Program-made: the position numbers and the translations under genes
Source of the DNA: Myxococcales bacterium
GTDB taxonomy: Bacteria; Desulfobacterota; Binatia; HRBIN30
Length of the DNA: 64,000 nucleotides
Assembly (NCBI GenBank): GCA_037445065.1
Contig: JBBILD010000006.1
Coordinates: 137,187-201,186, forward strand
Direction: 5' to 3'
Notes under the pieces: generated by a model
The model's database searches: none
Told to the model about the DNA's origin: nothing
The model's input: the letters and a program-made list of their open reading frames with translations, nothing else
Shown here: positions 1-64,000 of the stretch, piece by piece
How positions within the stretch are numbered: the first letter of the stretch is position 1
Layout of the letters: each line of letters opens with the position of its first letter

Positions 1-32
1 AAACAGAGTTAGGCGTTTTCGGTCGGAGCAGA

Positions 33-362
33 ATGGTGCCCAGGAACCCAAGCACCCAGCCGGTTGTGTCGGTGCGGGCAAAACCCAGCCTTGCCGAAGC
101 AGTCACGGCGCTGCGCTTGACATGGCGGTTGCTGCGCGACGGGCGGGTCCCACTGTGGGCCAAGCTCGTGCCGTTGGGTGCGCTTCTGTATGTGTTGCTT
201 CCGTATGACATTCTCCCCGACGTCCTGCCTGGACTGGGGCAAGTGGATGACGCGATCTTGCTGTGGGCCGCCTACCGTTTCTTCGTGTGGCTCTGTCCGA
301 GCGAGGTCGTGGACGAGCATCGTGCTGCTCTCGCGCGCCGCCTGACTCCCGGAACCGGGTGA
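33..362 (+). CDS. DUF1232/YkvA-like small membrane protein
   Basis: Translation carries the motif LLPYDILPDVLPGLGQVDDAILLW, characteristic of the DUF1232 family. ATG at 33. Confidence 0.55.
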   Translation: MVPRNPSTQPVVSVRAKPSLAEAVTALRLTWRLLRDGRVPLWAKLVPLGALLYVLLPYDILPDVLPGLGQVDDAILLWAAYRFFVWLCPSEVVDEHRAALARRLTPGTG

Positions 363-465
363 TGACCGGCAGGCAACCGCCAGAACCGCTAGTGGGTGGA
401 GCGGAGAGACGAACGCCAGTACGCGTGCAGGTGAAAGCAGAACGCTGCGGTGATCATCACACCGC

Positions 466-1104
466 TCACCGCAGCCAAGTGCCGATCCGGTGGAAGTTCC
501 AGCCCGACCAGTACACGAAGGTAGCGCGGCCTTTGATTGCCTTCTCGTCGGCAAAGCCCCAGTAGCGACTATCGAGACTTTCGTCGCGGTTGTCCCCCAT
601 CACGAAAAACTTTCCAGGTGGAACGACCACTGGGCCGAAGTTGTCACGCGGCACGCCGTTGACGTCCTGCGGAAATTTGAAGTGGGCATGAGGATCGGGC
701 GCAGGCTCGCCATTGATGTAGAGGCGCTTGTGGCGGACTTCGACTCGGTCGCCTGCCACGGCCACCACGCGTTTGATCAAATCCGTTTTGCCGTCAGCCG
801 GGGAGACAAAGACGACGATATCGCCGCGCCGTGGACTGCCCCAATGGACTACGGGAACAACGATGCCTGTGAACGGTACGTCGAAGTGCAGGCCATAGGC
901 GAGCTTATTGACGAACAAGTGATCCCCGATCTGGATGGTGGGCAGCATCGAGCCGGACGGTACCCAGAAGGCCTCCACGATGGTGGCGCGAATCGCCAGC
1001 GCAACGAGCAAGGCAACGGCCAAAGACTCGAGATTCTGGCGCAGTTTCGACTTCGCAGCGGCGGAGTTCTGGTTGGCTGTGGCCTTGACTTTCGCTTCTG
1101 ACAT
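466..1104 (-). CDS. lepB: signal peptidase I
   Basis: Catalytic Ser motif SGSMLPT, Lys box, and GDNRDESLDSRYWGF are all present. The tracked ORF opens with GTG at 1116. ATG at 1104 is preferred because a GAGGT RBS sits 5-6 nt upstream. Confidence 0.9.
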   Translation of the reverse strand: MSEAKVKATANQNSAAAKSKLRQNLESLAVALLVALAIRATIVEAFWVPSGSMLPTIQIGDHLFVNKLAYGLHFDVPFTGIVVPVVHWGSPRRGDIVVFVSPADGKTDLIKRVVAVAGDRVEVRHKRLYINGEPAPDPHAHFKFPQDVNGVPRDNFGPVVVPPGKFFVMGDNRDESLDSRYWGFADEKAIKGRATFVYWSGWNFHRIGTWLR

Positions 1105-1112
1105 CGGTGACC

Positions 1113-1739
1113 TCACGCAAGACTGGGCTTCTCAACATCGCGTTTTCGCACCGTGCGTGCAACCAGCGCCGCCTCTGCCGCCTTGTCCCGGCGCGATACC
1201 CCCGGGCTGCCCAGCAGGTAAAAGCGCAGTGGAAGATCAGCGGCGAGACGAACTCCAATGCGGGTTGTGGTGACGATCCGTTCGGAGCGCCTGCGGAAAC
1301 CAGGCTCGACCCAGATGTGGGGGTCGGTGACCAGGTCGCGACCGTTGTCTTGCCGCGTCAAGCCGAGAACTCGTGCCACCCGCCCCGGCCCTTGCGCCCC
1401 TTCGATGTGATCGAGCCCGCGGATCAGCACTGCTCCGGCGACTCCCTCCTCTTCGGCAACCACGTTGACGCAATGGTGCATGCCATACGTGAAGTACACG
1501 TACAGCAGCCCGGGGGTGCCGAACATCACTTGATTGCGAGCTGTCCGCTTTCCACCGGCCGCATGGGAGGCGGCGTCTTGGGTGTACGCTTCGGTCTCCA
1601 CGATGCGGCCCCGCAAGATTCGGCCATCTTTGCGGTGGCAAAAAAAGCAGCCGAGCAGCTTCCTGGCCAGCCGCACCGTATCGCCAGCAAAGTCTTGCCG
1701 GCCGAGGCGGTTCACCAGGCGATCGGTCGTGGTACCCAT
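1113..1739 (-). CDS. DNA-3-methyladenine glycosylase (MPG/AAG family)
   Basis: Motifs IVETEAY, AASHA, GKRT.RN, LLYVYF.YGMHHC.NVV. Lies immediately upstream of lepB on the same strand. Confidence 0.85.
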   Translation of the reverse strand: MGTTTDRLVNRLGRQDFAGDTVRLARKLLGCFFCHRKDGRILRGRIVETEAYTQDAASHAAGGKRTARNQVMFGTPGLLYVYFTYGMHHCVNVVAEEEGVAGAVLIRGLDHIEGAQGPGRVARVLGLTRQDNGRDLVTDPHIWVEPGFRRRSERIVTTTRIGVRLAADLPLRFYLLGSPGVSRRDKAAEAALVARTVRKRDVEKPSLA

Positions 1740-2836
1740 GAGTCAAGATGGCGCGCGGTTGTTGCTCTTTTTCCCCACAGGCCTGGGATGAACGTCTGGC
1801 ACTGAGGGCAGCGGCCGTCTTCCAAGCGGACGCGGAGGACGCGAAACCCCCGCCGCTCCACCACCGTCGTCTTGCAGTTCGGGCAGCGTGTATTCTCGTA
1901 AGCTCCGACCTGGCCCGGAGCGTTGCCAGCATACACGAATCGCAGTCCGGCGCGCTCGCCGAGCTCCGCCGCGCGCAAGAGCTGCTCGATTCGGGTGCCG
2001 TCCCGGTCGGTCATTTTGTAATCGGGATGGAAGGCTGTGACATGCCAAGGAATGTCTGGCGAAACGCTGGCGAGAAATTCGACCAGTGCCCGCAGTTCCT
2101 CCTCGCTGTCGTTGAAGCCAGGTACAAGCAAGGTCACGACTTCCACCCACACGCCGAGTTCGACCAGCCTGCGGATCGTCTCCTTGACCGTCTCTAAGAC
2201 CCCACCGAGCTTGCGGTAGCGCCGGTCATCGAAGCCCTTGAGATCCACTTTGTACGCGTCAATCACCGGCCGCAGGTATTCCAAAACCTCTGCGGTTGCG
2301 TTCCCGTTCGACACGTAGGACGTCAGGAGCCCTCGCGCCCGCGCCGCGCGGAAGACCTCTGCGGCCCATTCGCTGGCGATCAAAGGTTCGTTGTACGTGC
2401 TGGTGACCATTTCGGCTCCGTGCTCGACCGCCAGGCGGACGATCTCTTCGGGCTCGATTCTCTTGGGCGGAACGCCGGCGATGGGGTCCCGCAACGCCTG
2501 CGACGTAATCCAGTTTTGGCAGTAGGCGCAGTGGTAATCGCAGCCGAGCATGCCGAAACTCAGCGCCAATGCCCCAGGAAGTACATGGAAAAACGGTTTT
2601 TTCTCGATCGGGTCGCACTGCAGTCCGGCGACGTAGCCCCAGGGAACGTAGAGTTTGCCCTGGCGATGAAAGCGGACTTTGCAAATTCCGACCTTGCCTT
2701 CCGGCAGATAACACCGATGGCCACAGGCCAGGCAGCGCAAGCCTCCATCGGCGCTCGGCTGCACCAGGTCCGAGCGCGCCACGCTGAATTGCTCGATCCA
2801 CGCCTGCAGCGTTTCTTGAGCTGCCGTTTGTTTCAC
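1712..2836 (-). CDS. radical SAM enzyme, AmmeMemoRadiSam-type
   Basis: N-terminal LRCLACGHRCYLPEGKVGICKVR followed by CDYHCAYCQNW. The ORF runs up to 3145, but the ~130 aa before the Cys cluster are low-complexity. GTG at 2836 or M40 at 3028 are candidate starts. Confidence 0.7.
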   Translation of the reverse strand: MKQTAAQETLQAWIEQFSVARSDLVQPSADGGLRCLACGHRCYLPEGKVGICKVRFHRQGKLYVPWGYVAGLQCDPIEKKPFFHVLPGALALSFGMLGCDYHCAYCQNWITSQALRDPIAGVPPKRIEPEEIVRLAVEHGAEMVTSTYNEPLIASEWAAEVFRAARARGLLTSYVSNGNATAEVLEYLRPVIDAYKVDLKGFDDRRYRKLGGVLETVKETIRRLVELGVWVEVVTLLVPGFNDSEEELRALVEFLASVSPDIPWHVTAFHPDYKMTDRDGTRIEQLLRAAELGERAGLRFVYAGNAPGQVGAYENTRCPNCKTTVVERRGFRVLRVRLEDGRCPQCQTFIPGLWGKRATTARHLDSWVPRPIAW

Positions 2837-3026
2837 GGCTTGTTGTATAGAGGCAGCTCCGACTGCGAACAATTCCAGCCATGGCGCATCGCTACGGGAG
2901 ACGGCTCCGCAGGTGCGGGGACCACCAATGCCTGGTCGATGGGCCGCGGGCGTTTGTGGCCAGTACGACCTGACGCACCGCGCCAGCCGGATACCATGAA
3001 TCCGGGAGCTGTGCTTTAACGGGCGC

Positions 3027-4034
3027 ATGGTGATGCGTCGACTGGGGCTGGCGGCAATCGGGGCATTGCTCGCAGGGTTGTTCGTTTGGTGGTGGTGGGC
3101 GGTGGAAGAGCGACGAGAAATGGCGATTCGGGGCTCGGGAATCATCGAGGTGACCGAGGTGGACGTAGCGTTTGAGGTGCCGGGAACGATCGCCGAGCGC
3201 TATGTGGACGAGGGAGCGCTGCTCGATCGAGGGGAGCCCATCGCGCGGCTGGACGAGCGCGAGTACCGCCTGCAAGTCGAGCGCTGGCAAGCCGCGAAGG
3301 CTGCGGCCGAGGCGCGGTACGAGCTATTGAAGCGAGGTCCCCGCGGACAAGAAGTGGATCAGGCGCTAGCGGCATTGGAGTCGGCGCAAGCGGAATTCGA
3401 GGTTCGCCAGCGCGACTTCTCGCGAGTCGAAGAGCTGTTTCGCCGAGGAGTGGTTTCCCAGGCAGAGTGGGATCGCGCTCGGGGGGCTCTAACCGCCGCG
3501 CAAAGCGCGCGCGATGCCGCACGCTCCCGGCTCGAGATGTTGAAAGAAGGGTTTCGTACCGAAGAAATCGAGCAGGGACGTGCGCAGGTACGCGAGGCCG
3601 AGAAGGCGTTGGCGATTGCGGAACTCAACTTGGCGCGCTGCCAGCTCTTTGCTCCGATCGCGGGGCGAGTGCTCTCCAAAAACCGTGAGGTGGGAGAAGT
3701 CGTGGGCCCCGGGACCCCGGTGGTGACCATGGGTGATCTCACTTTTGTTTGAAATACTTGGTACGTGAGCGAGCGCGACCTCTGCAAGTTGCGGCTGGGG
3801 ATGGCGGGGCGCGTTTACGTGGATGCGTATCCAGGCCGGCCCTTTCCAGCACGGGTGAGTTACATCGCGGACAAATCCGAATTCACGCCGAAGAACGTCC
3901 AGACCCAGGAAGAGCGCGCCAAGTTGGTCTATCGGGTCAAGCTGGAACTCGCGAACGAAGAGGGGATTCTCAAGCCAGGGATGCCTGCCGATGTAGTGAT
4001 CCCGCTCGACTCTGCAGTTGCCGAAGGCCACTGA
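3027..4034 (+). pseudogene. HlyD-family membrane fusion protein interrupted by an in-frame TGA at 3750-3752
   Basis: ORFs 3027..3752 and 3765..4034 share a frame. Together they form one HlyD protein: TM helix, coiled coil, then ...VDAYPGRPFPARVSYI.... A single TGA separates them, inside an unusually AT-rich 25-bp patch. Confidence 0.55.
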
Positions 4035-4054
4035 TCCATCATAGGTGACGAGAG

Positions 4055-5032
4055 ATGGCGGCAGCCATCGAGGTACGGGATCTGGAGAAAGAGTATCCGC
4101 AGGGCACACGTGCGCTGCGCGGGGTCTCGTTCGAGGTAGAACGCGGGGAGTTGTTCGGGTTGGTGGGTCCCGACGGAGCGGGAAAAACCACCTTGCTTCG
4201 CATTCTGGCAGGGCTGCTCACACCAAGCCGCGGCAGCGTGCGGGTGGACGGCATCGATGTCGTGCAAGATGCTGCGGCGGTAAAGGAGCGGATCGGATAC
4301 ATGTCGCAGCGCTTTAGCCTGTGCGAAACACTGACGGTCTTGGAAAACCTGTTGTACGCGAGCGAAATTTGGCACCTGCGCCCGCAGCAGCGCAGAGAGC
4401 GGATCGCGCAGCTACTGCGTTTCAGCCGGCTCGCCCCGTTTCAGAACCGCCTCACGCGCAACCTCTCCGGCGGGATGAAGCAAAAACTCGCCTTGAGTGT
4501 GGCGCTCGTGCATCATCCGCGTATTTTACTTTTGGACGAGCCGACCATCGGTGTGGACCCTCTTTCGCGCCGGGATTTCTGGCTGATCTTGTACGAGCTG
4601 TTGCGCGAGGGTTCGACGATTTTCTTGTCCACTCCATACATGGACGAAGCCGAGCGGTGCTCTCGGGTTGCGTTTTTGCTGGACGGGCGCCTGATCGCAG
4701 TGGGGAGCCCGGCGGAGCTGCGCAAGTCGCTGCCCGTTGTCGTGTTGGATTTGCACTGCGCCGATGCTCGCCTGGCGCGCACGCGTCTCAGCCAACTCTC
4801 ACGCTTTGCACATCTCGCCCCATTCGGCGAGCACCTCCATGTGACGATCCCGCGGGAGGGCGTGGACCCGAAAGAGTGGGTGGAAGCGGCGCAAGCAGCG
4901 GGCGTGGGGGTGCGGAGCTGGCGGGTTAGCGAGCCATCGCTGGAAGACGTGTTTTTGTTCCTTGCCGCGAATCGAGCGCGCGAGCAGGCAGGGCTACCGG
5001 GTGCACCCTCGGCACCACCCACGCTCGGCTAA
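4055..5032 (+). CDS. ABC transporter ATP-binding protein (ABC-2 type)
   Basis: Walker A GPDGAGKTT, signature LSGGMKQKLAL, Walker B LLLDEPT. Confidence 0.9.
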   Translation: MAAAIEVRDLEKEYPQGTRALRGVSFEVERGELFGLVGPDGAGKTTLLRILAGLLTPSRGSVRVDGIDVVQDAAAVKERIGYMSQRFSLCETLTVLENLLYASEIWHLRPQQRRERIAQLLRFSRLAPFQNRLTRNLSGGMKQKLALSVALVHHPRILLLDEPTIGVDPLSRRDFWLILYELLREGSTIFLSTPYMDEAERCSRVAFLLDGRLIAVGSPAELRKSLPVVVLDLHCADARLARTRLSQLSRFAHLAPFGEHLHVTIPREGVDPKEWVEAAQAAGVGVRSWRVSEPSLEDVFLFLAANRAREQAGLPGAPSAPPTLG

Positions 5033-5042
5033 AGAGCGCGGC

Positions 5043-5765
5043 TTAGGGCGCACACCCGGCCAGTGCCACCCCCACGGCGGCAATGAGTTCGTCAACGGTA
5101 ATGATCCCGTCCTGGTTGGCATCTCCGGCGGCGCACTGTGCAAGCGGGGCCTGTTCGAGAGCGATGTTTACCATGAGTAAGACGTTGTTGATCGTGACTT
5201 CCCCGTCGCCATCGCAGTCCCCGATACACCCCGTTGGAGGTTGCGTGGGAGTGGGGGTTGGAAAGGTGCCTTCACCTTGGCAGGTGCCGAGGATGCAATC
5301 GCTATCGTCCACACACGCAAAGCCGTCTCCGGAACATACGCGGCCTGTGGCCCAGCAAAGCGAACCGGGGCAGTGTTCGTTGCGTAAGCAGGACAAGCCC
5401 TTGAGTTCCCCTCCAAGGCAAATCTTCTGCGTGCCTCGACAGGGCGCCGCCGAGCCGCAGTTGTACGCGGGATCGCAGCACTCGCCCTGATATGGGCCGC
5501 CCTCGCAGGTGCCGAGTTCGGGATCGTTTGTGCAGGAGCCGACGCTCGAGCATTGGCTTCCCGGACAATCACAGTCGAAGCCGTCGTCTGGGCCACCGTC
5601 GCAGACTCCCTGTGCGACCACGCAGGAGCCGCTCGGGCAGTCTTCCACGCGGGCGCACGGGCGGCCGTCGTTCGGTCCACCGGAGCAGAGGCGTTGTTGA
5701 GCCAGTAGTTCGCTAGCGAAGGAGCACGCGAGCAGCAGGAAGAAGGCGCGGGCGGTTGTCATCAT
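5043..5765 (-). CDS. secreted cysteine-rich repeat protein with C-terminal dockerin-like double repeat
   Basis: Signal peptide MMTTARAFFLLLACSFASELLA. Many CxxGxPxDGxxC-type repeats follow, then a PT linker (TPTPTQPPT), then GDCDGDGEVTINNVLLMVNIAL...GDANQDGIITVDELIAAV. Confidence 0.7.
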   Translation of the reverse strand: MMTTARAFFLLLACSFASELLAQQRLCSGGPNDGRPCARVEDCPSGSCVVAQGVCDGGPDDGFDCDCPGSQCSSVGSCTNDPELGTCEGGPYQGECCDPAYNCGSAAPCRGTQKICLGGELKGLSCLRNEHCPGSLCWATGRVCSGDGFACVDDSDCILGTCQGEGTFPTPTPTQPPTGCIGDCDGDGEVTINNVLLMVNIALEQAPLAQCAAGDANQDGIITVDELIAAVGVALAGCAP

Positions 5766-5876
5766 TGTGTTTCAGCTATTCGCGTTTGGCGCAGCAGAGT
5801 CAACGCTTTCGTTTCGCACTGGCATAGCAACCGGGGGTTCGCTACTCGAACAAGCCCGCCGCAAGGAGGAAGCGAG

Positions 5877-6437
5877 ATGGCTGCGACTCCGTCCAAGATG
5901 GTTCCCCTAGGCACCAAGGCTCCATCGTTTCGATTGCCCGACCCTGCGGGCAAAATCGTTTCCCTTGACGATTTCGCTGACAAACCGGCGCTCCTCGTAA
6001 TGTTCATCTGCAACCATTGTCCGTATGTGAAGCATATCCGCTCGGCTTTGGCACAGTTCGCTCGGGAGTATGTTCCGAAGGGCCTAGCCATCGTCGGGAT
6101 CAACTCGAACGACATTTCCCAGTATCCGGAGGACAGCCCGGAGAAGATGGCTGAGGAGGCGCGCGAGGCAGGGTATATCTTTCCCTACCTCTTCGATGAG
6201 ACGCAGGAAGTTGCGAAGGCGTACGGGGCGGCGTGCACTCCGGATTTCTTCCTGTTCGACCGCGAGCGAAAACTGGTGTACCGCGGGCAATTCGACGACA
6301 GCCGCCCTGGCTCGAACGTCCCAGTAACCGGGGCCGACTTGCGCGCCGCGGTGGACGCAGTACTGGCAGGCCGACCTGTGCCCGAGAAACAGAAGCCGAG
6401 CTTGGGCTGCAATATCAAGTGGAAGCAGGCCAGTTGA
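5877..6437 (+). CDS. thioredoxin-fold thiol-disulfide oxidoreductase (AhpC/TSA-like)
   Basis: CNHCP active-site motif within a thioredoxin-like layout. AGGAGG RBS at about 5860. Confidence 0.8.
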   Translation: MAATPSKMVPLGTKAPSFRLPDPAGKIVSLDDFADKPALLVMFICNHCPYVKHIRSALAQFAREYVPKGLAIVGINSNDISQYPEDSPEKMAEEAREAGYIFPYLFDETQEVAKAYGAACTPDFFLFDRERKLVYRGQFDDSRPGSNVPVTGADLRAAVDAVLAGRPVPEKQKPSLGCNIKWKQAS

Positions 6438-6453
6438 GGAGCGCGCCCGCACC

Positions 6454-7437
6454 CTAAAACCGGTCCGAGATCCAGTACACACTGCGTTCGGGCGGAAACA
6501 GCTCGGCCCATAGGGAATCCTGCTCGGTAGAGGCGAGTGAAGTTCCCATTTTCGATGCAAGCCGGCGCGGGTCGAGCACCCGCCACATGCAGAACAAGTC
6601 CTCGACGCGGTTCAGGGTGAGGCCGCGCACTTGCAGAGCGGCACGGATCTCTGGCTCATGCTCCAAGTGGGCAAGCGTACCGGGGAGGTGCGAGGCTCTG
6701 CGCTCGTGGTGGGCCAGTGCGAGTTGGACCAAGGCCTGGGTGTGACCGGGTGCAAAAGCGTGCTCCATGACCACGTTGAGGTCGAACAACTGTGTGGCGC
6801 GCGCGTATGCCAAGACTTGTCCATGCTGGCAGGCGACCAGGAAGGACTCGTCTGGGTTTCCCGCGTAACGGAGCTGGCCTTGCCAGTAGGCTACGTCACG
6901 GATGGTGCAGCCGTACAGCGCCTGCGTGTACGCGTCGTACAGGGCGCGCACGGCGGGCAAATCGTCGCGAGCAGCTGGCCGGACTTCATAGGTGGGTGGA
7001 GTGTCATCCGCGGCCGCGGTGCCGGTAATCAAGGTCAGGAGCCGGGGGTGGCTTCGATAACCGAGGGCTCCGTAGAACTCGAGTCGGGAGGCAAACAGTA
7101 GCGACACCTCGAAGGGCTGCGCGGCGAGCTGCTCTAGGCCGAAGCGCAGCAACTTGAAGGCGAGGCCGCGCCTGCGGTCAGTTGGGGTGGTGAACACGTT
7201 GCCGACTCCAGCGACTTCGATTTCCCCGCAGGAAGCGCGAACCCGTTTGCGGAAGACCTGGAAGGTGCTCACGATCCGAGGTCCATCGCAAGCGACAAAG
7301 CAGAGATCGTCGCGAAACGCTGGATCGTGGTAAAAGTAGCGGGCAAAAAAATCGCGGTCCCCGTACCACTCGCGCAACAAATCCAAAACCGCCTCTCGCT
7401 CACCCGGGCGAATGGAGCGGAACTCGATGCACGACAT
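6454..7437 (-). CDS. GNAT family N-acetyltransferase
   Basis: Acetyl-CoA-binding core GVGNVFTTPTDRRRGLAFKLL. The tracked ORF begins with TTG at 7473. ATG at 7437 is given here, but the start is uncertain. Confidence 0.55.
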   Translation of the reverse strand: MSCIEFRSIRPGEREAVLDLLREWYGDRDFFARYFYHDPAFRDDLCFVACDGPRIVSTFQVFRKRVRASCGEIEVAGVGNVFTTPTDRRRGLAFKLLRFGLEQLAAQPFEVSLLFASRLEFYGALGYRSHPRLLTLITGTAAADDTPPTYEVRPAARDDLPAVRALYDAYTQALYGCTIRDVAYWQGQLRYAGNPDESFLVACQHGQVLAYARATQLFDLNVVMEHAFAPGHTQALVQLALAHHERRASHLPGTLAHLEHEPEIRAALQVRGLTLNRVEDLFCMWRVLDPRRLASKMGTSLASTEQDSLWAELFPPERSVYWISDRF

Positions 7438-7491
7438 GGGAGGCCAGCTTCCATAAAGCGCACGGCGGGGCAAGGGCTCGCAGGCCGCGAG

Positions 7492-8745
7492 TCAGGAATC
7501 GGTGCGAGAGGCACCCGAGAAGCGATCGTTCGGCTGCCCGGGGAGGTCGGGCGGGAACCAGAGGGCAGTATCGTCACGCAGCAAAACTGCGAGCCCAACG
7601 AGTTCGACACCCAGTACGGTTGCTAAGAGGCTGGTGGCGAAGAGCAGCCAGCGCGCCGGCGCAAAAACAGGCCAGGACGTAGAGAAGAGCCACAACGCGG
7701 CGGTCAGCACGCCCACCGACCCGGCAAGGCAGGCCGCACGGAACAGCGGCTGGGCAGAGACCCCGCCCCAAGCACGGGGAAAGCGTTGCGGCGGAACGCT
7801 GGCGGGCATGGCGGCAGCGATTTGTGCGAGAATGGCCAAGCCCGCGCGCGATCCTGCCGCGCAAGCCCACAGCCAGGTGACAAACTCGAGGAGAGTTTCC
7901 GGGATCGATCGGGCAAGCACGAGAAAGCCAGCCATCGTCAAGCTGCAAACCCAGAAAAACCGACACGCCCAGCGACGCAAGCCCGCGAAGGCGCCGTTCG
8001 CCCGAGGTCTAAGCAATGAAGGGGGCGAGCGATCGAACCAAAGCCCGCGGCTGGCACCGGTCCAGGGCCGCATGTTTTCCGGCGCTGGTTCAGGTGCCGG
8101 AACGGACGCCACTGCGACACCGATCTTTTGCAGTGCTGCACGCAGCGATGACGCATCGAGTTCTCCGGTCAGGTCGCGTAGCGCTTGAGCAAGAACGGAA
8201 GTGGGCCCCAAACAGGCGAACCAGTGGCTCTGGGGAGTGACGCTTTGCTGTGGGCGCGAGGCTTGTGGGGTGGGCTGCCACGGCCCATCAGCGCTTACGG
8301 GAGCCTCCATGATTGCCACCCGATCTGAGGTCTCCGCCACCGCCTGCACCAAAGCAAAGAGAGCCGCCGGGTTGCGCGCCAACCCAACCGTAGCCAGGCA
8401 AGTGAAACTGCCGCGAGCGCTGGCGAGCGCCCTTCGGTATACGGCACTCGAGCTTTCCCCCGAACGAGCCGGCAACAATTGCACCGACCCCACTTGTATC
8501 GGCTCTTGTGGGGGAGCGTCCGCTACGTGGGTCTCGAGCACCACTACCTCCAGTCGCGCGAAACCGTAGCCGGCGAGCTTTTCCTCGAGCGCCAGTACGC
8601 GGTCGAGAAGCGAGGCGAGGGAGCCCCCCGAAGGTGCAGGCACGATGAGCGAAAGTCTCCCTCCGCTCACAAGAGGCCGCTCGCAGCTTGGTTCCCCACC
8701 CCTCGGCATGGGCAGTATTTTGCTGCAGGTGCTGGCACGAAGCAC
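7492..8745 (-). CDS. GT2-like glycosyltransferase domain fused to a C-terminal membrane domain (hypothetical)
   Basis: N-terminal LSLIVPAPSGG...EVVVLETH resembles GT2/DPM1-like proteins. The C-terminus has several hydrophobic helices. Its position in a same-strand run with neighbouring genes supports a real gene. Confidence 0.4.
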   Translation of the reverse strand: MLRASTCSKILPMPRGGEPSCERPLVSGGRLSLIVPAPSGGSLASLLDRVLALEEKLAGYGFARLEVVVLETHVADAPPQEPIQVGSVQLLPARSGESSSAVYRRALASARGSFTCLATVGLARNPAALFALVQAVAETSDRVAIMEAPVSADGPWQPTPQASRPQQSVTPQSHWFACLGPTSVLAQALRDLTGELDASSLRAALQKIGVAVASVPAPEPAPENMRPWTGASRGLWFDRSPPSLLRPRANGAFAGLRRWACRFFWVCSLTMAGFLVLARSIPETLLEFVTWLWACAAGSRAGLAILAQIAAAMPASVPPQRFPRAWGGVSAQPLFRAACLAGSVGVLTAALWLFSTSWPVFAPARWLLFATSLLATVLGVELVGLAVLLRDDTALWFPPDLPGQPNDRFSGASRTDS

Positions 8746-8803
8746 GAGGAAAAGTTTGCCTCAGCGCCGGGGGCCACTTGCCGCCAGTTAGCCGCGGAAG
8801 CGT

Positions 8804-10105
8804 TCAGCGCTTGCGCGGCCCTTGGCTAGCCCGGGGGCGACTGGGTTTACGACTGCGCGGTGGTTCCTTGGAGCATCGCCGGGCGATTCGCTGCATGAGA
8901 TCGAGGGCGTATACCAGTTCCGGGTACAGCAAGGGTTTCCCGCTGGTCAGGATGGCGCCGGCGAGCTGGCGCTCAGGGTCAGCCCAGCCAACGATGTTCG
9001 TAAATCCCAAGTGGCCAAAGGCATGCTCTGTGTCGAAGCCGTACAGGCTCAGGTAGCGCGCCCCTAACATGAAGCCGAGTGAGTAACGCAGGGGAAGGCC
9101 GAGGCTCAAATCAATTTCCCACCCGGTGTGCGGCAGCGTTGCGCGTCGAACCGTACGGCGGTCGAAGATGCGCTTGCCGTCGAGCGTGCCTCCATTCAGC
9201 AGGAGTTGGTAAAAACGGCTCAGTTCAAAGGCGGTGGTCACGATATTGCCAGCGGGTACAATCGCGCGCAAAAAGCGGGGATCGTTGGAGAGTTCGGTGG
9301 CGCTGCGCATGTCCATCCCGATGGCTTTGTGCAGCATGGTGGACAGCGGGGGCAACGGCGGCGGCCCGGTGAAGACGTTGTAAGCCACCTTCGGGATGTC
9401 CTTTTCCTCGACGCCATAATTGAGCCAGCGGAAGCCGAGAGGCTCTCGGATGTTGTGGGTAAGGAACGTGCGGATGTCGCTGCCCGTGATCCGGTGCACG
9501 ATTTCGCCGAGGATAAATCCGCCCGTCATTGCGTGGTACGCTGCCACTCTTCCCGCAGGCCACACCGGCCGCAAGTCGCACAAGATCTCGACAATCCGCT
9601 CCGGATGTTCGAGATGGTTCAGATCGAGGGCTTCCGGCGGCAGGTGAGGAATTCCGGCGCGGTGGGCGAGGACATGGCGGATGGTAATCCATTCCTTTCC
9701 GTGCCGGGCGAATTCGGGGATGTACTCACAAACCGGATCATCGAGGTGGATCAGGCGGCGCTCGTCCAGCATGTGGATCACCATGGCGGTCACCGCTTTG
9801 GACGCCGAAAAAATCGTAAATGGCGTGTCGAGGGTGCAGCGAACCTTCTTACCTTCCGCTGGGTCGTGTGGGCCGCCACCCCGCGCGTAGCCCAGTGCGC
9901 GATGGAGGAACACCTCGCCATGTCGCCGCAGGCAGATTTGCAGCGCGGGATGCAGGCCAGCGGCGAAGAAGCGCTCGGCTGCTTCCCAGATCTCCTCGAC
10001 CGCTTTGCGGTCTAGCCCCACGGCGCGGGGGTCCACTTCTTCTCCGCGCTCGGTAATCGCCGAGAGGTCCTCTGGTAGTGGACAACGCTCTACCAACCAG
10101 TTCAA
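8804..10105 (-). CDS. serine hydrolase, beta-lactamase class C / esterase family
   Basis: SxxK motif FSASKAVTA and the usual beta-lactamase-fold conservation. Confidence 0.85.
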   Translation of the reverse strand: MNWLVERCPLPEDLSAITERGEEVDPRAVGLDRKAVEEIWEAAERFFAAGLHPALQICLRRHGEVFLHRALGYARGGGPHDPAEGKKVRCTLDTPFTIFSASKAVTAMVIHMLDERRLIHLDDPVCEYIPEFARHGKEWITIRHVLAHRAGIPHLPPEALDLNHLEHPERIVEILCDLRPVWPAGRVAAYHAMTGGFILGEIVHRITGSDIRTFLTHNIREPLGFRWLNYGVEEKDIPKVAYNVFTGPPPLPPLSTMLHKAIGMDMRSATELSNDPRFLRAIVPAGNIVTTAFELSRFYQLLLNGGTLDGKRIFDRRTVRRATLPHTGWEIDLSLGLPLRYSLGFMLGARYLSLYGFDTEHAFGHLGFTNIVGWADPERQLAGAILTSGKPLLYPELVYALDLMQRIARRCSKEPPRSRKPSRPRASQGPRKR

Positions 10106-10155
10106 AGGTGCTTTTCCTTCCGCCAGCGCCTGGCCACTCCTTCCCTGTTGTTGGG

Positions 10156-10884
10156 TTAGGTGCCTAGCGGCTTCCTGGTTGCCTCAAGTGGAGAGGCGGC
10201 CCTCTCGACGGGCTGTGCAGGCTCGGCAAACAGATAACGCGAAATCAAGTCGGAAAGCGCAGCCACAACGGCCTCCACCTCCACGTCCGCCTCCCCTAAC
10301 ATCGCTCGGGAGGTGGTCCACTCCACCGCTGCGTGCAGGACGAAGGCAGCCGTACCAAAGTCGGTCACGCGCAGGCGACCCGCGCGCGCGAGGACCTCGA
10401 ACAACTGGATCATGGCGGCCTTGACTCGCTGCTCGATTGCCTCCACGGCCTTGCGAAACTCCGGGTCCTTGAAGTACCGCTCCCACAAGATCCGCTGCAG
10501 ACCAGGTTGGATGGTGCGCGAGTGGAACAGCGCGTCAATGAGCTGGCGCACACTCGCTTGCAGATCCGCCCCGAGCCAGAACTCCGGTTTGAGCCGCTCG
10601 ACTACCAGGTCGGCGATTTTTTGCGTGGTCTCGTCGAGCAGCTCGAGCAGAATGGACCGCTTGTCGGGGAAGTACCCGTATAACGTTCCGACCGCAATTC
10701 CTGCCCGCCGGGCAATGGCCGAAGTGGTCGTTTCATCGTACCCGCGGTGCTCGAAGCACCACACGGCCGCTTTCAGAATATCGTTCCGCGTCCGCTTGCT
10801 GCGCGCCTGTTGGGGCGTGCGCACGCGCGGCCGGCGTGCCCGCGCGCGCTGCCGCCCGAGCTGAAAGCGGCTTGGGTCGAGAAC
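10156..10884 (-). CDS. TetR/AcrR family transcriptional regulator
   Basis: HTH segment RNDILKAAVWCFEHRGYDETTTSAIARRAGIAVGTLYGYFPDK. The ORF extends to 11118, but the N-terminus is low-complexity and overlaps the divergent promoter. Start near 10884 is an estimate. Confidence 0.75.
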   Translation of the reverse strand, partial: VLDPSRFQLGRQRARARRPRVRTPQQARSKRTRNDILKAAVWCFEHRGYDETTTSAIARRAGIAVGTLYGYFPDKRSILLELLDETTQKIADLVVERLKPEFWLGADLQASVRQLIDALFHSRTIQPGLQRILWERYFKDPEFRKAVEAIEQRVKAAMIQLFEVLARAGRLRVTDFGTAAFVLHAAVEWTTSRAMLGEADVEVEAVVAALSDLISRYLFAEPAQPVERAASPLEATRKPLGT

Positions 10885-10940
10885 CTCCGAGCCGCGACCG
10901 CGGCTGCCAAAACTGGGCAACGTTCCACCCTCCCGAAAAT

Positions 10941-10992
10941 TTGAAATTGAGTTCACATTCCTATTGACTGCAGGGAGCGCGAGGCGTAATCT
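10941..10992 (+). promoter_or_regulatory. sigma70-like promoter and imperfect palindrome between the divergent TetR and diiron genes
   Basis: TTGACT (10964-10969), 17-bp spacer, TAATCT (10987-10992), about 38 nt upstream of ATG 11030. The imperfect inverted repeat TGAAATTGAGTTCA at 10943-10956 is a candidate TetR operator. Confidence 0.45.
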
Positions 10993-11029
10993 CCTGTGCC
11001 GCAAAACCTCAGCGAGGAAGGAGCGATCC

Positions 11030-12058
11030 ATGAGCCAAGCCGTGGCAGAGGTACTGCGGGAACGCCCGCAAAGCGAGCACCAGCCGAACGAGACCATGCG
11101 GGTGTCATATGACACCACATACGTTTGGAACTACGGTTCCGTCAAGGAAGGGCTGCGCGACCTGTACGAAAAGGCCAAGCGCGAGCAGTGGAACGGTAGC
11201 ACGCAGCTCAAGTGGGAGACGCCGGTAGACCCGGAGGCGGAACTCATCCCTGAACAGTACAATCCGCTCGAAGATTACGGGCCGTACAAGCGCCTTTCCC
11301 CGCGTCAGGTGCGTCACCTCCGCCACGCACAGATCTCCTGGCAGCTCTCCCAGTTCATGCACGGGGAGCAAGGCGCATTGATCGTTGCCTCCCAACTGGT
11401 GGCGGCGGCGCCGTGGACCGATGCGAAGTTTTACGCGGCAACGCAGACCATGGACGAGGCCCGGCACGTCGAGGTGTTTAGCCGCTACCTGCGCGAAAAA
11501 CTGGACTGGCAGTGGCCGATCAATCCCAACCTCAAGCACCTGTTGGACCTGATTATTTCCGATGCCCGCTGGGATATGAAGTACCTGGGCATGCAAATCT
11601 TGGTCGAAGGGCTGGCCATGGCTGCGTTCTCGAACATGTACCAACTGGCGCAAGAGCCGTTGATCAAAGAACTCGTCCATTACGTCATGCGCGACGAGTC
11701 GCGGCACGTGGCTTTTGGAGTGCTTTCCCTGAAGGGCTTTTACTTGGACATGCCGGAGAATGAGCGGCGAGACCGCGAGGACTTTGTCATCGAGGCGTGC
11801 CGGCTGATGCGCGATCGGTTGCTGGCGGAAGAGGTGACCGAGTACATCGGTTTTAACAAGCACGAAGTGCGGCAGATTGTGCTCGATTCACCCGTCATGC
11901 GTATGTTTCGGCAGGCCTTGTTCATGCGCATCGTGCCGAATATCAAAAAGCTCGGGTTGCTTACCCCCCACGTCCGGCGCGCCTTCGAGGAACTGGGGAT
12001 CATTCAGTTCGAGGACGTGGATCCCGAGGAGCAGGACCGGGCCATTGGCCTGGCTTAG
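11030..12058 (+). CDS. ferritin-like diiron-carboxylate oxygenase/desaturase family protein
   Basis: Two ExxH iron-ligand motifs, MDEARHVE and MRDESRHVA. GGAAGGAG RBS 7 nt upstream of ATG 11030; the tracked ORF starts earlier at 10964. Confidence 0.7.
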   Translation: MSQAVAEVLRERPQSEHQPNETMRVSYDTTYVWNYGSVKEGLRDLYEKAKREQWNGSTQLKWETPVDPEAELIPEQYNPLEDYGPYKRLSPRQVRHLRHAQISWQLSQFMHGEQGALIVASQLVAAAPWTDAKFYAATQTMDEARHVEVFSRYLREKLDWQWPINPNLKHLLDLIISDARWDMKYLGMQILVEGLAMAAFSNMYQLAQEPLIKELVHYVMRDESRHVAFGVLSLKGFYLDMPENERRDREDFVIEACRLMRDRLLAEEVTEYIGFNKHEVRQIVLDSPVMRMFRQALFMRIVPNIKKLGLLTPHVRRAFEELGIIQFEDVDPEEQDRAIGLA

Positions 12059-12432
12059 GCCAACCCCTCCCTCCCATGGCCGAACGCGGGCCGGTCGTGC
12101 AGCGGCGCGGCCGGCCCGCTGTTTTCTAGCCCGAGGCGTTCCGGAGGGCAGGTTGGTGCTTGGCTACTCGAGCCCGTGGCTCGCAATGCATGGCTCGTAC
12201 GAAAGAAGGGCCACTCGAGTGCGCTGGCCCTTTGCGTCGCGCCCATGCCGGGCAGACCATCCAATGAGGCTGATGACTGTGGCTCGCCGTGGCGGGAGCG
12301 CGGGCGATCGGAGACGGGGCTACCACTGGACAACGAAGTGGCGCGGGAGAGCGAAAAAGCCGTTCGCATTCGCTTGCTGAGTACGCTAGGTTTCGGGCAC
12401 TTTTTCACTCTATACGAGGAGTTGGACTGGTT

Positions 12433-14307
12433 ATGGCAACCGCGAAGACATCACGTTCGGTGCAGCGGACCGCGGCGCAGAAGTATCGGCCGGAAGCCCA
12501 CGAAGTAGCGCCCCACCCCAGGGCAGGCGTGGAGATGACCAATGCGGATGCGATTGTGCAGGTACTCGCCGACGAGGGTGTGGATACGGTTTTCGGCTAT
12601 AGTGGTGGCGCCATTTTGCCCACGTACGACGCGATCTTTCGTTACAACGAGGCCAACAAGGATCGCGAGATCCGACTCATCGTTCCGGCGACCGAGCAAG
12701 GTGCCGGTTTCATGGCGGCGGGCTATGCCCGCTCGAGCGGCCGGGTTGGAGTGTTTATCGTGACCTCCGGTCCTGGTGCCACGAATTCAGTGACGCCGAT
12801 CCGCGACTGCCAGGCTGACTCGGTGCCGGTGGTGCTGATCACGGGACAAGTGCCGCGTGTGGCCATGGGTACGGATGCGTTTCAAGAAGCACCTGTGTTC
12901 AACATCATGGCCGCCTGCGCCAAGCACGTGTTTCTCGTCACGGACGAAACAAAAGTCGAAGAAACGATCCGTACTGCCTTCCGCATTGCCCTGAGTGGGC
13001 GTCCGGGTCCGGTGGTAGTGGATATACCGCGCGATGTGCAACTGGCGAAGACCAGCTACCGCGGCCACGGGCGGTTGCGCTTACGTGGCTACGATGAACG
13101 GCTCGCTGCTCTCGAGCGTTCGACCCTGTCGCCGCGGGATGCCGAGGAGTTTTTCCGTTTGCTCGGCAATGCCGAGCGGCCCTTGCTGTACGTGGGTGGT
13201 GGGATCATCCACTCGAATGCGGCACCTGAGCTGCGCGCTTTTGTGGAGCGCTTCGGAATCCCGGTCGTCACCACCCTCATGGGTATCGGCGCCTATGACA
13301 CCAGCGCCGAGCTGTCGTTACGCATGCTGGGCATGCACGGCACTGCGTACGCGAATTATGCAGTGGAAGACTGCGATTTCTTGTTCGCCGTTGGTTCCCG
13401 CTTCGATGATCGTGTGGCGGGGAAGGTCAAGGAGTTCGCGCCCCACGCCAAAATCGCACATCTGGACATTGACGCTTCGGAAATCGGCAAAGTGAAAGCG
13501 GTGGATTGGGCGCATGTGGCCGACGCCAAACGCGGCTTGCAGCAACTATTGGAAGCCGGGCGGGACTTTAAAAAGGATTTCTCTCGCTGGCGAGCCTACA
13601 TCCTCGAACTCAAACGCAAGTATCCTCTCAATTGGAACCGAGAATCTCCCCTCATCCAGGCGGAGTACGTCCTTTCCACGCTGAACGAGCTCACCCGCGG
13701 CGAAGCGATCGTGACCACCGGTGTGGGCCAGCACCAGATGTGGGCGGCCCAGTACTTGGATTTTCACCGCCCCCGTACTTGGTTGACCTCTGGCAGCATG
13801 GGCACGATGGGATTCGGCCTGCCGGCAGCGGTGGGTGCACAGCTTGCAAATCCGGGTGCACTGGTGATCGATGTGGACGGCGACGGCAGCTTACGGATGA
13901 ACCTGGGTGAATTGGAAACCCTGACCACGTACGACATCCCGGTCAAAGTGCTGCTGCTGAACAACCTGGGCGATGGCATGGTGCGGCAGTGGCAGGACTT
14001 GTTTTACGCCAATCGGTACTCTGGCTCGGACAAGAGCTTGCACAAGAAGGACTTCGTTAAAGCTGCCGAGGCGGATGGCTTCGCCTTTGCCCGGCGCATT
14101 ACGCAGATTCCTGAGGTGCGCCCGGCACTGGAGGAGTTCATTCGTTTTCCAGGACCAGCGCTGCTCGAGGTCATGATCGACCAAAAGGCCCATGTGTACC
14201 CGATGGTCGGCCCCGGAATGGGATACAAGGACATGATTACCGGGAAATTCATCCCGAGCCGGGACAAAGGGCCGAAGACGACCGAGACACCGCCGGGTTA
14301 CTTTTGA
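12433..14307 (+). CDS. thiamine-diphosphate enzyme, acetolactate synthase large-subunit family
   Basis: Motifs VFGYSGGAILP, GFMAAGYARSSGRVGVFIVTSGPGATN, and the TPP-binding GDG...NN signature at the C-terminus. GAGGAG RBS precedes ATG 12433. Confidence 0.85.
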   Translation: MATAKTSRSVQRTAAQKYRPEAHEVAPHPRAGVEMTNADAIVQVLADEGVDTVFGYSGGAILPTYDAIFRYNEANKDREIRLIVPATEQGAGFMAAGYARSSGRVGVFIVTSGPGATNSVTPIRDCQADSVPVVLITGQVPRVAMGTDAFQEAPVFNIMAACAKHVFLVTDETKVEETIRTAFRIALSGRPGPVVVDIPRDVQLAKTSYRGHGRLRLRGYDERLAALERSTLSPRDAEEFFRLLGNAERPLLYVGGGIIHSNAAPELRAFVERFGIPVVTTLMGIGAYDTSAELSLRMLGMHGTAYANYAVEDCDFLFAVGSRFDDRVAGKVKEFAPHAKIAHLDIDASEIGKVKAVDWAHVADAKRGLQQLLEAGRDFKKDFSRWRAYILELKRKYPLNWNRESPLIQAEYVLSTLNELTRGEAIVTTGVGQHQMWAAQYLDFHRPRTWLTSGSMGTMGFGLPAAVGAQLANPGALVIDVDGDGSLRMNLGELETLTTYDIPVKVLLLNNLGDGMVRQWQDLFYANRYSGSDKSLHKKDFVKAAEADGFAFARRITQIPEVRPALEEFIRFPGPALLEVMIDQKAHVYPMVGPGMGYKDMITGKFIPSRDKGPKTTETPPGYF

Positions 14308-15695
14308 TCGCCGGTTGGGTTCCGCCGCTGCGCGGCGAGCCGGGCCAGCATTGTCGCGTGCACCTGTCGGGTAAGGGGGTATCTCTGCCCAGCGAGGATC
14401 GCGCACAGCAAGAACGTCGCGGGCGCGAGGCTCGTGAGCCATAAGATCACGTGGTCTACCTCGCGATCATTGGGTGCACCGGGCTGAAACCCCACAAGCT
14501 CGAGTACGCCGAAAACGATGGCGACTCCGAGTGCGCCGCCAAGCTTCCGCACGAAGGTAAAGAGCCCGTGGAACAGGCCCTCCCGGCGCTCCCCACTGCG
14601 CAGCTCTTCCTCGTCAATCACTTCTCCGAGCATGGACCACGGCATGACGTCTGCCGCCGCGTAGCCAACCCCGGCGATCGCCATGAGACAGAACATCAAC
14701 CACACTGGGGCGTCGCGTTCGACCAAGAGTAGGCTCAGTTGCACGATCAACCAAACGGTAGCTCCCGCCGCAAAAAGCGGCATCTTGTCGGTGTTGCGCG
14801 AGACTCTGAGCCAAGCGGGAAAGGCGACGACGACCGACGCCAGAAACAGCAGCATGCCGATCTCGAAGTGGCGGGACCGCCCCAGCCAGTGAGTGAAAAA
14901 CAAGATCAGTAAGGTGCTGACGGTGTCGATCGCCATGCGGCTGAAAAGAAACACCAACACCAGTTGCCGGAAGCTTGCGAGTGCGAAGGCGCTGCGCAGC
15001 CCCTTGAGAAGGCTGGTTTCATAACTCACCCGGTGCAGCTCGGGCCGCTCGAAGCTGACTTTGTAGACCGCAAACCAAGGGACTGCGAAGGCGGCCCCGA
15101 ACAAACAGGCAGCGGAGAGAAAGCCCGCCGAGCCTCCGCCAAAATACTCGGCCAGCGGGCGCAGGGCGATGGCTGCGAAAACACCGAGGATGGCTCCGGC
15201 CGCACGGAAGGTGTTGAGCGAGGTGCGGTCGTCATACGTGACCGCCATTTCTGGCTGTAACGCGAGGTAGGGAATGCTGAGCACGGTCATTGCGGTAGTC
15301 AGCAAGGAGTACATGCCGGCGTAGTAGGCGAAACGGGCCGCCTGCGATTCGAATCCTGGTTCGAGCCACAGCAGGGCAAAGCTGATCGCAAACGGCAGGG
15401 AGCCGATGAGAAAGTAGGGACGCCGGCGCCCGAGGCGCCAGCGCGTTCGGTCGGAAATGCGGCCCATGAGCGGATCGGTGATGGCATCAACGGTGCGCCC
15501 GACCAGGGGCACCAGTCCGGCCAGCGAGGGTCGCAGGCCAGCGACGTGCATGAGAAAGTAACCGGTAAAGACAAAGCTCAGCGCGTTGAGGGCAGCATTG
15601 ATCGTGAAGTCCCCGCTGGCATAGACCGCTCGTCGCCAGGCAGTCAGCACGGGCACCGGCTCGGGCCGAGAGCGATGCGCGGCGGGTTGCAGCAT
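14298..15695 (-). CDS. MFS transporter, GPH (glycoside-pentoside-hexuronide:cation symporter) family
   Basis: MFS_2 motif GRISDRTRWRLGRRRPYFLIG and 12 predicted TM segments. ATG at 15695 overlaps the stop of the upstream gene (TAATG). Confidence 0.8.
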   Translation of the reverse strand: MLQPAAHRSRPEPVPVLTAWRRAVYASGDFTINAALNALSFVFTGYFLMHVAGLRPSLAGLVPLVGRTVDAITDPLMGRISDRTRWRLGRRRPYFLIGSLPFAISFALLWLEPGFESQAARFAYYAGMYSLLTTAMTVLSIPYLALQPEMAVTYDDRTSLNTFRAAGAILGVFAAIALRPLAEYFGGGSAGFLSAACLFGAAFAVPWFAVYKVSFERPELHRVSYETSLLKGLRSAFALASFRQLVLVFLFSRMAIDTVSTLLILFFTHWLGRSRHFEIGMLLFLASVVVAFPAWLRVSRNTDKMPLFAAGATVWLIVQLSLLLVERDAPVWLMFCLMAIAGVGYAAADVMPWSMLGEVIDEEELRSGERREGLFHGLFTFVRKLGGALGVAIVFGVLELVGFQPGAPNDREVDHVILWLTSLAPATFLLCAILAGQRYPLTRQVHATMLARLAAQRRNPTGDQK

Positions 15696-18600
15696 TATCC
15701 GGCTAAGGGAGAGGCCGACTGCTCCGCCCAGCGGGCAAGGAACCTGAGGCCGAGGTTCTGCGCCGCCTGGCTGAGTTCGCTGGCAGAGAAGCCGGTTCGA
15801 TCGAAGTCGGCGCCAGCAACGGAACACAACAGGCGGGCGATGCTCGCGTGTAAGCTGCTCAGTTGTCCCCCCGCCCGGTGGCTCGTGATCTCTGTAAACT
15901 CCACCGCTTGCGTCGTGTCCCCGCTGCCTAAGAGCGCAGCGGTGATCACATGGCTGCCGAGAGAGAGGTTGTCGCTACCGCTCAAGAGCTGGGCGACATG
16001 GCTGCGGAGCATCGTAAGGGGGGATTGGGTCCCGAGTTTGCGCGCGGCCAGCACGGCGTAAGCGGCGTCGCGCAGCGAGCCCGCACTCGAGTCGAGGCCT
16101 GGTGCCATGTCCAAGGCCTGCTGGCACAGTTCCAACGCCGCTGCAAAGTCCCCCTCCTCGAACGCGATATGCCCTCGCAAACCCACCATCGCACTCGACA
16201 CTTTCCGATTTCCGGCACGCTGGGCGATCGCCTCCGTGGCGTGGCACTCCTCCCGCGCGGCAGCAAACCGCTCGGCAAAGAAAAGCACATGAGCGCGCAG
16301 CCAGCGTGTACCACAGTATAGGTCGGTGGCGGGATCGCGCTGGCCAGCCTCTTCGAGGAAACGGAGGGCTTGGTCCAGCGCCTGCAGGGATGCCGCGAAT
16401 CTTCCATCTCGCAAGCGCATGTACGCGGCGGCGCGAGCTGCGTCGCAAACTGTATTCACCTCGAGGTGGTCTTTCTGTTGGAGAGCTTCCGCAAAAACGC
16501 CTTCCACGCGTTCCAGTGCAGCAGCGAAGTCTTCCCGATAGCCCAGTCCGAGGGCCAGTCCATCGTAGATCGCCAGCACCGCCGCGGCGCTCGGCTCGCC
16601 CCACTGCCGTGCGATCTCAGTTGCCCGCGCGAAGATTTGGCGGTGGTCCCCGCCCGCCGCGCCGTAAATCACGTGCATGCGGGCTAGGCCTCTGACCGCC
16701 TGCAACGCAAGCCGGGCTGGCTGCTCGTTCGCCGCATGGGGCGCGGTCATTTCCCACGCCTTGCGATACAGGTCCGCAGCGACCTGGTACGAGGGTTCCT
16801 CCTCCGCGGCCTGGGCGGCACGCAGCAGGGAGCGAGCGGCGCGCGCGGGGTTGTCCGTGTGTGACGCGTGGTGGAGGAGTAGGGCGAGAGAGGAACGGTC
16901 CAGACCTTCCTGTTCTTCGAGCAACTGACTGGCTCGTTCGTGCAAGGCTTTTCGTTCTTTGAGGAGCAGTGTCGAGTACGCCACTTCTTGGGTGAGGCTC
17001 TCGCCGAAGCGGTATTCGTCGGCAGAGAAGACAAAGCGGCGGTGCAACACACCCCGCCGCTCGAGTTCCGCCAACTGCCGGTCCACCTCGATTCCCTCCT
17101 CGGTGAGCAGGCGGGCGAGCATACCGTGCGAGAACTCCCGGCCGAGAACCGACGCCACTTGTAGGGTGCGCTTGGCGGCGGGCGGTAAGCGGTCGATGCG
17201 CGCCACGATGACCTCTTGCACCGTGCTCGGCAAAGGCAACGCAGAGGCCAAAGCGGGCAGCACACCGCCTCCCTCGGCACTGTTTTCGAGGACGGAACGG
17301 GTAAGCTCTTCGGCAAGGAAGGGGTTGCCCTCTGCCTTTTGTAAGATTTGCTCGACTGCTTCTGTAGAAAGGCGCTCGCCGCCGATGCTGCGTACAATTG
17401 TACTCACGGCTTCGCGGCTCAAAGGGCCAAGCGGTACCAGGGTTTGCACGGCTGGGCTTTGCGGCGTGAACAGGAAATCGGGGCGGTGGCTGAGCCAGAA
17501 CAGCACGGGGCCCGAAGCTGCTTGCAGCGCTGCTTGCAACATTTCGAGAGAAGGGGGGTCGATCCAATGGAGGTCTTCGACAACCAAGACCACCGGGTGG
17601 CGGCGCAACTCAGCGCGCACGAGCTGCGAAACAGCCCCGAATGTGCCGAGTTTTCGTTTGCGCTCACTCAGCGGCTCCGGGAAAGACACCGGCAGCCCAA
17701 GAACCAGCTCGAGCCATGGCGTCTCAAGGAGCAGCGCCGGATCAAGTTCCTCGGCCTTCTGTTTCAGGCGGGCGCGCAAGGCCGGAGCCGGGGTGTCGGG
17801 TCCCGCCTCCAGATAGCGGCGCAACATTTTCGCCCACGGCACATAGGGAAGAAGTTGGGTAAATGGCGAGCCACGGGTCTCGAACCAGGCCAAATCGCGC
17901 TCGGCTAAGCGCTGGCGCAATTCGAACAGCAAGCGCGACTTGCCGCTGCCCGGCCCGCCGCTGACAACTATCAGTTGGGGTACGCCCCGATCGAGCGCGG
18001 CAAAGCAGGCGAGGAGTTGATCGAGATGTGCCTCGCGGCCAACAAATGGCGTCAAGCCGTAGCCAGCGTCCAGCTCGTGGATCTCCGACCCGGAGCGAGG
18101 CGAAGAGAGGGCTCCCAGCACCTCGTATGCTTCAACTGGCTCGCTTTTCCCCTTCGCCGGAAGCGCCCCAGCCGGGCGGCAGGAGAACACCCTCCGCACT
18201 GCACGGTAGGTGGCGGCACTGATGAGGATCGCACCCGGAGGGGCCAGCGATTCCAGTCGAGCTGCTGTGTGCGTTGTGTCGCCGATGGCACTGTAGTCCG
18301 CCTTCAATTCATTGCCCACGGCACCGACAACCGCAGGTCCAGAGTGTATGCCGATCCGAGCCTGCAATCGAATGCCGCGGCGAGCCCGCAACTCGCGATC
18401 GAGGCGGCCGAGCGCCGTTTGGATCTCGAGGGCGGCAAGCACCGCCCGCTGGGCATCGTTTTCGTGTGCAAGCGGAGCACCGAACAAGGCCATGAAGCCG
18501 TCCCCGGCAAGCTGGTTCACCATCCCTTCGAAGTGGTGCACGGCACGAATGGCGATTTCCAAATATTGGTCGAGAAGTTCGCGGAAATCCTCTGGATCGA

Positions 18601-18958
18601 GGCGTTCGGCTAAAGCTGTGGAGCCGACCAGATCACAGAACATCACGGTTACTTGCTTGCGCTCGGCGCGGGCAAAGTTGGGTGCAACTGGGCTCGAATT
18701 CGACGCCGCAGCGCCCCAAGGGGGATCGATCGGCGAGCTGGTAGCGGCGGCGTCGCTGCGCGCGGCCTCGGAAATTTGCTCTGCGGCCGGTGCAGGGGGA
18801 GATGCCTCGGAGATGGGCGAGCCGCAATCCGCGCAGAAGCGGTCCCCCGGCTCTGCCTCCGCTCCGCATCGTCCGCAGCGCAGTCCAAAAGAAGTCCCAC
18901 ACTGGGTGCAGAACGGCTTTTGCCGCCGCCGCGGCGCACCGCAGGAGGGACAGTTCAT
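15695..18958 (-). CDS. multidomain signalling protein: double zinc-ribbon, class III adenylate/guanylate cyclase, AAA/STAND ATPase, TPR-like C-terminus
   Basis: N-terminal CPSCG...CTQCG...CGRCG...CADCG. Cyclase domain VTVMFCDLVGST...LAGDGFMALFGAP. P-loop VSGGPGSGKS. Long helical repeat C-terminus. Confidence 0.9.
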   Translation of the reverse strand: MNCPSCGAPRRRQKPFCTQCGTSFGLRCGRCGAEAEPGDRFCADCGSPISEASPPAPAAEQISEAARSDAAATSSPIDPPWGAAASNSSPVAPNFARAERKQVTVMFCDLVGSTALAERLDPEDFRELLDQYLEIAIRAVHHFEGMVNQLAGDGFMALFGAPLAHENDAQRAVLAALEIQTALGRLDRELRARRGIRLQARIGIHSGPAVVGAVGNELKADYSAIGDTTHTAARLESLAPPGAILISAATYRAVRRVFSCRPAGALPAKGKSEPVEAYEVLGALSSPRSGSEIHELDAGYGLTPFVGREAHLDQLLACFAALDRGVPQLIVVSGGPGSGKSRLLFELRQRLAERDLAWFETRGSPFTQLLPYVPWAKMLRRYLEAGPDTPAPALRARLKQKAEELDPALLLETPWLELVLGLPVSFPEPLSERKRKLGTFGAVSQLVRAELRRHPVVLVVEDLHWIDPPSLEMLQAALQAASGPVLFWLSHRPDFLFTPQSPAVQTLVPLGPLSREAVSTIVRSIGGERLSTEAVEQILQKAEGNPFLAEELTRSVLENSAEGGGVLPALASALPLPSTVQEVIVARIDRLPPAAKRTLQVASVLGREFSHGMLARLLTEEGIEVDRQLAELERRGVLHRRFVFSADEYRFGESLTQEVAYSTLLLKERKALHERASQLLEEQEGLDRSSLALLLHHASHTDNPARAARSLLRAAQAAEEEPSYQVAADLYRKAWEMTAPHAANEQPARLALQAVRGLARMHVIYGAAGGDHRQIFARATEIARQWGEPSAAAVLAIYDGLALGLGYREDFAAALERVEGVFAEALQQKDHLEVNTVCDAARAAAYMRLRDGRFAASLQALDQALRFLEEAGQRDPATDLYCGTRWLRAHVLFFAERFAAAREECHATEAIAQRAGNRKVSSAMVGLRGHIAFEEGDFAAALELCQQALDMAPGLDSSAGSLRDAAYAVLAARKLGTQSPLTMLRSHVAQLLSGSDNLSLGSHVITAALLGSGDTTQAVEFTEITSHRAGGQLSSLHASIARLLCSVAGADFDRTGFSASELSQAAQNLGLRFLARWAEQSASPLAG

Positions 18959-18961
18959 CGC

Positions 18962-19942
18962 TCAGCTATCTCCAACGAGGCGCCCGGTGGGATCAAGCTG
19001 CCCTGCGAGTTTTTTGGCAGTCTCGCGTTCCATAAAATCAACGATTTGCCGTTCCAGATGCAGTCCGCTCGCGGCGTTGATCTGCCGCACCGCAGAAGGG
19101 CTGGTGATATTGACCTCGGTGAGGTAGCCGCCGATTACGTCCAGCCCGGCCAGCGCGAGCCCCTCGCTGCGCAAAAAGGCACCGACCACACGTACGATTT
19201 CTTGTTCTCGCGCTGTCAGCCGGGTCGGCTCGACCCTCGCCCCCTGGTGGATGTTGGCGAGGCGGTCTAGCGCCGCCGGAATGCGGTTCACCGCCCCGAT
19301 CGCTTCCCCGTCGAGAAGGAAGATGCGCTTGTCCCCGTGGCAAACTTCGGCCAAGTACGCTTGCACGACGATGGGCTCCGGCGCGTAGCGCTCAAGCATC
19401 TCTGCGAGCGCGGCCTCGAACCCCTTACGGTCGGTGATGCGGATCCCCCGGCCACTGCACTCGCTGAGTGGCTTGAGCACGACCCGCTCGAACGACTGTG
19501 CAAACGCAAGCAGGTCGCGCGCATGCCGGCTCACGCAGGTGGGCGGGCAGAAGCGAGGGAAAAGCAGCGGAAGAAGCTTTTCGCTCCACAACAGTACGCT
19601 GCTTGGACGATTGATCACAAGCGGGCGTCTGGCCATGGCCAGGGTTTGGGCAGCAAAGCGGTAGCCCTCATCCACCGGGGGGTCTTGCCGCATGAGGATC
19701 AGGTCGAACCACTCGAGTTCTCCCTCGTATTCGCTGCTGCCAGGAACAATGGGGCGGCCGTCCGGTTCGACCGACAAGCGCCGGGCGTGGGTCAGGGCGG
19801 CGCTGCTCGTTAGCGAGAGTTCGCGCGGGAGCGCCATCCAAACTTCGTGACCCCGCCGCTCGAGTTCCTCGACCAGCAACAGCGAGGTTTCGGTTTGGAG
19901 GTTGAGTCGCTCGAGCGGATCGAGCACCACGAGCACGCGCAT
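18962..19942 (-). CDS. gshB: glutathione synthetase (ATP-grasp)
   Basis: DLILMRQDPP, VLKPLSECSGRGI, GDKRIFLLDGE and GLDVIGGYLTEVNITSP align with prokaryotic GshB. Start at M67 (MRVLVVLDP) of the tracked ORF. Confidence 0.85.
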   Translation of the reverse strand: MRVLVVLDPLERLNLQTETSLLLVEELERRGHEVWMALPRELSLTSSAALTHARRLSVEPDGRPIVPGSSEYEGELEWFDLILMRQDPPVDEGYRFAAQTLAMARRPLVINRPSSVLLWSEKLLPLLFPRFCPPTCVSRHARDLLAFAQSFERVVLKPLSECSGRGIRITDRKGFEAALAEMLERYAPEPIVVQAYLAEVCHGDKRIFLLDGEAIGAVNRIPAALDRLANIHQGARVEPTRLTAREQEIVRVVGAFLRSEGLALAGLDVIGGYLTEVNITSPSAVRQINAASGLHLERQIVDFMERETAKKLAGQLDPTGRLVGDS

Positions 19943-20154
19943 GTCCCGCACCCTAACACGCCTGCGCGCCTCCGCTACTGCGGGGGTCGTTCCCGCCCTC
20001 GGCTCGCCGAACTTGCTTGAGCACAAGGATTCAGTGCGGTAGTTTGCTGCCTCGTGTGCGTGATCTGGTTTTGTAAAACCAGCAACGAGTCGGCGGCGTT
20101 GGAGAGGCTCGCTCGAGGGGGCAACTCGCGCCGGAAGCAAGGGGGGCCGACACC

Positions 20155-20559
20155 ATGAAGCTGAGAGGGAAGGAGTTGGCCTTCATCCGTTCGCAAAGGG
20201 TGGCACGCCTAGCTACGGTCGGACCCGGAGGAGAGCCCCATAACGTTCCCGTATGTGTGGTGGCGGTGGGCGGGAATTTGTACTTTGCCTCCGAGGCGAA
20301 GGCGCGAAAGGTGAAAAACCTCGCGGCCAACCCGCGCGCGGCTCTGGTGTTCGACGTGTATGAGGAGGACTGGAACCGGCTGGCGGGAGTGATGGTGGTT
20401 GGCCGAGCAGCGATTCTGGAAAAGGGAACCACCTTCCACCGCATCCGCCTTGCGCTGTACCGGAAGTACCGGCAGTACAAGAAATTTGCGCCCATCGAAG
20501 AGGGAGAGTCGGTAATCGTGGCGATTACTCCGGAGACCTCGTTCTCATGGGGGCTCTAG
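20155..20559 (+). CDS. pyridoxamine 5'-phosphate oxidase family protein (F420/FMN-binding split barrel)
   Basis: ARLATVGPGGEPHNVPV...LYFAS...KV.NLAANPRAALVFD matches the PPOX-class split barrel. Confidence 0.7.
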   Translation: MKLRGKELAFIRSQRVARLATVGPGGEPHNVPVCVVAVGGNLYFASEAKARKVKNLAANPRAALVFDVYEEDWNRLAGVMVVGRAAILEKGTTFHRIRLALYRKYRQYKKFAPIEEGESVIVAITPETSFSWGL

Positions 20560-20584
20560 GGAAAACGACAGTTGGGAGGACGGT

Positions 20585-22666
20585 ATGCGAGAGTGGTCCC
20601 GCCTAGGAGCGGGCGTCGGCTTGGTCTTGTTTTTGTTGGTGGGGACGCAGCTCGAAGCACAAGTTTGTACCGGGGACTGCTCGGCGGACAACGAAGTCAC
20701 CATTGATGAGATCATCCTTGCGGTCAACATTGCTTTGGGATCGGCGGCTTCCTCCGCCTGCACTGCAGCGGATCAAAACGGCGACGGAGAAGTCACCATC
20801 GACGAGATCATCCAGGCGGTGAACAACGCCTTGAATGGCTGCACTCAGAGCACCCAGGACCCGTGGTTCTTCCAAAACCCGGCTCCCTCCGGCGAAGACT
20901 TGTTCGCCGTCAGCTTTCCCGACGCGCAGCACGGCTTTGCGGTGGGCAGCTTTTCCGAAGTCGTGCGCACGCGCGATGGTGGCCAGACGTGGGAGTCGGT
21001 GGCCGTCAATGACTTCTGGAACTTTTTTGCGGTCCGCTTCCTCGACGCGCAGCGGGGTTGGGTGGTCGGTGAGGCAGGGACCATGTACTTCACTGCCGAC
21101 GGCGGAGACACGTGGAGTTCTCGTACCAGCGGAACGCAGCAAGACTTGAACGGGCTCGTCTTCCTTGATCCGGCGCGCGGCTTCGCGGTGGGCAGCGGAG
21201 GCGTGCTCCTGCGCACGTCGGATGGTGGCGACACCTGGAATTCCACGGTGCTCAATGCCAGCCGGGATCTCTTTGCCATCAACTTTGCGGGACCGCAGCG
21301 CGGTTGGATCGTCGGCACGATGGGGAGCATTTGGCATTCAAGCGATAGCGGTGCGAGTTGGCAGACCCAGGCAAGCAATACTGGGGTGACTCTGTACTCC
21401 GTGGCCTTTGCCAACGAGCAGCTTGGCTTGGTGGTGGGAGACAGCGGAACGATTTTACGCACCGAGGATGGGGGCGCCCGCTGGATCCCATCGGTTGCCC
21501 CTGAGATCGTCCCGCTGTACGGCGTGGCTTGGGCCGACGCGCAGACTGCATGGATCGTCGGTGACCTGGATGACTTTGGCGAAGCTGTCATTTTCAAGTC
21601 GACGGACGGCGGCCTCACTTGGACCCGACAAGACAGCCTCAACAATAACCCGCTGTACGGGCTGGCTGCCTTAGCGATCAACGGTGCTCGGGCCGTGGGT
21701 GGCGCGGGTACGTTGCTTGCCACTGATAACGGCGAGACTTGGTCGCTACGGAACCCGGCACCGACCAATGATCTCTACGGCGTGGCTTTCCCACCCGGCG
21801 AGCCAAACGTGGGATACGCGGTCGGCGATTTCGGAGCCATCGCGGTGACGAGCGATGGAGGAGAGACATGGCTCTCGCGGGATGCCGGGACGACCGCCGG
21901 CCTGTTCGCGGTGACTTCGATTGACCCCCAACTGGCCTGGGTTGCCGGCCAGGAGGGCTTGATTCTTTACACCCGCGACGGCGGCAGTACGTGGCTTCCG
22001 CAGAGTTCCGGAACCACCGCTTCGTTGTTCGGTATCCAGTTCGTGACCGGTACGCAGGGGTGGGCGGTCGGCGAGAGCGGAACGATTCGCGTAACCACGG
22101 ACGGCGGTGGCACTTGGCGCGGGCAAAGCAGCGGCACCACACAGGACTTGTTTGGCGTTCGCTTCGTGGACGTGTCTACCGGGTGGGTCGTCGGGGATAA
22201 CGGCACGATCCTGCGCACCACCAACGGTGGTGCGACCTGGCAGCGGCAAGCCAGCGGTACGACTGAGCCACTCTTTGCCGTGGCTTGCGTGGACGCATCG
22301 ACTTGCTGGGTCGTCGGTGGTAGCGGGCAGACCGATACCACCCCTCCGGTTCAGGTCCTGCTTAAAACCACCGACGGAGGACAAAGCTGGACGCAGCAAA
22401 ATGTCTTTTGCGGCAGCAACCCTTCAGTTCCAGACAGTTCCGCTTGCCCAGACCCGCTTTTCGCCATTGTGGCGTTCGATCGGCAGACGGCTTGGGCGGT
22501 TGGGGATTTTGGTTTGATCTTGGCCACACGGGACGGGCAGCGGTGGGAGCCGCAAGCGAGCCCCACGGATGACCTACTGAATGCTCTCGCGTTCCCCACC
22601 CGGCAGGTGGGTTACATTGTTGCAACCCGCGGCACCATCTTGAAAACAGAGACGGGAGGTTTTTGA
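20585..22666 (+). CDS. secreted BNR/Ycf48-like repeat protein (two beta-propellers) with N-terminal dockerin-like double repeat
   Basis: Signal peptide. GDCSADNEVTIDEIILAVNIAL...DQNGDGEVTIDEIIQAVNNAL. About 13 SxDxGxTW-type repeats follow (DGGQTWESV, DGGDTWSS, DSGASWQTQ, ...). Confidence 0.85.
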   Translation: MREWSRLGAGVGLVLFLLVGTQLEAQVCTGDCSADNEVTIDEIILAVNIALGSAASSACTAADQNGDGEVTIDEIIQAVNNALNGCTQSTQDPWFFQNPAPSGEDLFAVSFPDAQHGFAVGSFSEVVRTRDGGQTWESVAVNDFWNFFAVRFLDAQRGWVVGEAGTMYFTADGGDTWSSRTSGTQQDLNGLVFLDPARGFAVGSGGVLLRTSDGGDTWNSTVLNASRDLFAINFAGPQRGWIVGTMGSIWHSSDSGASWQTQASNTGVTLYSVAFANEQLGLVVGDSGTILRTEDGGARWIPSVAPEIVPLYGVAWADAQTAWIVGDLDDFGEAVIFKSTDGGLTWTRQDSLNNNPLYGLAALAINGARAVGGAGTLLATDNGETWSLRNPAPTNDLYGVAFPPGEPNVGYAVGDFGAIAVTSDGGETWLSRDAGTTAGLFAVTSIDPQLAWVAGQEGLILYTRDGGSTWLPQSSGTTASLFGIQFVTGTQGWAVGESGTIRVTTDGGGTWRGQSSGTTQDLFGVRFVDVSTGWVVGDNGTILRTTNGGATWQRQASGTTEPLFAVACVDASTCWVVGGSGQTDTTPPVQVLLKTTDGGQSWTQQNVFCGSNPSVPDSSACPDPLFAIVAFDRQTAWAVGDFGLILATRDGQRWEPQASPTDDLLNALAFPTRQVGYIVATRGTILKTETGGF

Positions 22667-22684
22667 TCGCAACGGAATGCGGCG

Positions 22685-23725
22685 TTAGCGCACTCGCTCG
22701 TGCGCTCGGAAGAGGCGCTGGATTTGTTGCCGGTACGGGGCGCGGATCACGCCGCGCTCGGTGATGAGGGCCGATACGAACCGCGCAGGCGTGACGTCGA
22801 AGGCCGGGTTGGCAACGGCGACCTCCGCCGGCGCAACCCGCCGCCCCCCGCAATGCGTGACTTCCTCCGGCGGCCGTTCCTCGATGACGATGTCCTCGCC
22901 GGATGGGCACTCGCGGTCCAGCGTAGAAAGCGGTGCCGCAACATAGAAAGGCAGGCGGTGAGCACGGGCGAGTACGGCGAGACCATACGTGCCGATCTTG
23001 TTGGCCACGTCTCCGTTGGCTGCAATGCGATCCGCCCCCACGATGACGCAGTCCACCTCGCCGCGCCTCATTCGATCTGCGGCCATGTTATCCGTGATCA
23101 GCGTCACCGGGACGCCGTCGCGCACGAGTTCCCACGCGGTGAGTCGCGCTCCCTGCAAAAACGGTCGCGTTTCGGTGGCGAGCACGCTGACTTCTTTTCC
23201 TTGTTCCCGCGCCGCCCGGATCACACCCAGGGCAGTGCCGTAACCAGCGGTGGCAAGGGCGCCGGCGTTGCAGTGGGTGAGCACCCGCACACGGCGCGGT
23301 AAGAGCTTGGCCCCGAAATGCCCGAGGGCACGATTAGCTGCGCGGTCCTCCTCATAGATCGCTTGCGCTTCGGCGAGCATGGCGGCACGCACCGCGGCAA
23401 GCCCGGCACCCCGTGTTGCTGCAAACCGCTTCTGCATGCGCGCAATGGCCCAGAAGAGATTTACTGCGGTCGGGCGCGTCGAGGCGAAGGTCTCACAGAT
23501 CCGAGCGAAGGTAGCCTCTGGGTCGCGCCGCGCTTGCATCATGCCTAGCGCGATGCCGAAGGCAGCAGTCACGCCAATGGCCGGTGCCCCGCGTACTACC
23601 ATGTCGCGAATCGCTTGTGCGAGTTTTCGATAGTCGCGGTAGACTCGGTACACTTCGCGCTCCGGCAACAGCCGCTGGTCGATCAACACCACAGCGTTGT
23701 CACGCCATTCCACTGTGCGGATCAT
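22685..23725 (-). CDS. mtnA: S-methyl-5-thioribose-1-phosphate isomerase
   Basis: eIF-2B/MtnA family: [21 protein letters not shown]...[12 protein letters not shown]...[18 protein letters not shown]. Confidence 0.85.
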
Positions 23726-23825
23726 CGCTCTCGGTTTGCTAACAGATTTCCGGCTTGTTGGACCGTCGTCGTTCTAGGGCTGCCGCAGACCGCACCGGCC
23801 GGGCAGTCGGCCGCGACGGGGCGAA

Positions 23826-25022
23826 TCAGCGGCTCCTCCACTCCACTCGCGCGTCTCCGTTCTCCGCGGCGAGGGCGTTTTCCAAGTATAAACGGAACTC
23901 TTCGCGCCGCCGAAGCCACGCCTCGAAGTGCGCAAGGGTAGCGGCCAGGGCGAGATCGTGCTGGCGCTGTGGGCGCATCGAAGGTGGGTTACGCGGGCCG
24001 GCCGTGCAGGGTAGGGGACAGCCGCCGAGCTGGATCCCAGCCTCTGCTCCCCCGAGGCCCGCAGTCAGGTCGGTGTTGCCGCTGTTCGCAAGCGCGGACA
24101 AAAGTGCCGAGCAACCGAGGTCGTCGGAGTTGCTCATGTCTGCGAAGAGCCTCTCGGCTCCGTCGGTGAACGAGGTGTGGTTTCCTTGCAGTAGGGTAAC
24201 GAGGTACTTCGGAGGCTGCGCGCGCTCGAAAGCGCGCACCGCGTTTGCCTGGTACGGAACGATGGCGTCGATGTCGCCATGTACAATGAGCAGCGGCACG
24301 CTGCGGGTGGCGAAGAAGGTTTGCGTCAGGAAACAGGCTGGGGGAGCGTGTGCCACAGTGGCGGCGATGCGCGGGTCGTGAAGCTGGGGGTGAAAGGTGA
24401 CGAGCAGCGAGGTGGCGCCTCCCAGAGAGAGGCCCATGACGCCGATGGCATCGGCGTGGATTTGCCGCGCTAACCCAATGCCTCCGTTTGGCTCCCCGTC
24501 GCCGGAAAGCACCGCGCTGATGAGAAACGACACGTCGCCAGGTTGATTCGCTAGGTCGGCGAAGGTGGCTCCGCCGGGCGCATTGAAGGAGGTCAGTGGA
24601 AAATCTGCGGCGGCCACTACGTATCCGTGGCTTGCGAGATGGCGAGCGAGGTAGGTACCGCCGGCGCGATTGCCGAGGAAGCCGTGCGCGTAGACCACAA
24701 GTGGGAAGGGACCGCCATTGCGGGCAGCCATGGGAGGCCTCTCGTTCGTGGCTTCTGCAGGATACCACACAGTGGTGGGCAAGCGGCGTTCCGGAGCACC
24801 GGGGAAGTTGCGGTTGGCCATGGTCGGCCGCGAGGGGTCAGTAAACACCGCGTCAAAGGCCCCGACCGCATAAGGGCCCGGTGCCAATAGGTCTGCCGTT
24901 GTTGGGACCGCCGCCGGCTGCGCTCCTGCCTCTCCGTCGTCCCCGCACCCACCGGACCCGAGGGGAAGGATCAGCAAGAACCCCAGAAGAGCCCAGTTTC
25001 GTTTGAATCGGCTGTAGCGCAT
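23826..25022 (-). CDS. lipoprotein alpha/beta hydrolase (lipase / PAF-acetylhydrolase-like)
   Basis: Start at M101 of the tracked ORF (MRYSRFKRNWALLGFLLILPLGSGGC, lipobox). Nucleophile elbow GLSLGG. Alpha/beta-hydrolase layout. Confidence 0.75.
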   Translation of the reverse strand: MRYSRFKRNWALLGFLLILPLGSGGCGDDGEAGAQPAAVPTTADLLAPGPYAVGAFDAVFTDPSRPTMANRNFPGAPERRLPTTVWYPAEATNERPPMAARNGGPFPLVVYAHGFLGNRAGGTYLARHLASHGYVVAAADFPLTSFNAPGGATFADLANQPGDVSFLISAVLSGDGEPNGGIGLARQIHADAIGVMGLSLGGATSLLVTFHPQLHDPRIAATVAHAPPACFLTQTFFATRSVPLLIVHGDIDAIVPYQANAVRAFERAQPPKYLVTLLQGNHTSFTDGAERLFADMSNSDDLGCSALLSALANSGNTDLTAGLGGAEAGIQLGGCPLPCTAGPRNPPSMRPQRQHDLALAATLAHFEAWLRRREEFRLYLENALAAENGDARVEWRSR

Positions 25023-25137
25023 GCGCGGCGTTTTGTCGGAATGTGCAAGCTGGGTCAACAGCCGCAACTGGCGTGCCGCGCGCCTTGGTTTGGATGCTTG
25101 CATTGGGCACGAGTTGAGGAGAAAATTCGGCGAACAA

Positions 25138-26178
25138 ATGGCGGAGGAGAAAATCCCGGGCAGGGGCGCGGCGCAGAACCCCGAGAACCGTTTCGAGTCC
25201 ATCCACATCGAGTGGGATGAAGAGGACCCGGAGGGTGCGCAAACCCAGTACTTTCGCGACGCCTCGCGTAGCATCTTGGCGGCAAACGACAGCCCGGATG
25301 TTCCGTTCCGTTTCAGCCTCAATCCGTATCGGGGCTGCGAGCACGGCTGTATTTATTGTTACGCTAGACCGAGCCACGAGTACTTAGGTTGGAGCGCGGG
25401 GCTCGATTTCGAAACCCGGATCCTGGTGAAGACCGATGCACCAGAACTCTTGCGGCGTGCTCTGTCTGCGCCCGGGTGGCAGCCGCAAGTGGTTGCTTTG
25501 TCAGGCAACACCGATTGTTACCAGCCGGCCGAACGAAGGTTCGGGCTTACGCGCGCCTGCCTCGAGGTGTTTCGGGAATTTCGGAATCCGGTCGGGGTCG
25601 TGACCAAGAGTGCACTGGTGCTGCGCGATCTCGAGCTGCTCGCGGATCTGGCTCGGCAGCGCCTAGTGCACGTGGCGATTTCCGTGACCACCCTCGACCG
25701 GGAACTTACGCGGCGCCTGGAGCCCAGGGCTGCGCAGCCGGCTAAGCGGCTGGAAGCCATACGGGAACTGGCCCGCGCCGGAGTACCGGTGGCAGTGATG
25801 ATTGCCCCTGTAATCCCCGGGCTGAACGATGAGGAGATTCCAGCGATTTTGAGCGCCGCCGCGGAGGCCGGGGCCATGAGCGCTGCTTACGTGCTCCTGC
25901 GCTTGCCAGCTCCAGTGGATCGCTTGTTCGACGATTGGCTCCAACGCCATCTCCCTGAGCGGCGCGGGCGCGTGCTCGGGCGGATCCAGCAATGCCGTGG
26001 CGGGCGCCTGAACGACGTCCGTTTTGGCAGCCGCATGCGTGGCGAAGGGGACTACGCAAAGCAAATCCAGGCGCTGTTTCGCTTGATGGCACGGAAGAGC
26101 GGACTGGATCGGCCACTGCCGGAGTTGGACACGACCAACTTCCGGCGGCCGCAAGTAGGCCAGCTCAGCCTTTGGTAA
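25138..26178 (+). CDS. radical SAM protein, PA0069/SPL-like family
   Basis: NPYRGCEHGCIYCYAR motif. Start at ATG 25138 (MAEEKIPG) avoids overlap with the divergent lipoprotein gene. Confidence 0.8.
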   Translation: MAEEKIPGRGAAQNPENRFESIHIEWDEEDPEGAQTQYFRDASRSILAANDSPDVPFRFSLNPYRGCEHGCIYCYARPSHEYLGWSAGLDFETRILVKTDAPELLRRALSAPGWQPQVVALSGNTDCYQPAERRFGLTRACLEVFREFRNPVGVVTKSALVLRDLELLADLARQRLVHVAISVTTLDRELTRRLEPRAAQPAKRLEAIRELARAGVPVAVMIAPVIPGLNDEEIPAILSAAAEAGAMSAAYVLLRLPAPVDRLFDDWLQRHLPERRGRVLGRIQQCRGGRLNDVRFGSRMRGEGDYAKQIQALFRLMARKSGLDRPLPELDTTNFRRPQVGQLSLW

Positions 26179-26304
26179 CTGAGAGACACCTTTGAGCGTG
26201 AATCCACGCTCGGGTTGGCTGGGCCCCCGTTGGGGATCGAGTCCCGGGTGGAGACTGGTCTGCGAGGGCGGCCGAGCACGAGCGGTGGTGAGGCACGTGC
26301 TCAT

Positions 26305-27249
26305 CTACGCTGCGGGTCCCGGATGAAGAAGCGCCCGCCAAACTTCCGCGACCGGCAGTCGGTGGGTGCAAAACACTCCAGGCCCGCAATGCCCGCACGG
26401 ATCTGGCCGGTAAAGAACCTGCACACACTCGCCGCGCGGCGCCCAAGTCGTGGGAGAAGTAGGCCCGAACAGAACGAGCACCCGCGCCGCGAGAATCGCG
26501 GCCACATGGCTCACGCCAGAGTCGTTCCCGACATAAAGCGACGCCCCATCGAGCCAGGTGGCAACTTCGCGAATGTCTCGATCTTCGAGCCTCACGGACG
26601 CATGCTGGATGTGCTCGACGCGGCCTCTCTCCGCCGGGCCGCGAATCTCGATCACCGCACCGTGGGTTTGCTCCACCCAGCGCCGAGCCAGCTCGCCAAA
26701 TCCGGCCCAGTTCTTGGCGCCGCTTCCGCTGCCAGCGTGGACGAAGAGCGTGGGGGCTGGCAAATTGCGCAACGCGGCACACGGGTGCTCGGGGCTAGGA
26801 GGGTGCAGGCGGAACAGCGAGCGCTGCAATTTCGCCGGCTCGACGCCCAAGCACCGCGCGTAGTAGACGGTAGCGTGCTCCCCTGGGTGCATACCGCGGA
26901 ACGGGAACACCTGCACCTCCTTTGCGCCGGTCGCCTTGGCGAGAGCCTCGGCAAAGCCGGGAAGCGTTGCCCCGCTCCAGGAGTAAGCGCGTTCGACGCC
27001 CCGAAGGTGGGGCGATTCTGTGCCCTGGTCCGCCGTGCGCGGGGAGTAAAGCCGAACCACCTCTGGGTGGTCCAAAGACAATGGGTACAAGTGTGGGTGG
27101 TGGATCAAGGAAAGCCAGGCCGAGCGAGCGACAAGCACAACCTCGGTGCCCGTTTGCATGACGGCGACGGCGGCAGGAAGGAAGCAGAGAAAATCGCCGA
27201 GTGCGCCCGGGAACAGGAGGAGGACGCGCCCCTTACGCCGGTCTTTCAA
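26305..27249 (-). CDS. glycosyltransferase family 9 (LPS heptosyltransferase-like)
   Basis: RVLLLFPGALGDFLCFLPA, HAGSGSGAKNW and GNDSGVSHVAA motifs. Probable TTG start at 27249 with an AGGTGAG RBS. The tracked ORF extends to 27642, but that would run through the cysK promoter and start. Confidence 0.7.
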   Translation of the reverse strand: MKDRRKGRVLLLFPGALGDFLCFLPAAVAVMQTGTEVVLVARSAWLSLIHHPHLYPLSLDHPEVVRLYSPRTADQGTESPHLRGVERAYSWSGATLPGFAEALAKATGAKEVQVFPFRGMHPGEHATVYYARCLGVEPAKLQRSLFRLHPPSPEHPCAALRNLPAPTLFVHAGSGSGAKNWAGFGELARRWVEQTHGAVIEIRGPAERGRVEHIQHASVRLEDRDIREVATWLDGASLYVGNDSGVSHVAAILAARVLVLFGPTSPTTWAPRGECVQVLYRPDPCGHCGPGVFCTHRLPVAEVWRALLHPGPAA

Positions 27250-27278
27250 TTGACTCACCTGGGAGGTGCCGGTATCTT
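27250..27278 (+). promoter_or_regulatory. sigma70-like promoter of cysK
   Basis: TTGACT (27250-27255), 17 bp, TATCTT (27273-27278). GAGGA RBS sits before ATG 27317. Confidence 0.4.
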
Positions 27279-27316
27279 GCCGTGTGTTCGCTACGCGGCC
27301 CTTCCGTTGAGGACCC

Positions 27317-28249
27317 ATGGAAACCTCACCTGCCCATTCGGTTTTGGAGCTCATCGGTAACACCCCGGTGGTGAAGCTGCAGCGGATCGCCACCCCCGAG
27401 ATGGCGGAGGTGTGGGGGAAGCTCGAATCCATGAATCCAGGCGGGAGCGTCAAAGACCGCATTTGTCGGGCCATGATCGAGGCGGCCGAAAAAGATGGCC
27501 GCCTCAAACCTGGGGGAACGATCGTGGAGCCCACCAGCGGCAACACCGGGATCGGGCTTGCTTTGGTGGCCGCGGTCAAAGGGTACCGGTGCGTGCTGAC
27601 CATGCCGGACACGATGAGCGAAGAACGACGCAGCTTGCTCACGGCCTACGGGGCGTTTTTGGAACTAACGCCTGACAGCAAGGGCATGCACGCGGCCGTG
27701 GCTCGGGCCGAGCAGATCGCGCGCTCGCACCCCGACTTCTTTATGCCGCAGCAGTTTCGCAACCCGGCCAACCCGGAGGCACATCGGCGAACGACGGCGC
27801 AAGAATTGTTGGAAGACTTTGAACGAATCGACGCCTTTGTTGCTGGGGTAGGTACGGGCGGCACCATTACCGGCGTGGGGCAAGTGCTCCGGGAGCGTAT
27901 GCCCGGAATCCGAATCTTCGCCGTGGAGCCGGCCGCCTCGCCGGTTTTGCGTGGAGGGGAGCCAGGGTTTCATAACATCCAGGGAATTGGCGCCGGGTTC
28001 GTGCCCGAGATCCTGGATACGACGATTTACGACGAGGTCATCGAGGTTTCGGACGAAGAGGCGACCTACTTTACGCGCCGCTTGGCACAGGAAGAAGGCT
28101 TGTTATTGGGAATTTCCTCGGGTGCGAACGTGTGCGCCGCGGTCGAGGTGGCGAAGAGACTCGGCCCGGGAAAAGTGGTTGTGACCATGCTGTGCGACAC
28201 GGGCCAGCGTTACTTGAGCACACCCGTGTTTCAGTGCGAGGGAATTTGA
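27317..28249 (+). CDS. cysK: cysteine synthase (O-acetylserine sulfhydrylase)
   Basis: PLP-lysine motif GSVKDRI, LIGNTPVVKL, TSGNTGIGLA, plus the glycine-rich loop. Confidence 0.9.
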   Translation: METSPAHSVLELIGNTPVVKLQRIATPEMAEVWGKLESMNPGGSVKDRICRAMIEAAEKDGRLKPGGTIVEPTSGNTGIGLALVAAVKGYRCVLTMPDTMSEERRSLLTAYGAFLELTPDSKGMHAAVARAEQIARSHPDFFMPQQFRNPANPEAHRRTTAQELLEDFERIDAFVAGVGTGGTITGVGQVLRERMPGIRIFAVEPAASPVLRGGEPGFHNIQGIGAGFVPEILDTTIYDEVIEVSDEEATYFTRRLAQEEGLLLGISSGANVCAAVEVAKRLGPGKVVVTMLCDTGQRYLSTPVFQCEGI

Positions 28250-29085
28250 TGATGTCCAGCGACGAAAAGCTTACACGTTTGCGTGCGATCCTCCGTGGCT
28301 GCGAGCGGCTACTGGTGGCCTTTTCGGGCGGAGTGGATTCTTCCTTTTTACTGCGGGTTGCGGCTGAGGAACTGCCCGGCCAGGTGGTTGCCCTGACCAT
28401 TTCGTCACCCACCGTTCCGGCTGAGGACTACACGCTAGCGGTCGAGTTGGCGCGCATGTGGGACGTGGAGCACGTGGTGGTGGAAGCTGACGAGCTGGGC
28501 ATCCCGAACTACGCCGCCAACCCAGTCAATCGCTGCTACTTCTGCAAACACCACTTGTACGAGATCTGCGCCAAGGAGGCTGGGAAGCGCGGCATCCGCG
28601 TGATTGCCGATGGGGTGAATCGGGATGATCTGGGGGATTACCGCCCCGGACTCCAAGCCGCACAGGAAAGCGGCATTCGCCATCCCCTGGTCGAGGCGGA
28701 GCTCGGCAAGGCGGAGATTCGGGACTTGAGCCGCCGGCTCGGCCTGGCGACTTGGAACAAGCCGGCTAGTCCCTGCTTGTCGTCCCGCTTCCCTTACGGC
28801 ACGCCCATTACCCACGAGGCGCTCACGCGCGTGGCTCGAGCGGAACGGCTCTTGCGCCAAGCGGGGTTTTCCGATTGCCGGGTGCGTTATCACGGAGAGA
28901 TCGCCCGTATCGAAGTGCCAGTACCGGAACTGCCGCGCTTGGTCGAACCCTCCTTCCGGCAAGAGATCGTCAGCGAGTTTCAGGAGTTGGGTTTTCGCTT
29001 TGTTACGGTGGATCTGCAGGGGTTACGAAGTGGCAGCCTTAACGAGGGGATTGCTCTCGGATACGGGAGTTCTCTGAACTCGTAG
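28249..29085 (+). CDS. PP-loop ATP pyrophosphatase, LarE-like sulfur transferase family
   Basis: SGGVDSS PP-loop and the conserved CYFCK cysteine. ATG at 28249 overlaps the cysK stop (TGATGATG). Confidence 0.8.
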   Translation: MMSSDEKLTRLRAILRGCERLLVAFSGGVDSSFLLRVAAEELPGQVVALTISSPTVPAEDYTLAVELARMWDVEHVVVEADELGIPNYAANPVNRCYFCKHHLYEICAKEAGKRGIRVIADGVNRDDLGDYRPGLQAAQESGIRHPLVEAELGKAEIRDLSRRLGLATWNKPASPCLSSRFPYGTPITHEALTRVARAERLLRQAGFSDCRVRYHGEIARIEVPVPELPRLVEPSFRQEIVSEFQELGFRFVTVDLQGLRSGSLNEGIALGYGSSLNS

Positions 29086-29776
29086 AACCAGCTCGGCTTC
29101 GTGCCGCGTACCACTCAGCCCAATCCCAATCGTCCGGCCGGGTAAGCTTTCGGTTGGTCTCTTCCCCGGGGACCACGTGCACGGGGAACCCGGCTGCTTC
29201 TAGCAGTTGAGCCTCGTCGGTGGCTTGGAGCCCGCAAGTTTGGGCATGAGCAATCGCTGTCACGAGCCAGTCCCGGCGGCTTACCTGTGGGGTTTGCGCG
29301 TGCCAGAGACAGCTCCGGTCTACGGTATGATGGATGACGCCTGCCTCTACCCACTTGATGGTATCCGTGACCGGGATGGCGAGAATGGCGCTCCCATGCG
29401 ATCGGGCGCCCCGAACACACGCCTCCACCGCCGCCCGGGTCACGAACGGGCGCGCCGCATCATGGACCAGAACCAGCTCATTGCTGGGATCGCTAGCGGC
29501 CAAGCCAGCGGCGACCGAATCGGCCCGCTCGGCACCGCCTGCAACCACTCGCAGGCGAGGCTGTTCCTGTGAATGCCCTTCCAACGCTGCCAGAAACGAA
29601 TCAAGCGCATCACCCGGCGCGACAATGACGATTTCCGTGATGCCCGAAACTTGCTGAAGGGTTACCAAAGAATGCAAGAACAGGGGCTTGCCACCGAGCG
29701 GACGGAGAGCCTTGGGCAAGCCTCCGCCCATCCGCATTCCGCGGCCGGCGGCGGCCAAGATGGCTGAAAGCGGCAC
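29039..29776 (-). CDS. ispD: 2-C-methyl-D-erythritol 4-phosphate cytidylyltransferase
   Basis: ILAAAGRGMRMGGGLPKALRPLGGKPL...VLVHDAARPFV... Confidence 0.85.
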   Translation of the reverse strand: MPLSAILAAAGRGMRMGGGLPKALRPLGGKPLFLHSLVTLQQVSGITEIVIVAPGDALDSFLAALEGHSQEQPRLRVVAGGAERADSVAAGLAASDPSNELVLVHDAARPFVTRAAVEACVRGARSHGSAILAIPVTDTIKWVEAGVIHHTVDRSCLWHAQTPQVSRRDWLVTAIAHAQTCGLQATDEAQLLEAAGFPVHVVPGEETNRKLTRPDDWDWAEWYAARSRAGSTSSENSRIREQSPR

Positions 29777-29821
29777 GGAACTCGGCCTGCGCTCAAGAAC
29801 TCAAATCCTCGGGTGCCGGGC

Positions 29822-30310
29822 TCACTGGGCGAAAATCTGGTTTAATTCTTCGAGCACTTTCTCTTCGGGGTGCGACTTGGCAATCGAGATTTCTTTGACG
29901 AGAAGGTTCCGCGCTAAGTCCAGCATTTTTCGTTCCCCGAAGGAAAGCTCTTTGTCGCTGCGCAAGATGCTCAAATCGCGCAGGACCGTAGCAATTTCGA
30001 GCACGGATCCTGTTTTGATCTTCTCTGTGTACTCGCGGTAGCGCCGATTCCAAGTCTGCTGATCCATGGGCTTCTTTACTTTCCGCTCCCGCAGAATCTT
30101 GTAAATCTTATTGACCATGTCTTTGCCGATCACTCGGCGCAGGCCCACCGCTTCGACACTGTCGGTCGGGATCATGATGGTCATTTGGTTGTCCAAGATG
30201 CGGAGCATGTAAAACGTCTTTTGCGTGCCTTGGATCACCCGAGTTTCGATGCTTTCGATGACCCCAACCCCGTGAGCCGGGTAGACGACCTTTTCGCCGA
30301 CTTTGAACAT
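29822..30310 (-). CDS. carD: CarD/CdnL family transcriptional regulator
   Basis: MFKVGEKVVYPAHGVGVIESIE...TFYMLRIL (CarD_CdnL_TRCF domain). GGGGAGGAG RBS. Candidate promoter TTGCAA-17-TACTTA at 30353-30381 on the minus strand. Confidence 0.9.
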   Translation of the reverse strand: MFKVGEKVVYPAHGVGVIESIETRVIQGTQKTFYMLRILDNQMTIMIPTDSVEAVGLRRVIGKDMVNKIYKILRERKVKKPMDQQTWNRRYREYTEKIKTGSVLEIATVLRDLSILRSDKELSFGERKMLDLARNLLVKEISIAKSHPEEKVLEELNQIFAQ

Positions 30311-30586
30311 CGCCTGCTCCTCCCCTGGCCCAATGAGCCGCGGATTGACGAGTTGGTCTTCTTAAGTACCTATAAATCCAGCTTTTTGCAACTCGGGCGC
30401 GTTTTTTGCGGCGGCCCGCCGGCGTTGCAGCGAGCGCTCGGTGCACAAGCTTTCCCAGCTTTCCAGCCGAATTCTCGACCGCCGGCGCTGTTTTGGTTGC
30501 GCAGGGAGAATCTCTGGCTCGATAGGTTGAGCCCCCCACTGAATCGTAGTAGAGGCGACCCAGTTCAGGCGGAGGGAGCCGACGGT

Positions 30587-32935
30587 ATGGAGCGGTACAT
30601 TCGTTTCATTGTGGCTCAGCGGCGTTGGGTCATTGCGGGGACGGTGCTGGTGACGGTTGCTGCCATTGCCCAGTTCCGTCACCTCCACCTCGAGATCCGC
30701 CGGCGAGCCAATCTTCCTGACCACCACCCGTACGTACAGGTGCAAAACAAGATCACTGATATCTTCGGGGGCGAAGGGGTGGTGATCATCGGCGCTGCTG
30801 CTACCCGGGGCACAATTTACACGCCAGAGTTTCTGGGCAAAGTTTTTCGGGTTTGCGATCGGCTGGCGCGGACTGAAGGCGTAATTCCGACGAACCTGTT
30901 TTGCATGGGTGCCCCGGTGGTGAAAACGATTCAGTCCACCGGCGACGACATGGAAGTGCGCCCCCTGATGGAGCGTGCCCCTGGCAACCAGGCCGAGGTA
31001 GACGAGGTACGCCGCCGCATCGAGGCCGATCCTCTCTTGCGGGAGAATCTGGTGTCCAAGGACGGTACCGCCACCGTGCTGGTGGTGGAGTTCGACGACA
31101 AACTCAACGAACAACAAATCTTCGCCAAAGTCCAAGAAATCGTGGCCCCTGAACGGGATGACACTGTTCGCTTCGCGCTTGCTGGGGCGCCAGTGCTGCG
31201 CGCGTGGCTTGCTAAGTACACGCGCTTGATTGGCGTTCTCTTGCCAGCGGCAGTGGTGGTGATCGGGCTTGTCCATTTCGAAGCGTTCCGCACGCTCCAG
31301 GGCATGATCCTGCCCTTGGTCACCGCCATTTTGAGCGTGGTGTGGGCGCTCGGGATCATGGGGCTGAGCGGGCAACCCATGGACACCTGGAGCGCCATGA
31401 CTCCGGTAGTCATCCTGGCCGTGGCAGCGGGGCACGCGGTGCAAATCCTCAAACGATATTACGAGGAGTTTGCCATTGTGCGGGATAGCCACGAGGCGAT
31501 TGTCCGCTCGATCGTGGCAGTGGGTCCCGTGATGATGGTGGCTAGCGTGATCGCCGCCGCGGGCTTTGCCTCCCTCACGACGTTCGGGATCACCAGCGTG
31601 CGGGTTTTTGGCCTGCTTATGGCGAGCGGCATTCTCAGCGCCTTGGTGATCGAGCTGACCTTCACCCCAGCGTGCCGCGCCATGCTGCCGGCCCCAAAGC
31701 TCAGAGAAACGGCGAGAGAACAGTCGCACGGTTGGCTGGATCGTTTGCTTGAAGCTCTAGCCCGCCTGGTGTCGCAGCGGCCGCGGGCGGTACTGGGCAC
31801 GGCGGCCGTGGTGTTCCTCGTTGCCCTGCTCGGGACCACGCGGATCCGAGTGGACAACAGCTTCCGCTACTGGTTTGCGCCCTCGACCCAAGTACGGCTC
31901 GACGACGCCTTTCTCAACGAGAAGTTGCCAGGCACGGCTTCGCTGCGCATTCTGATCGAAGGTAAGGAAGAGAACGTCCTGCAGCGTCCCGACGTGCTGC
32001 GAGCCATGGACGATCTGGAAGCCTTTTTGGCAGCCGACCCGCACCTGGGCGCAATTAATTCGATCGTAGGGCGCGTCAAGCGCATGCATCAAGCGATGCA
32101 TGGCGATGACCTGGCTGCGTACACAATCCCGGACAATCCGCGCCTCATCAGCCAGTACCTGCTGCTCTACAGCATGTCCGCCGGCCCGGACAGCTTGAGC
32201 GCCTTTGTGGATGCGAATTACCAGCGGGCAGTGATTCGCGCCTTGAGCAAAACCGACACAGCCGCTTACTCGCGCGAATTGATTGCCAGGTTGCGCGCTT
32301 TTGTCGAGCAACGCTTCCGTGGCCTTCCAGTCGAGGTGGGTTTGGTGGGCGGTACGCTCGGCGTGCAGACGGCGATGAACGACGTGGTTGTGCACGACAA
32401 GATCGTCAATATGATCCAGATCGCGGTCATCATTTTTGTCCTGGCCAGTGTCGTACTTCGCTCGCTGGTGGGTGGCGCAATCGTGTTGCTCCCGCTCACC
32501 CTCGCGGTGACCTTCAACCTGGGTCTGATGGGATGGTCGCAGATCTGGCTCGACATGACCACCGCGGCCATCACCGCCATGGGCGTGAGCATTGGAGCAG
32601 ACTTCGCCATCTACCTCATTTTCCGCATTCGCGAGGAGATGCGCCGGCGCGGGGATTTTCAGGAGGCGGTTCGCGCGGCTCTGCGCACCTCGGGTAAGGC
32701 GATTTTCTTCGTGTCGTCGGCTGTGGCCTTGGGATACATGGTGCTGCCGCTTTCTGGCTTCAGCCTGTGGATTCGCTTGGGGGCACTCACGGCGCTGATC
32801 GTATCGGTGAGCGCGCTGGCCGCGGTCACGATCCTTCCCGCCATCGCGTTGCTCGGTCGACCGCGGTTTCTCGTGGCCCGGGGTGGCGGGGAGGCGGTGG
32901 TGACGGAGCCGAAACAGATCGCCGTCCCCAGTTGA
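30587..32935 (+). CDS. MMPL/RND superfamily exporter
   Basis: Two 6-TM bundles separated by large periplasmic loops, typical MMPL layout. GGAGGGAG RBS 8 nt before ATG 30587; the tracked ORF begins at 30185. Confidence 0.85.
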   Translation: MERYIRFIVAQRRWVIAGTVLVTVAAIAQFRHLHLEIRRRANLPDHHPYVQVQNKITDIFGGEGVVIIGAAATRGTIYTPEFLGKVFRVCDRLARTEGVIPTNLFCMGAPVVKTIQSTGDDMEVRPLMERAPGNQAEVDEVRRRIEADPLLRENLVSKDGTATVLVVEFDDKLNEQQIFAKVQEIVAPERDDTVRFALAGAPVLRAWLAKYTRLIGVLLPAAVVVIGLVHFEAFRTLQGMILPLVTAILSVVWALGIMGLSGQPMDTWSAMTPVVILAVAAGHAVQILKRYYEEFAIVRDSHEAIVRSIVAVGPVMMVASVIAAAGFASLTTFGITSVRVFGLLMASGILSALVIELTFTPACRAMLPAPKLRETAREQSHGWLDRLLEALARLVSQRPRAVLGTAAVVFLVALLGTTRIRVDNSFRYWFAPSTQVRLDDAFLNEKLPGTASLRILIEGKEENVLQRPDVLRAMDDLEAFLAADPHLGAINSIVGRVKRMHQAMHGDDLAAYTIPDNPRLISQYLLLYSMSAGPDSLSAFVDANYQRAVIRALSKTDTAAYSRELIARLRAFVEQRFRGLPVEVGLVGGTLGVQTAMNDVVVHDKIVNMIQIAVIIFVLASVVLRSLVGGAIVLLPLTLAVTFNLGLMGWSQIWLDMTTAAITAMGVSIGADFAIYLIFRIREEMRRRGDFQEAVRAALRTSGKAIFFVSSAVALGYMVLPLSGFSLWIRLGALTALIVSVSALAAVTILPAIALLGRPRFLVARGGGEAVVTEPKQIAVPS

Positions 32936-33075
32936 GTCGTTGGCTTCTACATGGGCTTGTGCCCAATGGGTGCCAGGAACGGTACCCGTTTGCGCTGTTT
33001 GCCTCAGGCTCCGCGGCTTGACTCACTGCTGCCAGCGCGGAACGATGCGTGACACGCGTCAGCTTGGAGGTAGCG

Positions 33076-34020
33076 ATGCAAGAGCAGGCACACCACGACT
33101 ATTTGCACCCGAACACGGGCGAGCCGAACTTCAATGAGAGCATGTACTTCAACTTTTACGACCGCCGCTCACGGTGGGGAGGCTTCGCCCGGATTGGCAA
33201 TCGTCCCAACGAAGGATACGCCGAGGTGACCCTTGCCCTGTACCGCCCGGATGGAACGGCACTATTCAACTACAAGCGCCCGGAGATCGCCGACAACCGT
33301 GCCCTTGCTGCTGGAGGCATGGAGTTTTCCATTCTCGAGCCTGGACGCCACTTGCGCGTGCGGTATCGAGGGAATGCAGTCTACCTGGCGCAACCGCGAG
33401 AGCTCGAGGACCCTCGTCGGGCTTTCACCGTGAATCCATATCGTTCTGTGGAACTCGACCTCGATTTTTACGGCCTGAGCCCCATGTACGGAGGTGAAAC
33501 TGAGGCACAAAGCGAGGCTCTGGTCTTCGCGCGCGGCCACACCGAGCAGCACGTTCGCGCCAGCGGTACTCTCACCGTAGAGGGCGAAACCGTGCCGATT
33601 TCTGGGCTCGGCCTGCGGGATCATTCCTGGGGACCGCGTTCTTGGCAGTCTCCCGCGTTTTACCGCTGGCTCACATGCCAATTCGACGAGTCCTTCGGCT
33701 TCATGGGTTCCCACATCCACTTACAAAACGGCGCCGATCTTATGTCCGGGTTTGTGTACCGGGAAGGGAAGAACGACTTGGTCCATGCCCTTCGCATCGA
33801 CACGGAGTGGGAAGAAGGTGCTCCCTACCAGAAAGCTTTGAGGGTGGAACTGCATACCGGGAGCGGCAAACTGCAGGTGAGTGGCGAGGTGTTGAGCATG
33901 TTGCCCCTGCGCAATCGGCGCGAAGGGAAAGTGACGAGAATCGCCGAGGGACTCACGCGGTGGCGTTGCGGATCGCAAGAAGGCTACGGCTGGGCCGAGT
34001 ACCTGGACCAGATAGGCTAG
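33076..34020 (+). CDS. hypothetical protein (possible CrtC/AttH-like beta-sandwich; weak)
   Basis: GGAGGT RBS before ATG 33076. No motif recognised with confidence. ESMYFNFYD and RDHSWGPR are loosely CrtC/AttH-like. Confidence 0.5.
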   Translation: MQEQAHHDYLHPNTGEPNFNESMYFNFYDRRSRWGGFARIGNRPNEGYAEVTLALYRPDGTALFNYKRPEIADNRALAAGGMEFSILEPGRHLRVRYRGNAVYLAQPRELEDPRRAFTVNPYRSVELDLDFYGLSPMYGGETEAQSEALVFARGHTEQHVRASGTLTVEGETVPISGLGLRDHSWGPRSWQSPAFYRWLTCQFDESFGFMGSHIHLQNGADLMSGFVYREGKNDLVHALRIDTEWEEGAPYQKALRVELHTGSGKLQVSGEVLSMLPLRNRREGKVTRIAEGLTRWRCGSQEGYGWAEYLDQIG

Positions 34021-34124
34021 CCTTCGCTCCGCGGAGCCGAACCCCTTTCTCCCGACCAAGAGGCGCGCTACGTTTGAGGCGCGTGTCTGCTTCGTTGATC
34101 GAGGCAAATGGTTCTTTGAGTTGT

Positions 34125-34471
34125 GGGGGCGATCTGGTTTCGACGGAGGTGAGAAGGTACGTGGTTGCGTGCCCGGGAGCCTGGGTACCGGTGAACAACC
34201 CCAGGGCTGCATAAACGCAGACGAACCGCTTGCTCTGGCTGCCTAAAGCGCAGTCACGTCTCCCCGACTCGAGCCCGTAGGGTCGGGTGAGGCGTCGCAA
34301 ATCGGGCTAAGCGGTGGTGGCTGCTCGGACACCACCGACGAAAACGTACGAGCTGGCACTTGGATTCCCCGCCCGTGGGGCCGCCAAGTGCGAGAATCAA
34401 ACGCGTGGCTACGCACGTAGAGACCACGGCTGACTGCCTCCGGACGGGGGTTCGATTCCCCCCGCCTCCAC
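34125..34471 (+). ncRNA. ssrA: tmRNA (ssrA)
   Basis: 5' GGGGGCGATCTGGTTTCGACGG. Tag reading frame ...GCAGACGAACCGCTTGCTCTGGCTGCCTAA (..ADEPLALAA*). 3' T-arm/acceptor GGACGGGGGTTCGATTCCCCCCGCCTCCAC. CCA is not encoded. Confidence 0.85.
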
Positions 34472-34480
34472 TTTCTTCAC

Positions 34481-34530
34481 GGCCGCCCGCGATTGCCGTT
34501 CCACTTGCGCAGCGGGCGGCCGCTGTTTTT
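34481..34530 (+). terminator. rho-independent terminator after ssrA
   Basis: GGCCGCCCGC ... GCGGGCGGCC stem followed by GCTGTTTTT. Confidence 0.6.
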
Positions 34531-34639
34531 CGAGGACTTCGGGAAACCGCTTCTCTGGACGGGCGGCGCGGAAACATGTGGTCTGGACGCGACCGCGGCG
34601 GCCATGTGGACGCTGTGACAGTAGAGGGCGCAGCTCAGC

Positions 34640-35503
34640 TTACTGTGTCGCAGCGACTTGGCTCACGGTCTTCGCTAGGTCCGCTCGGGCTGCCTCCATT
34701 CCTTGACGGAGTGCCGCGAAGTGCCAGGCAAAGAAGGAATAGGGGTCCACGCCTGGTTCTTGCAGGACGGGCACCGAAAAGCGCGTACCGTTGTGGGTAG
34801 AGGCAACCAACTCCTCGTCGGTCGTCCTGGCGATGCGCAAGATCGTGTTGTCCAAGTCGTACTGCCAGAGGGTCTGGTCCGACTGGCGGTCCCGCAATGT
34901 CAGCGTTGCCTTGACGACGGCCCCGGTTGTGCCGCAGTAAACAGGGTTCATGAAGGCGTGCAGCGCGTACACGGCCGGGCCCAGCATATACGTGGTCCGC
35001 GTCATGAACAGGGTGGAATCGTGCAGCACTCCGGTCAGCTCGTACCGAATGTGGTCGAGGGCAGGTGCTTCGTCTTCGAACAACACGAAATCCGCAATGC
35101 CGCTAGCGCGCAGGTCTTTCGCCACGGCCCGCGCCAGGCTGCGCGCCAGAGTGTAGCCCGTACTGGCGGCGGTGCTCTCAGCGGAAGCGGTTGCGCCCAA
35201 GGTTCTGTCTGCCTGTTGGCGGGCTTGCATCTCGCTCAGGATTTCATCCAGCCGTTCGTACTTGGCCGAGGCTACGGGCAAAAGCGGAATCCAAGTCACG
35301 GCATGGAAAAAGCGACTCACCTCGCTTTTGCGAGGCGGTCGCTGGTCCACCCAGGCCCACACCACAAGCCCGCCCCGGAGCAGTGGCTCCGTCGCCACTG
35401 GTGGCGGGGGGACATAGCCTGTACCCAAATTGCCCGTACTCGCGCACCCGAGTAGCCCAGCGACACCCAAACTAACGAGCCCGAAACGCTTGCGTCGCCT
35501 CAT
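34640..35503 (-). CDS. lipoprotein, function unknown
   Basis: AGGAGG RBS 7 nt before ATG 35503. Signal peptide with lipobox MRRRKRFGLVSLGVAGLLGCAS. Confidence 0.6.
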   Translation of the reverse strand: MRRRKRFGLVSLGVAGLLGCASTGNLGTGYVPPPPVATEPLLRGGLVVWAWVDQRPPRKSEVSRFFHAVTWIPLLPVASAKYERLDEILSEMQARQQADRTLGATASAESTAASTGYTLARSLARAVAKDLRASGIADFVLFEDEAPALDHIRYELTGVLHDSTLFMTRTTYMLGPAVYALHAFMNPVYCGTTGAVVKATLTLRDRQSDQTLWQYDLDNTILRIARTTDEELVASTHNGTRFSVPVLQEPGVDPYSFFAWHFAALRQGMEAARADLAKTVSQVAATQ

Positions 35504-36385
35504 CGGAACCCCTCCTTTCTTTTTGAAAAGAACGGCTTTGCTCTTCGACAACGTAGCCGTTTGGGATGCGGTGGCAGCCAGGAATACAGAGCTCGGAATT
35601 CTGCCCTTATTTGCTGTGACAGCAATTCATGGTAAGTTTGGATTCCAGATCGGGGCATTGATTGCAAGAAGTCGGAAGAAAAAATTTTCTATCGAACTGT
35701 CGGGCGGGCCCCCAAGGACGCACCAGAGAGTCGCGAGTGTTTCTGATGGTGCGCCCGCAGCATTTCGAGCAGCAGCCGGCCCGAGTCTGCGCCTCTCAAG
35801 ATCGGAAGAGCGAGGCAAGGCTGAGGAAAAGACCGAAGGGATCTCCCAGAGCGCGCTTTGAGGCGAGACCATCGGTAGTGAGCGGATGAGCTTTGTGCTC
35901 GGGCCAGGCTTGCTAGGGCCGCGACCGCCGAGCACGGAGTGGCGCGCCGCGTTTGTCCTGCTCTTCAACTTGGCTCGCTGCTGGGTGCTTTAGCAGAGCG
36001 AAACCTCCACGAAGTAGCGACCGCTTCTGTGGCGAAATGTTGTCTGCTGATTTGGGAGCGCATCCGTTTGGGATCTTCGGAAAGTTCCCGCCCTGATCCA
36101 GCGCGGGCCTTGGCGCCGTGCGTTCCAGAATGGTGGTCAGACCGGCGAGACGCTGGGCACCCGCATGTTAAGGCGGCGCTTGTCCGTGTGACTTCGAGCC
36201 CCGCCGCTACTGGTCCTCGATCAGCCACTGCCTTGGCAGCGTAGCCTGGTCCCGTGCCGCCAATCGCTCCGTGTACCGTAAAAAAACTTTCTCGATTCGT
36301 TGACCTCGTTTGCCGGGATCGGGTAGGGCGCCAAAGCAGTAGCCCGGGAGGGTCGAATCATGCTTGACCGTGCTGTGCTTTTGGC

Positions 36386-39137
36386 ATGCCCGGCCGGGGT
36401 GGTTCGCGCCTTGTGGCCTCCGCACGCTTCGTTCTGCCTGGGAGCGCACTGGCAGCGTTGGCCGCCCTCGGCTTCCGGGGCGACAACGGCGGGGAGCGGC
36501 AGGCGGCGTGGCGAGCGGCGGATTTCGTGGCCTTCAGAACGGTGGAGGCCACGCGCGCTGGGACGGGTGCGAAGTCTCCCGTCCCCGCTCTGTTCGAAGC
36601 AGGCCGTGTACAGGCTGCGCCGCGGCAGGGACCTTCGGCATTGCCGCCGTTGGTGCAGGCGGCGGTGTCCAGAGCAGTAGGTAAGGATCGCGCCCAATTT
36701 CATGCGCGCCAGGAGTTGCAGAGCGACGCGATTCGCTTCGCGCAGCCCGGGCGAGGTCTCGAGGCAGAACTGCGCCCAGAGCACGGGCTGACGGTAAGGA
36801 GCGTGTCTGGCCACCAATGGGGCCTGGAACTGACGCGTTGGGGCTGTGGGAAAGATTTGCGCTCTGCCGGGCCGGTAACCGAGCAGCACCTGCTGGCAAA
36901 CGAAGTCACGTGGGTCCGGAACGGAGGCGGCCTCCGCGAGTGGTATGTGCATGGGCCGTTCGGGATTCAGCAGGGCTTCACGGTCGTGAGCGCGGGTGAG
37001 TCTTGTAGGCGCGAGGCGGCGGATGAGCTGGTACTCGAACTCCAGGTGCGTGGCAGCGTGATCGGCGAACCCGAGCAAGATTGGCGGAGCGTGCTCTGGC
37101 GCGACGCAAGGACGCAAGAGCCCGTCGTCCGCTATTCGGGTCTCATTGCATACGATGCGAACCACCGAGCGCTGCCGGCACGCATGGAGTTGGGGCGGGA
37201 CACGTTGGAGCTGCGGGTGGCGCTGGCGGGGGCGGAGTATCCAGTAGTGGTGGATCCGTTCGTGCAGGAGGCCAAGCTTACCGCAGCAGGCACTGCAGGC
37301 TTGGCCTTGTTCGGAGCGTCAGTGGCAATTGACGGAGACACGATCGTTGTCGGGGCGCCGGGCGTGGACTTTGATGTCGGGGCTGCGTACGTGTTCGAAA
37401 AACCAGCCTCTGGTTGGAACATCACGTCTACCTACTCGGCCAAGCTCACTCCCACGTTCGACGACACGTTTTTGCCTGAAGGGTTCGGTTACGCCGTCGC
37501 CATCTCCGGCAATACGATCGTCGTGGGGGCTCCGTTTTCCACGGTGCACGAGGCGCTCATGATGAAAGAGGCGATCGGCTTGGCGTATGTATACGTGAAA
37601 CCGGATACGGGCTGGGCCGACATGACCGAAACGGCCCGGCTCCGGCCAAGCGATGCCGGCTCGGTCGAGGACTTCTTCGGCTACTCGGTCGCCATCGAAG
37701 GCGACACAATCGTCGTGGGCGCTCCATCTCACACGCCGCCCCCCCGGGGGCGAGGCGTTGCAGTTCAATGGATCCACATACGTCTTCGTGAAGCCCGAAT
37801 CGGGTTGGTCCAACATGACTGAGACTGCCAAGCTCGAAGCAGAAGGAAAGTGGTTGGGTGCCTCGGTGGGCATCAGCGGTGACGTTGTTGTGGTGGGTGC
37901 CCCACTCCATGATCTTGAAGAAAGAGTGAATGCGGGCGCCGCGTACGTGTTTGCACGGCCCGCCGGCGGGTGGACTGGACATGTGCCGCCAGTTGCGAAG
38001 CTTACCGCCTCCGACGGGGAAGCGGGGGATCAACTGGGGCACAGCGCGGCCATCGATGGCGATACCATCGTCGTCGGCACCTTGTTCGACGACGTTGATG
38101 GAAGTGCGGACTAAGGTTCCGTTTATGTGTTTGCCCGCCCGAGCGGTGGCTGGCAGGACACGACGGAAACAGCCAGGCTGACGACCTCGGACGGGGCAGC
38201 CGAAGATTGGTTCGGGCTTGGCTTGGCGATCGAGCACGATACGATCGTTGCGGGAGCGCAGCAACACGACGTTGATAGTGCTTCGAATCAAGGCGCTGCT
38301 TACGTGTTCCTCAGGCCCTCGGGTGGCTGGGCAACGGCGACAGAGGACGGCAAGCCGTTGGCGTCGGATGGGCAAGCTGACGCCAACTTTGGTGTGTCCA
38401 TCGGTTTATCGGGCGGGGTGCTAGTGGCGGGTGCGCTCTTTCACGACCAGAACGGGAACGTAGATCAGGGCTCCGCCTATGTTTTCGCCCGGGAGTTGGA
38501 GCCCCCTTCTCCAACGCCGACCTCGAGTGCGACCCCAACCCCAACCCGGACCCCGACGCCGACCCTGACCCCGACGCTGACCCCGAGCGGCGCTTGCCCA
38601 GCGCTGCCGCGGCTCGACTGCGATCTACCAGCGCGAGCGTCTTTGTGGCTCCGCGACTCTCTCCTCGATCGCGGCGACCGGTTCGCTCTCCGCTTGTTGC
38701 GCAGTGCCCCGAAGCGCAAGCGGGCTGAGTTAGGCGACCCGACCGAAAGCGCGACGTACTCGGTCTGCATGTGGCAAGGTACGGAACCGATGGCACAAAT
38801 GCGAGCGTGGGATCGGAGGAAGTGGACCTCCGGGCCGCGCGGTTATCGGTACATTGATCGCTCGGCATTGAGTGACGGACTCGTCCTGCTCGGTTTGCGG
38901 ACTGGCGGCGATAGGTCGGCCAGAAGGACGCGCGTGATCGCCTTCGGCAGGGGGGTAGCCTTGCCGGAAGTGGCACTTCCCCTGAGCCTGCCGGTGCAGC
39001 TCACGGTTCAAGTGGTGGAGTCAGAGAGTGGCGTCTGCTTTGGCCAAACGTTTACCGATGCTCAGGTGATTGAAAACCGTGAGGATCCCACCGGGCGAAC
39101 ACGGGTGTTTCGAGCCGAACGGCCCAAGGCGCCGTAA
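36386..39137 (+). pseudogene. FG-GAP (integrin-alpha-like) repeat protein, disrupted by a frameshift and a nonsense codon
   Basis: About 9 repeats of the form FGxSVAIxGDTIVVGAP....GAAYVF spread over three tracked ORFs (36386..37822, 37653..38114, 38127..39137). The frame changes inside CCCCCCCGGGGG at about 37735-37750. An in-frame TAA at 38112 sits where sibling repeats have CAA (VDQGSAYVF). C-terminus has a PT linker plus an unknown Cys-containing domain. Confidence 0.65.
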
Positions 39138-39158
39138 CGGCAGGGTACGGCCTGACGC

Positions 39159-40250
39159 TTATCGCGCCGCGTACGTTGTAAGCGGCGTCAACATCAAGGC
39201 CAGCGCGGCGCCGACCGGGAACGTGGCGAACCAGGCCAGCAACACCTCCGAGAACGTGCGCACATGGAGCCGCTCTTGAGAACCGCCGGCGCCGGCGATC
39301 GCGGCAACGGCGACGTGGGTCGCCGACACGGGCAGGCTCATAGCGCTGGCGGCAATGACGAGGGCGCTTGTCACTGCGTTGGCTGCAAAGCCGGTACGCG
39401 AATCGAGCGGAGCAATCCGGTAACTCATCGTCGAGGCAACGCGGCCTCCCCAAAACAAGCTGCCAGAGGCCATTGCCAGCCCCACCGCAGCGATGGCGGG
39501 TGCACTGGGTAGCGAGTGGGAGGCGTAAAGGACTCCTAGGACCTTGGGCAGATCGTTGGCGGCACGTGCAAAGCATACGGCCAGTGCGGACAAGAGGTGC
39601 AGGCCGTTCAGATGCTGCGTGATCGAAACCTGCGCAACCGGGTAATGCCGCTCGCAAGTACCGGCGCTAGCGGCCAAGACTAGTGGCGGCACCCACCGTT
39701 GTACGAGCACACCGCGGAATGGCTGGGCTTCGAGCGTGGGTGCCACAACGCAGAGGCAAGCCCGACTGAGATGTGCTCTGCTGAGAAGTTTGCTGAGGAG
39801 AACCCCGAGCCCTGCAGCAAGGAGGGGTGAGAGCAGCATGGGCGCGAGAAAGATACCGCCCAAAACACCAGCATTGAACGATTGGTGGTGTGCGAGCGCG
39901 GTGCCGACCAGGCTGCCCAGCAGGGCGTGGGTCGTGGAAACGGGGAGGCCGAGACAGGTGGCGAGCCCCACCGCGCCAGCACCTGCGAGCACGACGCTCA
40001 GGCGGAAACTGTCCGTGGCGAGCACATCAGCCGGGACCAGTCCGCTGCCCGCGAAACGCTCGGCAAGCTGCTTTCCCAAAGCAATGGCGCTCAGTGCCCC
40101 GGCAAAGGTCGCGAGCGTGGCCAGAGTTTTCGCATGCCGATAGCGAAACACCTGCGCCCCCACCGCGGTTGCGAAGCCTTTGAAGTTATCATTCGCGCCG
40201 TTTGCGAAGCCCAGAAGGAGAACAGCGCTGAAAAGCGACAGGTCCGTCAT
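39159..40250 (-). CDS. inorganic phosphate transporter, PiT family
   Basis: GFANGANDNFKGFATAVGA and a second PHO4 half. Start at ATG 40250 (MTDLSLFSAVLLL). Confidence 0.85.
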   Translation of the reverse strand: MTDLSLFSAVLLLGFANGANDNFKGFATAVGAQVFRYRHAKTLATLATFAGALSAIALGKQLAERFAGSGLVPADVLATDSFRLSVVLAGAGAVGLATCLGLPVSTTHALLGSLVGTALAHHQSFNAGVLGGIFLAPMLLSPLLAAGLGVLLSKLLSRAHLSRACLCVVAPTLEAQPFRGVLVQRWVPPLVLAASAGTCERHYPVAQVSITQHLNGLHLLSALAVCFARAANDLPKVLGVLYASHSLPSAPAIAAVGLAMASGSLFWGGRVASTMSYRIAPLDSRTGFAANAVTSALVIAASAMSLPVSATHVAVAAIAGAGGSQERLHVRTFSEVLLAWFATFPVGAALALMLTPLTTYAAR

Positions 40251-40381
40251 CGTAGCGACGAGGATCGGATTGGGCGTTGGGTGATCAAAGGGAGCCGGGG
40301 CCCTTACGTGCGCCTGCGCTGCCTCGGAGAGCGCTTCTCCAGTGCGGCGGTAGCTCCCTTTGTAGAGGCTGGTCCATCGAA

Positions 40382-41419
40382 TCAGCAACAACCGTTTTTT
40401 GTGTCGTTCACCGGGGCCTCGAACGGGGCGCTTGCGCCGCATCCGGGGAAGATTCCGTAATGGCGTGAAAAGTCGCCGATGAATTCAAAGTGAGGCGCAA
40501 AACGGGTCTGGCGCAGCATCCGCCAGGTGTTCCCGCAAACTGGAAAGACCCGGCCGGCGTCCATTTCGTGACGTTTGTCCAAGCGGAACCGGTGTGGAAA
40601 CCACGGGATGGTTCCACGATAGATCACCGCCTGCCCGTAGTCCTCGCAAGCGTCTTCCAGTCCTTCGAGCCGAAACATGCGATAGGTAGCCGAGTAAAAG
40701 CGCACAGCGCCAACGCGCGCGGCAAGTTTGGGGTCCGTGAGTTCGATCGGGCGATCTTCCACTAAGCGGGGATCGGTGAACCCAGTGCATCGCACCAGAC
40801 GGAGAAAATCGTTCCAGTAGAGTGCCCCTCCTAGGCATTCCGCGTAAAGCACGGGGTCATTTTGGACCTCGAGTGGCACGCGCCGGTCGGCGTAAACATC
40901 GGAAAAGTAGAATTCGCCTCCGAACTTGAGCAAGCGGTACACCCCGGCGAGCACTGCCGCCTTGTCGGCGGAGAGATTCACCACGCAGTTCGAGACGACG
41001 ACGTCGAAGCTCGCTGGTTCCAAATCGAGTTCTTCCAAGCGTTCGATGTACCCGCGCAGAAAACGCACGTTGGAGAACCCAAAGCGCTCGGCGTGCCATC
41101 GCCGGTACCGCTCCGCGACCGCAAGCTGCTCCTCCGTCATATCCACCCCGACGACTTCACCGCTCGGCCCTACGAGTTGCGCGAGCAGGTACACGTCTCT
41201 TCCAGCGCCGCAGCCCAGATCGAGAACGCGGCAGCCGCTGAGCAGTGGCGGGCAGCTGAGGCCGCAACCGTAGTACCGCTTCGCGACCTCCGGGTGAATG
41301 TTGGCGAGAAGTGCTTTTAGCCACGGTGGCGTGGCGACCGGGTCGCAACACGCCGTCGTCTTCAAGTCCGCGGACTGCTGCAGGGTTTTGCCGTAATATT
41401 CCTGAACGAGTTCATGCAT
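40382..41419 (-). CDS. arsM: arsenite S-adenosylmethionine methyltransferase-like
   Basis: N-terminal CCDPV cysteine pair, class I SAM fold VLDLGCGAGRDV, and further conserved Cys. GGGAGG RBS before ATG 41419. Confidence 0.7.
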   Translation of the reverse strand: MHELVQEYYGKTLQQSADLKTTACCDPVATPPWLKALLANIHPEVAKRYYGCGLSCPPLLSGCRVLDLGCGAGRDVYLLAQLVGPSGEVVGVDMTEEQLAVAERYRRWHAERFGFSNVRFLRGYIERLEELDLEPASFDVVVSNCVVNLSADKAAVLAGVYRLLKFGGEFYFSDVYADRRVPLEVQNDPVLYAECLGGALYWNDFLRLVRCTGFTDPRLVEDRPIELTDPKLAARVGAVRFYSATYRMFRLEGLEDACEDYGQAVIYRGTIPWFPHRFRLDKRHEMDAGRVFPVCGNTWRMLRQTRFAPHFEFIGDFSRHYGIFPGCGASAPFEAPVNDTKNGCC

Positions 41420-41846
41420 GCGGGTTCGCCTCCCTGAATGATGTTCTGTGGGATTCGTTGCGCGTTTGGTCGCACCAAGTCCTCGCCTCGTTACAATTGC
41501 CAGACTCGCTCCCATGCCGCGCCTCTCGACTCACCCTGTACGTTGCGAAGCAGCGTGAACCTCTTCTCGGGCCCCCGCATAGGCCCGAGAAGAAGCGCAG
41601 CCCGCAGATCGCGGAAAACCCAGTGTCGGCGCGCACGGGCGCGCTCGTCGGTACAGTTGCCTCCCGCTGTCAAGGGCGCCCGGAGCCACGGCGTTATCGC
41701 GCCTTCGCTGGCACGCCCAAACAGCGCCGACGGGCCAGGCAAGGGAAGCGCATGCAGTTCTGGCTTTGGACAGCCCTCCGAACTGAGTTGCGTGCGCTCC
41801 CGTGCAACGCGGAAACCGTCTCGCTTGTTGCGGACCGCACATTGCG

Positions 41847-42485
41847 TCATGGTGCGAGATGGACACCGCGCGCCAGTGAGGGCGGCAATTCGCTGAGGTG
41901 GGCTGGTTCGTCAATGTCAGTGAGCGCTGGAAACTCCTTCCAAAGCCACCCAATCTCGCGTAGGCGTGCCCTGGTTTGTGCCGCTACAGACGAAGTACTC
42001 CACGCGATGTCGGAAAACAGCCGCGGGTGGAAGTGGCGGGCGCCGAGAAGCACGTAGCCGCCGTCAGTACTAGGAACCAGCACCGCGTCGTGGCGCGTCA
42101 GCGCCTGCCCACAAGCCCTGAGGACGGAGCGTTCTAGGGCAGGACAATCGGTTCCAAGAAGCAGCACCGCATTCCCCAACGCTGCCGATCGTTCCGCAGC
42201 CCGAGCAAGGCGCCGACCTAGATCTCCAGCGCCTTGGTCTGTCCAACGGGTAACGCGAGCAGCGAGTCGCTTACGCCATGCCGTCCACACCGGATTCTCT
42301 GGCTCGGGAGTAACGCAGAGTTCTACTTCGCCGATACCCGAACGGCACGCTTCTCGAACCGTGTAGAGGAGCATGCGGCGGGCGAGAAGCGCGGCGCCTA
42401 CTTCTCCGAGCGCGGGGATGAGCCGCGTTTTTACGAACCCGGGAACGGGTGCCTTTGCGAACACCACAAGGCGCAAGCCCTTCAC
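41847..42485 (-). CDS. DUF2064 / TIGR04282-type rSAM-associated transferase 1 (arsenosugar-cluster glycosyltransferase-like)
   Basis: LRLVVFAKAPVPGFVKTRL...LLLGTDCP. Probable GTG start at 42485 overlapping the upstream stop. The tracked ORF extends to 43067 through low-complexity sequence. Confidence 0.65.
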   Translation of the reverse strand: MKGLRLVVFAKAPVPGFVKTRLIPALGEVGAALLARRMLLYTVREACRSGIGEVELCVTPEPENPVWTAWRKRLAARVTRWTDQGAGDLGRRLARAAERSAALGNAVLLLGTDCPALERSVLRACGQALTRHDAVLVPSTDGGYVLLGARHFHPRLFSDIAWSTSSVAAQTRARLREIGWLWKEFPALTDIDEPAHLSELPPSLARGVHLAP

Positions 42486-43189
42486 GGGTAGGCCCTCGCC
42501 AAATCTTCCGCAGGGACGCCGAGCCAATACAAGCAGCGAAGCCGCCACATGAGAAGGATCGTTCTCCATACCCCGTACGTTTCCCACCGGCGCCCAGAAG
42601 TGGTTACGCGCGAGCCCACGCAAGCCGGGCGGCCGAGCTGCTTCAGCGCACGGGACAGCCAGATGTCTTCCATCAACGGTTGGTCGGGATAGCCCCCGAC
42701 TTTCCAGAAAACGTCGCGGCGGACGAAAATGGCTTGGTCTCCGGTGGCAATCCCACTGAGTCGGGAGCGCAGGTTCATCAGCGCGGCAATCACTGGGAAC
42801 CAGCGGCTTCGACCTTCGATGCGTACGTCGAAGCGGCCCCAAAGGACCTGGGGGCGGGAGAGTGCTCGAGCGATTTGGTAGCACGCGTCGGGAGGCAGCC
42901 GCGTATCCGCATGCAGAAAGACGAGTGCCTCGCCGGTAGCCACGCTCGCACCTGCGTTCATTTGCCTTGCTCTTCCCCGCGGGGCGCACAAGACCCGGAA
43001 ACCAAGGGCACGCGCAAAGGCGACCGATCCGTCTTGACTGCCGCCGTCTACAATCAGCACCTCGCACCCAGCCCGGCGCAGTGGCAGCAAGTGCTGCAAC
43101 AACGAGGGGAGCTGCGTCATTTCGTTGAGCATCGGAACGATGAGGGAGATTTTCATCGTCTGCTTGCTACAGAGTCGTTCAGACTCCAA
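42482..43189 (-). CDS. GT2-family TIGR04283-type rSAM-associated transferase 2
   Basis: MKISLIVPMLNE...EVLIVDGGSQDGS...RGRARQMNAGA...LVFLHADTRLP. Confidence 0.75.
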   Translation of the reverse strand: MESERLCSKQTMKISLIVPMLNEMTQLPSLLQHLLPLRRAGCEVLIVDGGSQDGSVAFARALGFRVLCAPRGRARQMNAGASVATGEALVFLHADTRLPPDACYQIARALSRPQVLWGRFDVRIEGRSRWFPVIAALMNLRSRLSGIATGDQAIFVRRDVFWKVGGYPDQPLMEDIWLSRALKQLGRPACVGSRVTTSGRRWETYGVWRTILLMWRLRCLYWLGVPAEDLARAYP

Positions 43190-44055
43190 TCGTAGTCTCC
43201 GAAGCGGATGGGGATGCGGCCAGCCCGCAACGCCGTTTCTCGTTCAGGGGACAGCTCGAGTTCGCGTGCGTAGAGTGCCAGAAACTCCGCGAGCGAAGTC
43301 GCACCGCGGAAGCCCTGCTCGAAGTCGCCGCGATACCAGTGGAAGATCGGAGACACTTCCAAGTACGTCCCCACCAGCCGATTCCGACCGCGATCTCCGA
43401 GAAATCGGCGCGCTTGATCCTCGAGCTGTGCATCGAGTTCACTTCCTGTGTACGCCTCGGGCCGCAATGCTGGACAGCCGACACTGGCGCAATTGAGGGC
43501 AAAGTGAACCCGTGGGTCTCGGTAGCGCCCTGAGCCGCGAATGAGTCCGTGTTCGATATCGTCCAGAGAGACCGTCTTGCTCAGCAAGCGAATGAACGGA
43601 CGCTTCCAAGGCGATTGGAAGAGGGACCCCAAGTCCTTGATGGACTTGAGCCCCGGGTATCGGCTCAAAACGAGTTGGATGGTGAAGGCATTGTAGGCGT
43701 TGATGAGGAACGCCAGTTGCTGGCTCGCGGGCCAGGTGTCAAAGGCGGCTTGTTGCACCGCCGATAGGTTGGCCAAATAGGCATCCAGCGCTGCTTGATT
43801 TCTCTTGAATCCCGCGTAGTCCACAGTACTCGCGTGCCCTTCGTACACCCAACGCACGTGTTGTTTGAGGAGCGTGTCCCAGGAGCTGTGGTCCGCGAAC
43901 GCGAAAACAGGCCAGGCCGGGAACAGTCCGAGCAAGAGGAAGGAAAAGCAGGCTAGGAGGTTCCGGTGGCAGGTCGCGCCGCGCTGGGGCGTGCTCGCGG
44001 AAGGCCGCGGAGACTCGGCCGCTCTCCCTTTTCCGGTGGCAAACAGGGCTGCCAT
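43153..44055 (-). CDS. DUF547 domain protein, secreted
   Basis: FLINAYNAFTIQLV....HFALNCASVGCPAL (DUF547). Signal peptide LLACFSFLLLGLFPAWPVFAFA. Start at M24 of the tracked ORF. Confidence 0.7.
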   Translation of the reverse strand: MAALFATGKGRAAESPRPSASTPQRGATCHRNLLACFSFLLLGLFPAWPVFAFADHSSWDTLLKQHVRWVYEGHASTVDYAGFKRNQAALDAYLANLSAVQQAAFDTWPASQQLAFLINAYNAFTIQLVLSRYPGLKSIKDLGSLFQSPWKRPFIRLLSKTVSLDDIEHGLIRGSGRYRDPRVHFALNCASVGCPALRPEAYTGSELDAQLEDQARRFLGDRGRNRLVGTYLEVSPIFHWYRGDFEQGFRGATSLAEFLALYARELELSPERETALRAGRIPIRFGDYDWSLNDSVASRR

Positions 44056-44066
44056 CGCTCTCTGGA

Positions 44067-45062
44067 CTAGGGCCATGACGGCCGAGCCTCCGCTCCTGCC
44101 GAGGTTTGCAGGGCGCCACCGCAACTACTGCCCTGGCCCGCAGTGCAGCCGTAGCAATGGTCGGCAACCCGAATCGGCGAACCGGCAGGATCCCACTCGA
44201 GCAAGTCGCGCAAGTGGGCGGGCCGCAGCTGGCGGTTGAGCGGCAAGCGAAGCTGCTGGTTGAAGTCGCAATCGTACAGGTAGCCCTGCCAGTCCACACT
44301 CACGAGGGAACGGCACATGACCTGGTCTGTGTTGCCCGCCCGGAAGTGCTCCTTGAGCAATCGCAGGTAGTTGTGAAACTCGCCGCGCGAAAGCAGCCAC
44401 GAGCCGAAACGCTGAATCGGCATGTTGGTTAGAACGAAGAGGTGGTGGAAAACGATGCCGAAGCGCTCGCGTAGCTCCTGCTTGTACGCCGCTTCGAGGG
44501 ACGTTTGGTTCGGCGGTAGGCTGGGGCCGAGCGGATTGTATACGAGATGAAGCCGCAGGGGGGAGTCCTCTTGGCCGTAGCCAAGGGCGTTCAGCTTCCG
44601 TAATGCCGCAATGCTCTTTTCGAAAACACCCTTGCCGCGCTGGCGATCTACGTTGTCGGCGGAGTAGCAGGGCAGAGATGCGACCACCTCCACTGAGTGG
44701 TCGCGCAGAAACTCAGCCAGGTCTTCCTCGCCTGGCTCGAACAGGACCGTAAGGTTGCAACGGTCGATGACGCGCACCCCGAGACCATGCGCGGCACGCA
44801 CAAGATCCCGGAACCCTGGATGCAATTCCGGAGCCCCGCCGGTAAGGTCGAGGGCGGAGATCCGCCGCGCTGCGAGCACTTTTGGGATCAGCGCCAAGAT
44901 GTCTGCTTGCATCATCTCTGTGCGGTACGGCCCGGCGTTGACATGGCAGTGCATGCACGATTGGTTGCAGCGGTAGCCCAGGTTCACCTGCAGCGTGTTT
45001 ACGGGCCCGCGCTTCAGTGCGGGGAAATCTGTGGGCTCGAGTAGTGGCAAAACGGTCTGCAT
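44067..45062 (-). CDS. arsS: arsenosugar-biosynthesis-type radical SAM protein with C-terminal Cys-rich domain (ArsS-like)
   Basis: CNQSCMHCHVNAG radical-SAM cluster. C-terminal ...ADHCYGCTAGQGSSCGG (Cys-rich selenodomain-type tail). Confidence 0.8.
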   Translation of the reverse strand: MQTVLPLLEPTDFPALKRGPVNTLQVNLGYRCNQSCMHCHVNAGPYRTEMMQADILALIPKVLAARRISALDLTGGAPELHPGFRDLVRAAHGLGVRVIDRCNLTVLFEPGEEDLAEFLRDHSVEVVASLPCYSADNVDRQRGKGVFEKSIAALRKLNALGYGQEDSPLRLHLVYNPLGPSLPPNQTSLEAAYKQELRERFGIVFHHLFVLTNMPIQRFGSWLLSRGEFHNYLRLLKEHFRAGNTDQVMCRSLVSVDWQGYLYDCDFNQQLRLPLNRQLRPAHLRDLLEWDPAGSPIRVADHCYGCTAGQGSSCGGALQTSAGAEARPSWP

Positions 45063-45314
45063 CTTTTTTCCTCTCGAAACAAAGAACGGAATGTTTCATC
45101 CCTTGAGATCGTTGACGGGTGCGGCGTTGCTATGGTCGTTCCCCTCCATCGCTCTCTTACGGTCGAGGTGGCGGGCAGGATGAGATTCGCGCCCGTAAGA
45201 AACGGAGAGCCTGGCCCGACGAACGGGGCCAGAGCTGCTGCGACCTACGCCTGCGTTCGGACAACTGCACAGGGGGATCGCGCGAGCGTTCGATTCGAAA
45301 GGAGGAGAATGACC

Positions 45315-45896
45315 ATGGAAAGAAAGTCCGCTCTCCTGGATCTTGTCCCGTATTCAGCCGAATCGGCACCGGAGAAAGCTAAGGAGCTAATGGAAAGGAT
45401 TCGCGCCAAGTATGGATTCGTTCCGAACGTGTATGCGGGGATGGCTCATTCCCCTGGCCTCCTCGAGACGTACCTAGTCGGGTACGAGCAGTTCCGGGAG
45501 AAGAGTGGGTTGAACCCAATTGAGCAAGAGGTCGTTTTCCTCACCATCAGCCGCTTCCACCGATGCCACTATTGCATGGCCGCGCACAGTCTGGTGGCCG
45601 ATTTGGTGGCGAAAATGCCGACTGACGTCCTGGATGCTGTTCGCAAAGGCAGGAGCATTCCTGACCCCAAGCTCGCCGTGCTAGCCTCTTTCACCCACGC
45701 CATGGTGGAAACCCGGGGAATGCCAACGCCCGAGCAGGTGCAGGAATTTCGCGCTGCAGGGTACACCGACCGGCACGCGCTCGAAATCATTCTGGCGTTG
45801 GCCCTCAAGACCATGAGCAACTTCTCGAATCACCTGCTGCAACCGGAGCTGGAGCCGGCTTTCCGAGCCTATGCGTGGGCGGAAGACCCTAGCTGA
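45315..45896 (+). CDS. carboxymuconolactone decarboxylase / AhpD-like peroxidase family
   Basis: CxxH motif RCHYCMAAH. AGGAGGAG RBS; the second ATG, at 45315, is preferred for RBS spacing. Confidence 0.75.
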   Translation: MERKSALLDLVPYSAESAPEKAKELMERIRAKYGFVPNVYAGMAHSPGLLETYLVGYEQFREKSGLNPIEQEVVFLTISRFHRCHYCMAAHSLVADLVAKMPTDVLDAVRKGRSIPDPKLAVLASFTHAMVETRGMPTPEQVQEFRAAGYTDRHALEIILALALKTMSNFSNHLLQPELEPAFRAYAWAEDPS

Positions 45897-46117
45897 GTCT
45901 TATAAGGGTCCCGATTTGGCCCGGCGCATTGACGAGCGCTGGCTTGTTCGGCCACAGGGCCTGCGGCGCTGATTTCTAGGCTGCGGCACGGCTTTTCTCG
46001 GCCCGCAGGCTGGGCCATCACTACTGAGTGCACTGCCAGCAGTGCTCGCAACTGGAGCCGGGCGCAAGTCGCGCTCGGCCTGGAGAATCAGGAGTCACGA
46101 CCCGGAGCGTCCCGGCT

Positions 46118-46318
46118 TCATTTCGCGCCAGGCATGTTCGGGCGATCCGTGCTGACGTATCGGCGGATCGCTTGTCGTAGTAAGAGGAACTGCTTGCGGG
46201 CATTGCGGCAACCGGAACACATCATTGCATGGAACATTAGAGCGACCCTTTCCCGCCAACTCAGCGAACGCTCCTGCGCCTCGCTCATCAAGCGAGTGGC
46301 TTCACGGCAGCTCAACAT
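46118..46318 (-). CDS. zf-HC2 anti-sigma factor
   Basis: MLSCREATRLMSE...HAMMCSGCRN (H-x3-C-x2-C). Start overlaps the stop of the ECF sigma gene. Confidence 0.6.
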   Translation of the reverse strand: MLSCREATRLMSEAQERSLSWRERVALMFHAMMCSGCRNARKQFLLLRQAIRRYVSTDRPNMPGAK

Positions 46319-46974
46319 GGTTTGCCTCCCGAGAACCAGCGGTTCTCGAGGCACTCCCGCAAGCGCAGGCGCGCCCGGTGCAACATGACGTTCAAGTTCG
46401 TTGCCGTAATCCCTAGGCTGGTACAGATCTCGTGGCTTTCGAGTCCTAAAAACTCCCGCATCATGAAGACCCGTGCCTGGCGCGCGGGCAGATGCTCTAA
46501 GCACGCTTCGAAGACTTGCCAGAACTGTGCGTTTTGAAACGCATCTTCTGGGTCTTGCCAGGTACGAGGGCGTTCTTGAGCGAGCCAAAAGCCCTGCTGA
46601 TCGAACCACTCCCCTTCTTCCTCCTCGTCCTCCCGCAGCAATTGGCTGGCCTCAACCAGTCGCTGGCGCCGGCGCAGCTCGTCCGCGACTTTGTTTTTGA
46701 GGATTGCAAACACCCACGTCTTGAATGCCGAGCGGCCGGCAAAGGTGCTCGCGTTTTTCATTGCACCAGCGAGTGCCTCCTGAACGGCGTCCTCGGCTGC
46801 CTGGGGATCGGACAGTTGCAGGGTGGCGAACTTAAGCATTTGCCGGCGCAACTCACCGAGAAACCCCTCGTCGAGCGCCGCCACACTGGTTGCGCGAGCA
46901 CTGCCTAGCGAAGGTGGCGTCCGCGTCTCATTCATTGGTTGTCCGTCGTTCTGTTCGGCCAGAGTGTCTTTCAC
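46312..46974 (-). CDS. RNA polymerase sigma-70 factor, ECF subfamily
   Basis: Region 2 and region 4 (HEICTSLGITATNLNVMLHRAR) of ECF sigma factors are present. Confidence 0.85.
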   Translation of the reverse strand: MKDTLAEQNDGQPMNETRTPPSLGSARATSVAALDEGFLGELRRQMLKFATLQLSDPQAAEDAVQEALAGAMKNASTFAGRSAFKTWVFAILKNKVADELRRRQRLVEASQLLREDEEEEGEWFDQQGFWLAQERPRTWQDPEDAFQNAQFWQVFEACLEHLPARQARVFMMREFLGLESHEICTSLGITATNLNVMLHRARLRLRECLENRWFSGGKPC

Positions 46975-48132
46975 GCACGGGGGCAGGGAAAAGCTGGAAG
47001 TAAACTACCGAAGGAGAAACGAGCAATAAAGCTCCTGTCCAGCGTTTCCTTCCACTTCCAGGCCAAGCGGCCTTCAAAATGCAAAGGACCCCACGCCGCG
47101 ACGGCATAGCCAGGCCCGCAGCTCAGCAGAGATAGGGTCCATGCGCGCGGCTGGACCATTCGCAACGGTTCACCGCATAAAGCCGCCCGGAGGTTGTGGG
47201 CAAGGAACGACCCCGTGCGTGCAGCGTGGATGTCCGCGCCCGGCAACCTACCACCGGCGGGCGTGCACGTCTCTCCAACGCAGAAGACGTTGGGATGCGA
47301 GACGCTGCGGTGCGAACTGTCCACGAGTACGAACCCCGCCGGGTCGAGGTCCAACCCCGATTGCCGCAGCCAGTGCGGAGGGCGCACATTCGTGGCTGCA
47401 AGAACAGTATCTGCCGCCAAGTGCCTACCGCTGCCGAGGAACACGCCGGCGGAACTGCCCACCGCGTCCTCTCGGATCCACTTGATTCCAGCCGTGCGCA
47501 ACAACCGTTGGATACGGCGGCGCACGCCCTCCGGGTAGCCAGACAACAATCCTGCCTCACCGCTAATGAGCACAGTCTCGACCCCGAACGGTCCCAGTTT
47601 CTTCTGTGCGGCGAAGGCGAGTTCGACTGCATGACGTCCCTCGCCGATCACTACGATGCGAGAAAGCGTGCCTCGCTGTGCTCTGGTGACAAGCTGCTGC
47701 CAACCCGCGCAAAAGTCGGTTGAAGGACGGAGTGCTAGCAGGCGGTTTCCGCAGGCAGCGAGGCTCGAGACATCCGTTTCCCCTTCGAGTTCGAGCGAGA
47801 CCACCCCGTAGGCAAGTGTGGCGCCGCTCACGAACCGGGCTCGAGACTGCCGTGCGTCAATCGCTGCGATTCGGTCTTCGATGAAGCGGATCCTTGCCCG
47901 AGCGCATAGGGCCCGCAAATCGATCCGCCATTCTTCTTCCCGATAGTACCCGCCCATCCACTCAGGCAGCATCCCAACGGGAAACGAATACCGCGTGGGA
48001 GCCACGAGTATCACTTCCCCTGCATCGAGCGGCGTGCGGGCGAGCTGCTCGAGGACGAAGAGGTGGGCCTGCCCCCCCACCGGCCAGGAGTAGCCGTCGC
48101 CTGCCATTGTGGGTGGATTGCAGCGCCTCCAT
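46971..48132 (-). pseudogene. FAD-dependent pyridine nucleotide-disulfide oxidoreductase (NDH-2/SQR-like) with a frameshift in a C7/G7 tract
   Basis: Body VVIGEGRHAVELAFA...VFCVGETC is in the frame of ORF 46971..48107. The N-terminal Rossmann MEALQ..RRRLLLAGGG lies in another frame (ORF 47962..48636). The two frames meet at CCCCCCC, 48061-48068. Confidence 0.55.
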
Positions 48133-48323
48133 GGCTGACCGGCCCGCTCGCGGGCCGGCGCGCATTCCCGTACCTGGACAGTATGCCACAGGGTGATGCC
48201 CGTGGAATCTCATCTTGTCCGCGTTGGTCGGACTGGGCGCACGTTTCTTACCTGACGGGCAGCGTCGGTGGCATTTCCGCTGGACACGGATGTCTCCCGA
48301 GAAGGGCGATTCATGCCAGATCT

Positions 48324-49682
48324 TCAGAGGACCAGTTTGTACGCGAGACCGAACGCGCCGCTCAGCGCAATAACTGGGATCACGCCGGCTTGCTGGCGAA
48401 AGAGCAAGTAGGTGGCGCCAAGGGCAATGCATGCTGAGGGCCAGTCGAAACGGCCGCTGAATCCATGTGGCCAAAGCACGTGGTAAGTCAGGAACAATGC
48501 CAAATACACGATCACCCCGGTTACCGCCGCAGTAACTGCCTGTAGCGGCGCCGTGAGCGTCAGATTGCCGCGCGTGGATTCGACCATAGGGCCACCCGCG
48601 AGAATGAACAGAAAAGAGGGCAGAAAGGTAAACCACGTGGCCACTAGGGCGGCGAGTGCCCCTCCTGCAAAGGTGTACTCCGGGCCGAGGAGTGCCTGCC
48701 GGTAGCCGGCTACGAAGGCGACGAAGGCCACCACCATGATCAGTGGACCTGGAGTCGTTTCGCCGAGCGCTAAGCCGTCAATCATCTCTCCAGGAGTAAG
48801 CCAGCCGTAATGGTTCACAGCGGCTTGGTACACATAGGGAAGCACCGCGTACGCGCCCCCGAAGGTGAGCAAGGCGACCTTGGTAAAGAACCAAGTCATC
48901 TGCGTGAACATGCCACGCCAGCCGTCCGTTGCGGCCAGCCACGCCATTGGCACCACCCAAAGCAACGCACCGGCCACCAGCACTCGGGCAAAGCTGCGCG
49001 CGCGAAAGCGGGTGTGTTCTGGTGGGGGCGTGTCCTCGTCGATCAGCGCGGGAGTAAATTGCGAGACGGCCCCATTTGTTTTTCCCAGCAATCGCTCAGG
49101 AGCCAAGCGCCAGGCCAAGTAGCCGACCACCGCCGCGCCGGTCAAAATCGCCGGGAACGGCACCTGGAGGGCGGAGATGGCCACGAAGGAGGCGGCCGAA
49201 ATTGCCCAAAGCAAATGGCTGCGAAGCGTACGCGTGCCAATGCGGTAAGCGGCGTGCGCGACGATCGCGGTGACCGCCGGTTTGAACCCGTAAAAGAGCC
49301 CGGCCACAGCGGGCTGGTTGCCGAACGCAACATAGAGCCACGCTAGTAGGGTCAGGAGGATCAGCGACGGCAGGACGAACAGGGCTCCAGCAGCAATTCC
49401 GCCCCACGTGCGATGCAGTAACCAGCCAATGTAGGTGGCAAGCTGCTGGGCTTCCGGCCCGGGAAGCAGCATGCAGTAGTTCAGAGCGTGCAGAAAGCGA
49501 GGTTCGCTGATCCAACGCCTCCGCTCGACGAGTTCGGCGTGCATGATCGCGATTTGGCCGGCTGGACCACCAAAGCTCACGAAACCAAGTTGGAGCCAGA
49601 ACCGAAGCGCCTCCCGAAAGCTCACAGTCGCTGGTCGCGAGGTTGGTCCCTGGGAAGGGGGTTCCGTCGTCTGCGCTGTCAC
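48324..49682 (-). CDS. chrA: chromate ion transporter (CHR family)
   Basis: Duplicated ChrA halves with FGGPAGQIAIMH and LLTFGGAYAVLPY motifs. Confidence 0.85.
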   Translation of the reverse strand: MTAQTTEPPSQGPTSRPATVSFREALRFWLQLGFVSFGGPAGQIAIMHAELVERRRWISEPRFLHALNYCMLLPGPEAQQLATYIGWLLHRTWGGIAAGALFVLPSLILLTLLAWLYVAFGNQPAVAGLFYGFKPAVTAIVAHAAYRIGTRTLRSHLLWAISAASFVAISALQVPFPAILTGAAVVGYLAWRLAPERLLGKTNGAVSQFTPALIDEDTPPPEHTRFRARSFARVLVAGALLWVVPMAWLAATDGWRGMFTQMTWFFTKVALLTFGGAYAVLPYVYQAAVNHYGWLTPGEMIDGLALGETTPGPLIMVVAFVAFVAGYRQALLGPEYTFAGGALAALVATWFTFLPSFLFILAGGPMVESTRGNLTLTAPLQAVTAAVTGVIVYLALFLTYHVLWPHGFSGRFDWPSACIALGATYLLFRQQAGVIPVIALSGAFGLAYKLVL

Positions 49683-51136
49683 ACTAGGGCCCTTGCTCGA
49701 GGATCACCGTAGCTGTGCGCGCAGGTGCTTCCACTGCAGACAGGAACCGTTCCTGTTCCGAGGCAATCTTCCATCGTCGCTTGCAACTCCTGGTGCATTG
49801 CAGGTGAGCTGGGTGCGTCAGTTGCTGCGAAGGGACTCGGGGCTTCTGTTGTGGCCCTGGACAGTCGCCGTGCGGGCCAGCCTCCGCTGCCAGAAACTCG
49901 CTGCGGCTCCTGAGGCCACGAGTAAGAGCGGCCTTTTCTCCTCCGTTAGCCTATGTCGAGGGAGCGGTTCCCTGTTTGCCGGACCTCGTGCACGTCTCCC
50001 GTCAGCGCCTGGATCGGATGCAAACAGCTCTGCTCGTCGGAAGAGAACGCCCCACCGGGGCACGCCGATCACGTTCTTGTTCGGACCGCTCCGGCGTGTA
50101 GGCCCTGTTCGAGGGCCTACGGGACTGGTGCGGGAGCCGGTAGAGCCTCCACGTCTCCCCGCTCTTGTGCTCCTCCCAGTTGCGAAGCTGCGGACATTGT
50201 GCTGCCGACTTGCTCGGCCACTCCTGCAAGTCTGGAAGCGCCTCTTGCCCAGCCCGTCTGTCGGCGAGCCAGAGCCGCCCGCTCACGTAGACAGCGTTCG
50301 TTTTGCGCGGCAGGTCGTCCACGGCTTTGCACAAACGAGTGCATGCTCCAACGCTGCCTGCGTGCCGCGGGCAGCACCTGAGAGGCAGTCGCGCCGAATT
50401 CGGGTGGCGGTCGCCCCTCCGCAGCTCTACCCCGCGAAGCTCCCGATCCTTGCGGCGCAACCACACAGCCTGCCAGCTTGGCTCGCAGTGGCGGCGCACC
50501 CACCTTCGCCGCGACTGGCGGTTCCGTCGGCACACGTGCAAGCAGAAGAGCTGCCCTTACAACAATTGGCAGCCCCGGTAATTCAACGGAATCCGAACAC
50601 CCACAGCACGGGGCCACGTGCCGCTGCTTGCACAGCGGGCGCGGGTACGAGATGCCATCCAGGTTGTGTAGGGGCGACCCTTGTGGTTACCGGAGGTGCC
50701 GTTGGCAGTGCTGTTCGAACGTGCCCGCGGCGTTTATGCGACCACGCGTTGCTGGCAGCATGGTGTCCCTTCGCCGCACTCCCCTGCCCCCCGAGGCATG
50801 CTGTCACCACTACCACCAACAACGCTGAAATCGTTGCGCATGGCTCCCCGGGATTGGACCGCAGCGCCTACCCAGGAGCGCTTTCGGCGTGAGCGGCCGA
50901 GCGCACTCCTGGCGAGTGGGCAATGAGCTGGCCGATCGCCGGCGTTTGGGGACGCCGCTGGTGCGAGCACTTCGGTGCGGCCCAGGCTCGACCTCCGCGG
51001 CTTTGGTTCCGAAACTTCGTTGCTTGAGTTGCGTGCTAAGGGGTGTAGCGTGCCGAGTCAGGCGAGGAGGGTTGCGCATGCACCCAGCCGCCGCACGGCA
51101 AAGGTGGCCTAGTAGTCGCGGGGGGCGTACTCGCGC

Positions 51137-53030
51137 ATGCGCGTGGTTCCTCGCGGTCGTGTTCTTTTGGGCGAGCCCGGAGGCTCCATGGCTTTGGCAC
51201 TCGCTGCCTGCCCGCTCGACTGCAATGAAGACGGGCTCGTATCGGAGAGCGGGTTAGCCCTTGGACTCGCCAACGTCTCTCCCCGAGCAGTGTTTGGCTG
51301 TCCCATCGCTGGCCCGCAGTCGACTCCAACGCCGACGGCGACTACGGCGTCGAGGACCTCATCCGCGGCGCCACGGCTCGCCGTCTGCAGTGCGAAGATG
51401 TGGCATCACCGGCAGGCTGGCGCGGTGCGGTCATTGACGCATTGCAGGGACTCTATCTCATCGGTGCCCAACTCCGCGCCAACCGCTGACCTCCACCGGG
51501 CACGTTGGCGTCCGACCCCTCATGGGCGTGGCTTGGGCCGGATTCTGCCACGCCGAGCCCACGCCTCAGTTCCGGTTCGTCACCACAACCTCCAATCTGC
51601 CCTGGATGCGGCCTGGCTGGCCACCGCCGAATTGTGCCTTCGACCCGCCGGCGGCGGCTTATCTCGCGGACGTGCCGCCCACCCCTACCCTCACGCGCAC
51701 GCCTACCAGCAGCACACCTACCCCGGGCACGCGCACCCCCACTTGGATTGCCACGCCCACTCGGACGGCCACGGCCACTCCCACCGGTCCCACGCCCATA
51801 CGTACACCGGTTCTCTTATGCGACACTGTGGATTGCCGCGGGATCGCTCCGGACTGCTGCCCGTGCCCTGGAGATTCCTGTCCCATTGCCGATTGGCAGG
51901 TGGAACCAATACCGCAAGTGCAAGGAGTATTTCTGCGCGCTCGATCCGTTGAGCCCGGCGTGCTTGGGCGAGTGTGGGACTTGTCCACCGAATGCTCCGT
52001 GTCTCGGCGCTCCAGCGACTGCTTGTGCGACAGCCACCTACACGCGTACGCCGGCGTGCAGCCCACGCGCACCGCCAGTCCCACTCGCACGCCCACCGGA
52101 CCGACCCGTACTCCCACCGCGGCGCCACCCCCGGCGCGCATCCCCGGACTCGCTGTGCCGATCCTCGACGTATCCGGGAGCAACGGCGAGCGTGTGACCG
52201 TCGAGGCGTACTTAGTGGGCAGCGGCGGCAAGGTTGGCGGTTTGGAATTCGACTTGCTGCTGCTGCAGGCGGCTGTAGCGCCAGTGGCTGTGTCGGAACA
52301 ATCGGCGGACAGCGTCCTGCAAGCAGCCTTTCTCTCCACCCACCGCTTGCCTCTAGTCGCGCCCCCGATCACCCGCTCGCTGGATTCGACCGGGTGCCGG
52401 TGCTGGTGGCGGACCGCAACGTGACCGACCGACTGCGCGACGAAACGCAGATGTTGAGCGACGGTGTGGTGGTGACCTGCACTCTGACCATCCTCACCAA
52501 CGCGCCTAGGGGCGGCCACCCGTTGCGCGTGGATCGGGCGCGAGCAGGCGATGAGCGCGGCACTTCCCTGTGGCCCTTCCGGGGCAGGCGACGCTGTGGG
52601 TGGGGGGCTGTTCGGGGAGCTGCTGCTCAAAGGAGGCGCCACCATGAGGCCGATGTTGTTCGGCACATACAGAACAACCGAACCCGCACCGCCTGCCTGG
52701 CTTGCAGCGCTGCTCGCGGCAGCCGTTGTTCAGGCTCGTGGGGCCTGGGGCCAGTTCGTACTCGAGGAAAGGTGGGACTTCCGGTACCCAGGCCCAGGCT
52801 ATGTCATCGAGCGCACGGCCTGGTATGCGGTCTACCCGGTCAAAACCAGAGATGCCATTGGTCCGCCTGGAGGCAGTGCGATGATTTCCGTTGCAGTGCG
52901 CCCGACATTGCGCTGTTGCGACTCAGAGCCGCAAGCGTTCTGGGAGGGGTGGTTTTCTCTCCGCTTCGCGGGTCTCGAGGGCTTGGGTTCCCCGTTGCAG
53001 CGCAGCTTTATCCGGCGCGGCCTGCGGTGA
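51137..53030 (+). pseudogene. multiply frameshifted locus encoding dockerin-like, PT-linker, Cys-rich and cohesin-like segments (scaffoldin-like remnant)
   Basis: Frame 2 reads CPLDCNEDGLVSESGLALGLANV (dockerin-like). Frame 0 reads PTPTLTRTPTSSTPTPGTRTPT... and later PTRTASPTRTPTGPTRTPT...VPILDVSGSNGERVTVEAYLVGSGGKVGGLEFDL (cohesin-like). Another frame reads CALDPLSPACLGECGTCPPNAPC. No single frame is open across the region. Confidence 0.3.
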
Positions 53031-53226
53031 GCCGTGCTGCCCGATTCTTTGCAAGTCGTCCCGGACCGAGGGTCTGGATGGCGTCTTCTCCCTCCCCGTT
53101 GGGGTGGGTTTCGGTTCATTCCGGCCAAGGTTCCGGATATCCAGGTCCGGGAATGGCTCAGGGGGCTGAGAGCCCCTGGTCGCCCTGAGTCAGCGCCATG
53201 CGAGAGGATCGTGGTTTGGTTTTACG

Positions 53227-53706
53227 TTGGGCTTCAACTGTTGCTTGAAGGCGAGTCGGGCCCATTCGCAACGGACCCGATTCCGATTCACGAGTGGCCC
53301 GAGGGGGCCCTCGGGCCTGCCGTTTTTCGCGCCTGAGGATTCGGCGGTGTGCTGTGGCTTCTTTGTGCCTGCTACTGCCCGCCCAGGGACGTACCCGGCA
53401 GAGTGCGCGGGCAACGAAGAAGGGATCCTGCTGCCGCCGGAGTGTGGCGGCTGCCAACGGGGCGCTTTGCACGTGGTGCCGTGCGTGGCCGACTGCAACC
53501 GCGACGGGCAGGTGACCGTGGAGGAACTGGTGCGCGCGGTGGGCGTGGTGGTGGGCAGGGAGCGTTACGAAGGCTGCGCTGCTGCCGATGGCAACGAAGA
53601 CGGGGCGGTCGCCTTGGATGAGGTGGTGCGTGGCGTGCGCAACGTGCTGACGAGCTGCCTGCAGACCTGGATGGAAGCGCACAACGCCCCTCTAGAGGTG
53701 CCGTGA
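53227..53706 (+). CDS. Cys-rich protein fragment with C-terminal dockerin-like double repeat
   Basis: CVADCNRDGQVTVEELVRAVGVVVG...ADGNEDGAVALDEVVRGVRNVL. No signal peptide at the tracked TTG start, so this may be the 3' part of the decayed upstream gene. Confidence 0.4.
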   Translation: MGFNCCLKASRAHSQRTRFRFTSGPRGPSGLPFFAPEDSAVCCGFFVPATARPGTYPAECAGNEEGILLPPECGGCQRGALHVVPCVADCNRDGQVTVEELVRAVGVVVGRERYEGCAAADGNEDGAVALDEVVRGVRNVLTSCLQTWMEAHNAPLEVP

Positions 53707-54182
53707 TGAGGTTCTCGGCTCGGCTCTCGAGCGTGCTGATCGCTGTCTTGCTTGCACCGCCCACGGTGCGGTTTGCCGCTGCCATTGACTCCACTGGGGT
53801 GCTCAAAGCGACCATTCATCCTGCGGCGGCTCGCGCCGGGGGTGAGGGCGACCTGCTGTTTTCGCTTGCCTCTCCCGACGAATCCTGGGAAGGCAAGCGG
53901 CTGCGGGGACTGCTGAACTGGCCTCGTGCTGGCGGCAGAGAGCCCAGCCACCCGTGGTGGTGGGTGCGCAAGGCAGAAAACGGCGTGCCCGACGGCGAGC
54001 CCTGGGACGCTGCTGCCTTTACCGAGTTCGAGGTTCGGTTCCACCCGCCAGGTTGTAGGGAGGGGGTGAATCGCTTCGCGATGACCTTGCGCGGCGAAGT
54101 GCACCGCGCGCCGGAACCTCCCATCGTGCGCTGCCGCATCGCGGTGGCGCCAACCCGTTCTCCAGGCGAGTACGTGCACTAA
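53703..54182 (+). CDS. small secreted protein, unknown function
   Basis: Signal peptide MMRFSARLSSVLIAVLLAPPTVRFAAA. Start overlaps the upstream stop. Trp-rich segment PSHPWWWVRKAENG. Confidence 0.45.
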   Translation: MMRFSARLSSVLIAVLLAPPTVRFAAAIDSTGVLKATIHPAAARAGGEGDLLFSLASPDESWEGKRLRGLLNWPRAGGREPSHPWWWVRKAENGVPDGEPWDAAAFTEFEVRFHPPGCREGVNRFAMTLRGEVHRAPEPPIVRCRIAVAPTRSPGEYVH

Positions 54183-54292
54183 ACGGGTTGCCCGTTCGGT
54201 GCTGCACTCTGCCGGGTGGGCTACCTCTGGCGCCAGTGGTTGGAGGAACCGTGCGTGCGGATCCCGGGGCGTTTCCCTCTGCGGGTGGAGCC

Positions 54293-54799
54293 ATGAAGCG
54301 CATGACCTGGCTAGCGCGCGCCAACCTATTGCGTGTGCTCCGCTTGTTCGCCGTCGTCTCCGCTACCACTGCTGTGCTCGCCTTCCTGGCCGCTGCCTTG
54401 CCTCCCCTCTCGGTTGCACTGCTGCCGACCTCGCTGGCCTTGCGCGGGAGCTTGGAGGAGGCCGTTGGCAACGAAGGGCAGACTGGGGCTCCGGACCGGC
54501 GGTTGCAGTGGAGCTTCGTTGGCCAGCGCCAAGGCCACGCGTTGCATGGTAAGTGGCTCATACTCGGCCATCCGAGTTGGAACAGTTTGGCAGTGGAAGC
54601 CGCCGTCCTTCCTGAGGTTGTCGAGGGCTTGCTCATGGGCGCGGGTGGCGAGGTGGTCGGGAAGTTGTCCGGCCGCTGGAGTACTTCGGGGGCAGAGGGC
54701 ACCTACGAGCTCTTGAGCGGCGAGGCGGGTAGCTGGAATTGGCCCTCGGCGGCGCCCGACACACCACCGACGGCCGAGAAAGAGCCCGCGCTGGCATGA
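54293..54799 (+). CDS. membrane-anchored/secreted hypothetical protein
   Basis: ATG 54293 preceded by GGGTGGAG. N-terminal hydrophobic anchor LLRVLRLFAVVSATTAVLAFLAAALPP. Confidence 0.4.
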   Translation: MKRMTWLARANLLRVLRLFAVVSATTAVLAFLAAALPPLSVALLPTSLALRGSLEEAVGNEGQTGAPDRRLQWSFVGQRQGHALHGKWLILGHPSWNSLAVEAAVLPEVVEGLLMGAGGEVVGKLSGRWSTSGAEGTYELLSGEAGSWNWPSAAPDTPPTAEKEPALA

Positions 54800-55016
54800 G
54801 CGAGCGGAAGTCGCTGGGCGAGGCCCTCGGTCCCGGAGTGCGCGCGGGGCACCACCCGTGCGACCCGAACCCAGCAGAGGGCGATTCGGGATGTGGCCTT
54901 ACCTAGGCGGAGTTCCGGCATATTACGCCGCCTGGGTCGCCGCGGCGGCGGCGTTCCTGGGGTGGGGCTACCGGGCTTAGCGGTGCAGCACCGCTCGGAG
55001 CCTGCCTCGCTTTTTA

Positions 55017-55730
55017 TTGCCGCTATCGCTGGTGTGCGCAGTGCTGCTCGGGACAAAGGCGGCTTACGGATTGGAGCGATCGCACGGGCTGAGCACCATG
55101 CCCTTTGCCGCACCTGAGTGGTGGTCCGGTTTTCGCCTGCCCGCCGGGAGTGTGCTCGCGCCCTGTTGCTTTTGTGTTGGGGCTCGCCTGGCGGCGCTTC
55201 CGTTCGGCACCGTTGCCGATGCGCTCTCGGTACCGGCATGGGCGAGCGTGGCACTGCTCCAAGTCGGCTGTTTGCTCAATGGCTGCTGCTTCGGGCGCTC
55301 GAGCTCTCTCCCGTGGGCGGTCTGCTTGTATGGGCACACACAACCTTTCTGCTGCACGCCAAACTGGGCTGGGTTGCCAGCAGCCAACCTTCTACTGCCC
55401 CAGCTCACCCGCTGCCCTTGTACTTTGCTGCGCTCGCCCGGCTCGCTGCGGTAACCTCTAGCTTCTAAAGGTCTCGGTGGGGCGGCCTGGTGCTCGGTTC
55501 CTGACCGCGCTGTGCGTGTACGGTTCGGGTGCCGCGTTTCTGGAGCCGTTGCGCCCGCTCTGGTTGTGGCCGAACCTCGTTTTCTGCACTGTCCTGAGTG
55601 TGGCCAGTGCCGCTGCGCTCGTGAACTTGCACGGCGAAGATCGCGCCGCCCGGCGTGCTCGACCAGTGGCTCCGCTGTCCAGCGGGAGGGGCCACGATTC
55701 GAAGAGAACCGCACCCACGCCCGGGTAGGC
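55017..55730 (+). pseudogene. prolipoprotein diacylglyceryl transferase (Lgt)-like gene fragments across three frames
   Basis: Frame 0 reads LQVGCLLNGCCFGRSSSLPWAVCLYG (compare Lgt GRLGNFINGELWGR...PWA). Frame 2 reads AHPLPLYFAAL (compare HPSQLYE). Frame 1 reads RPGARFLTALCVYGSGAAFLEPLRP (compare YGAFRIIVEFFRQP). Confidence 0.35.
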
Positions 55731-56500
55731 TCGAAGCTTGCCAGTTCGAGGCGCGACGCTGGGCTCTCGTCGCGGCTCAAGGCGGAGCAGGCGATCAGGG
55801 GTGTGTGATGACCGGACCACTGCGACTAGTCGCTTACGTGTAAGTCGTGCCGCGCGTGCGTGCGCTAGCGGGTGCACGGCGAAGGTTTCGGAAGACCACC
55901 GGCTGGGCGAAGAAAACCCCCGTTGCGGGTGTTCATGGAGAGCGGTAACGGCGACCCTCGCGCTCCGCTCGCTTGACTCCGTCCTCACTGTGCCTCTGCG
56001 GTCCACGCCTCCAGGACCTGTGATGTGCCGCCCTCACAAGCGCGCAGGAAATTGTCGTGGGAAGGCAACGAAGTCCTATCAAACGACCGAAATCTTGCCG
56101 CGCTTCCTTTGCGCTTTCTGCCCCTCTTGGCGGCCTTCCCCTCGCTCCTGGACTACCTACCAGCCCTGGATCCTTGTCGGCGGAAGGTTTCCCACACTGC
56201 GCCTCCGGTCGAGGGCCGAACTCGGCCGCAGAAACTGCCCTCGATCGGGCTCATGCGAGAGGGCCGCGAGCAAGGCCGGGTGCGAGGAACGAGCCATTTG
56301 CTCTGCACCCCCCGTCCGCCACCAGATCGCCTCTGGCCCGCTCATCTTGGGGATCGTTCTCCCGACCTTTCCGCACAACAAAGGGAAAAGACTGGCGTGC
56401 AACCCCGCGAGTCGCTTCCGCGTGCGGTTTATGTAACAAGGACTTCGCGCGTGCGACCAAGCGGGCATGACTAACGGAGCGGGTCGCGCTGGGAAGAACG

Positions 56501-57391
56501 ATGCAAGGAAACACTGAGGGAAACGGGGGCGTCGCCCGCCAGCGTTCTGCGGGCCTCGCCGGGTTTGCGCGCGGGTTGCGGTGGCTGTGCTGGCTGGTGA
56601 TTGCAGGCTGTGCGGTAGCGCTCGCTCGTTTGCTTCCGGTGAGCGCGTGGCTTCAGCAAATCACGGTCGTTGCGGAAGGCGCAGGCCCTTGGGGCCTGGT
56701 GATCTTCGGTCTTGCATATGTTGTGGCGGCATTGCTGTTCGTGCCGGGGGCAGCGATCACGATCGCTGCCGGAGCCGTCTTCGGGCTTGGGCTCGGCATC
56801 GTGGTGGTCTCGTTCGCTTCGACTGCCGCCGCCGCACTCGCGTTCGCCATCGCTCGCTATGCGGCGCGCGGCGCCGTGACGGAGTGGGCGAAAAGATACC
56901 CGTGGTTCGTTGCCCTCGATCAGGCGCTCGAGCGTGGCGGATGGCGGATCGTGGCTTTGCTGCGGCTGTCACCTGTTGTGCCTTTCAACGTGCTCAATTA
57001 CTTGCTCGGCCTAACCGCGGTCCGTTTTGGGCCGTACGTGCTGGCGAGTTGGATTTTCATGCTTCCCGGCACGGTGCTGTACGTGGGAGCGGGTTACGCG
57101 AGCCGGCTAGGACTGGAAGCAGCGGCAGGCCAGGAGGCGGCGCTTTCTCTCGGCCGTTGGCTGCTGCTCGTAGTGGGCCTCGCCGCCACGCTTTTTGTGA
57201 CCGTGTACGCAGGCCGGCTGGCCCGCCAGGCGATGGCGGAGCAGGTGCAAAGTCTTGCCAGCCCAAAGCCGCAGCAGCCAGCAACAAGGACGGGAGCCAG
57301 TTCTACGGGCCTGCTCGTGCTTGCTTCGCTGGCCGTGTTGATGGTCGCGGTGACGTCGTTCGCCTATTTGCACGCGGGTGGGGCCCACTGA
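56501..57391 (+). CDS. TVP38/TMEM64 (DedA superfamily) membrane protein
   Basis: LRLSPVVPFNVLNYLLGLT signature of DedA/SNARE-associated proteins, with multiple TM helices. Confidence 0.85.
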   Translation: MQGNTEGNGGVARQRSAGLAGFARGLRWLCWLVIAGCAVALARLLPVSAWLQQITVVAEGAGPWGLVIFGLAYVVAALLFVPGAAITIAAGAVFGLGLGIVVVSFASTAAAALAFAIARYAARGAVTEWAKRYPWFVALDQALERGGWRIVALLRLSPVVPFNVLNYLLGLTAVRFGPYVLASWIFMLPGTVLYVGAGYASRLGLEAAAGQEAALSLGRWLLLVVGLAATLFVTVYAGRLARQAMAEQVQSLASPKPQQPATRTGASSTGLLVLASLAVLMVAVTSFAYLHAGGAH

Positions 57392-57443
57392 GCCCGCGCT
57401 CCGCTTCCAACGTGGAAAGACCTACGCATCGCGAGGAGGAACG

Positions 57444-59012
57444 ATGAGTGCACACCGTCTAGCTGTGACCCCATGGGAAACACCTGCGGAAAGCTGGCAG
57501 AAGATGCTCGTGCCGGACTCCGAACACAATCGGGAGTTGGCGCGGCAAGTGCGTCCGCCGAACTGGGTGCCACCGGTTCCAGCTCGCCGTTACAACTTGG
57601 TGGTGATCGGCGGAGGTACGGCGGGGCTGGTGACGGCCGTGGGCGCCTCGTCCTTGGGCGCGCGAGTGGCGCTGGTGGAGCAGGGGCTGCTCGGCGGCGA
57701 CTGCCTCAACGTCGGATGCGTACCCTCCAAGGCAGTTCTGCACGCTGCCCGCGTGGCCGCCGAGGTGCGGCGGGCAAGCTGGCTGCGTGTGGCGGGCGGT
57801 GGCGCGGTGGAAAGTGACTTTGCGCGCGTCATGGAACGCATGCGCGCCATTCGCGCCGAATTGGCGAGGAACGACTCAGCTCAGCGGCTGGCAGACCTGG
57901 GTGTAGACGTGTTTTTCGAGCAGGCGCGCTTTACGGGACCGGACACGGTGCAGGCTGGAAACCAGGAGCTGCGCTTTGCGCGTGCCGTGATTGCTACAGG
58001 CGCGCGTGCGGCAGTCCCGCCCATCTCTGGTTTGGACTCGGTGCCATACTGGACCAATGAGTCGGTCTTCTCGATGACCGAACTTCCACGGCGCTTGGTG
58101 GTGCTCGGTGCCGGACCGATCGGGTGCGAGCTAGGGCAAGCGTTTGCTCGTTTCGGCTCCCGCGTGACGTTGGTGGACATGGCGCCTCGAATCTTGCCAA
58201 GGGACGATGCGGAAGCTGCCGCGGTCGTGACCGAGTCCTTGCTCCGCGACGGCGTCGAAATCATGTCCGAGGCTAAGGTCGAACGAGTGGAGCGTACGCG
58301 CGGCGGTGAGATCTCCGTACAGGTGCGCTCTGCCCGGGGGGCAGCCGCGCTCGCGGCCGACGGTCTCTTGGTCGCTGTCGGCCGTGCGCCGAACATCGAG
58401 GCGTTGGATCTCGAAGCGGCGGGGGTGCGATACGATGCCAGGCAAGGGGTTCAGGTTGACGACTTCCTGCGCTCGAGTAACCCTCGCATTTACGCGGCAG
58501 GCGACGTTTGCTCCGCGTTTCGCTTTACTCACGCTGCGGATGCGATGGCGCGCATTGTGATTCAGAATGCGCTCTTTTTCGGGCGCGCGCGGGTGAGTCA
58601 GCTCGTGATCCCATGGTGTACCTACACCGACCCTGAGCTGGCGCAGGTAGGTTGGAGCGAGGAAGAAGCGCGCCGCCGAGGAGCGGATCCGCACGTCGTC
58701 CGAGTGGACTTTGCTGAGGTCGATCGCGCTGTCGTAGATGGGCGCGCGCAAGGCTTTGTGAAAGTTGTTGCTCATCGGCGCTCGGGGAAGGTGCTGGGGG
58801 CAACGATTGTGGGGCCGGCTGCCGGGGAATTGGCAGCCCACCTTGCCACTGCAGTGCAACATGGTGTGCGCCTTTCCAGCTTCGCCCGCACAGTGTTTCC
58901 GTATCCAACGCTTTCGCTTGCCATCAAGCGCGCGGCGGACCAATGGAACCGCACGCGCCTGACACCGCGCGTGCAATGGTTGTTTTCCAAGTTCCTTGCG
59001 TGGCGCCGCTGA
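57444..59012 (+). CDS. class I pyridine nucleotide-disulfide oxidoreductase (dihydrolipoamide dehydrogenase / mercuric reductase-like)
   Basis: LVVIGGGTAGL, redox-active GGDCLNVGCVPSK, a second Rossmann fold LVVLGAGPIGCE, and a dimerisation domain. GAGGAGG RBS before ATG 57444. Confidence 0.85.
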   Translation: MSAHRLAVTPWETPAESWQKMLVPDSEHNRELARQVRPPNWVPPVPARRYNLVVIGGGTAGLVTAVGASSLGARVALVEQGLLGGDCLNVGCVPSKAVLHAARVAAEVRRASWLRVAGGGAVESDFARVMERMRAIRAELARNDSAQRLADLGVDVFFEQARFTGPDTVQAGNQELRFARAVIATGARAAVPPISGLDSVPYWTNESVFSMTELPRRLVVLGAGPIGCELGQAFARFGSRVTLVDMAPRILPRDDAEAAAVVTESLLRDGVEIMSEAKVERVERTRGGEISVQVRSARGAAALAADGLLVAVGRAPNIEALDLEAAGVRYDARQGVQVDDFLRSSNPRIYAAGDVCSAFRFTHAADAMARIVIQNALFFGRARVSQLVIPWCTYTDPELAQVGWSEEEARRRGADPHVVRVDFAEVDRAVVDGRAQGFVKVVAHRRSGKVLGATIVGPAAGELAAHLATAVQHGVRLSSFARTVFPYPTLSLAIKRAADQWNRTRLTPRVQWLFSKFLAWRR

Positions 59013-59047
59013 GGAACGCTCGGCGGGTAGTCCGCCGAGCGCAAAGC

Positions 59048-60241
59048 TCAGGGGGGATCGCTAGCCACAGATACGCTAGCGCCGGGGTCGCGCAGTACGC
59101 AGCGCGTGCGCTGGTAAATGGTCGGCACGCACTCATTGCAATGAGTGCATAAAGAGGCGTGTTCGGGGTCTTGCTGCCACACCCGTACAAGCTCGGGTTC
59201 GCGCAGCAAGGCACGGCCGATTTGCACGAAATCGAATCCTTCCGAGAGGGCCATACGCACGGTCTGCAAGGAGGTCACGCCGCCCAAGAGAATCAGCGGT
59301 AGGCGCAGTGCGGCGCGGAACTGCCGCGCCTGAGCGAGGAAAAAAGCCTCTTCGAACGGGTAGCTCCGGAACAAGCGCCGCATGAGGAGCTTGGCGGGCA
59401 AGCGCAACCAGCGCGGAAAGCGCGTGCTCATGGAATCGATTGGCGCGTCTCCCCGGAACAGGAACATGGGGTTGGCGAAGGAAGAGCCACCCGTGAGCGT
59501 AATTGCATCCACGGTGCCATCTGCTTCGAGCATACGGGCGAACTCGAGGCTCTCCTCCACTTGCAGGCCATCGGGCAATCCGTCGCTCATATTGAGTTTC
59601 GCGGTGACCGCCATACGAACCCCCGCAGCCTGCCGCACCGCTTCGAGCACCCGCCTGGGAAAGCGCGCCCGGTTGGCCAGGGAGCCTCCCCATTCGTCGG
59701 CTCGCTGATTGAGGCGCGGGGAAAGAAACGCGCACAGCAGGTAGTCGTGGCCCAGGTGGACCTCGATGGCGTCGAAGCCGCTCTCGCGCAGGAGGCGCGC
59801 GCCGCGGGCGAACTCCTGCTCGATGCGCTGCAGGTCGCGCTCGCTCGCCGCGCGCGTCCAGCGCATACGCGAGGCACTGAACACACGCGAAGGAGCAAGC
59901 GTGCCGAGGGGTCCTGAATGGCCGATTTGCGCGGCTACCTTCGCTCCGCATGCGTGAACAGCCTCGGCCAACCGAGCCAAGCCTCTTCCGACGCCGGGCA
60001 AGTCCAACTGCACCTGCCTACCGTCGATGCTTCCTTCGCGGCTCACGGCACAGTAAGCCACTGTGGTCATTCCCACCCCGCCTCGCGCAAAGCGGCAGTG
60101 GAATTCGACGAGGTCGCTGCTCACCTCGCCCCGGGGGGCGCGACCCTCGAAGGTAGCCGCTTTGATGATCCGATTGGGCAGTTCAACTGGTCCCAGTCTT
60201 GCCGGTGCAAACGGATCGGGTCCCGGGTCCTGTACCGCCAT
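59048..60241 (-). CDS. NADH:flavin oxidoreductase, Old Yellow Enzyme family
   Basis: TIM-barrel OYE motifs HLGHDYLLCAFLSPRLNQRADEWGGSLANRARF. GGAGGA RBS before the second ATG, at 60241. Confidence 0.85.
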   Translation of the reverse strand: MAVQDPGPDPFAPARLGPVELPNRIIKAATFEGRAPRGEVSSDLVEFHCRFARGGVGMTTVAYCAVSREGSIDGRQVQLDLPGVGRGLARLAEAVHACGAKVAAQIGHSGPLGTLAPSRVFSASRMRWTRAASERDLQRIEQEFARGARLLRESGFDAIEVHLGHDYLLCAFLSPRLNQRADEWGGSLANRARFPRRVLEAVRQAAGVRMAVTAKLNMSDGLPDGLQVEESLEFARMLEADGTVDAITLTGGSSFANPMFLFRGDAPIDSMSTRFPRWLRLPAKLLMRRLFRSYPFEEAFFLAQARQFRAALRLPLILLGGVTSLQTVRMALSEGFDFVQIGRALLREPELVRVWQQDPEHASLCTHCNECVPTIYQRTRCVLRDPGASVSVASDPP

Positions 60242-60519
60242 GGCCTTTTCCTCCACCAGTACACGCCTCTATGTCTTACGCCGCGCTGAGGAAGCAAGGG
60301 ACGCAGGTCAGGAACCGGATCCTGGGTGTGCCCGACCAACCGCGTGTTTGTGTTTCAAGATTTGGGAACGCAGTTCGCAAGTGGCCGCCTTTATGATCTC
60401 TTTGCCCGGAGAACTGGCGTGCGGGCACGCGGATGCGTAGAACAGGCGCCTTGTACAGGCAAAACATGGAGCGGGATCGTTCGTGCGAGCGGGGCGACAG
60501 GTGGTTCGACCTTCGTGCG

Positions 60520-62022
60520 ATGAGAGTATGGACCACAGCGCTGGCAGTGCTGGCCTCTCTGGGGCGGGCACAGGCCGAGGGGACCCACTTTCAGTTCGCG
60601 CAAGTTGCCGAGCGCGCGCAGCAACTAGCGAAGGGCGCGTATCAGGCACCTGAGCGCATTCCTGACTGGCTCACTCGTATTTCGTATGATCAATGGCGGG
60701 ACATTCGTTTCCGGCCCGAGCGGGCACTGTGGCGGGATGGCCGTACCCCCTTCCAAGTGCAGTTCTTCCATCCGGGTTATTATTACGAGCGGACGGTCGC
60801 CATACGGATCGTGGATGAGGCGGGTGTCCACCCTGTGGCCTTTTCTCCTAGCGATTTCGATTACGGGAAGAACGACTTTGCGAGCCGCGTGCCCCACAAT
60901 CTGGGTTTTGCTGGCTTTCGGCTGCACGCGCCGATCAACCGTCCCGATTATTTCGACGAGGTCATCGTCTTTCTCGGGGCCAGCTACTTTCGCGCTGTGG
61001 GGCGGGGGCAAGTGTTCGGGTTGTCTGCGCGTGGTCTAGCCATCGACACCGGGTTGCCGAGCGGCGAAGAATTCCCGTATTTCCGCGAGTTTTGGATCGT
61101 CAAGCCGCCGCCTTGGGCAACCGCAGTGACAGTATACGCGCTGCTCGACAGCCCGAGTGTGGCCGGGGCGTACCGTTTCGAGATCTACCCAGGCGAAACA
61201 ACGCGGGTAGAGGTGACAAGCCGGCTGTTTTTCCGGCGCGAAGTGCAGCAACTCGGTGTTGCGCCGCTCACGAGCATGTTTTTCCATGGCGAATACAGCC
61301 CGCGGGCCGTCGAGGACTACCGGCCCGAGGTCCACGATTCGGATGGACTCCTGCTCCATTTCCGCGGCGGGGAGTTTCTCTGGCGTCCCCTTTCCAACCC
61401 TCGTACTTTGCAGATAAGTAACTTTCGTATGCAGTCGCCCCGCGGGTTTGGCCTGCTTCAGCGGGATCGGGACTTCGATCACTACCAGGACTTGGAAACG
61501 AGGCGCGAGCTGCGTCCGAGCGTGTGGGTGGAGCCTCTTGATGATTGGGGAGCCGGCAGAGTGCTACTGGTCGAGATCCCGACCAAATCTGACACCAATG
61601 ACAACATCGTTGCTTTTTGGGTGCCAGAGCCGCGACCCAAGGTCGAACTCCCGTTTGAAGCGCGCTACCGCTTGCACTGGTTTTCCGAGTATCCAGGCTT
61701 GTCCCCCGGCGGGCGGGTGGTGGCGACCCGGCGTGACCGTGGCAATCGCGAAAACGTGGTCCGTTACGTTGTCGACTTCGCTGGGGGCGGCTTGGAGGCA
61801 ATCCCTGCCGACACGGTTGTCCACGGCGCTGTCACCATTGCAAGCGGCGAAGACGCTGCTGAGTTGCTCGATCAGCAAGTGGTGAAAAACCCGGTGACGG
61901 AGCATTGGAGACTGGTGTTCCAAGTGCGGCCCAAACGCAGCGAGCCGGTTGAGCTGCGCGCGTACCTGATGCTGGGCGATCGGGTACTCACCGAAACCTG
62001 GTCAGCCGTCCTGGTGCCATGA
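60520..62022 (+). CDS. opgG: periplasmic glucan biosynthesis protein
   Basis: MdoG family: FFHPGYYYERTVAI...YFDEVIVFLGASYFRAVG. Signal peptide starts at ATG 60520. Confidence 0.85.
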   Translation: MRVWTTALAVLASLGRAQAEGTHFQFAQVAERAQQLAKGAYQAPERIPDWLTRISYDQWRDIRFRPERALWRDGRTPFQVQFFHPGYYYERTVAIRIVDEAGVHPVAFSPSDFDYGKNDFASRVPHNLGFAGFRLHAPINRPDYFDEVIVFLGASYFRAVGRGQVFGLSARGLAIDTGLPSGEEFPYFREFWIVKPPPWATAVTVYALLDSPSVAGAYRFEIYPGETTRVEVTSRLFFRREVQQLGVAPLTSMFFHGEYSPRAVEDYRPEVHDSDGLLLHFRGGEFLWRPLSNPRTLQISNFRMQSPRGFGLLQRDRDFDHYQDLETRRELRPSVWVEPLDDWGAGRVLLVEIPTKSDTNDNIVAFWVPEPRPKVELPFEARYRLHWFSEYPGLSPGGRVVATRRDRGNRENVVRYVVDFAGGGLEAIPADTVVHGAVTIASGEDAAELLDQQVVKNPVTEHWRLVFQVRPKRSEPVELRAYLMLGDRVLTETWSAVLVP

Positions 62023-64000
62023 GCCAGCCCAAACGAGCCGAGCCTGAGCGGGGTCGTGAGACTCTGTACGCCCTGCGCATTTCGAGTGAGCGCTTGTACC
62101 AGGATTGGGCGGCTGCCCACGCCCGCGCACTGGCATACCTCGCCAGCCTCGGCATTTTTGGCGAGGAAGCCGAGGGTTTGTGTGAGGCCGCGGTACACCG
62201 GGCACTCGGGCGCGAGGAGTGGGAGGCCGAAGGCACGGCCGTGAGCGAGACGCAGCGGGCTTTGCGGGAAATGCTCTCGGAGGGGGTCGCGGCCGGCCGG
62301 CTACCAGCATTTCTGGCTTTTCGATTGGAGCGGTTTCTCGGTCGCTCGGGGCTGGATTCTTTGCCGCACCGGGCTGGATACCCGACATCACACGCGCCGC
62401 TTAGCCGCCGCTCGATGCGGCCCGAAGCTGTGGAGCGTCGGGTGTGGGTGCGGGTTTGGAATCGGCTGCGCGGCAGGGTCAGTGCCGACGTGGCCCGCGG
62501 GCGCGAGCTGCGCAAGCAGCGGCGGAGTCTACCGTGGATTTGGGCGGCTCGGTGGCGGCGGGGCCTGCTCCTCATGCTCGTGTCGTTGCCCAGCGTCGTT
62601 GCTGCCGGCTTCATGCAGACGGTGCTGCCTTACCAGGGACGAACTTGGCTCGAGTTCCTGATCGTGTTGTTCTTTGGTGCCTTGTTCGGTTGGATTTCGA
62701 TCGGATTCTGGACGGCGTTGTTTGGCTTTTTCACGCTGCTCTTTGGCGACCGCTACGCGGTTGGCCGCCTGCCTAGCCGGGGCCGCGAATTTCGTCCGAG
62801 GGGACGCACCGCCATTGTCATGCCGATTTGCGAGGAGCCAGTGGAACGGGTGTTCGCTGGCCTGCGCGCCATTTACGATTCGCTCGAGCGCACGGGTGCG
62901 TTGGATCACTTCGATTTCTTCATTTTGAGTGACACCTCCGATCCGGGCACGTGGGTCCGTGAGGAAGAAGCATGGGCCGAGTGGTGCCGTGAGGTGGGTG
63001 GATTCGGGCGCATATTCTACCGGCGCCGGCGCGTGCGGCTCAAACGCAAGAGCGGCAACGTTGCCGATTTCTGCCGCCGTTGGGGCCAGCGGTATGAGTA
63101 CATGGTCATGCTCGATGCGGACAGCATCATGAGCGGCGAGACCATCGTGCGGCTGGTGGAAATGATGGAAGCATTGCCTCGTGCCGGCATGATCCAAACC
63201 GCGCCGAAAGCCGTCAACCGGCGTTCCCTACTGGCGAGGGTGCAGCAATTCAGTAGCCGCGTGTACGGACCGATGTTTGCGGCTGGGTTGCACTTTTGGC
63301 AGCTCGGCGACGGGCAGTACTGGGGTCACAACACGATCATTCGAGTGCAACCCTTCACCGATCACTGCGGCTTGCCGCGCCTGCCGGGCAAACCCCCTCT
63401 TGGCGGGGAGATCATGAGTCATGACTTTGTTGAGGCCGCGCTCCTCGGTCGCGCCGGGTGGCAGATTTGGTTGGCCTACGATCTCGAGGGATCCTACGAA
63501 GAAGTACCTTCGACGCTGCTCGAAGAAATGAACCGGGATCGCCGCTGGTGCCAAGGCAACCTCCAGCACCTGCGTTTGCTCTTTACCGAGGGACTGTTCG
63601 GAGCGCACCGCGTCTTGTTCCTGAACGGTGTTCTCTCGTACGTTTCCGCGCTGCTTTGGTTTCTGTTCCTGGCGCTCAGCACCGTCGAAGCAGTGGCGCA
63701 CGTAATCTGGGAACCCGAGTACTTTCCGCACGGTCCGAGTTTGTTCCCGGAGTGGCCGATTTGGCGCCCGGACTGGGCCATGTACCTGATGGCGGTCACC
63801 GCCATGATTCTCTTTCTACCGAAGGTGCTGAGCTTGGTGTTGGTGGCATTGGTCTGGCGGCGCGCAGGAGACTTTGGCGGCCTCCTTCCGCTGCTGGGTA
63901 GTGCGCTCATCGAAATCCTGCTCTCCGCCCTATTTGCCCCGATCCGGATGGTGTTCCACAGTCGCTTCGTGGTGCAGAACCTCCTGGGCCGCACTGTGCA
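62019..64000 (+). CDS. opgH: glucans biosynthesis glucosyltransferase H, 3' end truncated by the window edge
   Basis: Hand translation in frame 0 from ATG 62019 is open to the end of the window. The ATG overlaps the opgG stop (ATGA). GT2 motifs MVMLDADSIM and RDRRWCQGNLQH are present, plus TM segments. Missing from the ORF track because it has no stop within the window. Confidence 0.8.
   Translation, partial: MSQPKRAEPERGRETLYALRISSERLYQDWAAAHARALAYLASLGIFGEEAEGLCEAAVHRALGREEWEAEGTAVSETQRALREMLSEGVAAGRLPAFLAFRLERFLGRSGLDSLPHRAGYPTSHAPLSRRSMRPEAVERRVWVRVWNRLRGRVSADVARGRELRKQRRSLPWIWAARWRRGLLLMLVSLPSVVAAGFMQTVLPYQGRTWLEFLIVLFFGALFGWISIGFWTALFGFFTLLFGDRYAVGRLPSRGREFRPRGRTAIVMPICEEPVERVFAGLRAIYDSLERTGALDHFDFFILSDTSDPGTWVREEEAWAEWCREVGGFGRIFYRRRRVRLKRKSGNVADFCRRWGQRYEYMVMLDADSIMSGETIVRLVEMMEALPRAGMIQTAPKAVNRRSLLARVQQFSSRVYGPMFAAGLHFWQLGDGQYWGHNTIIRVQPFTDHCGLPRLPGKPPLGGEIMSHDFVEAALLGRAGWQIWLAYDLEGSYEEVPSTLLEEMNRDRRWCQGNLQHLRLLFTEGLFGAHRVLFLNGVLSYVSALLWFLFLALSTVEAVAHVIWEPEYFPHGPSLFPEWPIWRPDWAMYLMAVTAMILFLPKVLSLVLVALVWRRAGDFGGLLPLLGSALIEILLSALFAPIRMVFHSRFVVQNLLGRTV

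Follow-up and report, generated by a model that had tools for sequence, protein, structure and literature searches.

The three closely spaced genes described here, in a window of 64,000 nucleotides (the whole stretch of DNA that was analysed), are best explained as an ordinary glutathione synthase gene (gshB), a gene for a STAND-type cyclase of a huge protein family and a gene for an MFS_2 transporter, which are neighbors by descent and not an obligate functional unit; we put the probability of this reading at roughly 0.65. Specifically, comparison with related loci suggests that the arrangement is inherited, lineage-specific synteny and not, as the original prediction proposed, a device that links a thiol or metabolite signal to cNMP output. 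The block and its borders, in window positions, are as follows.

20155-20559, plus strand: PNPOx-like gene, divergent, the upstream border of the three-gene block
19943..20154, no strand: 212-nt intergenic spacer between gshB (minus) and the PNPOx-like gene (plus), presumed promoter region from the gene layout
18962..19942, minus strand: gshB, glutathione synthase, 326 aa, ATP-grasp (Pfam GSH-S_N and GSH-S_ATP; NF003573)
18959..18964, minus strand: gshB stop TGA and the 3-nt spacer ahead of the cyclase ATG (junction read)
15695..18958, minus strand: DZR/class III cyclase/STAND NTPase/TPR protein, 1087 aa (open reading frame, Pfam, AF2, fold search)
14298..15695, minus strand: MFS_2 (GPH-superfamily) transporter, 465 aa (open reading frame, Pfam, NCBIfam)
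12289-14307 (open reading frame; probable start 12433), plus strand: acetolactate-synthase-type TPP enzyme, convergent, the downstream border

Open reading frame and junction reads bear out the predicted calls of all three genes and their junctions. The gshB gene runs from an ATG at 19942 to a TGA at 18964-18962, and a gap of 3 nt (gcg) separates it from the cyclase ATG at 18958, which has a GGAG 11-14 nt on its 5′ side. The cyclase reading frame closes with a TAA at 15697-15695, the final A of which is also the first base of the MFS ATG (15695-15693), giving the overlap TAATG; no clear Shine-Dalgarno sequence was found 5′ of this second ATG. The TPP-enzyme gene overlaps the 3′ end of the MFS gene by 10 nt. 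Judged by spacing alone, translation of the cyclase and of the transporter may each be coupled to that of the preceding gene. Moreover, because there is hardly any room between them, gshB, the cyclase gene and the MFS gene are probably co-transcribed from the divergent spacer 5′ of gshB (19943..20154), in which neither a σ70 consensus match nor an Rfam match was found. In relatives the gshB–cyclase junction measures 27-102 nt, and the 3-nt spacing is therefore specific to the lineage of the window.

The gshB gene is an ordinary housekeeping gene. Its product matches both PF02951 (GSH-S_N) and PF02955 (GSH-S_ATP) in Pfam, scores 293.3 bits against a cut-off of 272 with the NCBIfam glutathione synthase model NF003573 and 272.6 bits, under the cut-off of 299.05, with TIGR01380; its relatives carry the name glutathione synthase at both NCBI and JGI, and its dN/dS relative to a 97% identical strain is 0.19. 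The transporter gene, for which the same comparison gives a dN/dS of 0.17, encodes an MFS_2 domain (residues 25-443, 271 bits in Pfam). Its earlier designation as a sugar:cation symporter proved over-specific, the nearest solved structures being MFSD2A lysolipid symporters (E from ~1e-34 to 1e-35), with MelB at 1e-17. The sodium-dependent lysophosphatidylcholine symporter MFSD2A and the melibiose permease MelB belong to the same MFS_2/GPH superfamily as the window transporter, which nevertheless falls under the cut-off of the GPH subfamily model TIGR00792 in NCBIfam (219.1 bits against 231.35).

The 1087-aa protein is composed of the following parts.

18821..18952, minus strand: double zinc ribbon, residues 3-46 (Pfam DZR, 31.6 bits, cut-off 27.3)
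18128..18664, minus strand: class III cyclase homology domain, residues 99-277 (Pfam Guanylate_cyc; phmmer against the PDB)
18269..18271, minus strand: codon 230, CAC, encoding His in place of the transition-state Asn (column counts over 120 homologs)
16889..18049, minus strand: STAND nucleotide-binding oligomerization module, residues ~304-690 (AAA_16, motifs, AF2, fold match)
15698..16888, minus strand: all-helical TPR-like repeats, a presumed sensor, residues ~691-1087 (AF2, fold matches)

This domain order, which had been read from the sequence, is upheld by the Pfam and fold evidence. The zinc ribbon contains four CxxC motifs (C3/C6, C17/C20, C28/C31 and C42/C45), and each of the eight cysteines is at least 90% conserved in an alignment of 79 sequences. 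The STAND module matches AAA_16 over residues 304-486 (88.6 bits in Pfam) and carries a Walker A motif (GGPGSGKS, 334-341), a Walker B motif (VVEDLHWID, 459-467), SHRPD at 490-494 and a GxP motif (EGNPF, 543-547). Across the 79 sequences both Walker motifs and the GxP motif are conserved, with G337, G339, S341 and the E461-D462 pair invariant and the Walker A K340 at least 90% conserved. AF2 models the module at a pLDDT mostly above 85 and residues 691-1087 as a helical hairpin array at high pLDDT; fold matches of the latter region include LGN/Pins TPR domains and 6mfv, and its TPR matches in Pfam, at 887-959, are all sub-threshold. In a Foldseek search with the ATPase–TPR part of the model, the best match was the STAND–TPR structure 6mfv (E=1e-13), followed by Avs3 and then by Apaf-1, CED-4 and NLRs including NOD2. 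Three features expected of a STAND protein are present, namely a P-loop with Walker motifs, a NOD fold with a GxP motif and a C-terminal repeat array. The predicted absence of an HTH output was likewise confirmed: a Pfam scan at E<=0.01 found no HTH domain in the protein, the C-terminal end of which consists of TPR-like helices, and no HTH family is listed among the best 120 homologs.

The original prediction took this architecture to be unusual, but it is abundant and annotated among database relatives. By its sequence matches the protein is a member of a very large, already recognized family of free-standing STAND-type class III nucleotidyl cyclases; of 8,000 candidates that were scored, 7,255 match at E<=1e-10. 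Nearly all of the best 120 combine DZR, Guanylate_cyc and AAA_16 in ~1,050-1,170 aa, and many of them carry the label "class 3 adenylate cyclase/TPR repeat protein."

Residues 99-277 match Guanylate_cyc (PF00211) at 82.3 bits (cut-off 21.9), and phmmer aligns them with the solved cyclases CyaB (3r5g, E=1.2e-28) and CyaC (1wc0, E=1.9e-25). The key residues are D109, Q149, D153, R201, S223, H230 and R234. The metal-binding Asp pair, on which the prediction's own check had turned, is present: D109 and D153 align with the metal Asp residues of CyaC and CyaB and, together with R201 and R234, are invariant in 120 of 120 homologs. Canonical cyclases specify their substrate through Lys with Asp or Thr for ATP and through Glu with Cys or Ser for GTP. 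Neither pair is found here, where the residues are Gln149, at the position of the substrate-specifying Lys, and Ser223; the family consensus is Gln with Thr, and Gln itself occupies the first position in 108 of the 120. The transition-state Asn-Arg pair is incomplete, with R234 kept and the Asn replaced by His230. At this position 119 of 120 homologs have Asn, and His is confined to the window protein and to P0001, its 97% identical relative; the His230 codon is identical in an independent assembly (L001), and the residue neighboring it is changed from Leu to Thr. Several stretches of the cyclase domain have a pLDDT below 50 in the AF2 monomer model, in which the domain is of low confidence. 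Relative to the 97% strain, dN/dS is 0.30 for the whole gene and 0.14 for the cyclase domain, the latter a ratio of small counts (five synonymous and two non-synonymous differences), by which the domain is under purifying selection.

A survey of gene neighborhoods does not support a conserved three-gene unit. Among 63 informative relatives, 8 have gshB immediately 5′ of the cyclase and 55 do not. In these eight non-redundant loci the two genes are on the same strand, 3-102 nt apart, and all eight belong to a single Binatia-type lineage, where synteny extends over the entire surrounding block. In a near-adjacent ninth case (L101) gshB is one gene away, about five further candidate pairs are hinted at by a comparison of two match lists, and gshB stands beside the cyclase in 2 of 80 metagenome loci, a set limited to the best-matching relatives that the scan retained. 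The gshB-linked loci also keep the upstream IF-2B, beta-propeller protein and PNPOx genes, and these functionally unrelated adjacencies are retained about as well as that of gshB and the cyclase. An MFS gene 3′ of the cyclase is confined to the two lineages nearest the window (L001 and L005); outside the window's own lineage this amounts to one relative, 57-58% identical. Two other relatives, a Binatia MAG (L099) and bacterium HR30 (L100), have gshB followed by the MFS gene with wide synteny kept on both sides, and no cyclase or cyclase remnant was found there. Near relatives thus keep the gshB–MFS order without the cyclase, and across 86 loci no other recurrent neighbor of the cyclase was found, results that speak against a thiol- or metabolite-to-cNMP unit.

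Three other explanations were weighed. An unlikely one is that gshB and the STAND cyclase are a true functional pair, selected for co-expression, in which a thiol, glutathione or redox cue is sensed, for example via the eight-Cys double zinc ribbon or a TPR pocket, and reported as cAMP. Such a pair would fit the same-strand order of gshB and cyclase at 3-102 nt in eight verified lineages and its near-adjacency in a ninth, the conservation of the eight zinc-ribbon cysteines, and a gene for a DSBA-family thiol oxidoreductase directly 3′ of the cyclase in one relative. Furthermore, and counting against the reading preferred here, the order and the short same-strand spacing persist down to ~39-47% cyclase identity, and synteny breakpoints fall just 3′ of the cyclase and never between it and gshB, which could reflect selection for co-expression. 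However, most of the 120 best family members listed also have the zinc ribbon and the TPR region, 55 of the 63 informative loci lack the gshB neighbor, and the adjacency is no better kept than the unrelated adjacencies alongside it; two close relatives (L099 and L100) have gshB without the cyclase, and no thiol-related partner recurs family-wide among the 86 loci.

It is less likely still that the cyclase is catalytically impaired or repurposed in this strain and either cyclizes another nucleotide or acts chiefly as a STAND scaffold or ATPase. His230, unique to the strain lineage among the 120 homologs, with its adjacent Leu-to-Thr change, might lower or alter activity, and Gln149 stands in place of the canonical Lys. 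Rv1900c, however, is an active cyclase with His at the same position (PMC4886424), so that His230 does not exclude activity, and Gln is the family norm and is also found at the Lys position of the active Rv0386 (bioRxiv 10.1101/2024.03.06.583649); moreover, neither the metal Asp pair nor either Arg residue is altered, and the domain is under purifying selection, albeit on small substitution counts. Very improbable is an anti-phage sensor that joins a Pycsar-like cyclase with a STAND sensor resembling Avs and raises a cyclic nucleotide alarm on infection. PADLOC PycC models hit the cyclase domain with scores of 69 bits at most, but these matches extend over nothing beyond the generic cyclase fold and are weaker than that of Pfam Guanylate_cyc, and the standing of Avs3 as second-best fold match of the STAND part is set against a setting of housekeeping neighbors in conserved chromosomal synteny with no defense island. 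Other block genes tested had no meaningful PADLOC match, Pfam detected no cNMP-binding domain in either cyclase neighbor (gshB or MFS), and no adjacent effector with such a domain recurs in the 86 related loci.

We therefore favor neighbors by descent. The cyclase behind gshB would be an old, vertically inherited trait of one Binatia-type lineage, the transporter would have joined later, in a sub-lineage, and the cyclase would have been lost cleanly from near relatives, a history that would leave the three genes adjacent by descent. The cyclase itself, by homology, most likely operates like other STAND proteins: a ligand or protein would bind the C-terminal TPR-like region and ATP the P-loop module, and ligand and ATP together would drive oligomerization. 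This would pair the N-terminal cyclase domains head to tail, as dimers of the kind required by class III enzymes, and so start the synthesis of cAMP. With Gln where Lys would specify adenine, the enzyme may also have some side-activity on GTP.

Among characterized proteins, the studied cousins are Mycobacterium tuberculosis Rv0386, Rv1358 and Rv2488c, which join a class IIIc cyclase, a STAND (MalT-like) ATPase, TPRs and a LuxR HTH. The window protein shares with the Rv0386 type an N-terminal class III cyclase, an AAA_16/MalT-type P-loop ATPase, TPRs and a length of ~1,085 aa, and with Rv0386 a Gln where Lys would specify the substrate (bioRxiv 10.1101/2024.03.06.583649). In contrast to that type, it has an extra N-terminal double zinc ribbon, its family has Ser/Thr and not Asn at the second substrate position, and it comes from a Binatia-type organism, a group in which the family appears widespread; lacking the C-terminal LuxR-type HTH, it was rejected as an Rv0386-type LuxR regulator. 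Assignment as a TOMM kinase/cyclase fusion was also rejected. Residues 96-875 align with positions 281-1053 of TIGR03903 (cyclase, ATPase and repeats) at 251.5 bits, far under the 705.75 required; since the match begins at model position 281, the N-terminal kinase domain is missing, and there are no TOMM biosynthesis genes near the cyclase. Rv1900c (LipJ; 1ybt) matches the cyclase domain at E=4.5e-13 and likewise has His for the transition-state Asn, but its N-terminal domain is an alpha/beta-hydrolase and it lacks a STAND module. The best solved-cyclase sequence matches, Spirulina CyaC (1wc0) and Pseudomonas CyaB (3r5g), are canonical class III adenylyl cyclases. Their metal Asp pair, phosphate Arg and transition-state Arg align with those of the window protein, the Gln149 and His230 of which correspond to Lys and Asn in CyaC and CyaB. 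Finally, the window protein shares both Walker motifs and the GxP motif with the STAND class represented by MalT, Apaf-1, NLRs and Avs, and its ATPase and repeats align with the PH0952-type 6mfv over 763 columns (E=1e-13); at an identity of only ~12% with that protein, it differs in bearing a nucleotidyl cyclase as its effector.

What looks like a striking "coupled" set of gshB, a cyclase gene and a transporter gene at window 14298–19942 is best read as synteny passed down by descent, with the cyclase belonging to an abundant protein family, and the value of the present analysis is mostly corrective. ORF calling on the minus strand of this interval gives three consecutive ORFs, and the tight junctions together with the divergent and convergent flanks mean that the block contains exactly three genes and leaves no space between them for a promoter or a terminator.

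Features of the three-gene block, its flanks and the 1087-aa cyclase protein
12433–14307, plus strand: acetolactate-synthase-type TPP enzyme gene (ilvB), convergent, overlapping the MFS 3′ end by 10 nt
15695–14298, minus strand: 465-aa MFS ORF, its ATG sharing the final A of the cyclase TAA (TAATG; junction sequence)
18958–15695, minus strand: 1087-aa cyclase ORF, starting three bases past the gshB stop, TAA at 15697–15695 (junction sequence)
18269–18271, minus strand: codon 230 of the cyclase ORF, CAC (His), from column counts
19942–18962, minus strand: gshB, ATG at 19942, TGA at 18964–18962 (ORF)
From 20155, plus strand: PNPOx-like gene, divergent, 212-nt spacer to gshB (sequence and domain scan)
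Residues 3–46: double zinc ribbon with four CxxC motifs (Pfam)
Between zinc ribbon and cyclase domain: disordered linker
Residues 99–277: class III cyclase domain (Pfam)
Residues 304–486: AAA_16 P-loop module (Pfam)
C-terminal region: long, helical, TPR matches sub-threshold only (Pfam)

The gene calls, junctions and domain annotation of the original prediction thus hold when checked by ORF calling, junction reads and Pfam. A consensus scan of the block returned no promoter-like sites and 11 terminator-like matches, about twice the shuffle mean and all inside ORFs, and an Rfam search of the block gave no match. A GGAG lies 11–14 nt before the cyclase ATG, and the MFS ATG has no clear Shine-Dalgarno sequence ahead of it. 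From the spacing, it is reasonable to infer that the three genes are co-transcribed and translationally coupled. In relatives, gshB and the cyclase gene are separated by a spacer (L008 4939–4965, L016 9830–9856, L017 9970–10000, L018 1590–1617, L020 1612–1642) in which GGAG or GGGA is followed by ACGACATA or ACATA about 8–10 nt before the cyclase ATG. This shared motif might act in ribosome binding or in regulation, or could reflect plain shared descent; the window, with its 3-nt gap, has lost the spacer.

The gshB product contains both prokaryotic glutathione-synthetase domains (Pfam) and, at 293 bits, lies above the cut-off of 272 for the NCBIfam equivalog NF003573. The transporter is a clear MFS_2 protein (271 bits, Pfam) that falls just under the NCBIfam cut-off for the GPH subfamily (219 vs 231 bits). 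It had been described as a GPH-family sugar:cation symporter; MFS_2 membership stands, but "sugar:cation" was an assumption, since among solved structures its nearest relatives are the MFSD2A lysophospholipid symporters (E ~1e-34 to 1e-35) and not the sugar carrier MelB (1e-17). MFSD2A is a sodium-dependent lysophosphatidylcholine symporter, and the much better match to it suggests that the substrate may be a lipid-like molecule rather than a sugar.

All eight zinc-ribbon cysteines of the cyclase protein are at least 90% conserved in an alignment of homologues. The Pfam scan found no HTH domain, in agreement with the original prediction. The public gene calls of three homologues (P0002, P0005 and P0008) begin too far downstream, at a later ATG, which leaves the double zinc ribbon out; moving the start to in-frame ATGs 27–34 nt past gshB (L005 8489, L008 4966, L016 9857) restores an N-terminus with all four CxxC motifs. 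An AlphaFold2 model of the full-length protein, built on 79 homologues, has a mean pLDDT of 82.6 and is mostly above 85 from residue 300 onward. Its cyclase domain is poor, with stretches where pLDDT drops under 50 and a helix that implausibly spans the first strand, and the model was relied on for the STAND and TPR parts. Searched by sequence against the PDB, the ATPase–TPR part matched only designed TPR proteins, and a fold search was needed to place the STAND module: the top Foldseek match (E = 1e-13) is the crystal structure 6mfv, a STAND protein whose sensor is built of TPRs, and Avs3, Apaf-1, CED-4, NOD2 and LGN-type TPR domains come next. These fold matches and the invariance of the Walker A, Walker B and GxP motifs among homologues confirm the STAND-plus-TPR reading.

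To assess catalysis, the cyclase domain was aligned to CyaC (1wc0) and CyaB (3r5g) and columns were counted over 120 homologues. The catalytic metal-binding Asp pair, D109 and D153, whose presence the original prediction had left to alignment, is present and invariant, as are the phosphate-binding R201 and the transition-state R234. Gln149 stands in place of the adenine-specifying Lys, and Gln is the rule here (108/120 homologues). Rv0386 provides a precedent: a preprint reports that its adenylyl and guanylyl cyclase activities depend on a Gln–Asn pair (bioRxiv 10.1101/2024.03.06.583649). More unusual is His230, which replaces the transition-state Asn found in 119 of the 120 homologues and is confined to the window and its 97% relative. 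Next to it, Thr takes the place of a conserved Leu (GDTTHTAARL in the window, consensus GDTTNLAARL). The same CAC codon occurs in an independent NCBI assembly, and three Logan contigs encode a protein identical to that of the 97% relative, His230 included; because these sources agree, His230 is not a sequencing error.

Pseudogenisation was considered and rejected, the ORF being intact in independent assemblies and dN/dS lying at 0.14–0.30. Against the 97% strain, the whole gene has a dN/dS of 0.30 and its cyclase domain one of 0.14, values that derive from small counts and imply that the gene is maintained by selection. The His substitution might suggest a dead enzyme. This is unlikely, given the purifying selection and the fact that Rv1900c, described as an active cyclase in PMC4886424, likewise carries His at the transition-state Asn position. 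The window protein is most likely a working cyclase with cAMP as its product; its side-specificity is uncertain. Its naturally occurring Asn-to-His change offers a convenient way to probe how far catalysis needs that Asn. In this protein the cyclase active-site core and the STAND ATPase are intact and the C-terminus is of repeat type; its gene is under purifying selection and tightly packed with its two neighbors. If the protein follows established STAND behavior, a ligand or partner on the TPR region, together with ATP at the NOD, would lead to oligomerization; as in other class III cyclases, this would allow the N-terminal cyclase domains to dimerize, forming the active sites in which cAMP would be made.

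Whether homologues share the gshB and MFS neighbors was a question raised by the original prediction, and the answer is largely negative. A metagenome scan, queried with an alignment, contributed a further 80 loci, kept as the 80 best-matching relatives, and the window's neighbor genes were searched by tblastn against all collected loci. A gshB gene lies upstream of the cyclase in 8/63 nonredundant loci with enough upstream sequence, and only two of these eight come from the 80 best-matching metagenome relatives. Among 49 loci with enough downstream sequence, an MFS gene follows the cyclase only in the 97% relative (L001), whose arrangement is identical, and in L005 (57–58% identity), which has gshB–cyclase–MFS with the same flanks; the full set is therefore known from two sampled lineages only. 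Four relatives at 43–48% identity (L008, L016, L017, L018) have gshB directly upstream and no MFS gene; their downstream genes differ, among them one of the DSBA family and one for a different TPP enzyme. Three proteins at 41–47% (P0004, P0006, P0007) have neither neighbor. In one further locus, L101, a 558-aa gene separates gshB from the cyclase gene. All eight linked loci keep the cyclase zinc ribbon, the cyclase starting 3, 34, 27, 27, 31, 28, 31 or 102 nt past gshB. Where sequence is available, they also keep the upstream radical-SAM, IF-2B/MtnA-like, ~700-aa BNR/Ycf48-like beta-propeller and PNPOx genes, so the gshB–cyclase adjacency is no better conserved than the unrelated adjacencies beside it. 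A neighbor-joining tree drawn without bootstrap, used only to show that the linked proteins group near the window protein, arranges them there as a basal grade with a few unlinked proteins mixed in. Clustering of neighboring ORFs across 86 loci revealed no recurrent partner besides this block.

Several other observations were made in these neighborhoods and in the window. In L008 ("Acidoferrales", carrying P0005, 43–46%), the gene directly after the cyclase, at 8398–9021 in place of the MFS gene, is the DSBA-family, thiol-oxidoreductase-like gene, the only other thiol-related neighbor seen. A second ORF of ~1,000–1,070 aa lies beside the cyclase in L061, L067, L085, L090 and L098 and in L036, L040, L093 and L096; these cluster together and could represent paralogues in tandem or a different large signaling protein. 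Divergent from gshB, window 20155–22666 (plus strand) encodes the PNPOx-like protein and a 693-aa BNR/Asp-box (Ycf48/sortilin-like) beta-propeller, a pair conserved in most of the sampled relatives whose sequence extends far enough upstream; the propeller has no Pfam family in precomputed annotations and scores 213 bits to PSII_BNR in a direct scan. No RNA family was found in the window apart from a tmRNA gene at 34125–34473 (plus strand; Rfam RF00023, 165.8 bits; ARAGORN tag peptide ADEPLALAA). A ~6-kb stretch, 49543–55780, holds six candidate ORFs (449, 271, 404, 159, 227 and 238 aa) with no Pfam match at E ≤ 1e-5.

Two loci found by starting from gshB, in the Binatia MAG GCA_026415395.1 (L099) and in bacterium HR30 (L100), share the window's flanking genes on both sides. 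Ahead of gshB lie PALP, radical SAM, PETase-like, IF-2B, beta-propeller and PNPOx genes; from gshB onward come the MFS gene, convergent ilvB, and AurF-like, TetR, beta-lactamase, acetyltransferase and AhpC genes, with 91% identity to the window for ilvB and 62–64% for MFS. The cyclase is absent: the MFS gene follows gshB after 231 or 572 nt, and no cyclase remnant was detectable in either spacer. Neighbor-gene identity places the branch of both genomes between L005 and the linked loci further away. Most simply, the cyclase gene would have been inserted behind gshB long ago, the MFS gene would have come in later, and the HR30-type lineage would have cleanly shed the cyclase. The window's ilvB product shares a 90%-identity cluster with "bacterium HR30" and Binatia MAG proteins, which marks the source as a Binatia-type bacterium, and its amino-acid identity to L005, L099 and L100 is 91–94%, against 56–84% for its neighbors.

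The proposed special coupling of three genes is accordingly at best a lineage-specific association of two, gshB and the cyclase, with the transporter an incidental neighbor. Same-strand adjacency kept over deep divergence could mean that these two form a functional pair sensing thiol status. We consider this unlikely, however: the ribbon and TPR region are common to most of the best 120 family members, most sampled relatives lack a gshB neighbor, the adjacency decays like those beside it, and close relatives do without the cyclase. A scan of ~50 window ORFs found no cNMP-binding protein, gshA or second cyclase paralogue. An anti-phage (Pycsar/Avs-like) defense role was also considered, and rejected on context. 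The conserved pair offers one concrete hypothesis, a thiol or redox input. In its specific form, to which we assign a probability of roughly 0.12, gshB and the zinc-ribbon STAND cyclase would be a long-conserved two-gene operon of a Binatia-type lineage in which a glutathione, thiol or redox cue, acting at the Cys8 ribbon or a TPR pocket, would be converted into cAMP, with the Asn-to-His change tuning catalysis. If this is true, it would be an undescribed link between low-molecular-weight thiol metabolism and cyclic-nucleotide signaling.

The protein architecture itself is very common. A word-indexed search gave at least 7,255 proteins at E ≤ 1e-10 among 8,000 candidates scored. A single-protein query of genome contigs gave only two distant Archangiaceae cyclase-domain matches. 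The best 120 of the 7,255 are nearly all 1,050–1,170 aa with DZR, Guanylate_cyc and AAA_16 domains; many already carry the label "class 3 adenylate cyclase/TPR repeat protein" or "AAA family ATPase," with Candidatus Binatia MAGs a frequent source. Members of the family number in the thousands in soil and sediment metagenomes, and the window cyclase is a further member of a known, abundant kind. Fusions of cyclase, ATPase and TPR modules have been on record in mycobacteria since the early 2000s, namely Rv0386, Rv1358 and Rv2488c. To our knowledge, these HTH-bearing mycobacterial proteins are the only studied relatives of the family. They carry a LuxR HTH, in contrast to the family of the window protein, which is without one; this HTH-less STAND cyclase family is abundant, biochemically almost unstudied and worth attention.

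Follow-up and report, generated by a model that had tools for sequence, protein, structure and literature searches.

Probable recent decay of a gene for a putatively secreted FG-GAP propeller protein, broken independently in two sister Binatia lineages

Phase-variable genes are nominated from poly-G/C tracts of at least 7 nt, and their typical tracts measure 9-10 nt, with variability documented for lengths of 8 nt and above (PMC6321876). The locus that we describe here lies in a 64-kb stretch of DNA that was analysed at its full length (the window), and it resembles the SSR contingency genes of Campylobacter, Neisseria and Haemophilus in having an intragenic poly-C run at the 7-nt threshold, a product of secreted or surface type and a tract length that differs between lineages. 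Unlike those genes, it bears additional lesions and cannot be switched back on; its tract has the minimum length, the difference in tract length is fixed between lineages, and the sister copy has been inactivated by other means. In its full architecture, an N-terminal beta domain followed by seven repeats, a Pro/Thr linker and a C-terminal Cys domain, the locus matches FG-GAP_2 propeller proteins such as KatS3mg077_2208 of Candidatus Binatia (965 aa; P0017 below). It departs from them in the frameshift and the nonsense codon that interrupt the window copy, and in several blades that contain small indels and have lost the conserved Gln. The comparison with ordinary pseudogenes, formed by homopolymer slippage and nonsense mutation, reveals no essential difference: the locus shares with them a stop codon created by a transition, a +1 indel within a mononucleotide tract, lesions confined to one lineage, independent lesions in the sister and a raised dN/dS. 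We conclude that window positions 36360-39137 (plus strand) most probably hold a recently inactivated and independently decaying gene, that is, a pseudogene, for a secreted propeller protein. It appears to be an ordinary pseudogene, and its sole notable point, a mild one, is the parallel and independent inactivation of the same gene in two sister lineages.

An earlier note made from the DNA alone had described an integrin-alpha-like FG-GAP gene of roughly 2.7 kb that changes frame inside a C7G5 run and, further downstream, carries TAA at a codon that is Gln (CAA) in sibling repeats. Direct reading of the sequence bears out the change of frame: positions 37730-37760 read CACACGCCG-CCCCCCC-GGGGG-CGAGG, the run of seven C being followed by five G at 37746-37750 (Table 1). 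The first ORF of the gene (36386..37822) is in frame 2, and the homologous reading goes on in frame 0 (ORF 37653..38114), halts at the TAA, picks up again in the same frame (ORF 38127..39137) and continues to its natural stop at 39137. When one C is removed from the run, these pieces become a single reading of 2751 nt with one internal stop, and when the TAA is in addition taken as Gln the result is a repaired protein of 916 aa. This protein matches the Pfam model FG-GAP_2 (PF14312) in seven stretches, with E = 7.2e-81, and contains seven evenly spaced FGxSVAIxGDTxVVG motifs. The frameshift falls at residue 452 of the repaired protein, in repeat 3 (blade 3), where the run is read in frame as CCG CCC CCC GGG GGC and encodes Pro-Pro-Pro-Gly-Gly; the nonsense codon falls at residue 576, in repeat 5 (blade 5), within ...DGSAD*GSVYVF. 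With one lesion in each of these blades, the window has no uninterrupted coding sequence able to close the propeller. At the codon equivalent to the TAA, repeat 6 has CAA (38289) and repeat 7 has CAG (38466), so the proposed correspondence with a sibling CAA codon stands for repeat 6, but the peptide that had been quoted for it, NVDQGSAYVF, belongs to repeat 7 and is encoded with CAG, a slip that leaves the conclusion unaffected. The consequence is mainly one for annotation: a single pseudogene should be recorded for the ORF fragments of 478, 99/153 and 336 aa, in place of three FG-GAP proteins.

Table 1. Coordinates, within the window, of the interrupted FG-GAP gene and its lesions
Feature	Position	Strand	Basis
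Probable ancestral start: Shine-Dalgarno GGGAGG (36346-36351) and ATG (36360-36362)	36346..36362	+	Direct sequence reading
Probable third lesion, a 1-nt deletion: GGGGTGG in the window, GGGGTTGG in the sister	36396..36401	+	Indel list; three-frame translations
Fragment 1, 478-aa ORF: signal-peptide-like N-terminus, N-terminal beta domain (~36626-37300), FG-GAP repeats 1-2, half of repeat 3, then 25 out-of-frame codons	36386..37822	+	Also called on the Logan contig
Seven FG-GAP_2 repeats, predicted seven-bladed integrin-alpha-like beta-propeller; repeats start at 37310, 37484, 37676, 37854, 38034, 38211 and 38388	37310..38492	+	Pfam PF14312; motif positions
C7 run with +1 insertion, in the Pro-Pro-Pro codons of repeat 3; C6 in the sister	37739..37745	+	Sister comparison
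Fragment 2: repeat 4, flanked by the remainder of repeat 3 and the larger part of repeat 5	37746..38111	+	ORF 37653..38114, homologous portion
Nonsense codon (TAA), repeat 5	38112..38114	+	CAA in the sister; Gln in 3/3 intact homologues
Fragment 3: repeats 6-7 preceded by the end of repeat 5, then a Pro/Thr-rich linker (~38493-38588), a Cys-containing beta domain at the C-terminus (~38589-39134) and the natural TAA; 336-aa product from 38127 also called on the Logan contig	38115..39137	+	ORF reading; homologue alignment

A search of 5.8 billion proteins returned mostly matches to the repeats only, together with three proteins that cover at least 90% of the query, namely P0017, P0034 and P0062. 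The repaired protein aligns from end to end with all three (871-965 aa), at 44-48% identity in the multiple alignment (42% for P0017 by BLASTP), and each of the three intact homologues has Gln where the window has its TAA. The motifs EWYVxGPxGxxQGF and AEYPVxxDP of the N-terminal domain are invariant, as are four Cys in the C-terminal domain, which follows a Pro/Thr-rich linker. Judged by the Pfam score of the repaired protein and by its whole-length alignment with the homologues, the observation is not a product of chance. Compared with these intact homologues the reading frame is disrupted, as in a pseudogene, and the locus is a member of the FG-GAP_2 family by descent, yet a pseudogene.

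In the AlphaFold model of P0017 the propeller has a pLDDT above 90; the N-terminal domain that precedes it is rich in beta structure, and a disordered linker connects it to a beta domain at the C-terminus. When this model was compared with the PDB by Foldseek, the best matches were the headpieces of integrin alpha5, alphaV and alphaIIb (E ~1e-17, TM ~0.65 on the target), and the best 50 PDB matches are all integrin alpha chains. The description integrin-alpha-like is therefore justified at the level of the predicted fold, by proxy, the model being that of the homologue P0017 and not of the window protein, and the gene itself, at about 2.75 kb, is as the earlier note had described it. Pfam holds no model that matches the N-terminal or the C-terminal domain, and a search of PDB sequences with the family profile found no solved sequence relative. 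The N-terminal domain is widespread in many soil and sediment phyla, among them Acidobacteriota, Myxococcota/Sorangium, Binatia and Solirubrobacterales: an alignment scan of species-representative genomes, a collection in which the source and sister genomes are absent, identified 253 loci, none above 40% identity. With the same domain, a word-indexed search recovered the window's own fragment and otherwise only matches at or below 39% identity. Elsewhere in the window, the encoded MtnA has its closest named matches among Candidatus Binatia proteins, at 68-71% identity, which suggests that the window belongs to this taxon.

The sister gene came to light solely through a 90%-identity cluster that joins the C-terminal fragment to a 602-aa protein (P0133), encoded both in GCA_964574465.1 (contig CAZNNR010000002.1) and in Logan contig SRR11582147_720. 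Across the gene, the sequences from GCA_964574465.1 and from Logan SRR11582147 do not differ, and the sister locus is fully syntenic with the window and 96% identical to it over 21.8 kb. The tract in the sister is C6G5 and in frame, reading ...SHTPPPGGEALQ... / ...SHTPPPGGEALQFNGSTYVF..., and the codon at the position of the window's stop is CAA. Because the sister has an in-frame C6G5 tract and CAA, both window lesions, one C added to a C6 run and a C>T transition, are specific to the window lineage. The sister's CAA agrees with the single C>T change by which the earlier note had explained the stop, and the tract that the note had singled out as slippage-prone does differ in length between relatives (C6 in the sister, C7 in the window). 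The note had also allowed that relatives might carry the same interruptions, as in a fixed pseudogene, or that corrected sequence might restore a continuous ORF; the sister shares neither lesion, and an independent assembly, considered below, has the same interruptions.

The sister has nevertheless lost the gene as well. Its N-terminal domain contains two -1 frameshifts of its own, at the equivalents of window positions 36774 and 37251, and the break is seen in the MAG from NCBI and in at least one Logan assembly that was checked; a further contig encodes the same 602-aa product. The deletion at the equivalent of 36774 creates the junction between EAEL and RPEHG, that at the equivalent of 37251 destroys the invariant AEYPVVVDPF motif, and together they split the N-terminal domain into three frames. 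Across the two lineages compared, which are ~4% diverged and between which the tract difference (C6 vs C7) is fixed, one 2.75-kb gene has accumulated five lineage-specific lesions, none of them common to both and one of them (~36400) probable. The frameshifts in each copy (+1, -1 and -1 in the sister; -1 and +1 in the window) could be read as compensating for one another, an interpretation that we rejected since the intervening segments hold conserved motifs out of frame. Two exact-pattern scans of JGI metagenomes, the first open to any tract length of 8-16 and the second to any base at the stop position, found no further copies. The runs of the sister lineages carry neighbouring SRA accession numbers (SRR115821xx), which suggests a common project.

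The probable lesion near 36400 concerns the start of the gene. The ATG at 36360 is preceded, 8 nt upstream, by a GGGAGG Shine-Dalgarno sequence, and in the sister it leads straight into the conserved reading of the N-terminus (MLDRAVLLACPAGVGSRLVASARF...), in frame. The same ATG in the window opens an out-of-frame ORF of 106 aa, and the first in-frame start is the ATG at 36386, which is without a Shine-Dalgarno sequence. A deletion of 1 nt in the window at ~36400 (-1) thus probably uncouples the Shine-Dalgarno-led ATG from the gene, with the direction of this indel inferred from the position of the Shine-Dalgarno sequence alone.

The most likely course of events begins with a presumably secreted ancestral product in which a seven-bladed, integrin-alpha-like FG-GAP propeller followed an N-terminal beta domain and was joined by a Pro/Thr linker to a Cys-containing beta domain at the C-terminus. 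In the window lineage, probably an uncultured Binatia bacterium, replication slippage would have placed an extra C into the C6 run, shifting the frame so that translation ends 25 codons on; a C>T transition would have turned the conserved Gln codon of blade 5 from CAA into TAA; and a 1-nt deletion at ~36400 would probably have cut off the Shine-Dalgarno-led start codon. The fragments that remain would presumably be non-functional. The sister has none of these three changes, and its own two -1 frameshifts would have broken the gene independently. The gene was probably intact in the common ancestor, a state that we infer, with two lineages known, from distant homologues at 42-48% identity, and its parallel loss may have occurred under relaxed selection or under selection for loss.

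Rates of substitution point in the same direction. When the window and sister genes are compared in corrected frame they differ at 35 synonymous and 38 non-synonymous sites, giving dN/dS = 0.37, as against 0.04-0.33 in 15 of the 16 neighbouring genes and 0 in the remaining one, CarD, which has no non-synonymous change. The ratio of non-synonymous to synonymous counts is 1.09 here vs 0.50 in the pooled neighbours (Fisher p = 0.0025), and it lies below the neutral expectation of 2.86 (p = 7e-5), a pattern of relaxed purifying selection such as marks a pseudogene, but one that is not yet neutral. These values fit a gene under constraint through most of the divergence that was released recently, for roughly 10-25% of the elapsed time if omega had previously been 0.15-0.3, although long-standing weak constraint is not separable from recent loss, 0.37 being modestly above the values of the most relaxed neighbours (0.28-0.33).

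The genes of the window are otherwise largely preserved. About 37 of ~47 compared sister gene calls across the 64 kb are colinear and stop-free in both lineages, as are 30 of the 34 sister calls with Pfam support. The cluster of five lesions is accordingly specific to this gene, because most other genes are intact in both lineages. On the same counts we rejected a general collapse of gene integrity.

As the argument turns on single nucleotides, we weighed the possibility that errors of sequencing or assembly produced one or both lesions and that the gene is truly intact in the organism. The window assembly is imperfect at some junctions: positions 35799-35811 carry an embedded Illumina adapter (AGATCGGAAGAGC) where the Logan contig SRR11582170_29443 has genuine sequence, and an ~18-nt foreign patch at 3743-3760 puts a false TGA (stop at 3750) into an RND-adaptor gene, where the Logan contig for that region ends exactly at the patch and its terminal 11 nt match the intact sequence of the sister. 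Further reasons for caution are that both C7 runs of the window (2/2) coincide with +1 frameshifts relative to the sister, and that the two assemblies probably share reads, so that a systematic read error in C runs is conceivable. The FG-GAP lesions, however, are not of the junction-artefact type. SRR11582170_29443, the product of a different assembler, is the same as the window over 14.7 kb save for the one cluster at 35799-35811 and is 100% identical across the gene, yielding the same fragments of 478, 99 and 336 aa; the Logan data thus depart from the window at both artefacts and agree with it at the C7 run and at the TAA. The embedded adapter identifies the data as Illumina, a technology in which consensus indel errors at 7-nt runs are rare, and the TAA is a substitution, unlike an error in a homopolymer. 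With the sister gene also broken, the inactivity of the gene does not hang on any one assembly. Reproduced by an independent assembler, the lesions appear to be real, with a small doubt remaining in that both assemblies probably derive from the same run, SRR11582170, and we consider error quite improbable as an explanation. The comparison with the sister and Logan contigs serves as a worked control for assembly quality, one that validates the lesions and exposes the two artefacts.

The earlier note had proposed a test for phase-variable expression should the tract vary in length. The C run would then be a contingency tract, with C7 as the OFF state of a surface or secreted propeller protein and the sister's C6 as the ON state. 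The tract is intragenic, consists of poly-C, reaches the nomination cut-off of at least 7 (PMC6321876) and differs in length between the two known lineages. Proteins of secreted or surface type, such as this product, are often phase-variable. A length of 7 is, on the other hand, the bottom of the range, below the 9-10 of established tracts and the lengths of at least 8 for which variability is documented (PMC6321876). The run simply encodes Pro-Pro-Pro-Gly-Gly in a genome of 63% GC, in a segment that is unconserved in the homologues. Runs of G or C of at least 7 are depleted in the window and not enriched (2 observed vs 12.7 +/- 3.1 expected under a first-order Markov model), and both that occur are frameshift lesions, as would be expected of runs that slippage creates and that selection otherwise removes. 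A return to C6 would not make the ORF whole: translation would still meet the TAA at 38112, 122 codons downstream, and would probably suffer from the 5' frameshift too, while the sister, whose tract is in the supposed ON state, has lost the gene through two unrelated frameshifts outside any repeat. Because the closest relative broke the same gene elsewhere, we favour gene decay over an on/off switch, and we regard phase variation as very unlikely, a shade more so than error. A full-length protein might instead be made by programmed recoding, with ribosomal +1 frameshifting or transcriptional slippage at the C run combined with read-through of the stop, given that runs of CCC Pro codons can promote +1 slippage, but the analysis found nothing that speaks for it directly. 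The shift site is unconserved, however, with the sister and the three distant homologues in frame there, and recoding would have to occur twice, independently, in a gene that in the sister is broken apart at other sites. TAA is also a genuine stop in 10 of 40 intact window genes, on which ground we rejected reassignment of this codon. By its lack of conservation programmed recoding appears effectively refuted, and we give it almost no weight.

Decay of the gene leaves room for a more adventurous reading of the parallel knock-outs in the two sister Binatia lineages, in which they would reflect selection for loss and one lineage would first have switched the gene off through its poly-C run, then a contingency tract in the making. 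We hold this to be unlikely. Loss might be selected if the protein were a receptor for a phage or predator, or a costly public good, and, speculatively, the gene could then mark a surface or secreted protein that imposes a cost on uncultured Binatia.

The comparison that served as a control for the assembly also exposes the remaining exceptions to the intact genes, among them another frameshift in a homopolymer. This one affects a Pyr_redox_2 oxidoreductase gene, where the one further C7 run of the window (48072-48078) is a +1 change that splits the dinucleotide-binding motif between LLLAGGG and QAHLF; this C7 +1 is present in the Logan contig as well. Between the lineages, a radical-SAM gene differs by a 1-nt indel near its N-terminus, the ChrA gene of the sister has a -2 change in a (GC)n run, and a 6-kb block of hypothetical ORFs at 49.5-55.4 kb is full of indels.

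Within the window, the only C7 run besides that of the FG-GAP gene, the broken integrin-like propeller gene, lies in a Pyr_redox_2 gene, and both runs are frameshifted. The +1 shift breaks the Rossmann motif (LLLAGGG|QAHLF), and the called 378-aa Pyr_redox_2 ORF therefore lacks the first beta-strand. A Logan contig carries this C7 too, and the sister genome (GCA_964574465.1) reads TC5. The Pyr_redox_2 gene is probably a second pseudogene produced by homopolymer slippage.

Features of the window discussed in this part
Feature	Window position	Strand	Setting and detail
Foreign AT-rich patch, ~18 nt, CTTTTGTTTGAAATACTTG	3743-3760		Inside RND-adaptor (HlyD-like) gene 3027..4034 +
tmRNA gene, full-length	34125-34473	+	Rfam RF00023, 165.8 bits
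Illumina adapter core, exact, AGATCGGAAGAGC	35799-35811		Within contig; intergenic, upstream of FG-GAP gene
C7 run	48072-48078		In Pyr_redox_2 gene 46971..48107 -; +1 frameshift vs sister (TC5)
Block of hypothetical ORFs	49500-55400		Sole Pfam match a weak EF-hand

Further indels separate the window from its sister. In the sister's ChrA, a (GC)n run (window-equivalent ~48996) is shortened by a 2-nt deletion, which splits the gene at the linker joining the two Chromate_transp halves; the window's ChrA (48324..49682 -) is continuous. A 1-nt indel at ~2917 in the radical SAM gene (1712..~2998 -; G4 in the window vs G5 in the sister) falls about 27 codons into the gene, so that N-termini or start codons differ between the two lineages. 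Indels are frequent in the block of hypothetical ORFs, where about 37 were counted against the sister, the majority not multiples of three, and where Pfam returned no match for these ORFs other than the EF-hand. The aligned stretch that takes in this block, from 46479 to the window end, shows a lower identity to the sister (~95%). The block is either non-coding, decaying or hypervariable DNA.

Two further irregularities are attributed, from comparison of the assembled sequences, to assembly. The TGA in the RND-adaptor gene arises from the foreign patch and is an artefact rather than a real lesion, because Logan contig SRR11582170_3086 stops exactly at the patch and agrees with the sister's intact sequence over its terminal 11 nt. 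The adapter core is likewise an assembly artefact; it stands in place of genuine sequence that is present in the Logan contig and the sister genome. The tmRNA gene precedes the FG-GAP gene by ~1.9 kb.

For the 240-aa protein encoded at window 5043..5765, a 1.2-kb Logan contig holds a third variant, protein P0145, which hints at more strains that could be used for dating lesions. The sister lineage was seen again in several runs whose SRA accession numbers lie close together, among them SRR11582145 (Logan, sequence L089) and SRR11582148 (sequence L087).

Follow-up and report, generated by a model that had tools for sequence, protein, structure and literature searches.

A probable ArsS/ArsM organoarsenical biosynthesis regulon with a candidate ECF sigma/anti-sigma regulator

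The locus in Table 1 is very probably an ArsS/ArsM organoarsenical biosynthesis regulon, and its products are most likely dimethylarsenic-ribose ("arsenosugar"-type) compounds made from arsenic. It lies in the window, the whole 64-kb stretch of DNA that was analysed, and is a real copy of a cluster type that is already known, widespread in Proteobacteria and named in databases. The kind is not new, since the gene order is found again in dozens of Beta- and Gammaproteobacteria and on the Acinetobacter portensis plasmid NZ_CP096121, where the annotated order is identical to the window's and RefSeq uses "arsenosugar biosynthesis" names. Relatives of the cluster supply candidate enzymes and a candidate regulator for the unsolved later steps of the pathway. 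Organoarsenical synthesis had been proposed in an earlier note made from the sequence alone, and this reading is supported by family scores, ArsM homology, recurring linkage and a common promoter motif. All seven genes of that note are found where it placed them, six on the minus strand and an AhpD-like gene divergent from arsS. Its span, 39159-45896, was too narrow, leaving out three co-conserved genes (TIGR03169, sigma and anti-sigma) and missing the regulator.

Table 1. Positions of the locus, its genes and its promoter-like motifs in the window
Feature	Position	Strand	Remarks
Whole locus	39159-48165		About 9 kb (6.7 kb as first marked); probable organoarsenical ("arsenosugar") biosynthesis regulon, proteobacterial type
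Transcription unit 1	46118-48165	-	TIGR03169 flavoprotein, ECF sigma, ZAS anti-sigma
Transcription unit 2		-	arsS, DUF547, GT2 (TIGR04283), DUF2064 (TIGR04282)
Transcription unit 3		-	arsM, PiT
Single divergent gene		+	ahpD-like, opposite arsS
PiT-family permease	39159..40250	-	PF01384; ORF extendable to 40442
arsM, As(III) S-adenosylmethionine methyltransferase	40382..41419	-	Long, algal/CmArsM-like type; PDB matches and cysteine motifs
ECF-type promoter-like motif	41469..41494	-	GTAACG-N16-CGAC; 50 nt upstream of arsM ATG
DUF2064, TIGR04282 family	41847..42485	-	CofC/MobA-like nucleotidyltransferase fold; TIGR04282 190.6 bits (cut-off 134)
GT2 glycosyltransferase, TIGR04283 family	42482..43156	-	TIGR04283 280 bits (cut-off 182)
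DUF547 protein	43153..44076	-	PF04784 97.9 bits
arsS, radical SAM enzyme	44067..45062	-	TIGR04167 equivalog and PF12345
ECF-type promoter-like motif	45135..45160	-	GTAAGA-N16-CGAC; upstream of arsS
ECF-type promoter-like motif	45195..45220	+	Upstream of ahpD-like, back to back with arsS motif
AhpD/CMD-family protein	45315..45896	+	CxxCxxxH motif; PDB AhpD 6e8l E=6.6e-30
Zinc-binding (ZAS) anti-sigma factor	46118..46318	-	Soluble, 66 aa; NF052368 65.7 bits (cut-off 50); PF13490
ECF sigma factor, TIGR02943 family	46312..46935	-	TIGR02943 247 bits (cut-off 162)
TIGR03169 ("N-terminal to SelD") pyridine nucleotide-disulfide oxidoreductase	46971..48165	-	Frameshifted
VTT/DedA-type membrane protein	56501-57391	+	PF09335 81 bits; possible remote member
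NF004991 FAD disulfide oxidoreductase	57378-59012	+	705 bits (cut-off 620); possible remote member

ArsS matches its equivalog model, TIGR04167, at 456 bits (cut-off 300) and PF12345/DUF3641 at 184.5 bits; the ArsS, TIGR04283, TIGR04282 and DUF547 proteins named in the earlier note all pass curated thresholds. The CX3CX2C motif is C32/C36/C39. The Cys-rich tail described earlier comprises C303, C306 and C314, and the C-terminal GSSC314 is the site of selenocysteine in some family members. In vitro work, as cited in a review, indicates that characterised ArsS adenosylates DMAs(III) to 5'-deoxy-5'-dimethylarsinoyl-adenosine (DDMAA). The methyltransferase is assigned as ArsM on its homology to crystallised ArsMs (PDB 5evj, the Chlamydomonas structure, E=2.9e-103; 4fr0, E=2.7e-90) and its cysteine motifs TACC25, GC52G, SNC145V and EC195LGGA, found along with VLDLGCGAG. 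The earlier ArsM call stands on these features and fails by profile score: the protein lies under all NCBIfam cut-offs, with the top model, NF008823, at 174 against 263 needed, and PGAP names its orthologue only "methyltransferase domain-containing protein". Because the arsS-adjacent ArsMs of two other genomes likewise miss these cut-offs, the low scores are judged a gap in model coverage.

Downstream of arsM, the PiT permease is confirmed by PF01384 (185 bits) and PDB 6l85 (E=5e-19), and scores far under cut-off against the PitA and CysP equivalog models. Its candidate substrates are arsenate, methylarsenate or phosphate, and it could plausibly let arsenate into the cell. In the arsS unit, neighbouring genes from arsS through DUF547 and GT2 to DUF2064 overlap by 4-10 nt at their stop and start codons. 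The 224-aa GT2 matches PF00535 at 70 bits and is proposed to be an arsenoribosyl transferase. DUF2064 scores 48 bits against TIGR03552 (CofC) and 110 bits against PF09837, matches PDB 3cgx at E=2.9e-14, and is proposed to activate arsenoribose-1-phosphate or an aglycone. DUF547 carries a hydrophobic N-terminal segment (residues 38-59) that fits export or anchoring, consistent with the secretion previously suggested, and an invariant cysteine pair in NCASxGCP; a fold search returned no clue to it. It might be a periplasmic thiol-redox or arsenical-binding helper. The searchable literature yielded nothing functional on bacterial DUF547 or DUF2064, in line with the earlier remark that the accessory genes lack assigned biochemistry.

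Further redox genes flank this core. The AhpD-like protein falls just under the family cut-off (TIGR01926, 68.5 bits against 81.8) but has the structural match and the CxxCxxxH motif, whose cysteines are C84 and C87. It is 40.6% identical to a CMD-family gene adjoining the Acinetobacter cluster, and NCBIfam includes an ArsM/AhpD fusion family, NF041537; it may be a thiol-disulfide reductant of the pathway. A +1 frameshift within the G7 run at 48072-48078 interrupts the TIGR03169 gene, leaving a truncated ORF that scores 245 bits (cut-off 310). Locus L081 has an intact 411-aa orthologue, with a one-base difference in this G run.

The ECF sigma/ZAS anti-sigma pair occupies the place where ArsR would be expected. 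As noted earlier for arsR, arsB and acr3, profile scans found no match to the ArsR, ArsB, Acr3 or ArsC families among about 75 window ORFs, namely all 52 composition-selected ORFs of at least 90 aa together with alternative ORFs from the cluster and from 49.7-56.5 kb. The sigma factor also passes NF009196 (298 bits against 287). C4, H30, C34 and C37 (HxxxCxxC) of the anti-sigma factor are invariant in 15 of 15 aligned sequences (the window and 14 loci), and no hydrophobic segment is visible by eye in its 66 aa. A promoter weight matrix trained on proteobacterial loci only was run over the window (about 128,000 positions), and its top three matches precede ahpD (best, 17.0), arsM (second, 16.0) and arsS. 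The exact pattern occurs three times against 0.21 expected, the arsS and ahpD motifs among them. All three motifs are conserved in L081; the arsM motif keeps its relative place in L006, L007, L009, L014 and L033, and ten proteobacterial loci carry the motif 56-93 nt upstream of arsS. Strict sites number 39 in 1.38 Mb of loci, 24 of them co-oriented and at most 250 nt upstream of arsS, arsM, TIGR03169 or sigma genes, although just 10 of 79 loci have one upstream of arsS. The matrix found no motif upstream of the window's TIGR03169-sigma unit. These patterns support an ECF-type promoter motif common to arsS, arsM and ahpD. The sigma factor would drive the regulon and would be set free when the anti-sigma Cys/His zinc site reacts with a signal that attacks thiols, perhaps a trivalent arsenical.

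The gene grouping is non-random, as seen in partner frequencies among the 51 loci with full flanks, drawn from 80 genome loci with ArsS at 65-74% identity, and in the position of PiT immediately 3' of arsM in 8 of 8 PiT-carrying loci and on the Acinetobacter plasmid. A fused VTT-FAD oxidoreductase is the commonest ArsS partner (86%) and is absent in cis from the window's cluster. GT2 is present in 43 of 51 (84%), DUF2064 in 80%, both together in 41, TIGR03169 in 25 (49%), an approximately 70%-identical ArsM in cis in 21 (41%), and an ECF sigma gene adjoins arsS in 10. AhpD-like (6%), DUF547 (16%) and PiT (16%) are minority partners. The previously described linkage to PiT and to an AhpD/CMD-family gene is seen again in independent genomes. 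At 94.9% DNA identity, one relative shares the window's layout. The suggested comparison with cyanobacterial arsS/arsM loci revealed a different gene order: the two examined have VTT and MerA-like genes and an ArsM of another lineage (28% identity), and neither carries GT2 or DUF2064 near arsS. Since the bacteria reported as arsenosugar makers are cyanobacteria, GT2 and DUF2064 may be dispensable for classical arsenosugars.

Relatives also add a methylthioadenosine (MTA) phosphorylase paralogue, which suggests a pathway order. Homologues occur in 31 of 80 related loci, 17 of them co-oriented and 18-96 nt upstream of arsS; a Burkholderia thailandensis plasmid has it annotated next to TIGR04283 and TIGR04282, and Acinetobacter has it as mtnP. 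The 64-kb window contains none. By family, ArsM would methylate As(III) twice to DMAs(III), and ArsS would transfer the 5'-deoxyadenosyl group of SAM to give DDMAA. Context and fold suggest that the paralogue might then split DDMAA, an MTA analogue, into adenine and an alpha-ribose-1-phosphate derivative, which DUF2064 might convert to an NDP-sugar for GT2 to transfer to an acceptor. GT2 enzymes are inverting (CAZy), and transfer would yield the beta-riboside typical of arsenosugars; the literature describes the MTA phosphorylase product as an alpha-1-phosphate and natural arsenosugars as beta-ribofuranosides. Thiol reducing power may come from the AhpD-like protein, the TIGR03169 flavoprotein, the DUF547 cysteine pair and possibly the distant VTT and MerA-like pair, while PiT would carry an arsenic or phosphate oxyanion. 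Regulon and route together are, on balance, the favoured explanation, but the specific phosphorylase, DUF2064 and GT2 steps are tentative and somewhat more apt to be wrong than right.

The same route to DDMAA could instead be followed by steps in which GT2 and DUF2064 leave the arseno-ribose alone. They would build the acceptor or aglycone, or else a sugar linked to polyprenyl phosphate, to be flipped by DedA/VTT and used in the periplasm by exported DUF547. Among solved structures, GT2 comes nearest to dolichol-phosphate mannose synthase and to undecaprenyl-phosphate sugar transferases (ArnC, E=1.4e-6). VTT/DedA is the domain most conserved as a partner of ArsS, DUF547 has an export-type N-terminus, and cyanobacterial arsS loci dispense with both transferases. 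The characterised protein closest to DUF2064 is CofC, whose substrate for activation is a small phospho-acid and not a sugar. This arrangement is nonetheless unlikely: the ArnC likeness is at the generic GT2 level, ArnC-type enzymes are membrane-anchored and this GT2 is a 224-aa domain, and the phosphorylase neighbourhoods fit a sugar-1-phosphate route.

A thiol/oxidative-stress or other-metalloid (Se, Te, Sb) regulon would not have arsenic as its physiological substrate, and its ArsS and ArsM homologues would use some other soft element or produce a redox-active metabolite. Such a regulon would account for the many thiol-redox partners (MerA/RclA-like flavoproteins, AhpD-like and the TIGR03169 family, which in other settings is fused to SelD-related proteins), CcdA/thioredoxin/peroxiredoxin-like genes in relatives, a ZAS anti-sigma of a type known for sensing thiol oxidation, selenoproteins among ArsS members and the lack of ars resistance genes in the window. 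It is improbable given an ArsS score level with that of a cyanobacterial member (455.9 bits), DMAs(III) as the substrate demonstrated for the family in the work cited, retained As(III)-binding cysteine motifs and crystal-structure matches in the methyltransferase, and an ArsR/SmtB gene about 6 kb from the Pseudanabaena arsM-arsS cluster. Least probable is plain detoxification by methylation, with PiT, AhpD, DUF547 and the transferases as unrelated neighbours. ArsM by itself gives resistance in many organisms, and AhpD-like, DUF547 and PiT are each in a minority of arsS loci, but the codon overlaps, the invariable placement of PiT, the shared promoter motif and a gene order recurring in unrelated genomes and plasmids disfavour it.

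The VTT and FAD oxidoreductase pair at 56501..59012 has no ECF motif close by, making its membership in the regulon uncertain. It is 39-41% identical to the proteobacterial fused VTT-oxidoreductase sited between arsS and DUF547. Within the Pseudanabaena arsM-arsS cluster, its counterparts are the "mercuric reductase" gene, at 47% identity, and the TVP38 gene, at 36%.

By synteny, the locus belongs to a widespread cluster type that carries database names but whose biochemistry is unfinished. Six minus-strand open reading frames (ORFs) were called in the core region, and the earlier note's description of six genes on one strand with a divergent AhpD-like gene is borne out; ArsS, TIGR04283, TIGR04282, PF04784, and PF01384 all score over their cut-offs. 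The reading of these genes as an organoarsenical-type synthesis module is likewise supported by the ArsS family score, the structural homology of ArsM, and synteny. The span was drawn too short: the reported genes are present, but the TIGR03169, ECF sigma, and anti-sigma genes directly upstream had been missed. After refinement of start sites against GCA_964574465.1 (94.9% DNA identity to the window; reached via a DUF547 homologue), arsS, DUF547, GT2, and DUF2064 overlap by 4-10 nt, and a gap of 427 nt precedes arsM. The claim that arsR, arsB, and acr3 are missing also holds, as no member of the ArsR, ArsB, Acr3, or ArsC families was found in about 75 scanned window ORFs, a set of called ORFs that includes all 52 composition-selected ones of at least 90 aa.

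Features of the arsS locus and its surroundings, with window positions
Feature	Position	Strand	Details
Beta-lactamase-family ORF	8804-10105		
ECF-type motif match within that ORF	9827-9852	-	
Glutathione synthetase gene	18962-20140	-	
mtnA (methylthioribose-1-phosphate isomerase)	22685-23725	-	468 bits
tmRNA gene	34125-34473	+	Rfam 165.8 bits; tag peptide ADEPLALAA
FG-GAP repeat gene	36386-39137	+	ORFs 36386-37822, 37653-38114, 38127-39137
Six-gene core (arsS to PiT)	39159-45062	-	
ECF-type motif, arsM	41469-41494	-	
arsS	44067-45062	-	TIGR04167 equivalog 456 bits, cut-off 300
ECF-type motif, arsS	45135-45160	-	
ECF-type motif, ahpD-like	45195-45220	+	
AhpD/CMD-like gene	45315-45896	divergent from arsS	6e8l, E=6.6e-30
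Anti-sigma factor gene (66 aa)		same as core genes	directly upstream of core; NF052368 65.7 bits, cut-off 50
ECF sigma factor gene		same as core genes	directly upstream of core; TIGR02943 247 bits, cut-off 162; sigma regions 2 and 4 found
TIGR03169 pyridine nucleotide-disulfide oxidoreductase gene	46971-48165	-	directly upstream of core
chrA (chromate transporter)	48324-49682	-	TIGR00937 231 bits
Region with few clear coding ORFs	49700-56500		about 6.8 kb, 66% GC
VTT/DedA-type membrane protein gene	56501-57391	+	pair partner of next ORF
FAD disulfide oxidoreductase gene	57378-59012	+	NF004991 705 bits

ArsS combines a PF04055 domain (43.8 bits) with a C-terminal PF12345/DUF3641 domain (184.5 bits), and its radical SAM motif CX3CX2C comprises C32, C36, and C39 in CNQSCMHC. 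The Cys-rich tail described from the sequence corresponds to three cysteines in the final 30 residues. The C-terminal GxxU/C position is occupied by the Cys form (GSSC314); the GxxU motif, with selenocysteine in some members, is tabulated for TIGR04167 (PMC13188914). A characterized ArsS adenosylates DMAs(III) to 5'-deoxy-5'-dimethylarsinoyl-adenosine, DDMAA (review), and the same activity, established for that family member, is predicted for the window enzyme by analogy.

The identity of the methyltransferase as ArsM divides the evidence. By family thresholds the assignment fails, since the protein scores under every NCBIfam ArsM cut-off (NF008823, 174 vs 263; NF040538, 142 bits against a cut-off of 500; the cyanobacterial AsSugarArsM model NF038099, 80.6 bits against 400), which is formally the outcome that the earlier note had set against its own ArsM call. 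By structure matches and cysteine motifs the assignment stands. The protein aligns end to end with Chlamydomonas ArsM (5evj, E=2.9e-103, residues 33-362 of the 377-aa ORF) and matches the arsenic methyltransferase structures 4fr0/4kw7 at E about 3e-90. Its SAM-binding motif is VLDLGCGAG, and cysteines C24/C25, C52, C145, and C195 lie in the motifs TACC, GCG, SNCV, and ECLGGA; from the motif context, we take these to be the counterparts of CmArsM C44, C72, C174, and C224. The arsS-adjacent ArsMs of Zhongshania and Rhizobium fail the same NCBIfam models. Because of the structure matches, the kept cysteine and SAM motifs, and this shared failure, the protein is read as belonging to an ArsM lineage that lacks a curated model rather than as a non-ArsM methyltransferase. 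An Acinetobacter orthologue, 66% identical, bears only the PGAP name "methyltransferase domain-containing protein". ArsM homologues supply DMAs(III), and such a supply by the window enzyme is supported by its structure matches.

The GT2 scores 280 bits (cut-off 182) against TIGR04283, the "arsenosugar biosynthesis glycosyltransferase", and lies near arsS and adjacent to the DUF2064 gene (TIGR04282, 190.6 bits, cut-off 134; PF09837, 110 bits), whose product resembles CofC/MobA-like nucleotidyltransferases. The catalytic part suggested for TIGR04282 and TIGR04283 in arsenosugar formation goes back to a database name derived from gene context; no biochemical paper on this role was found in the literature searched, and searches for links among arsenosugar glycosyltransferases, DUF2064, MTA phosphorylase, or ECF and arsM returned nothing functional. 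The DUF547 protein (PF04784, 97.9 bits vs a gathering score of 27) is called exported and has an invariant cysteine pair, NCASxGCP; its model matched no fold among solved structures. The permease is a clear PF01384 (PHO4) member (185 bits vs a gathering score of 33.7) but fails the phosphate and sulfate permease equivalogs PitA (34.5, cut-off 800) and CysP (64.4, cut-off 400). The AhpD-like protein, scored as an over-long ORF, falls marginally under curated cut-offs (TIGR01926, 68.5 vs 81.8; PF02627, 21.7 vs 23), and its active-site motif CxxCxxxH reads C84-H-Y-C87-MAAH. NCBIfam also has a family, NF041537, in which ArsM and AhpD are fused.

An exact search for the window ArsS in an assembly index gave no match. 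When one genome per species was scanned, at least 570 relatives of ArsS turned up; the 80 best of these are 65-74% identical, come chiefly from Beta- and Gammaproteobacteria, and were taken for locus comparison. Gene content was counted in the 51 loci whose sequence reached 5 kb or more upstream and 8 kb or more downstream of arsS: a VTT/DedA protein fused to a MerA-like FAD oxidoreductase occurs in 86%, GT2 in 84%, DUF2064 in 80% (with GT2 in 41 loci), the TIGR03169 flavoprotein in 49%, MTA phosphorylase in 43%, ArsM in 41%, ECF sigma in 20%, DUF547 in 16%, PiT in 16% (directly after ArsM in 8/8), and an AhpD-like gene in 6%. The order arsS-DUF547-TIGR04283-TIGR04282-ArsM-PiT is shared between the window and clusters of Acinetobacter and of Burkholderia thailandensis and B. 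glumae plasmids, where genes for an ECF sigma and a CMD/AhpD-family protein likewise lie close by (identities: ArsS 61-67%, methyltransferase 66%, PiT 43%, sigma 53%). RefSeq annotation of Acinetobacter portensis plasmid pJNE5-X3_NDM-1 (NZ_CP096121) lists arsS, TVP38/FAD oxidoreductase, DUF547, TIGR04283, TIGR04282, methyltransferase, and inorganic phosphate transporter, along with mtnP, a sigma factor, and a CMD-family gene whose product is 40.6% identical to the window's AhpD-like protein. With the same order and names already in RefSeq, this kind of cluster is public and in part named. Unlike these relatives, the window lacks mtnP and the CcdA/thioredoxin genes, and no TVP38/VTT-FAD oxidoreductase fusion separates its arsS from DUF547; a split pair is encoded 11 kb off. 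Its TIGR03169 gene is frameshifted, and a divergent ahpD-like gene with an ECF-type motif of its own stands between arsS and the gene for the anti-sigma factor. The window thus falls short of the full-form proteobacterial cluster, which combines an MTA phosphorylase (MTAP) paralogue with a VTT-FAD oxidoreductase encoded in cis. On NZ_CP096121, a mobilizable plasmid with NDM-1 in its name, the complete cluster from arsS to PiT plus mtnP spans 137070-145361, and ArsS was found on 49 Burkholderia plasmids. A sterol desaturase / fatty acid hydroxylase family gene lies beside arsS clusters in Thiodictyon (locus L084, 8054-8959) and Acinetobacter (locus L087, 18399-19058), and such a gene occurs in 5/80 loci; this neighbor may hint at a lipid-linked product.

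To our knowledge, and in the literature searched, only the ArsM and ArsS steps have been shown experimentally, and the later steps from DDMAA to a riboside have no assignment. MTAP homologues are encoded in 31/80 loci (the best 80 of at least 570), in 17 of them co-oriented with arsS and 18-96 nt ahead of it, and on the B. thailandensis plasmid the gene is annotated directly beside TIGR04283/TIGR04282. Gene context and fold suggest a route through these enzymes. DDMAA is methylthioadenosine with a dimethylarsinoyl group in place of methylthio and would thus be a substrate for an MTAP paralogue; phosphorolysis would release adenine and an alpha-ribose-1-phosphate derivative, in keeping with the alpha-1-phosphate product reported for MTAP. 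DUF2064 could then form an NDP-sugar from this derivative. GT2 enzymes invert (CAZy), and an inverting GT2 would yield a beta-riboside; natural arsenosugars are beta-configured ribosides. No MTAP match was found in the 64 kb of the window, which would therefore need one encoded elsewhere. This gap makes the window's mtnA relevant, as it implies a methionine salvage pathway producing MTR-1-phosphate; a glutathione synthetase gene is also present.

The probable sources of thiol reduction are the TIGR03169 flavoprotein, the NCASxGCP pair of DUF547, and the AhpD-like protein; the VTT protein and NF004991 oxidoreductase encoded as a pair at 56.5-59.0 kb may belong to the same set. In proteobacteria, a fused version of such a pair separates arsS from DUF547, and Pseudanabaena has one inside its arsM-arsS cluster. 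The window pair is 39-41% identical to the proteobacterial fusion, and 47% and 36% identical to the Pseudanabaena pair. Orthology with the in-cluster fusion is disfavored by the 39-41% identity and by the lack of a nearby ECF motif, and the pair is retained as a possible member only.

The sigma/anti-sigma pair offers a regulatory link. C4, H30, C34, and C37 (HxxxCxxC) of the anti-sigma factor are invariant in 15/15 aligned sequences, a layout that is the zinc-binding ZAS arrangement, and no hydrophobic segment is seen in its 66 aa. The motif GTAA(G/C)A-N16-17-CGAC was spotted in arsS upstream regions of sigma-carrying loci and occurs 39 times in 1.38 Mb of related loci; 24 of these sites share the orientation of a gene that starts no more than 250 nt downstream, namely arsS (10), arsM (6), TIGR03169 (6), or sigma (2). 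The MTAP gene is faced by a divergent copy in several loci. Exact matches in the window number 3 against 0.21 expected, two of which are arranged back to back between arsS and ahpD; the third, inside the beta-lactamase-family ORF, is probably due to chance. A weight matrix derived from proteobacterial loci alone and scored over the whole window places its top three scores upstream of ahpD (17.0), arsM (16.0, 50 nt before the ATG), and arsS (13.6), and all three sites are kept in GCA_964574465.1. The shared sites connect the ahpD-like gene with the pathway and make the ECF sigma/anti-sigma pair the likely regulator. No motif was found ahead of the window's TIGR03169-sigma unit, a sigma-70 promoter scan found no promoter, and 38-50 kb of the window contains no Rfam family at E up to 1.

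Relative to GCA_964574465.1 (GGGGGA), an additional G in the G7 run at 48072-48078 gives the TIGR03169 gene a +1 frameshift, which displaces the GxGxxH Rossmann motif at the N-terminus from the reading frame; either the assembly is wrong in this homopolymer, or the gene has recently become a pseudogene. ChrA is encoded directly upstream of, and co-directionally with, the TIGR03169-sigma unit but is rejected as a member because this adjacency is limited to the window, GCA_964574465.1, and 1/51 other arsS loci. The sigma/anti-sigma pair resembles RsrA/ChrR-type ZAS anti-sigma and ECF sigma pairs in its short soluble anti-sigma with invariant Cys and HxxxCxxC, its ECF partner, and the -35/-10-like motif upstream of targets; it differs in that the sigma factor belongs to TIGR02943 and the targets are organoarsenical biosynthesis genes.

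Comparison with cyanobacterial arsM-arsS loci, where the Synechocystis system has been studied experimentally, tempers the proposed route. ArsS belongs to the same equivalog family (Synechococcus, 455.9 bits vs 456) and is likewise partnered with an As(III) methyltransferase, VTT/TVP38, and a MerA-like flavoprotein. The gene order invoked in the earlier note for comparison does not match, however: TIGR04283, TIGR04282, and PiT are missing from the loci compared (a 12-kb Synechococcus contig and Pseudanabaena galeata plasmid pPg_02). The Pseudanabaena locus reads TVP38, "mercuric reductase", AsSugarArsM, TVP38, arsS. An ArsR gene lies there at a distance of about 6 kb, the annotation shows neither a sigma nor an anti-sigma gene within 9 kb of arsS, and the ArsM is only 28% identical to that of the window. 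Among bacteria, oxo-arsenosugars are reported from cyanobacteria (2025 review). Because these loci lack both genes, GT2 and DUF2064 may make a different derivative, or cyanobacteria may encode them elsewhere. The arsinothricin cluster arsQML of Burkholderia gladioli also joins a radical SAM C-As bond-forming enzyme and an ArsM-type methyltransferase in one pathway beside a permease. ArsL transfers 3-amino-3-carboxypropyl rather than 5'-deoxyadenosyl, the window radical SAM enzyme is ArsS and not ArsL, and the window ArsM scores well under the arsinothricin ArsM models (142 vs 500 and 64 vs 240).

Arsenosugars and arsenolipids dominate the arsenic in seafood. It is conceivable, albeit doubtful, that heterotrophic Proteobacteria hold a dedicated ECF/ZAS regulon, its anti-sigma sensing trivalent arsenicals by zinc-thiolate, with the missing arsenosugar enzymes (an MTAP paralogue acting on DDMAA, DUF2064 as arsenoribose-1-phosphate nucleotidyltransferase, and an inverting TIGR04283 GT2) and a specialized PiT for arsenic oxyanions by which the pathway is fed or drained. 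If so, arsenosugar-type compounds would be made well beyond algae and cyanobacteria. The window adds nothing new in kind; together with its relatives, it offers a compact gene set on which the missing steps can be tested. It also points to a candidate regulator, the ECF sigma and ZAS anti-sigma along with a defined promoter motif, and to a transporter closely coupled to ArsM. Relatives with this gene set are culturable bacteria, and the cluster also occurs on plasmids, including an NDM-1 plasmid. The interest lies in the testable later-step and sigma/anti-sigma assignments, not in the oddity of this instance.

The surroundings include a tmRNA gene and a region where none of 13 tested ORFs matches Pfam and few ORFs look clearly coding by composition. 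Beside PiT, the FG-GAP repeat gene is split into at least 3 ORFs in different frames and differs from GCA_964574465.1 at 6 gap positions, possibly through more indel errors or decay.

Follow-up and report, generated by a model that had tools for sequence, protein, structure and literature searches.

An extra G splits a TIGR03169-like oxidoreductase gene downstream of chrA: a frame break best read as a real, fixed slippage mutation

Downstream of the chromate efflux transporter gene chrA, on the minus strand of the analyzed DNA (the window, a stretch of 64 kb), lies an oxidoreductase gene whose start and body were found in different reading frames when the sequence was read directly. The location relative to chrA agrees with a preliminary description of the region, since chrA (48324-49682) is situated upstream of the gene on the same strand. 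The features of the oxidoreductase gene and of its surroundings are listed in Table 1.

Table 1. Positions of the features discussed in the text, in coordinates of the window.
Feature	Position	Strand	Remarks
tmRNA gene	34125-34471	+	tag peptide ADEPLALAA
FG-GAP repeat protein gene	36386-39137	+	broken in both strains, by different lesions
C7 run in the FG-GAP gene	37739-37745	+	one nucleotide longer than the C6 of the sister strain, frame-breaking
TAA nonsense codon (CAA in the sister strain)	38112-38114	+	within the FG-GAP repeat motif DQGSVYVF; non-homopolymer lesion
Arsenosugar-biosynthesis cluster	39159-45062	-	intact, well conserved
AhpD-like gene	45315-45896	+	strand opposite to the arsenosugar cluster; beyond the sigma/anti-sigma genes
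zf-HC2 anti-sigma factor gene	46118-46318	-	follows the ECF sigma factor gene
ECF sigma factor gene	46312-46935	-	PRK12544/TIGR02943-type; immediately downstream of the oxidoreductase gene
Oxidoreductase body QAHLFVLEQLAR ... PCPRA, frame B	46971-48071	-	Pyr_redox_2, TIGR03169-like; stop codon at 46971-46973
Terminator TGA of frame A	47962-47964	-	product from the ATG at 48132 has 56 aa
Frameshift site, G7 run in sense (C7 on the plus strand)	48072-48078	-	junction of both frames
First 18 codons MEALQSTHNGRRRLLLAG, frame A	48079-48132	-	strand beta-1 of the FAD-binding Rossmann fold and start of GxGxxG
Internal ATG, frame B	48105-48107	-	opens the 378-aa ORF MAGDGYSWPVGGQAHL..., database entry P0001
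Alternative upstream ATG	48165	-	start chosen in the gene call of the sister strain
chrA, chromate efflux transporter (TIGR00937)	48324-49682	-	upstream of the oxidoreductase gene; intact in the window

Frame A is opened by the ATG at 48132-48130 with MEALQSTHNGRRRLLLAGGG and encodes MEALQSTHNGRRRLLLAG-GG ahead of the shift. Past the seventh G it continues with AGPPLRPRAARP..., beginning AGPPLRP. The long ORF of frame B (46971..48107, minus strand) comprises 378 codons, starts with MAGDGYSWPVGGQAHLFVLEQLAR... and lacks both strand beta-1 (RRLLLAG) and the first Gly of the GxGxxG motif. The plus strand between positions 48060 and 48089 reads gaggtgggcctgCCCCCCCaccggccagga, which places the C7 run at 48072-48078. 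The break therefore lies within the interval 48055-48135, as had been described, whereas the run itself had been put at 48061-48068 and thus about 10 nucleotides away from its actual position.

Removal of one G fuses the two frames into a protein of 386 aa. Residues 14-372 of this repaired protein align in a single stretch to positions 2-365 of the 365 positions of the NCBIfam profile TIGR03169 (E 8e-75). All 14 homologues, which are 36-45% identical to it, start with xRLILAGGGHAHLxVL, matching the repaired N-terminus. In an alignment of 16 sequences G18 and G20 were found to be invariant and G19 nearly invariant, and the junction is encoded in one frame by 15 out of 15 relatives (the 14 homologues and an orthologue from a sister strain). 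A chance juxtaposition of two ORFs is excluded, because the repaired protein matches TIGR03169, the N-termini of the homologues and an uninterrupted orthologue. The frame break in the oxidoreductase gene is thus confirmed, and with it the proposal that a single gene is split over two frames at a G/C homopolymer.

The repaired protein was recognized by the Pfam profile PF07992 (Pyr_redox_2) with 59.8 bits, above the gathering threshold of 26.1. Against TIGR03169 it scored 252.4 bits, which is under the curated cut-off of 310 bits. The protein belongs to a related subfamily of TIGR03169 and is not the equivalog itself. TIGR03169 (Nterm_to_SelD) comprises pyridine nucleotide-disulfide oxidoreductases of unknown function that are sometimes fused to SelD. 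The repaired protein shares with this family the end-to-end alignment to the profile, the motif LILAGGGHAHL and the length; it differs in the score below the cut-off and in having neither a SelD fusion nor a SelD neighbor, and its best homologues are only 43-45% identical. No AIRS/SelD domain was found among the called genes of the sister contig L001 within 10 kb or among the window genes that were scanned.

Window and sister strain share two deviations: the second dinucleotide-binding motif is GEGRHA in place of the family consensus GGGAAG, and GE stands for the conserved GD (window positions 47640-47660 and about 47090; protein residues 163-168 and 286-287). Since these deviations occur in both strains, the orthologue group is divergent even where it is intact. 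The nearest solved structures are remote, namely the NDH-2 structure PDB 4nwz (E 4e-6) and sulfide:quinone reductase (SQR; E of about 8e-3). The earlier label "NDH-2/SQR-like" can be kept at the level of the superfamily with two dinucleotide-binding domains (Pyr_redox_2), which the protein shares with these enzymes. As a statement of closer kinship it has to be replaced by TIGR03169, the similarity to NDH-2 and SQR being only remote; nothing points to quinone or sulfide chemistry.

The order of oxidoreductase, ECF sigma factor and anti-sigma factor genes (46118-48165, minus strand) was also identified in a Sideroxydans MAG, whose oxidoreductase is 43% identical. In three JGI contigs an oxidoreductase homologue with 38% identity adjoins a DUF2064 gene. 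The loci compared for this linkage were L011 (6001-8147) and L012 (296-2904). The oxidoreductase gene is the first gene of a conserved oxidoreductase, ECF-sigma and anti-sigma module, and in the window this module adjoins chrA and the arsenosugar cluster. The latter comprises ArsS (TIGR04167, 456 bits, in the Cys and not the Sec form), a DUF547 protein, TIGR04283 and TIGR04282 transferases, an ArsM-like methyltransferase and a Pit-like transporter. The linkage of a TIGR03169-like flavoprotein to ECF sigma/anti-sigma and arsenosugar genes may help to assign a function to the family. The glutathione synthetase encoded in the window has its nearest matches among named Candidatus Binatia proteins (56-58% identity), and the genome is therefore probably one of the Binatia.

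For comparison, a sister strain with about 97% DNA identity to the window was available as GCA_964574465.1 and as Logan contigs. Its Logan contig L001 (SRR11582147) aligns to window positions 58185-36916 over 21.2 kb with 94.6% identity, and a second contig, L007, belongs to the NCBI MAG GCA_964574465.1. The sister protein P0061 (411 aa), which is also encoded on a 571-kb contig, is the only other member of the 90%-identity cluster of P0001. It crosses the junction without interruption as LLLAGGGQAHLFVLE (also RRRLLLAGGGQAHLFVLE, and in the longer stretch ...MEALQSTHNGRRRLLLAGGGQAHLFVLELLAR...). The junction codons are GGT GGG GGA CAG in the sister strain versus GGT GGG GGG G CAG in the window. 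Within the surrounding 150 nucleotides L001 and the window are identical except for GGGGGA-CAG versus GGGGGGGCAG and two further substitutions. Compared with the sister, the window allele therefore carries a synonymous A-to-G change, which completes a run of six G, plus one additional G.

These two alleles are the only ones in a collection of 5.8 billion proteins, where an intact protein on the background of the window strain is absent. Protein patterns derived from P0061 and an exact 25-mer gave no match in the GTDB representative genomes. In the JGI metagenomes a 20-mer was unmatched, and a 21-mer gave four matches without homology in the flanks, which were discarded as chance matches. At the 3' end of the gene the window oxidoreductase terminates at a TGA where the sister strain has TGG (Trp) and runs on for 19 codons (46950-46975, minus strand). 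This extension overlaps the start of the sigma factor gene, and a 1-nt indel then follows at 46957. The C-terminal tail shows no conservation in the family.

The alleles bear directly on the idea that a full-length enzyme is still produced by recoding, whether through a +1 shift of the ribosome on GGG-GGG-G or through transcriptional slippage with loss of a G. Since the Gly codons are identical in both frames, the tRNA could re-pair, and the overlap of the two frames is long. The shift site, however, is absent from the orthologue and from 14 out of 14 aligned homologues, and programmed frameshifting was rejected, the two-frame arrangement not being conserved among the relatives. After the run the frame-A codon is GCA, so that a slow codon or a stop is absent, and nothing resembling a stimulatory element was seen 3' of the run. 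Transcriptional slippage of high efficiency is a property of long A/T runs and is not known for G7. Recoding is therefore considered extremely improbable.

The preliminary description regarded the break as a repetition of a pattern in the FG-GAP gene, which was borne out: the C7 run at 37739-37745 is one nucleotide longer than the C6 of the sister strain and breaks that gene. It is the only G/C run of at least 7 nucleotides in the 64 kb besides 48072-48078. The FG-GAP gene of the window is additionally interrupted by the in-frame TAA listed in Table 1. The sister copy carries a lesion of its own outside any homopolymer, a 1-nt deletion (GTGGTGG to GTGCGG) in the N-terminal region at the window-equivalent position 37251. 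The stretch around this deletion has a dN/dS of 0.19, a value that reflects purifying selection, and can thus be taken as coding. For the whole FG-GAP gene the N/S ratio was 31/19 compared to 133/206 in the conserved neighbors (Fisher p = 0.003).

Further genes of the region are damaged as well. The chrA gene of the sister strain has lost 2 nt (one GC unit) in CGCGCGCGC, at the window-equivalent positions 48996-48997, and is thereby split. This break falls exactly in the linker between the two CHR halves (window 48990-49000; L001 9160-9190). With lengths of about 228 aa and about 207-219 aa, the halves are similar to the pairs of short-chain CHR proteins. The split halves might still be functional in the sister strain.

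Between about 49.7 and 55.4 kb of the window, from chrA to a VTT-domain gene, no stable frame could be identified. This part shows more than 30 indels relative to the sister and dN/dS values of 0.6-1.05. Frame plots based on GC3 and codon usage, which are noisy over the whole window, flagged frame-hopping only at 52-54.5 kb. Among the remnants at 49.7-55.4 kb are PT-rich linkers, dockerin-like DxNxDGxVTVxE repeats and a segment resembling cohesin. These approximately 5 kb appear to be what is left of at least one large secreted-protein gene.

Taken together, chrA, the oxidoreductase gene, the FG-GAP gene and the 5-kb wreck are best read as accessory genes that are decaying independently in two conspecific strains. 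It was considered whether a genomic island at the tmRNA gene might have caused this decay. The surroundings of the tmRNA gene (34125-34471) show neither an adjacent integrase nor an obvious island boundary, and the idea was dropped because no integrase adjoins the gene. An ORF pair at 25663-27645 (minus strand) that is contiguous in frame was also set aside; according to the gene calls of the sister it represents a normal gene end and an antisense shadow.

Systematic homopolymer error in the assembly was one of the two explanations that had been offered for the breaks. It implies that the organism has G6 and an intact gene, and that the extra G results from homopolymer miscalling or polishing. 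Several observations fit. The two longest G/C runs of the window are the suspect sites, and each carries a +1 event. The frame-breaking indels in otherwise whole genes are in both cases +1 changes at G6 or C6, a classic context for errors, and with 2 of the 23 G/C runs of at least 6 nucleotides off by one, a modest error rate per tract would be sufficient. Furthermore, the oxidoreductase gene shows no additional lesion and no significant relaxation of constraint.

A comparison of 27 conserved genes of the window, spanning about 28 kb of CDS, with the independently assembled sister strain turned up no indel, however. Between L007 and window positions 29942-8963 (about 21 kb, 97.3% identity) there are six indels, all of them in intergenic spacers. 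Eleven conserved genes in the range of 36.9-58.2 kb, compared with L001, were likewise free of indels and had dN/dS values of 0.11-0.44 (PHO4/Pit-like, ArsM-like, DUF2064, GT2, DUF547, ArsS, AhpD-like, anti-sigma, sigma, VTT and a Pyr_redox_dim protein). Three long ORFs in other parts of the window (1088, 1005 and 716 aa) are uninterrupted and have Pfam matches.

The Logan contig L006 (SRR11582170) stems from the window's own strain and covers sequence away from the focal site. Over 13,824 bp it is 99.986% identical to the window with 0 gaps, and all 39 of 39 homopolymers of at least 5 bases, including eight 6-mers, are of equal length. For the focal site itself, the database entry of the exact 378-aa product P0001 names both NCBI and Logan as its origin. 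Since P0001 can be encoded only with G7, its Logan source label gives an indirect indication that a second assembler reproduced G7 at this site. In addition, the gene with the companion break, FG-GAP, also contains a substitution-type nonsense codon, and the substitution and non-homopolymer lesions of the sister show that real decay takes place in these genes. Systematic homopolymer error is unlikely on these grounds, and a miscalled base at the oxidoreductase run is likewise given only a small chance.

The other explanation offered, that G/C tracts act as contingency loci, would mean that phase-variable G7/C7 runs reversibly toggle the oxidoreductase-sigma module and the FG-GAP surface protein. 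Both 7-long G/C runs do sit where a 1-nt change toggles a gene, one target, FG-GAP, is probably secreted or located at the surface, and G7 slips more readily than average sequence. Characterized poly-G/C contingency loci, however, typically have 8 or more residues, so that G7 is short for this class, and the tract is not conserved, the sister having GGGGGA.

Long G/C runs are also not enriched in the window. The numbers of runs with 4, 5, 6, 7 and at least 8 nucleotides are 369, 80, 21, 2 and 0, respectively, whereas a second-order model predicts about 5 runs of 7 and about 1.2 runs of 8. If anything, long G/C tracts are depleted. Moreover, only two alleles occur in the protein collection and an intact allele of the window type is absent, the TAA in the FG-GAP gene cannot be reversed by slippage, and a cytoplasmic flavoprotein is an atypical target. 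A contingency locus is therefore unlikely, and the toggling of both targets in particular was assigned a very low probability.

A related proposal regards both C7/G7 runs as low-grade reversible switches, with the sampled strain off at both and the sister on. If this were true, one switch would act on the first gene of the oxidoreductase-ECF-sigma-anti-sigma operon, and a secreted FG-GAP protein would be controlled by the other. This proposal is judged to be very improbable. In a weaker variant, chrA, the oxidoreductase gene and the FG-GAP gene could have been lost in parallel in co-occurring strains, with their loss being favored.

The best-supported reading is a real fixed frameshift, which differs from both explanations given before. 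More specifically, the break is probably a real, recent and strain-specific loss-of-function mutation by slippage, without any regulated device. The N/S ratio of the oxidoreductase gene is 20/19 compared to 133/206 in the neighbors (p = 0.17), the derived changes at conserved columns are symmetric, the lineages of window and sister having 4 each, and a second lesion is absent. If genuine, the frameshift would have to be recent, because there is no significant relaxation and the derived changes are symmetric. The absence of signs of a long-dead gene fits a very recent mutation and an artefact equally.

The mutation presumably arose in two steps. In the ancestor, the codons GGG-GGA for Gly19-Gly20 of the FAD-binding GxGxxG motif would have changed synonymously to GGG-GGG. 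This change from GGA to GGG would have created a slippage-prone run of six G after GGT, into which replication slippage may then have inserted one G (G6 to G7). The order of the two steps is the one that we infer from the comparison of the alleles, and the reads of the window strain would be expected to carry G7 uniformly.

Translation from the native start would lose the frame after LLLAGGG and reach a stop 36 codons further on, giving a peptide of 56 aa, and the remaining 378-aa ORF would be translatable only from the internal ATG at 48107. Flavoproteins with two dinucleotide-binding domains need the GxGxxG motif and the Rossmann fold. The enzyme is very probably inactive, because strand beta-1 and the first glycine of GxGxxG are cut off from the body; this conclusion follows from the known requirement for GxGxxG.

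For annotation, the deposited 378-aa protein should be regarded as the truncated product of a frameshifted gene, for which a pseudogene flag is due. The G7/C7 breaks are a poor basis for inferring either a bad assembly or phase variation in this lineage. The region also offers a small and clean example of decay at the strain level, in which strains of about 97% identity carry different lesions in the same accessory genes.

In contingency loci of Neisseria, Haemophilus and Campylobacter a G/C run in the 5' part of the CDS likewise determines which frame is open. The window run differs from these in its length of 7 nucleotides, in a sister strain without the run and in the lack of enrichment, and a nonsense codon further disables the companion FG-GAP gene. 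Frameshifts by homopolymer slippage are the commonest class of young bacterial pseudogenes. With pseudogenes formed in this way at short homopolymers the oxidoreductase gene shares a single +1 change, located in the longest mononucleotide run of its surroundings, the loss of an essential N-terminal motif and unrelated lesions in other accessory genes nearby, and its orthologue is intact in a strain of about 97% identity. The break in the oxidoreductase gene differs from such cases in nothing substantive; it is of a kind already known and adds nothing new to it.
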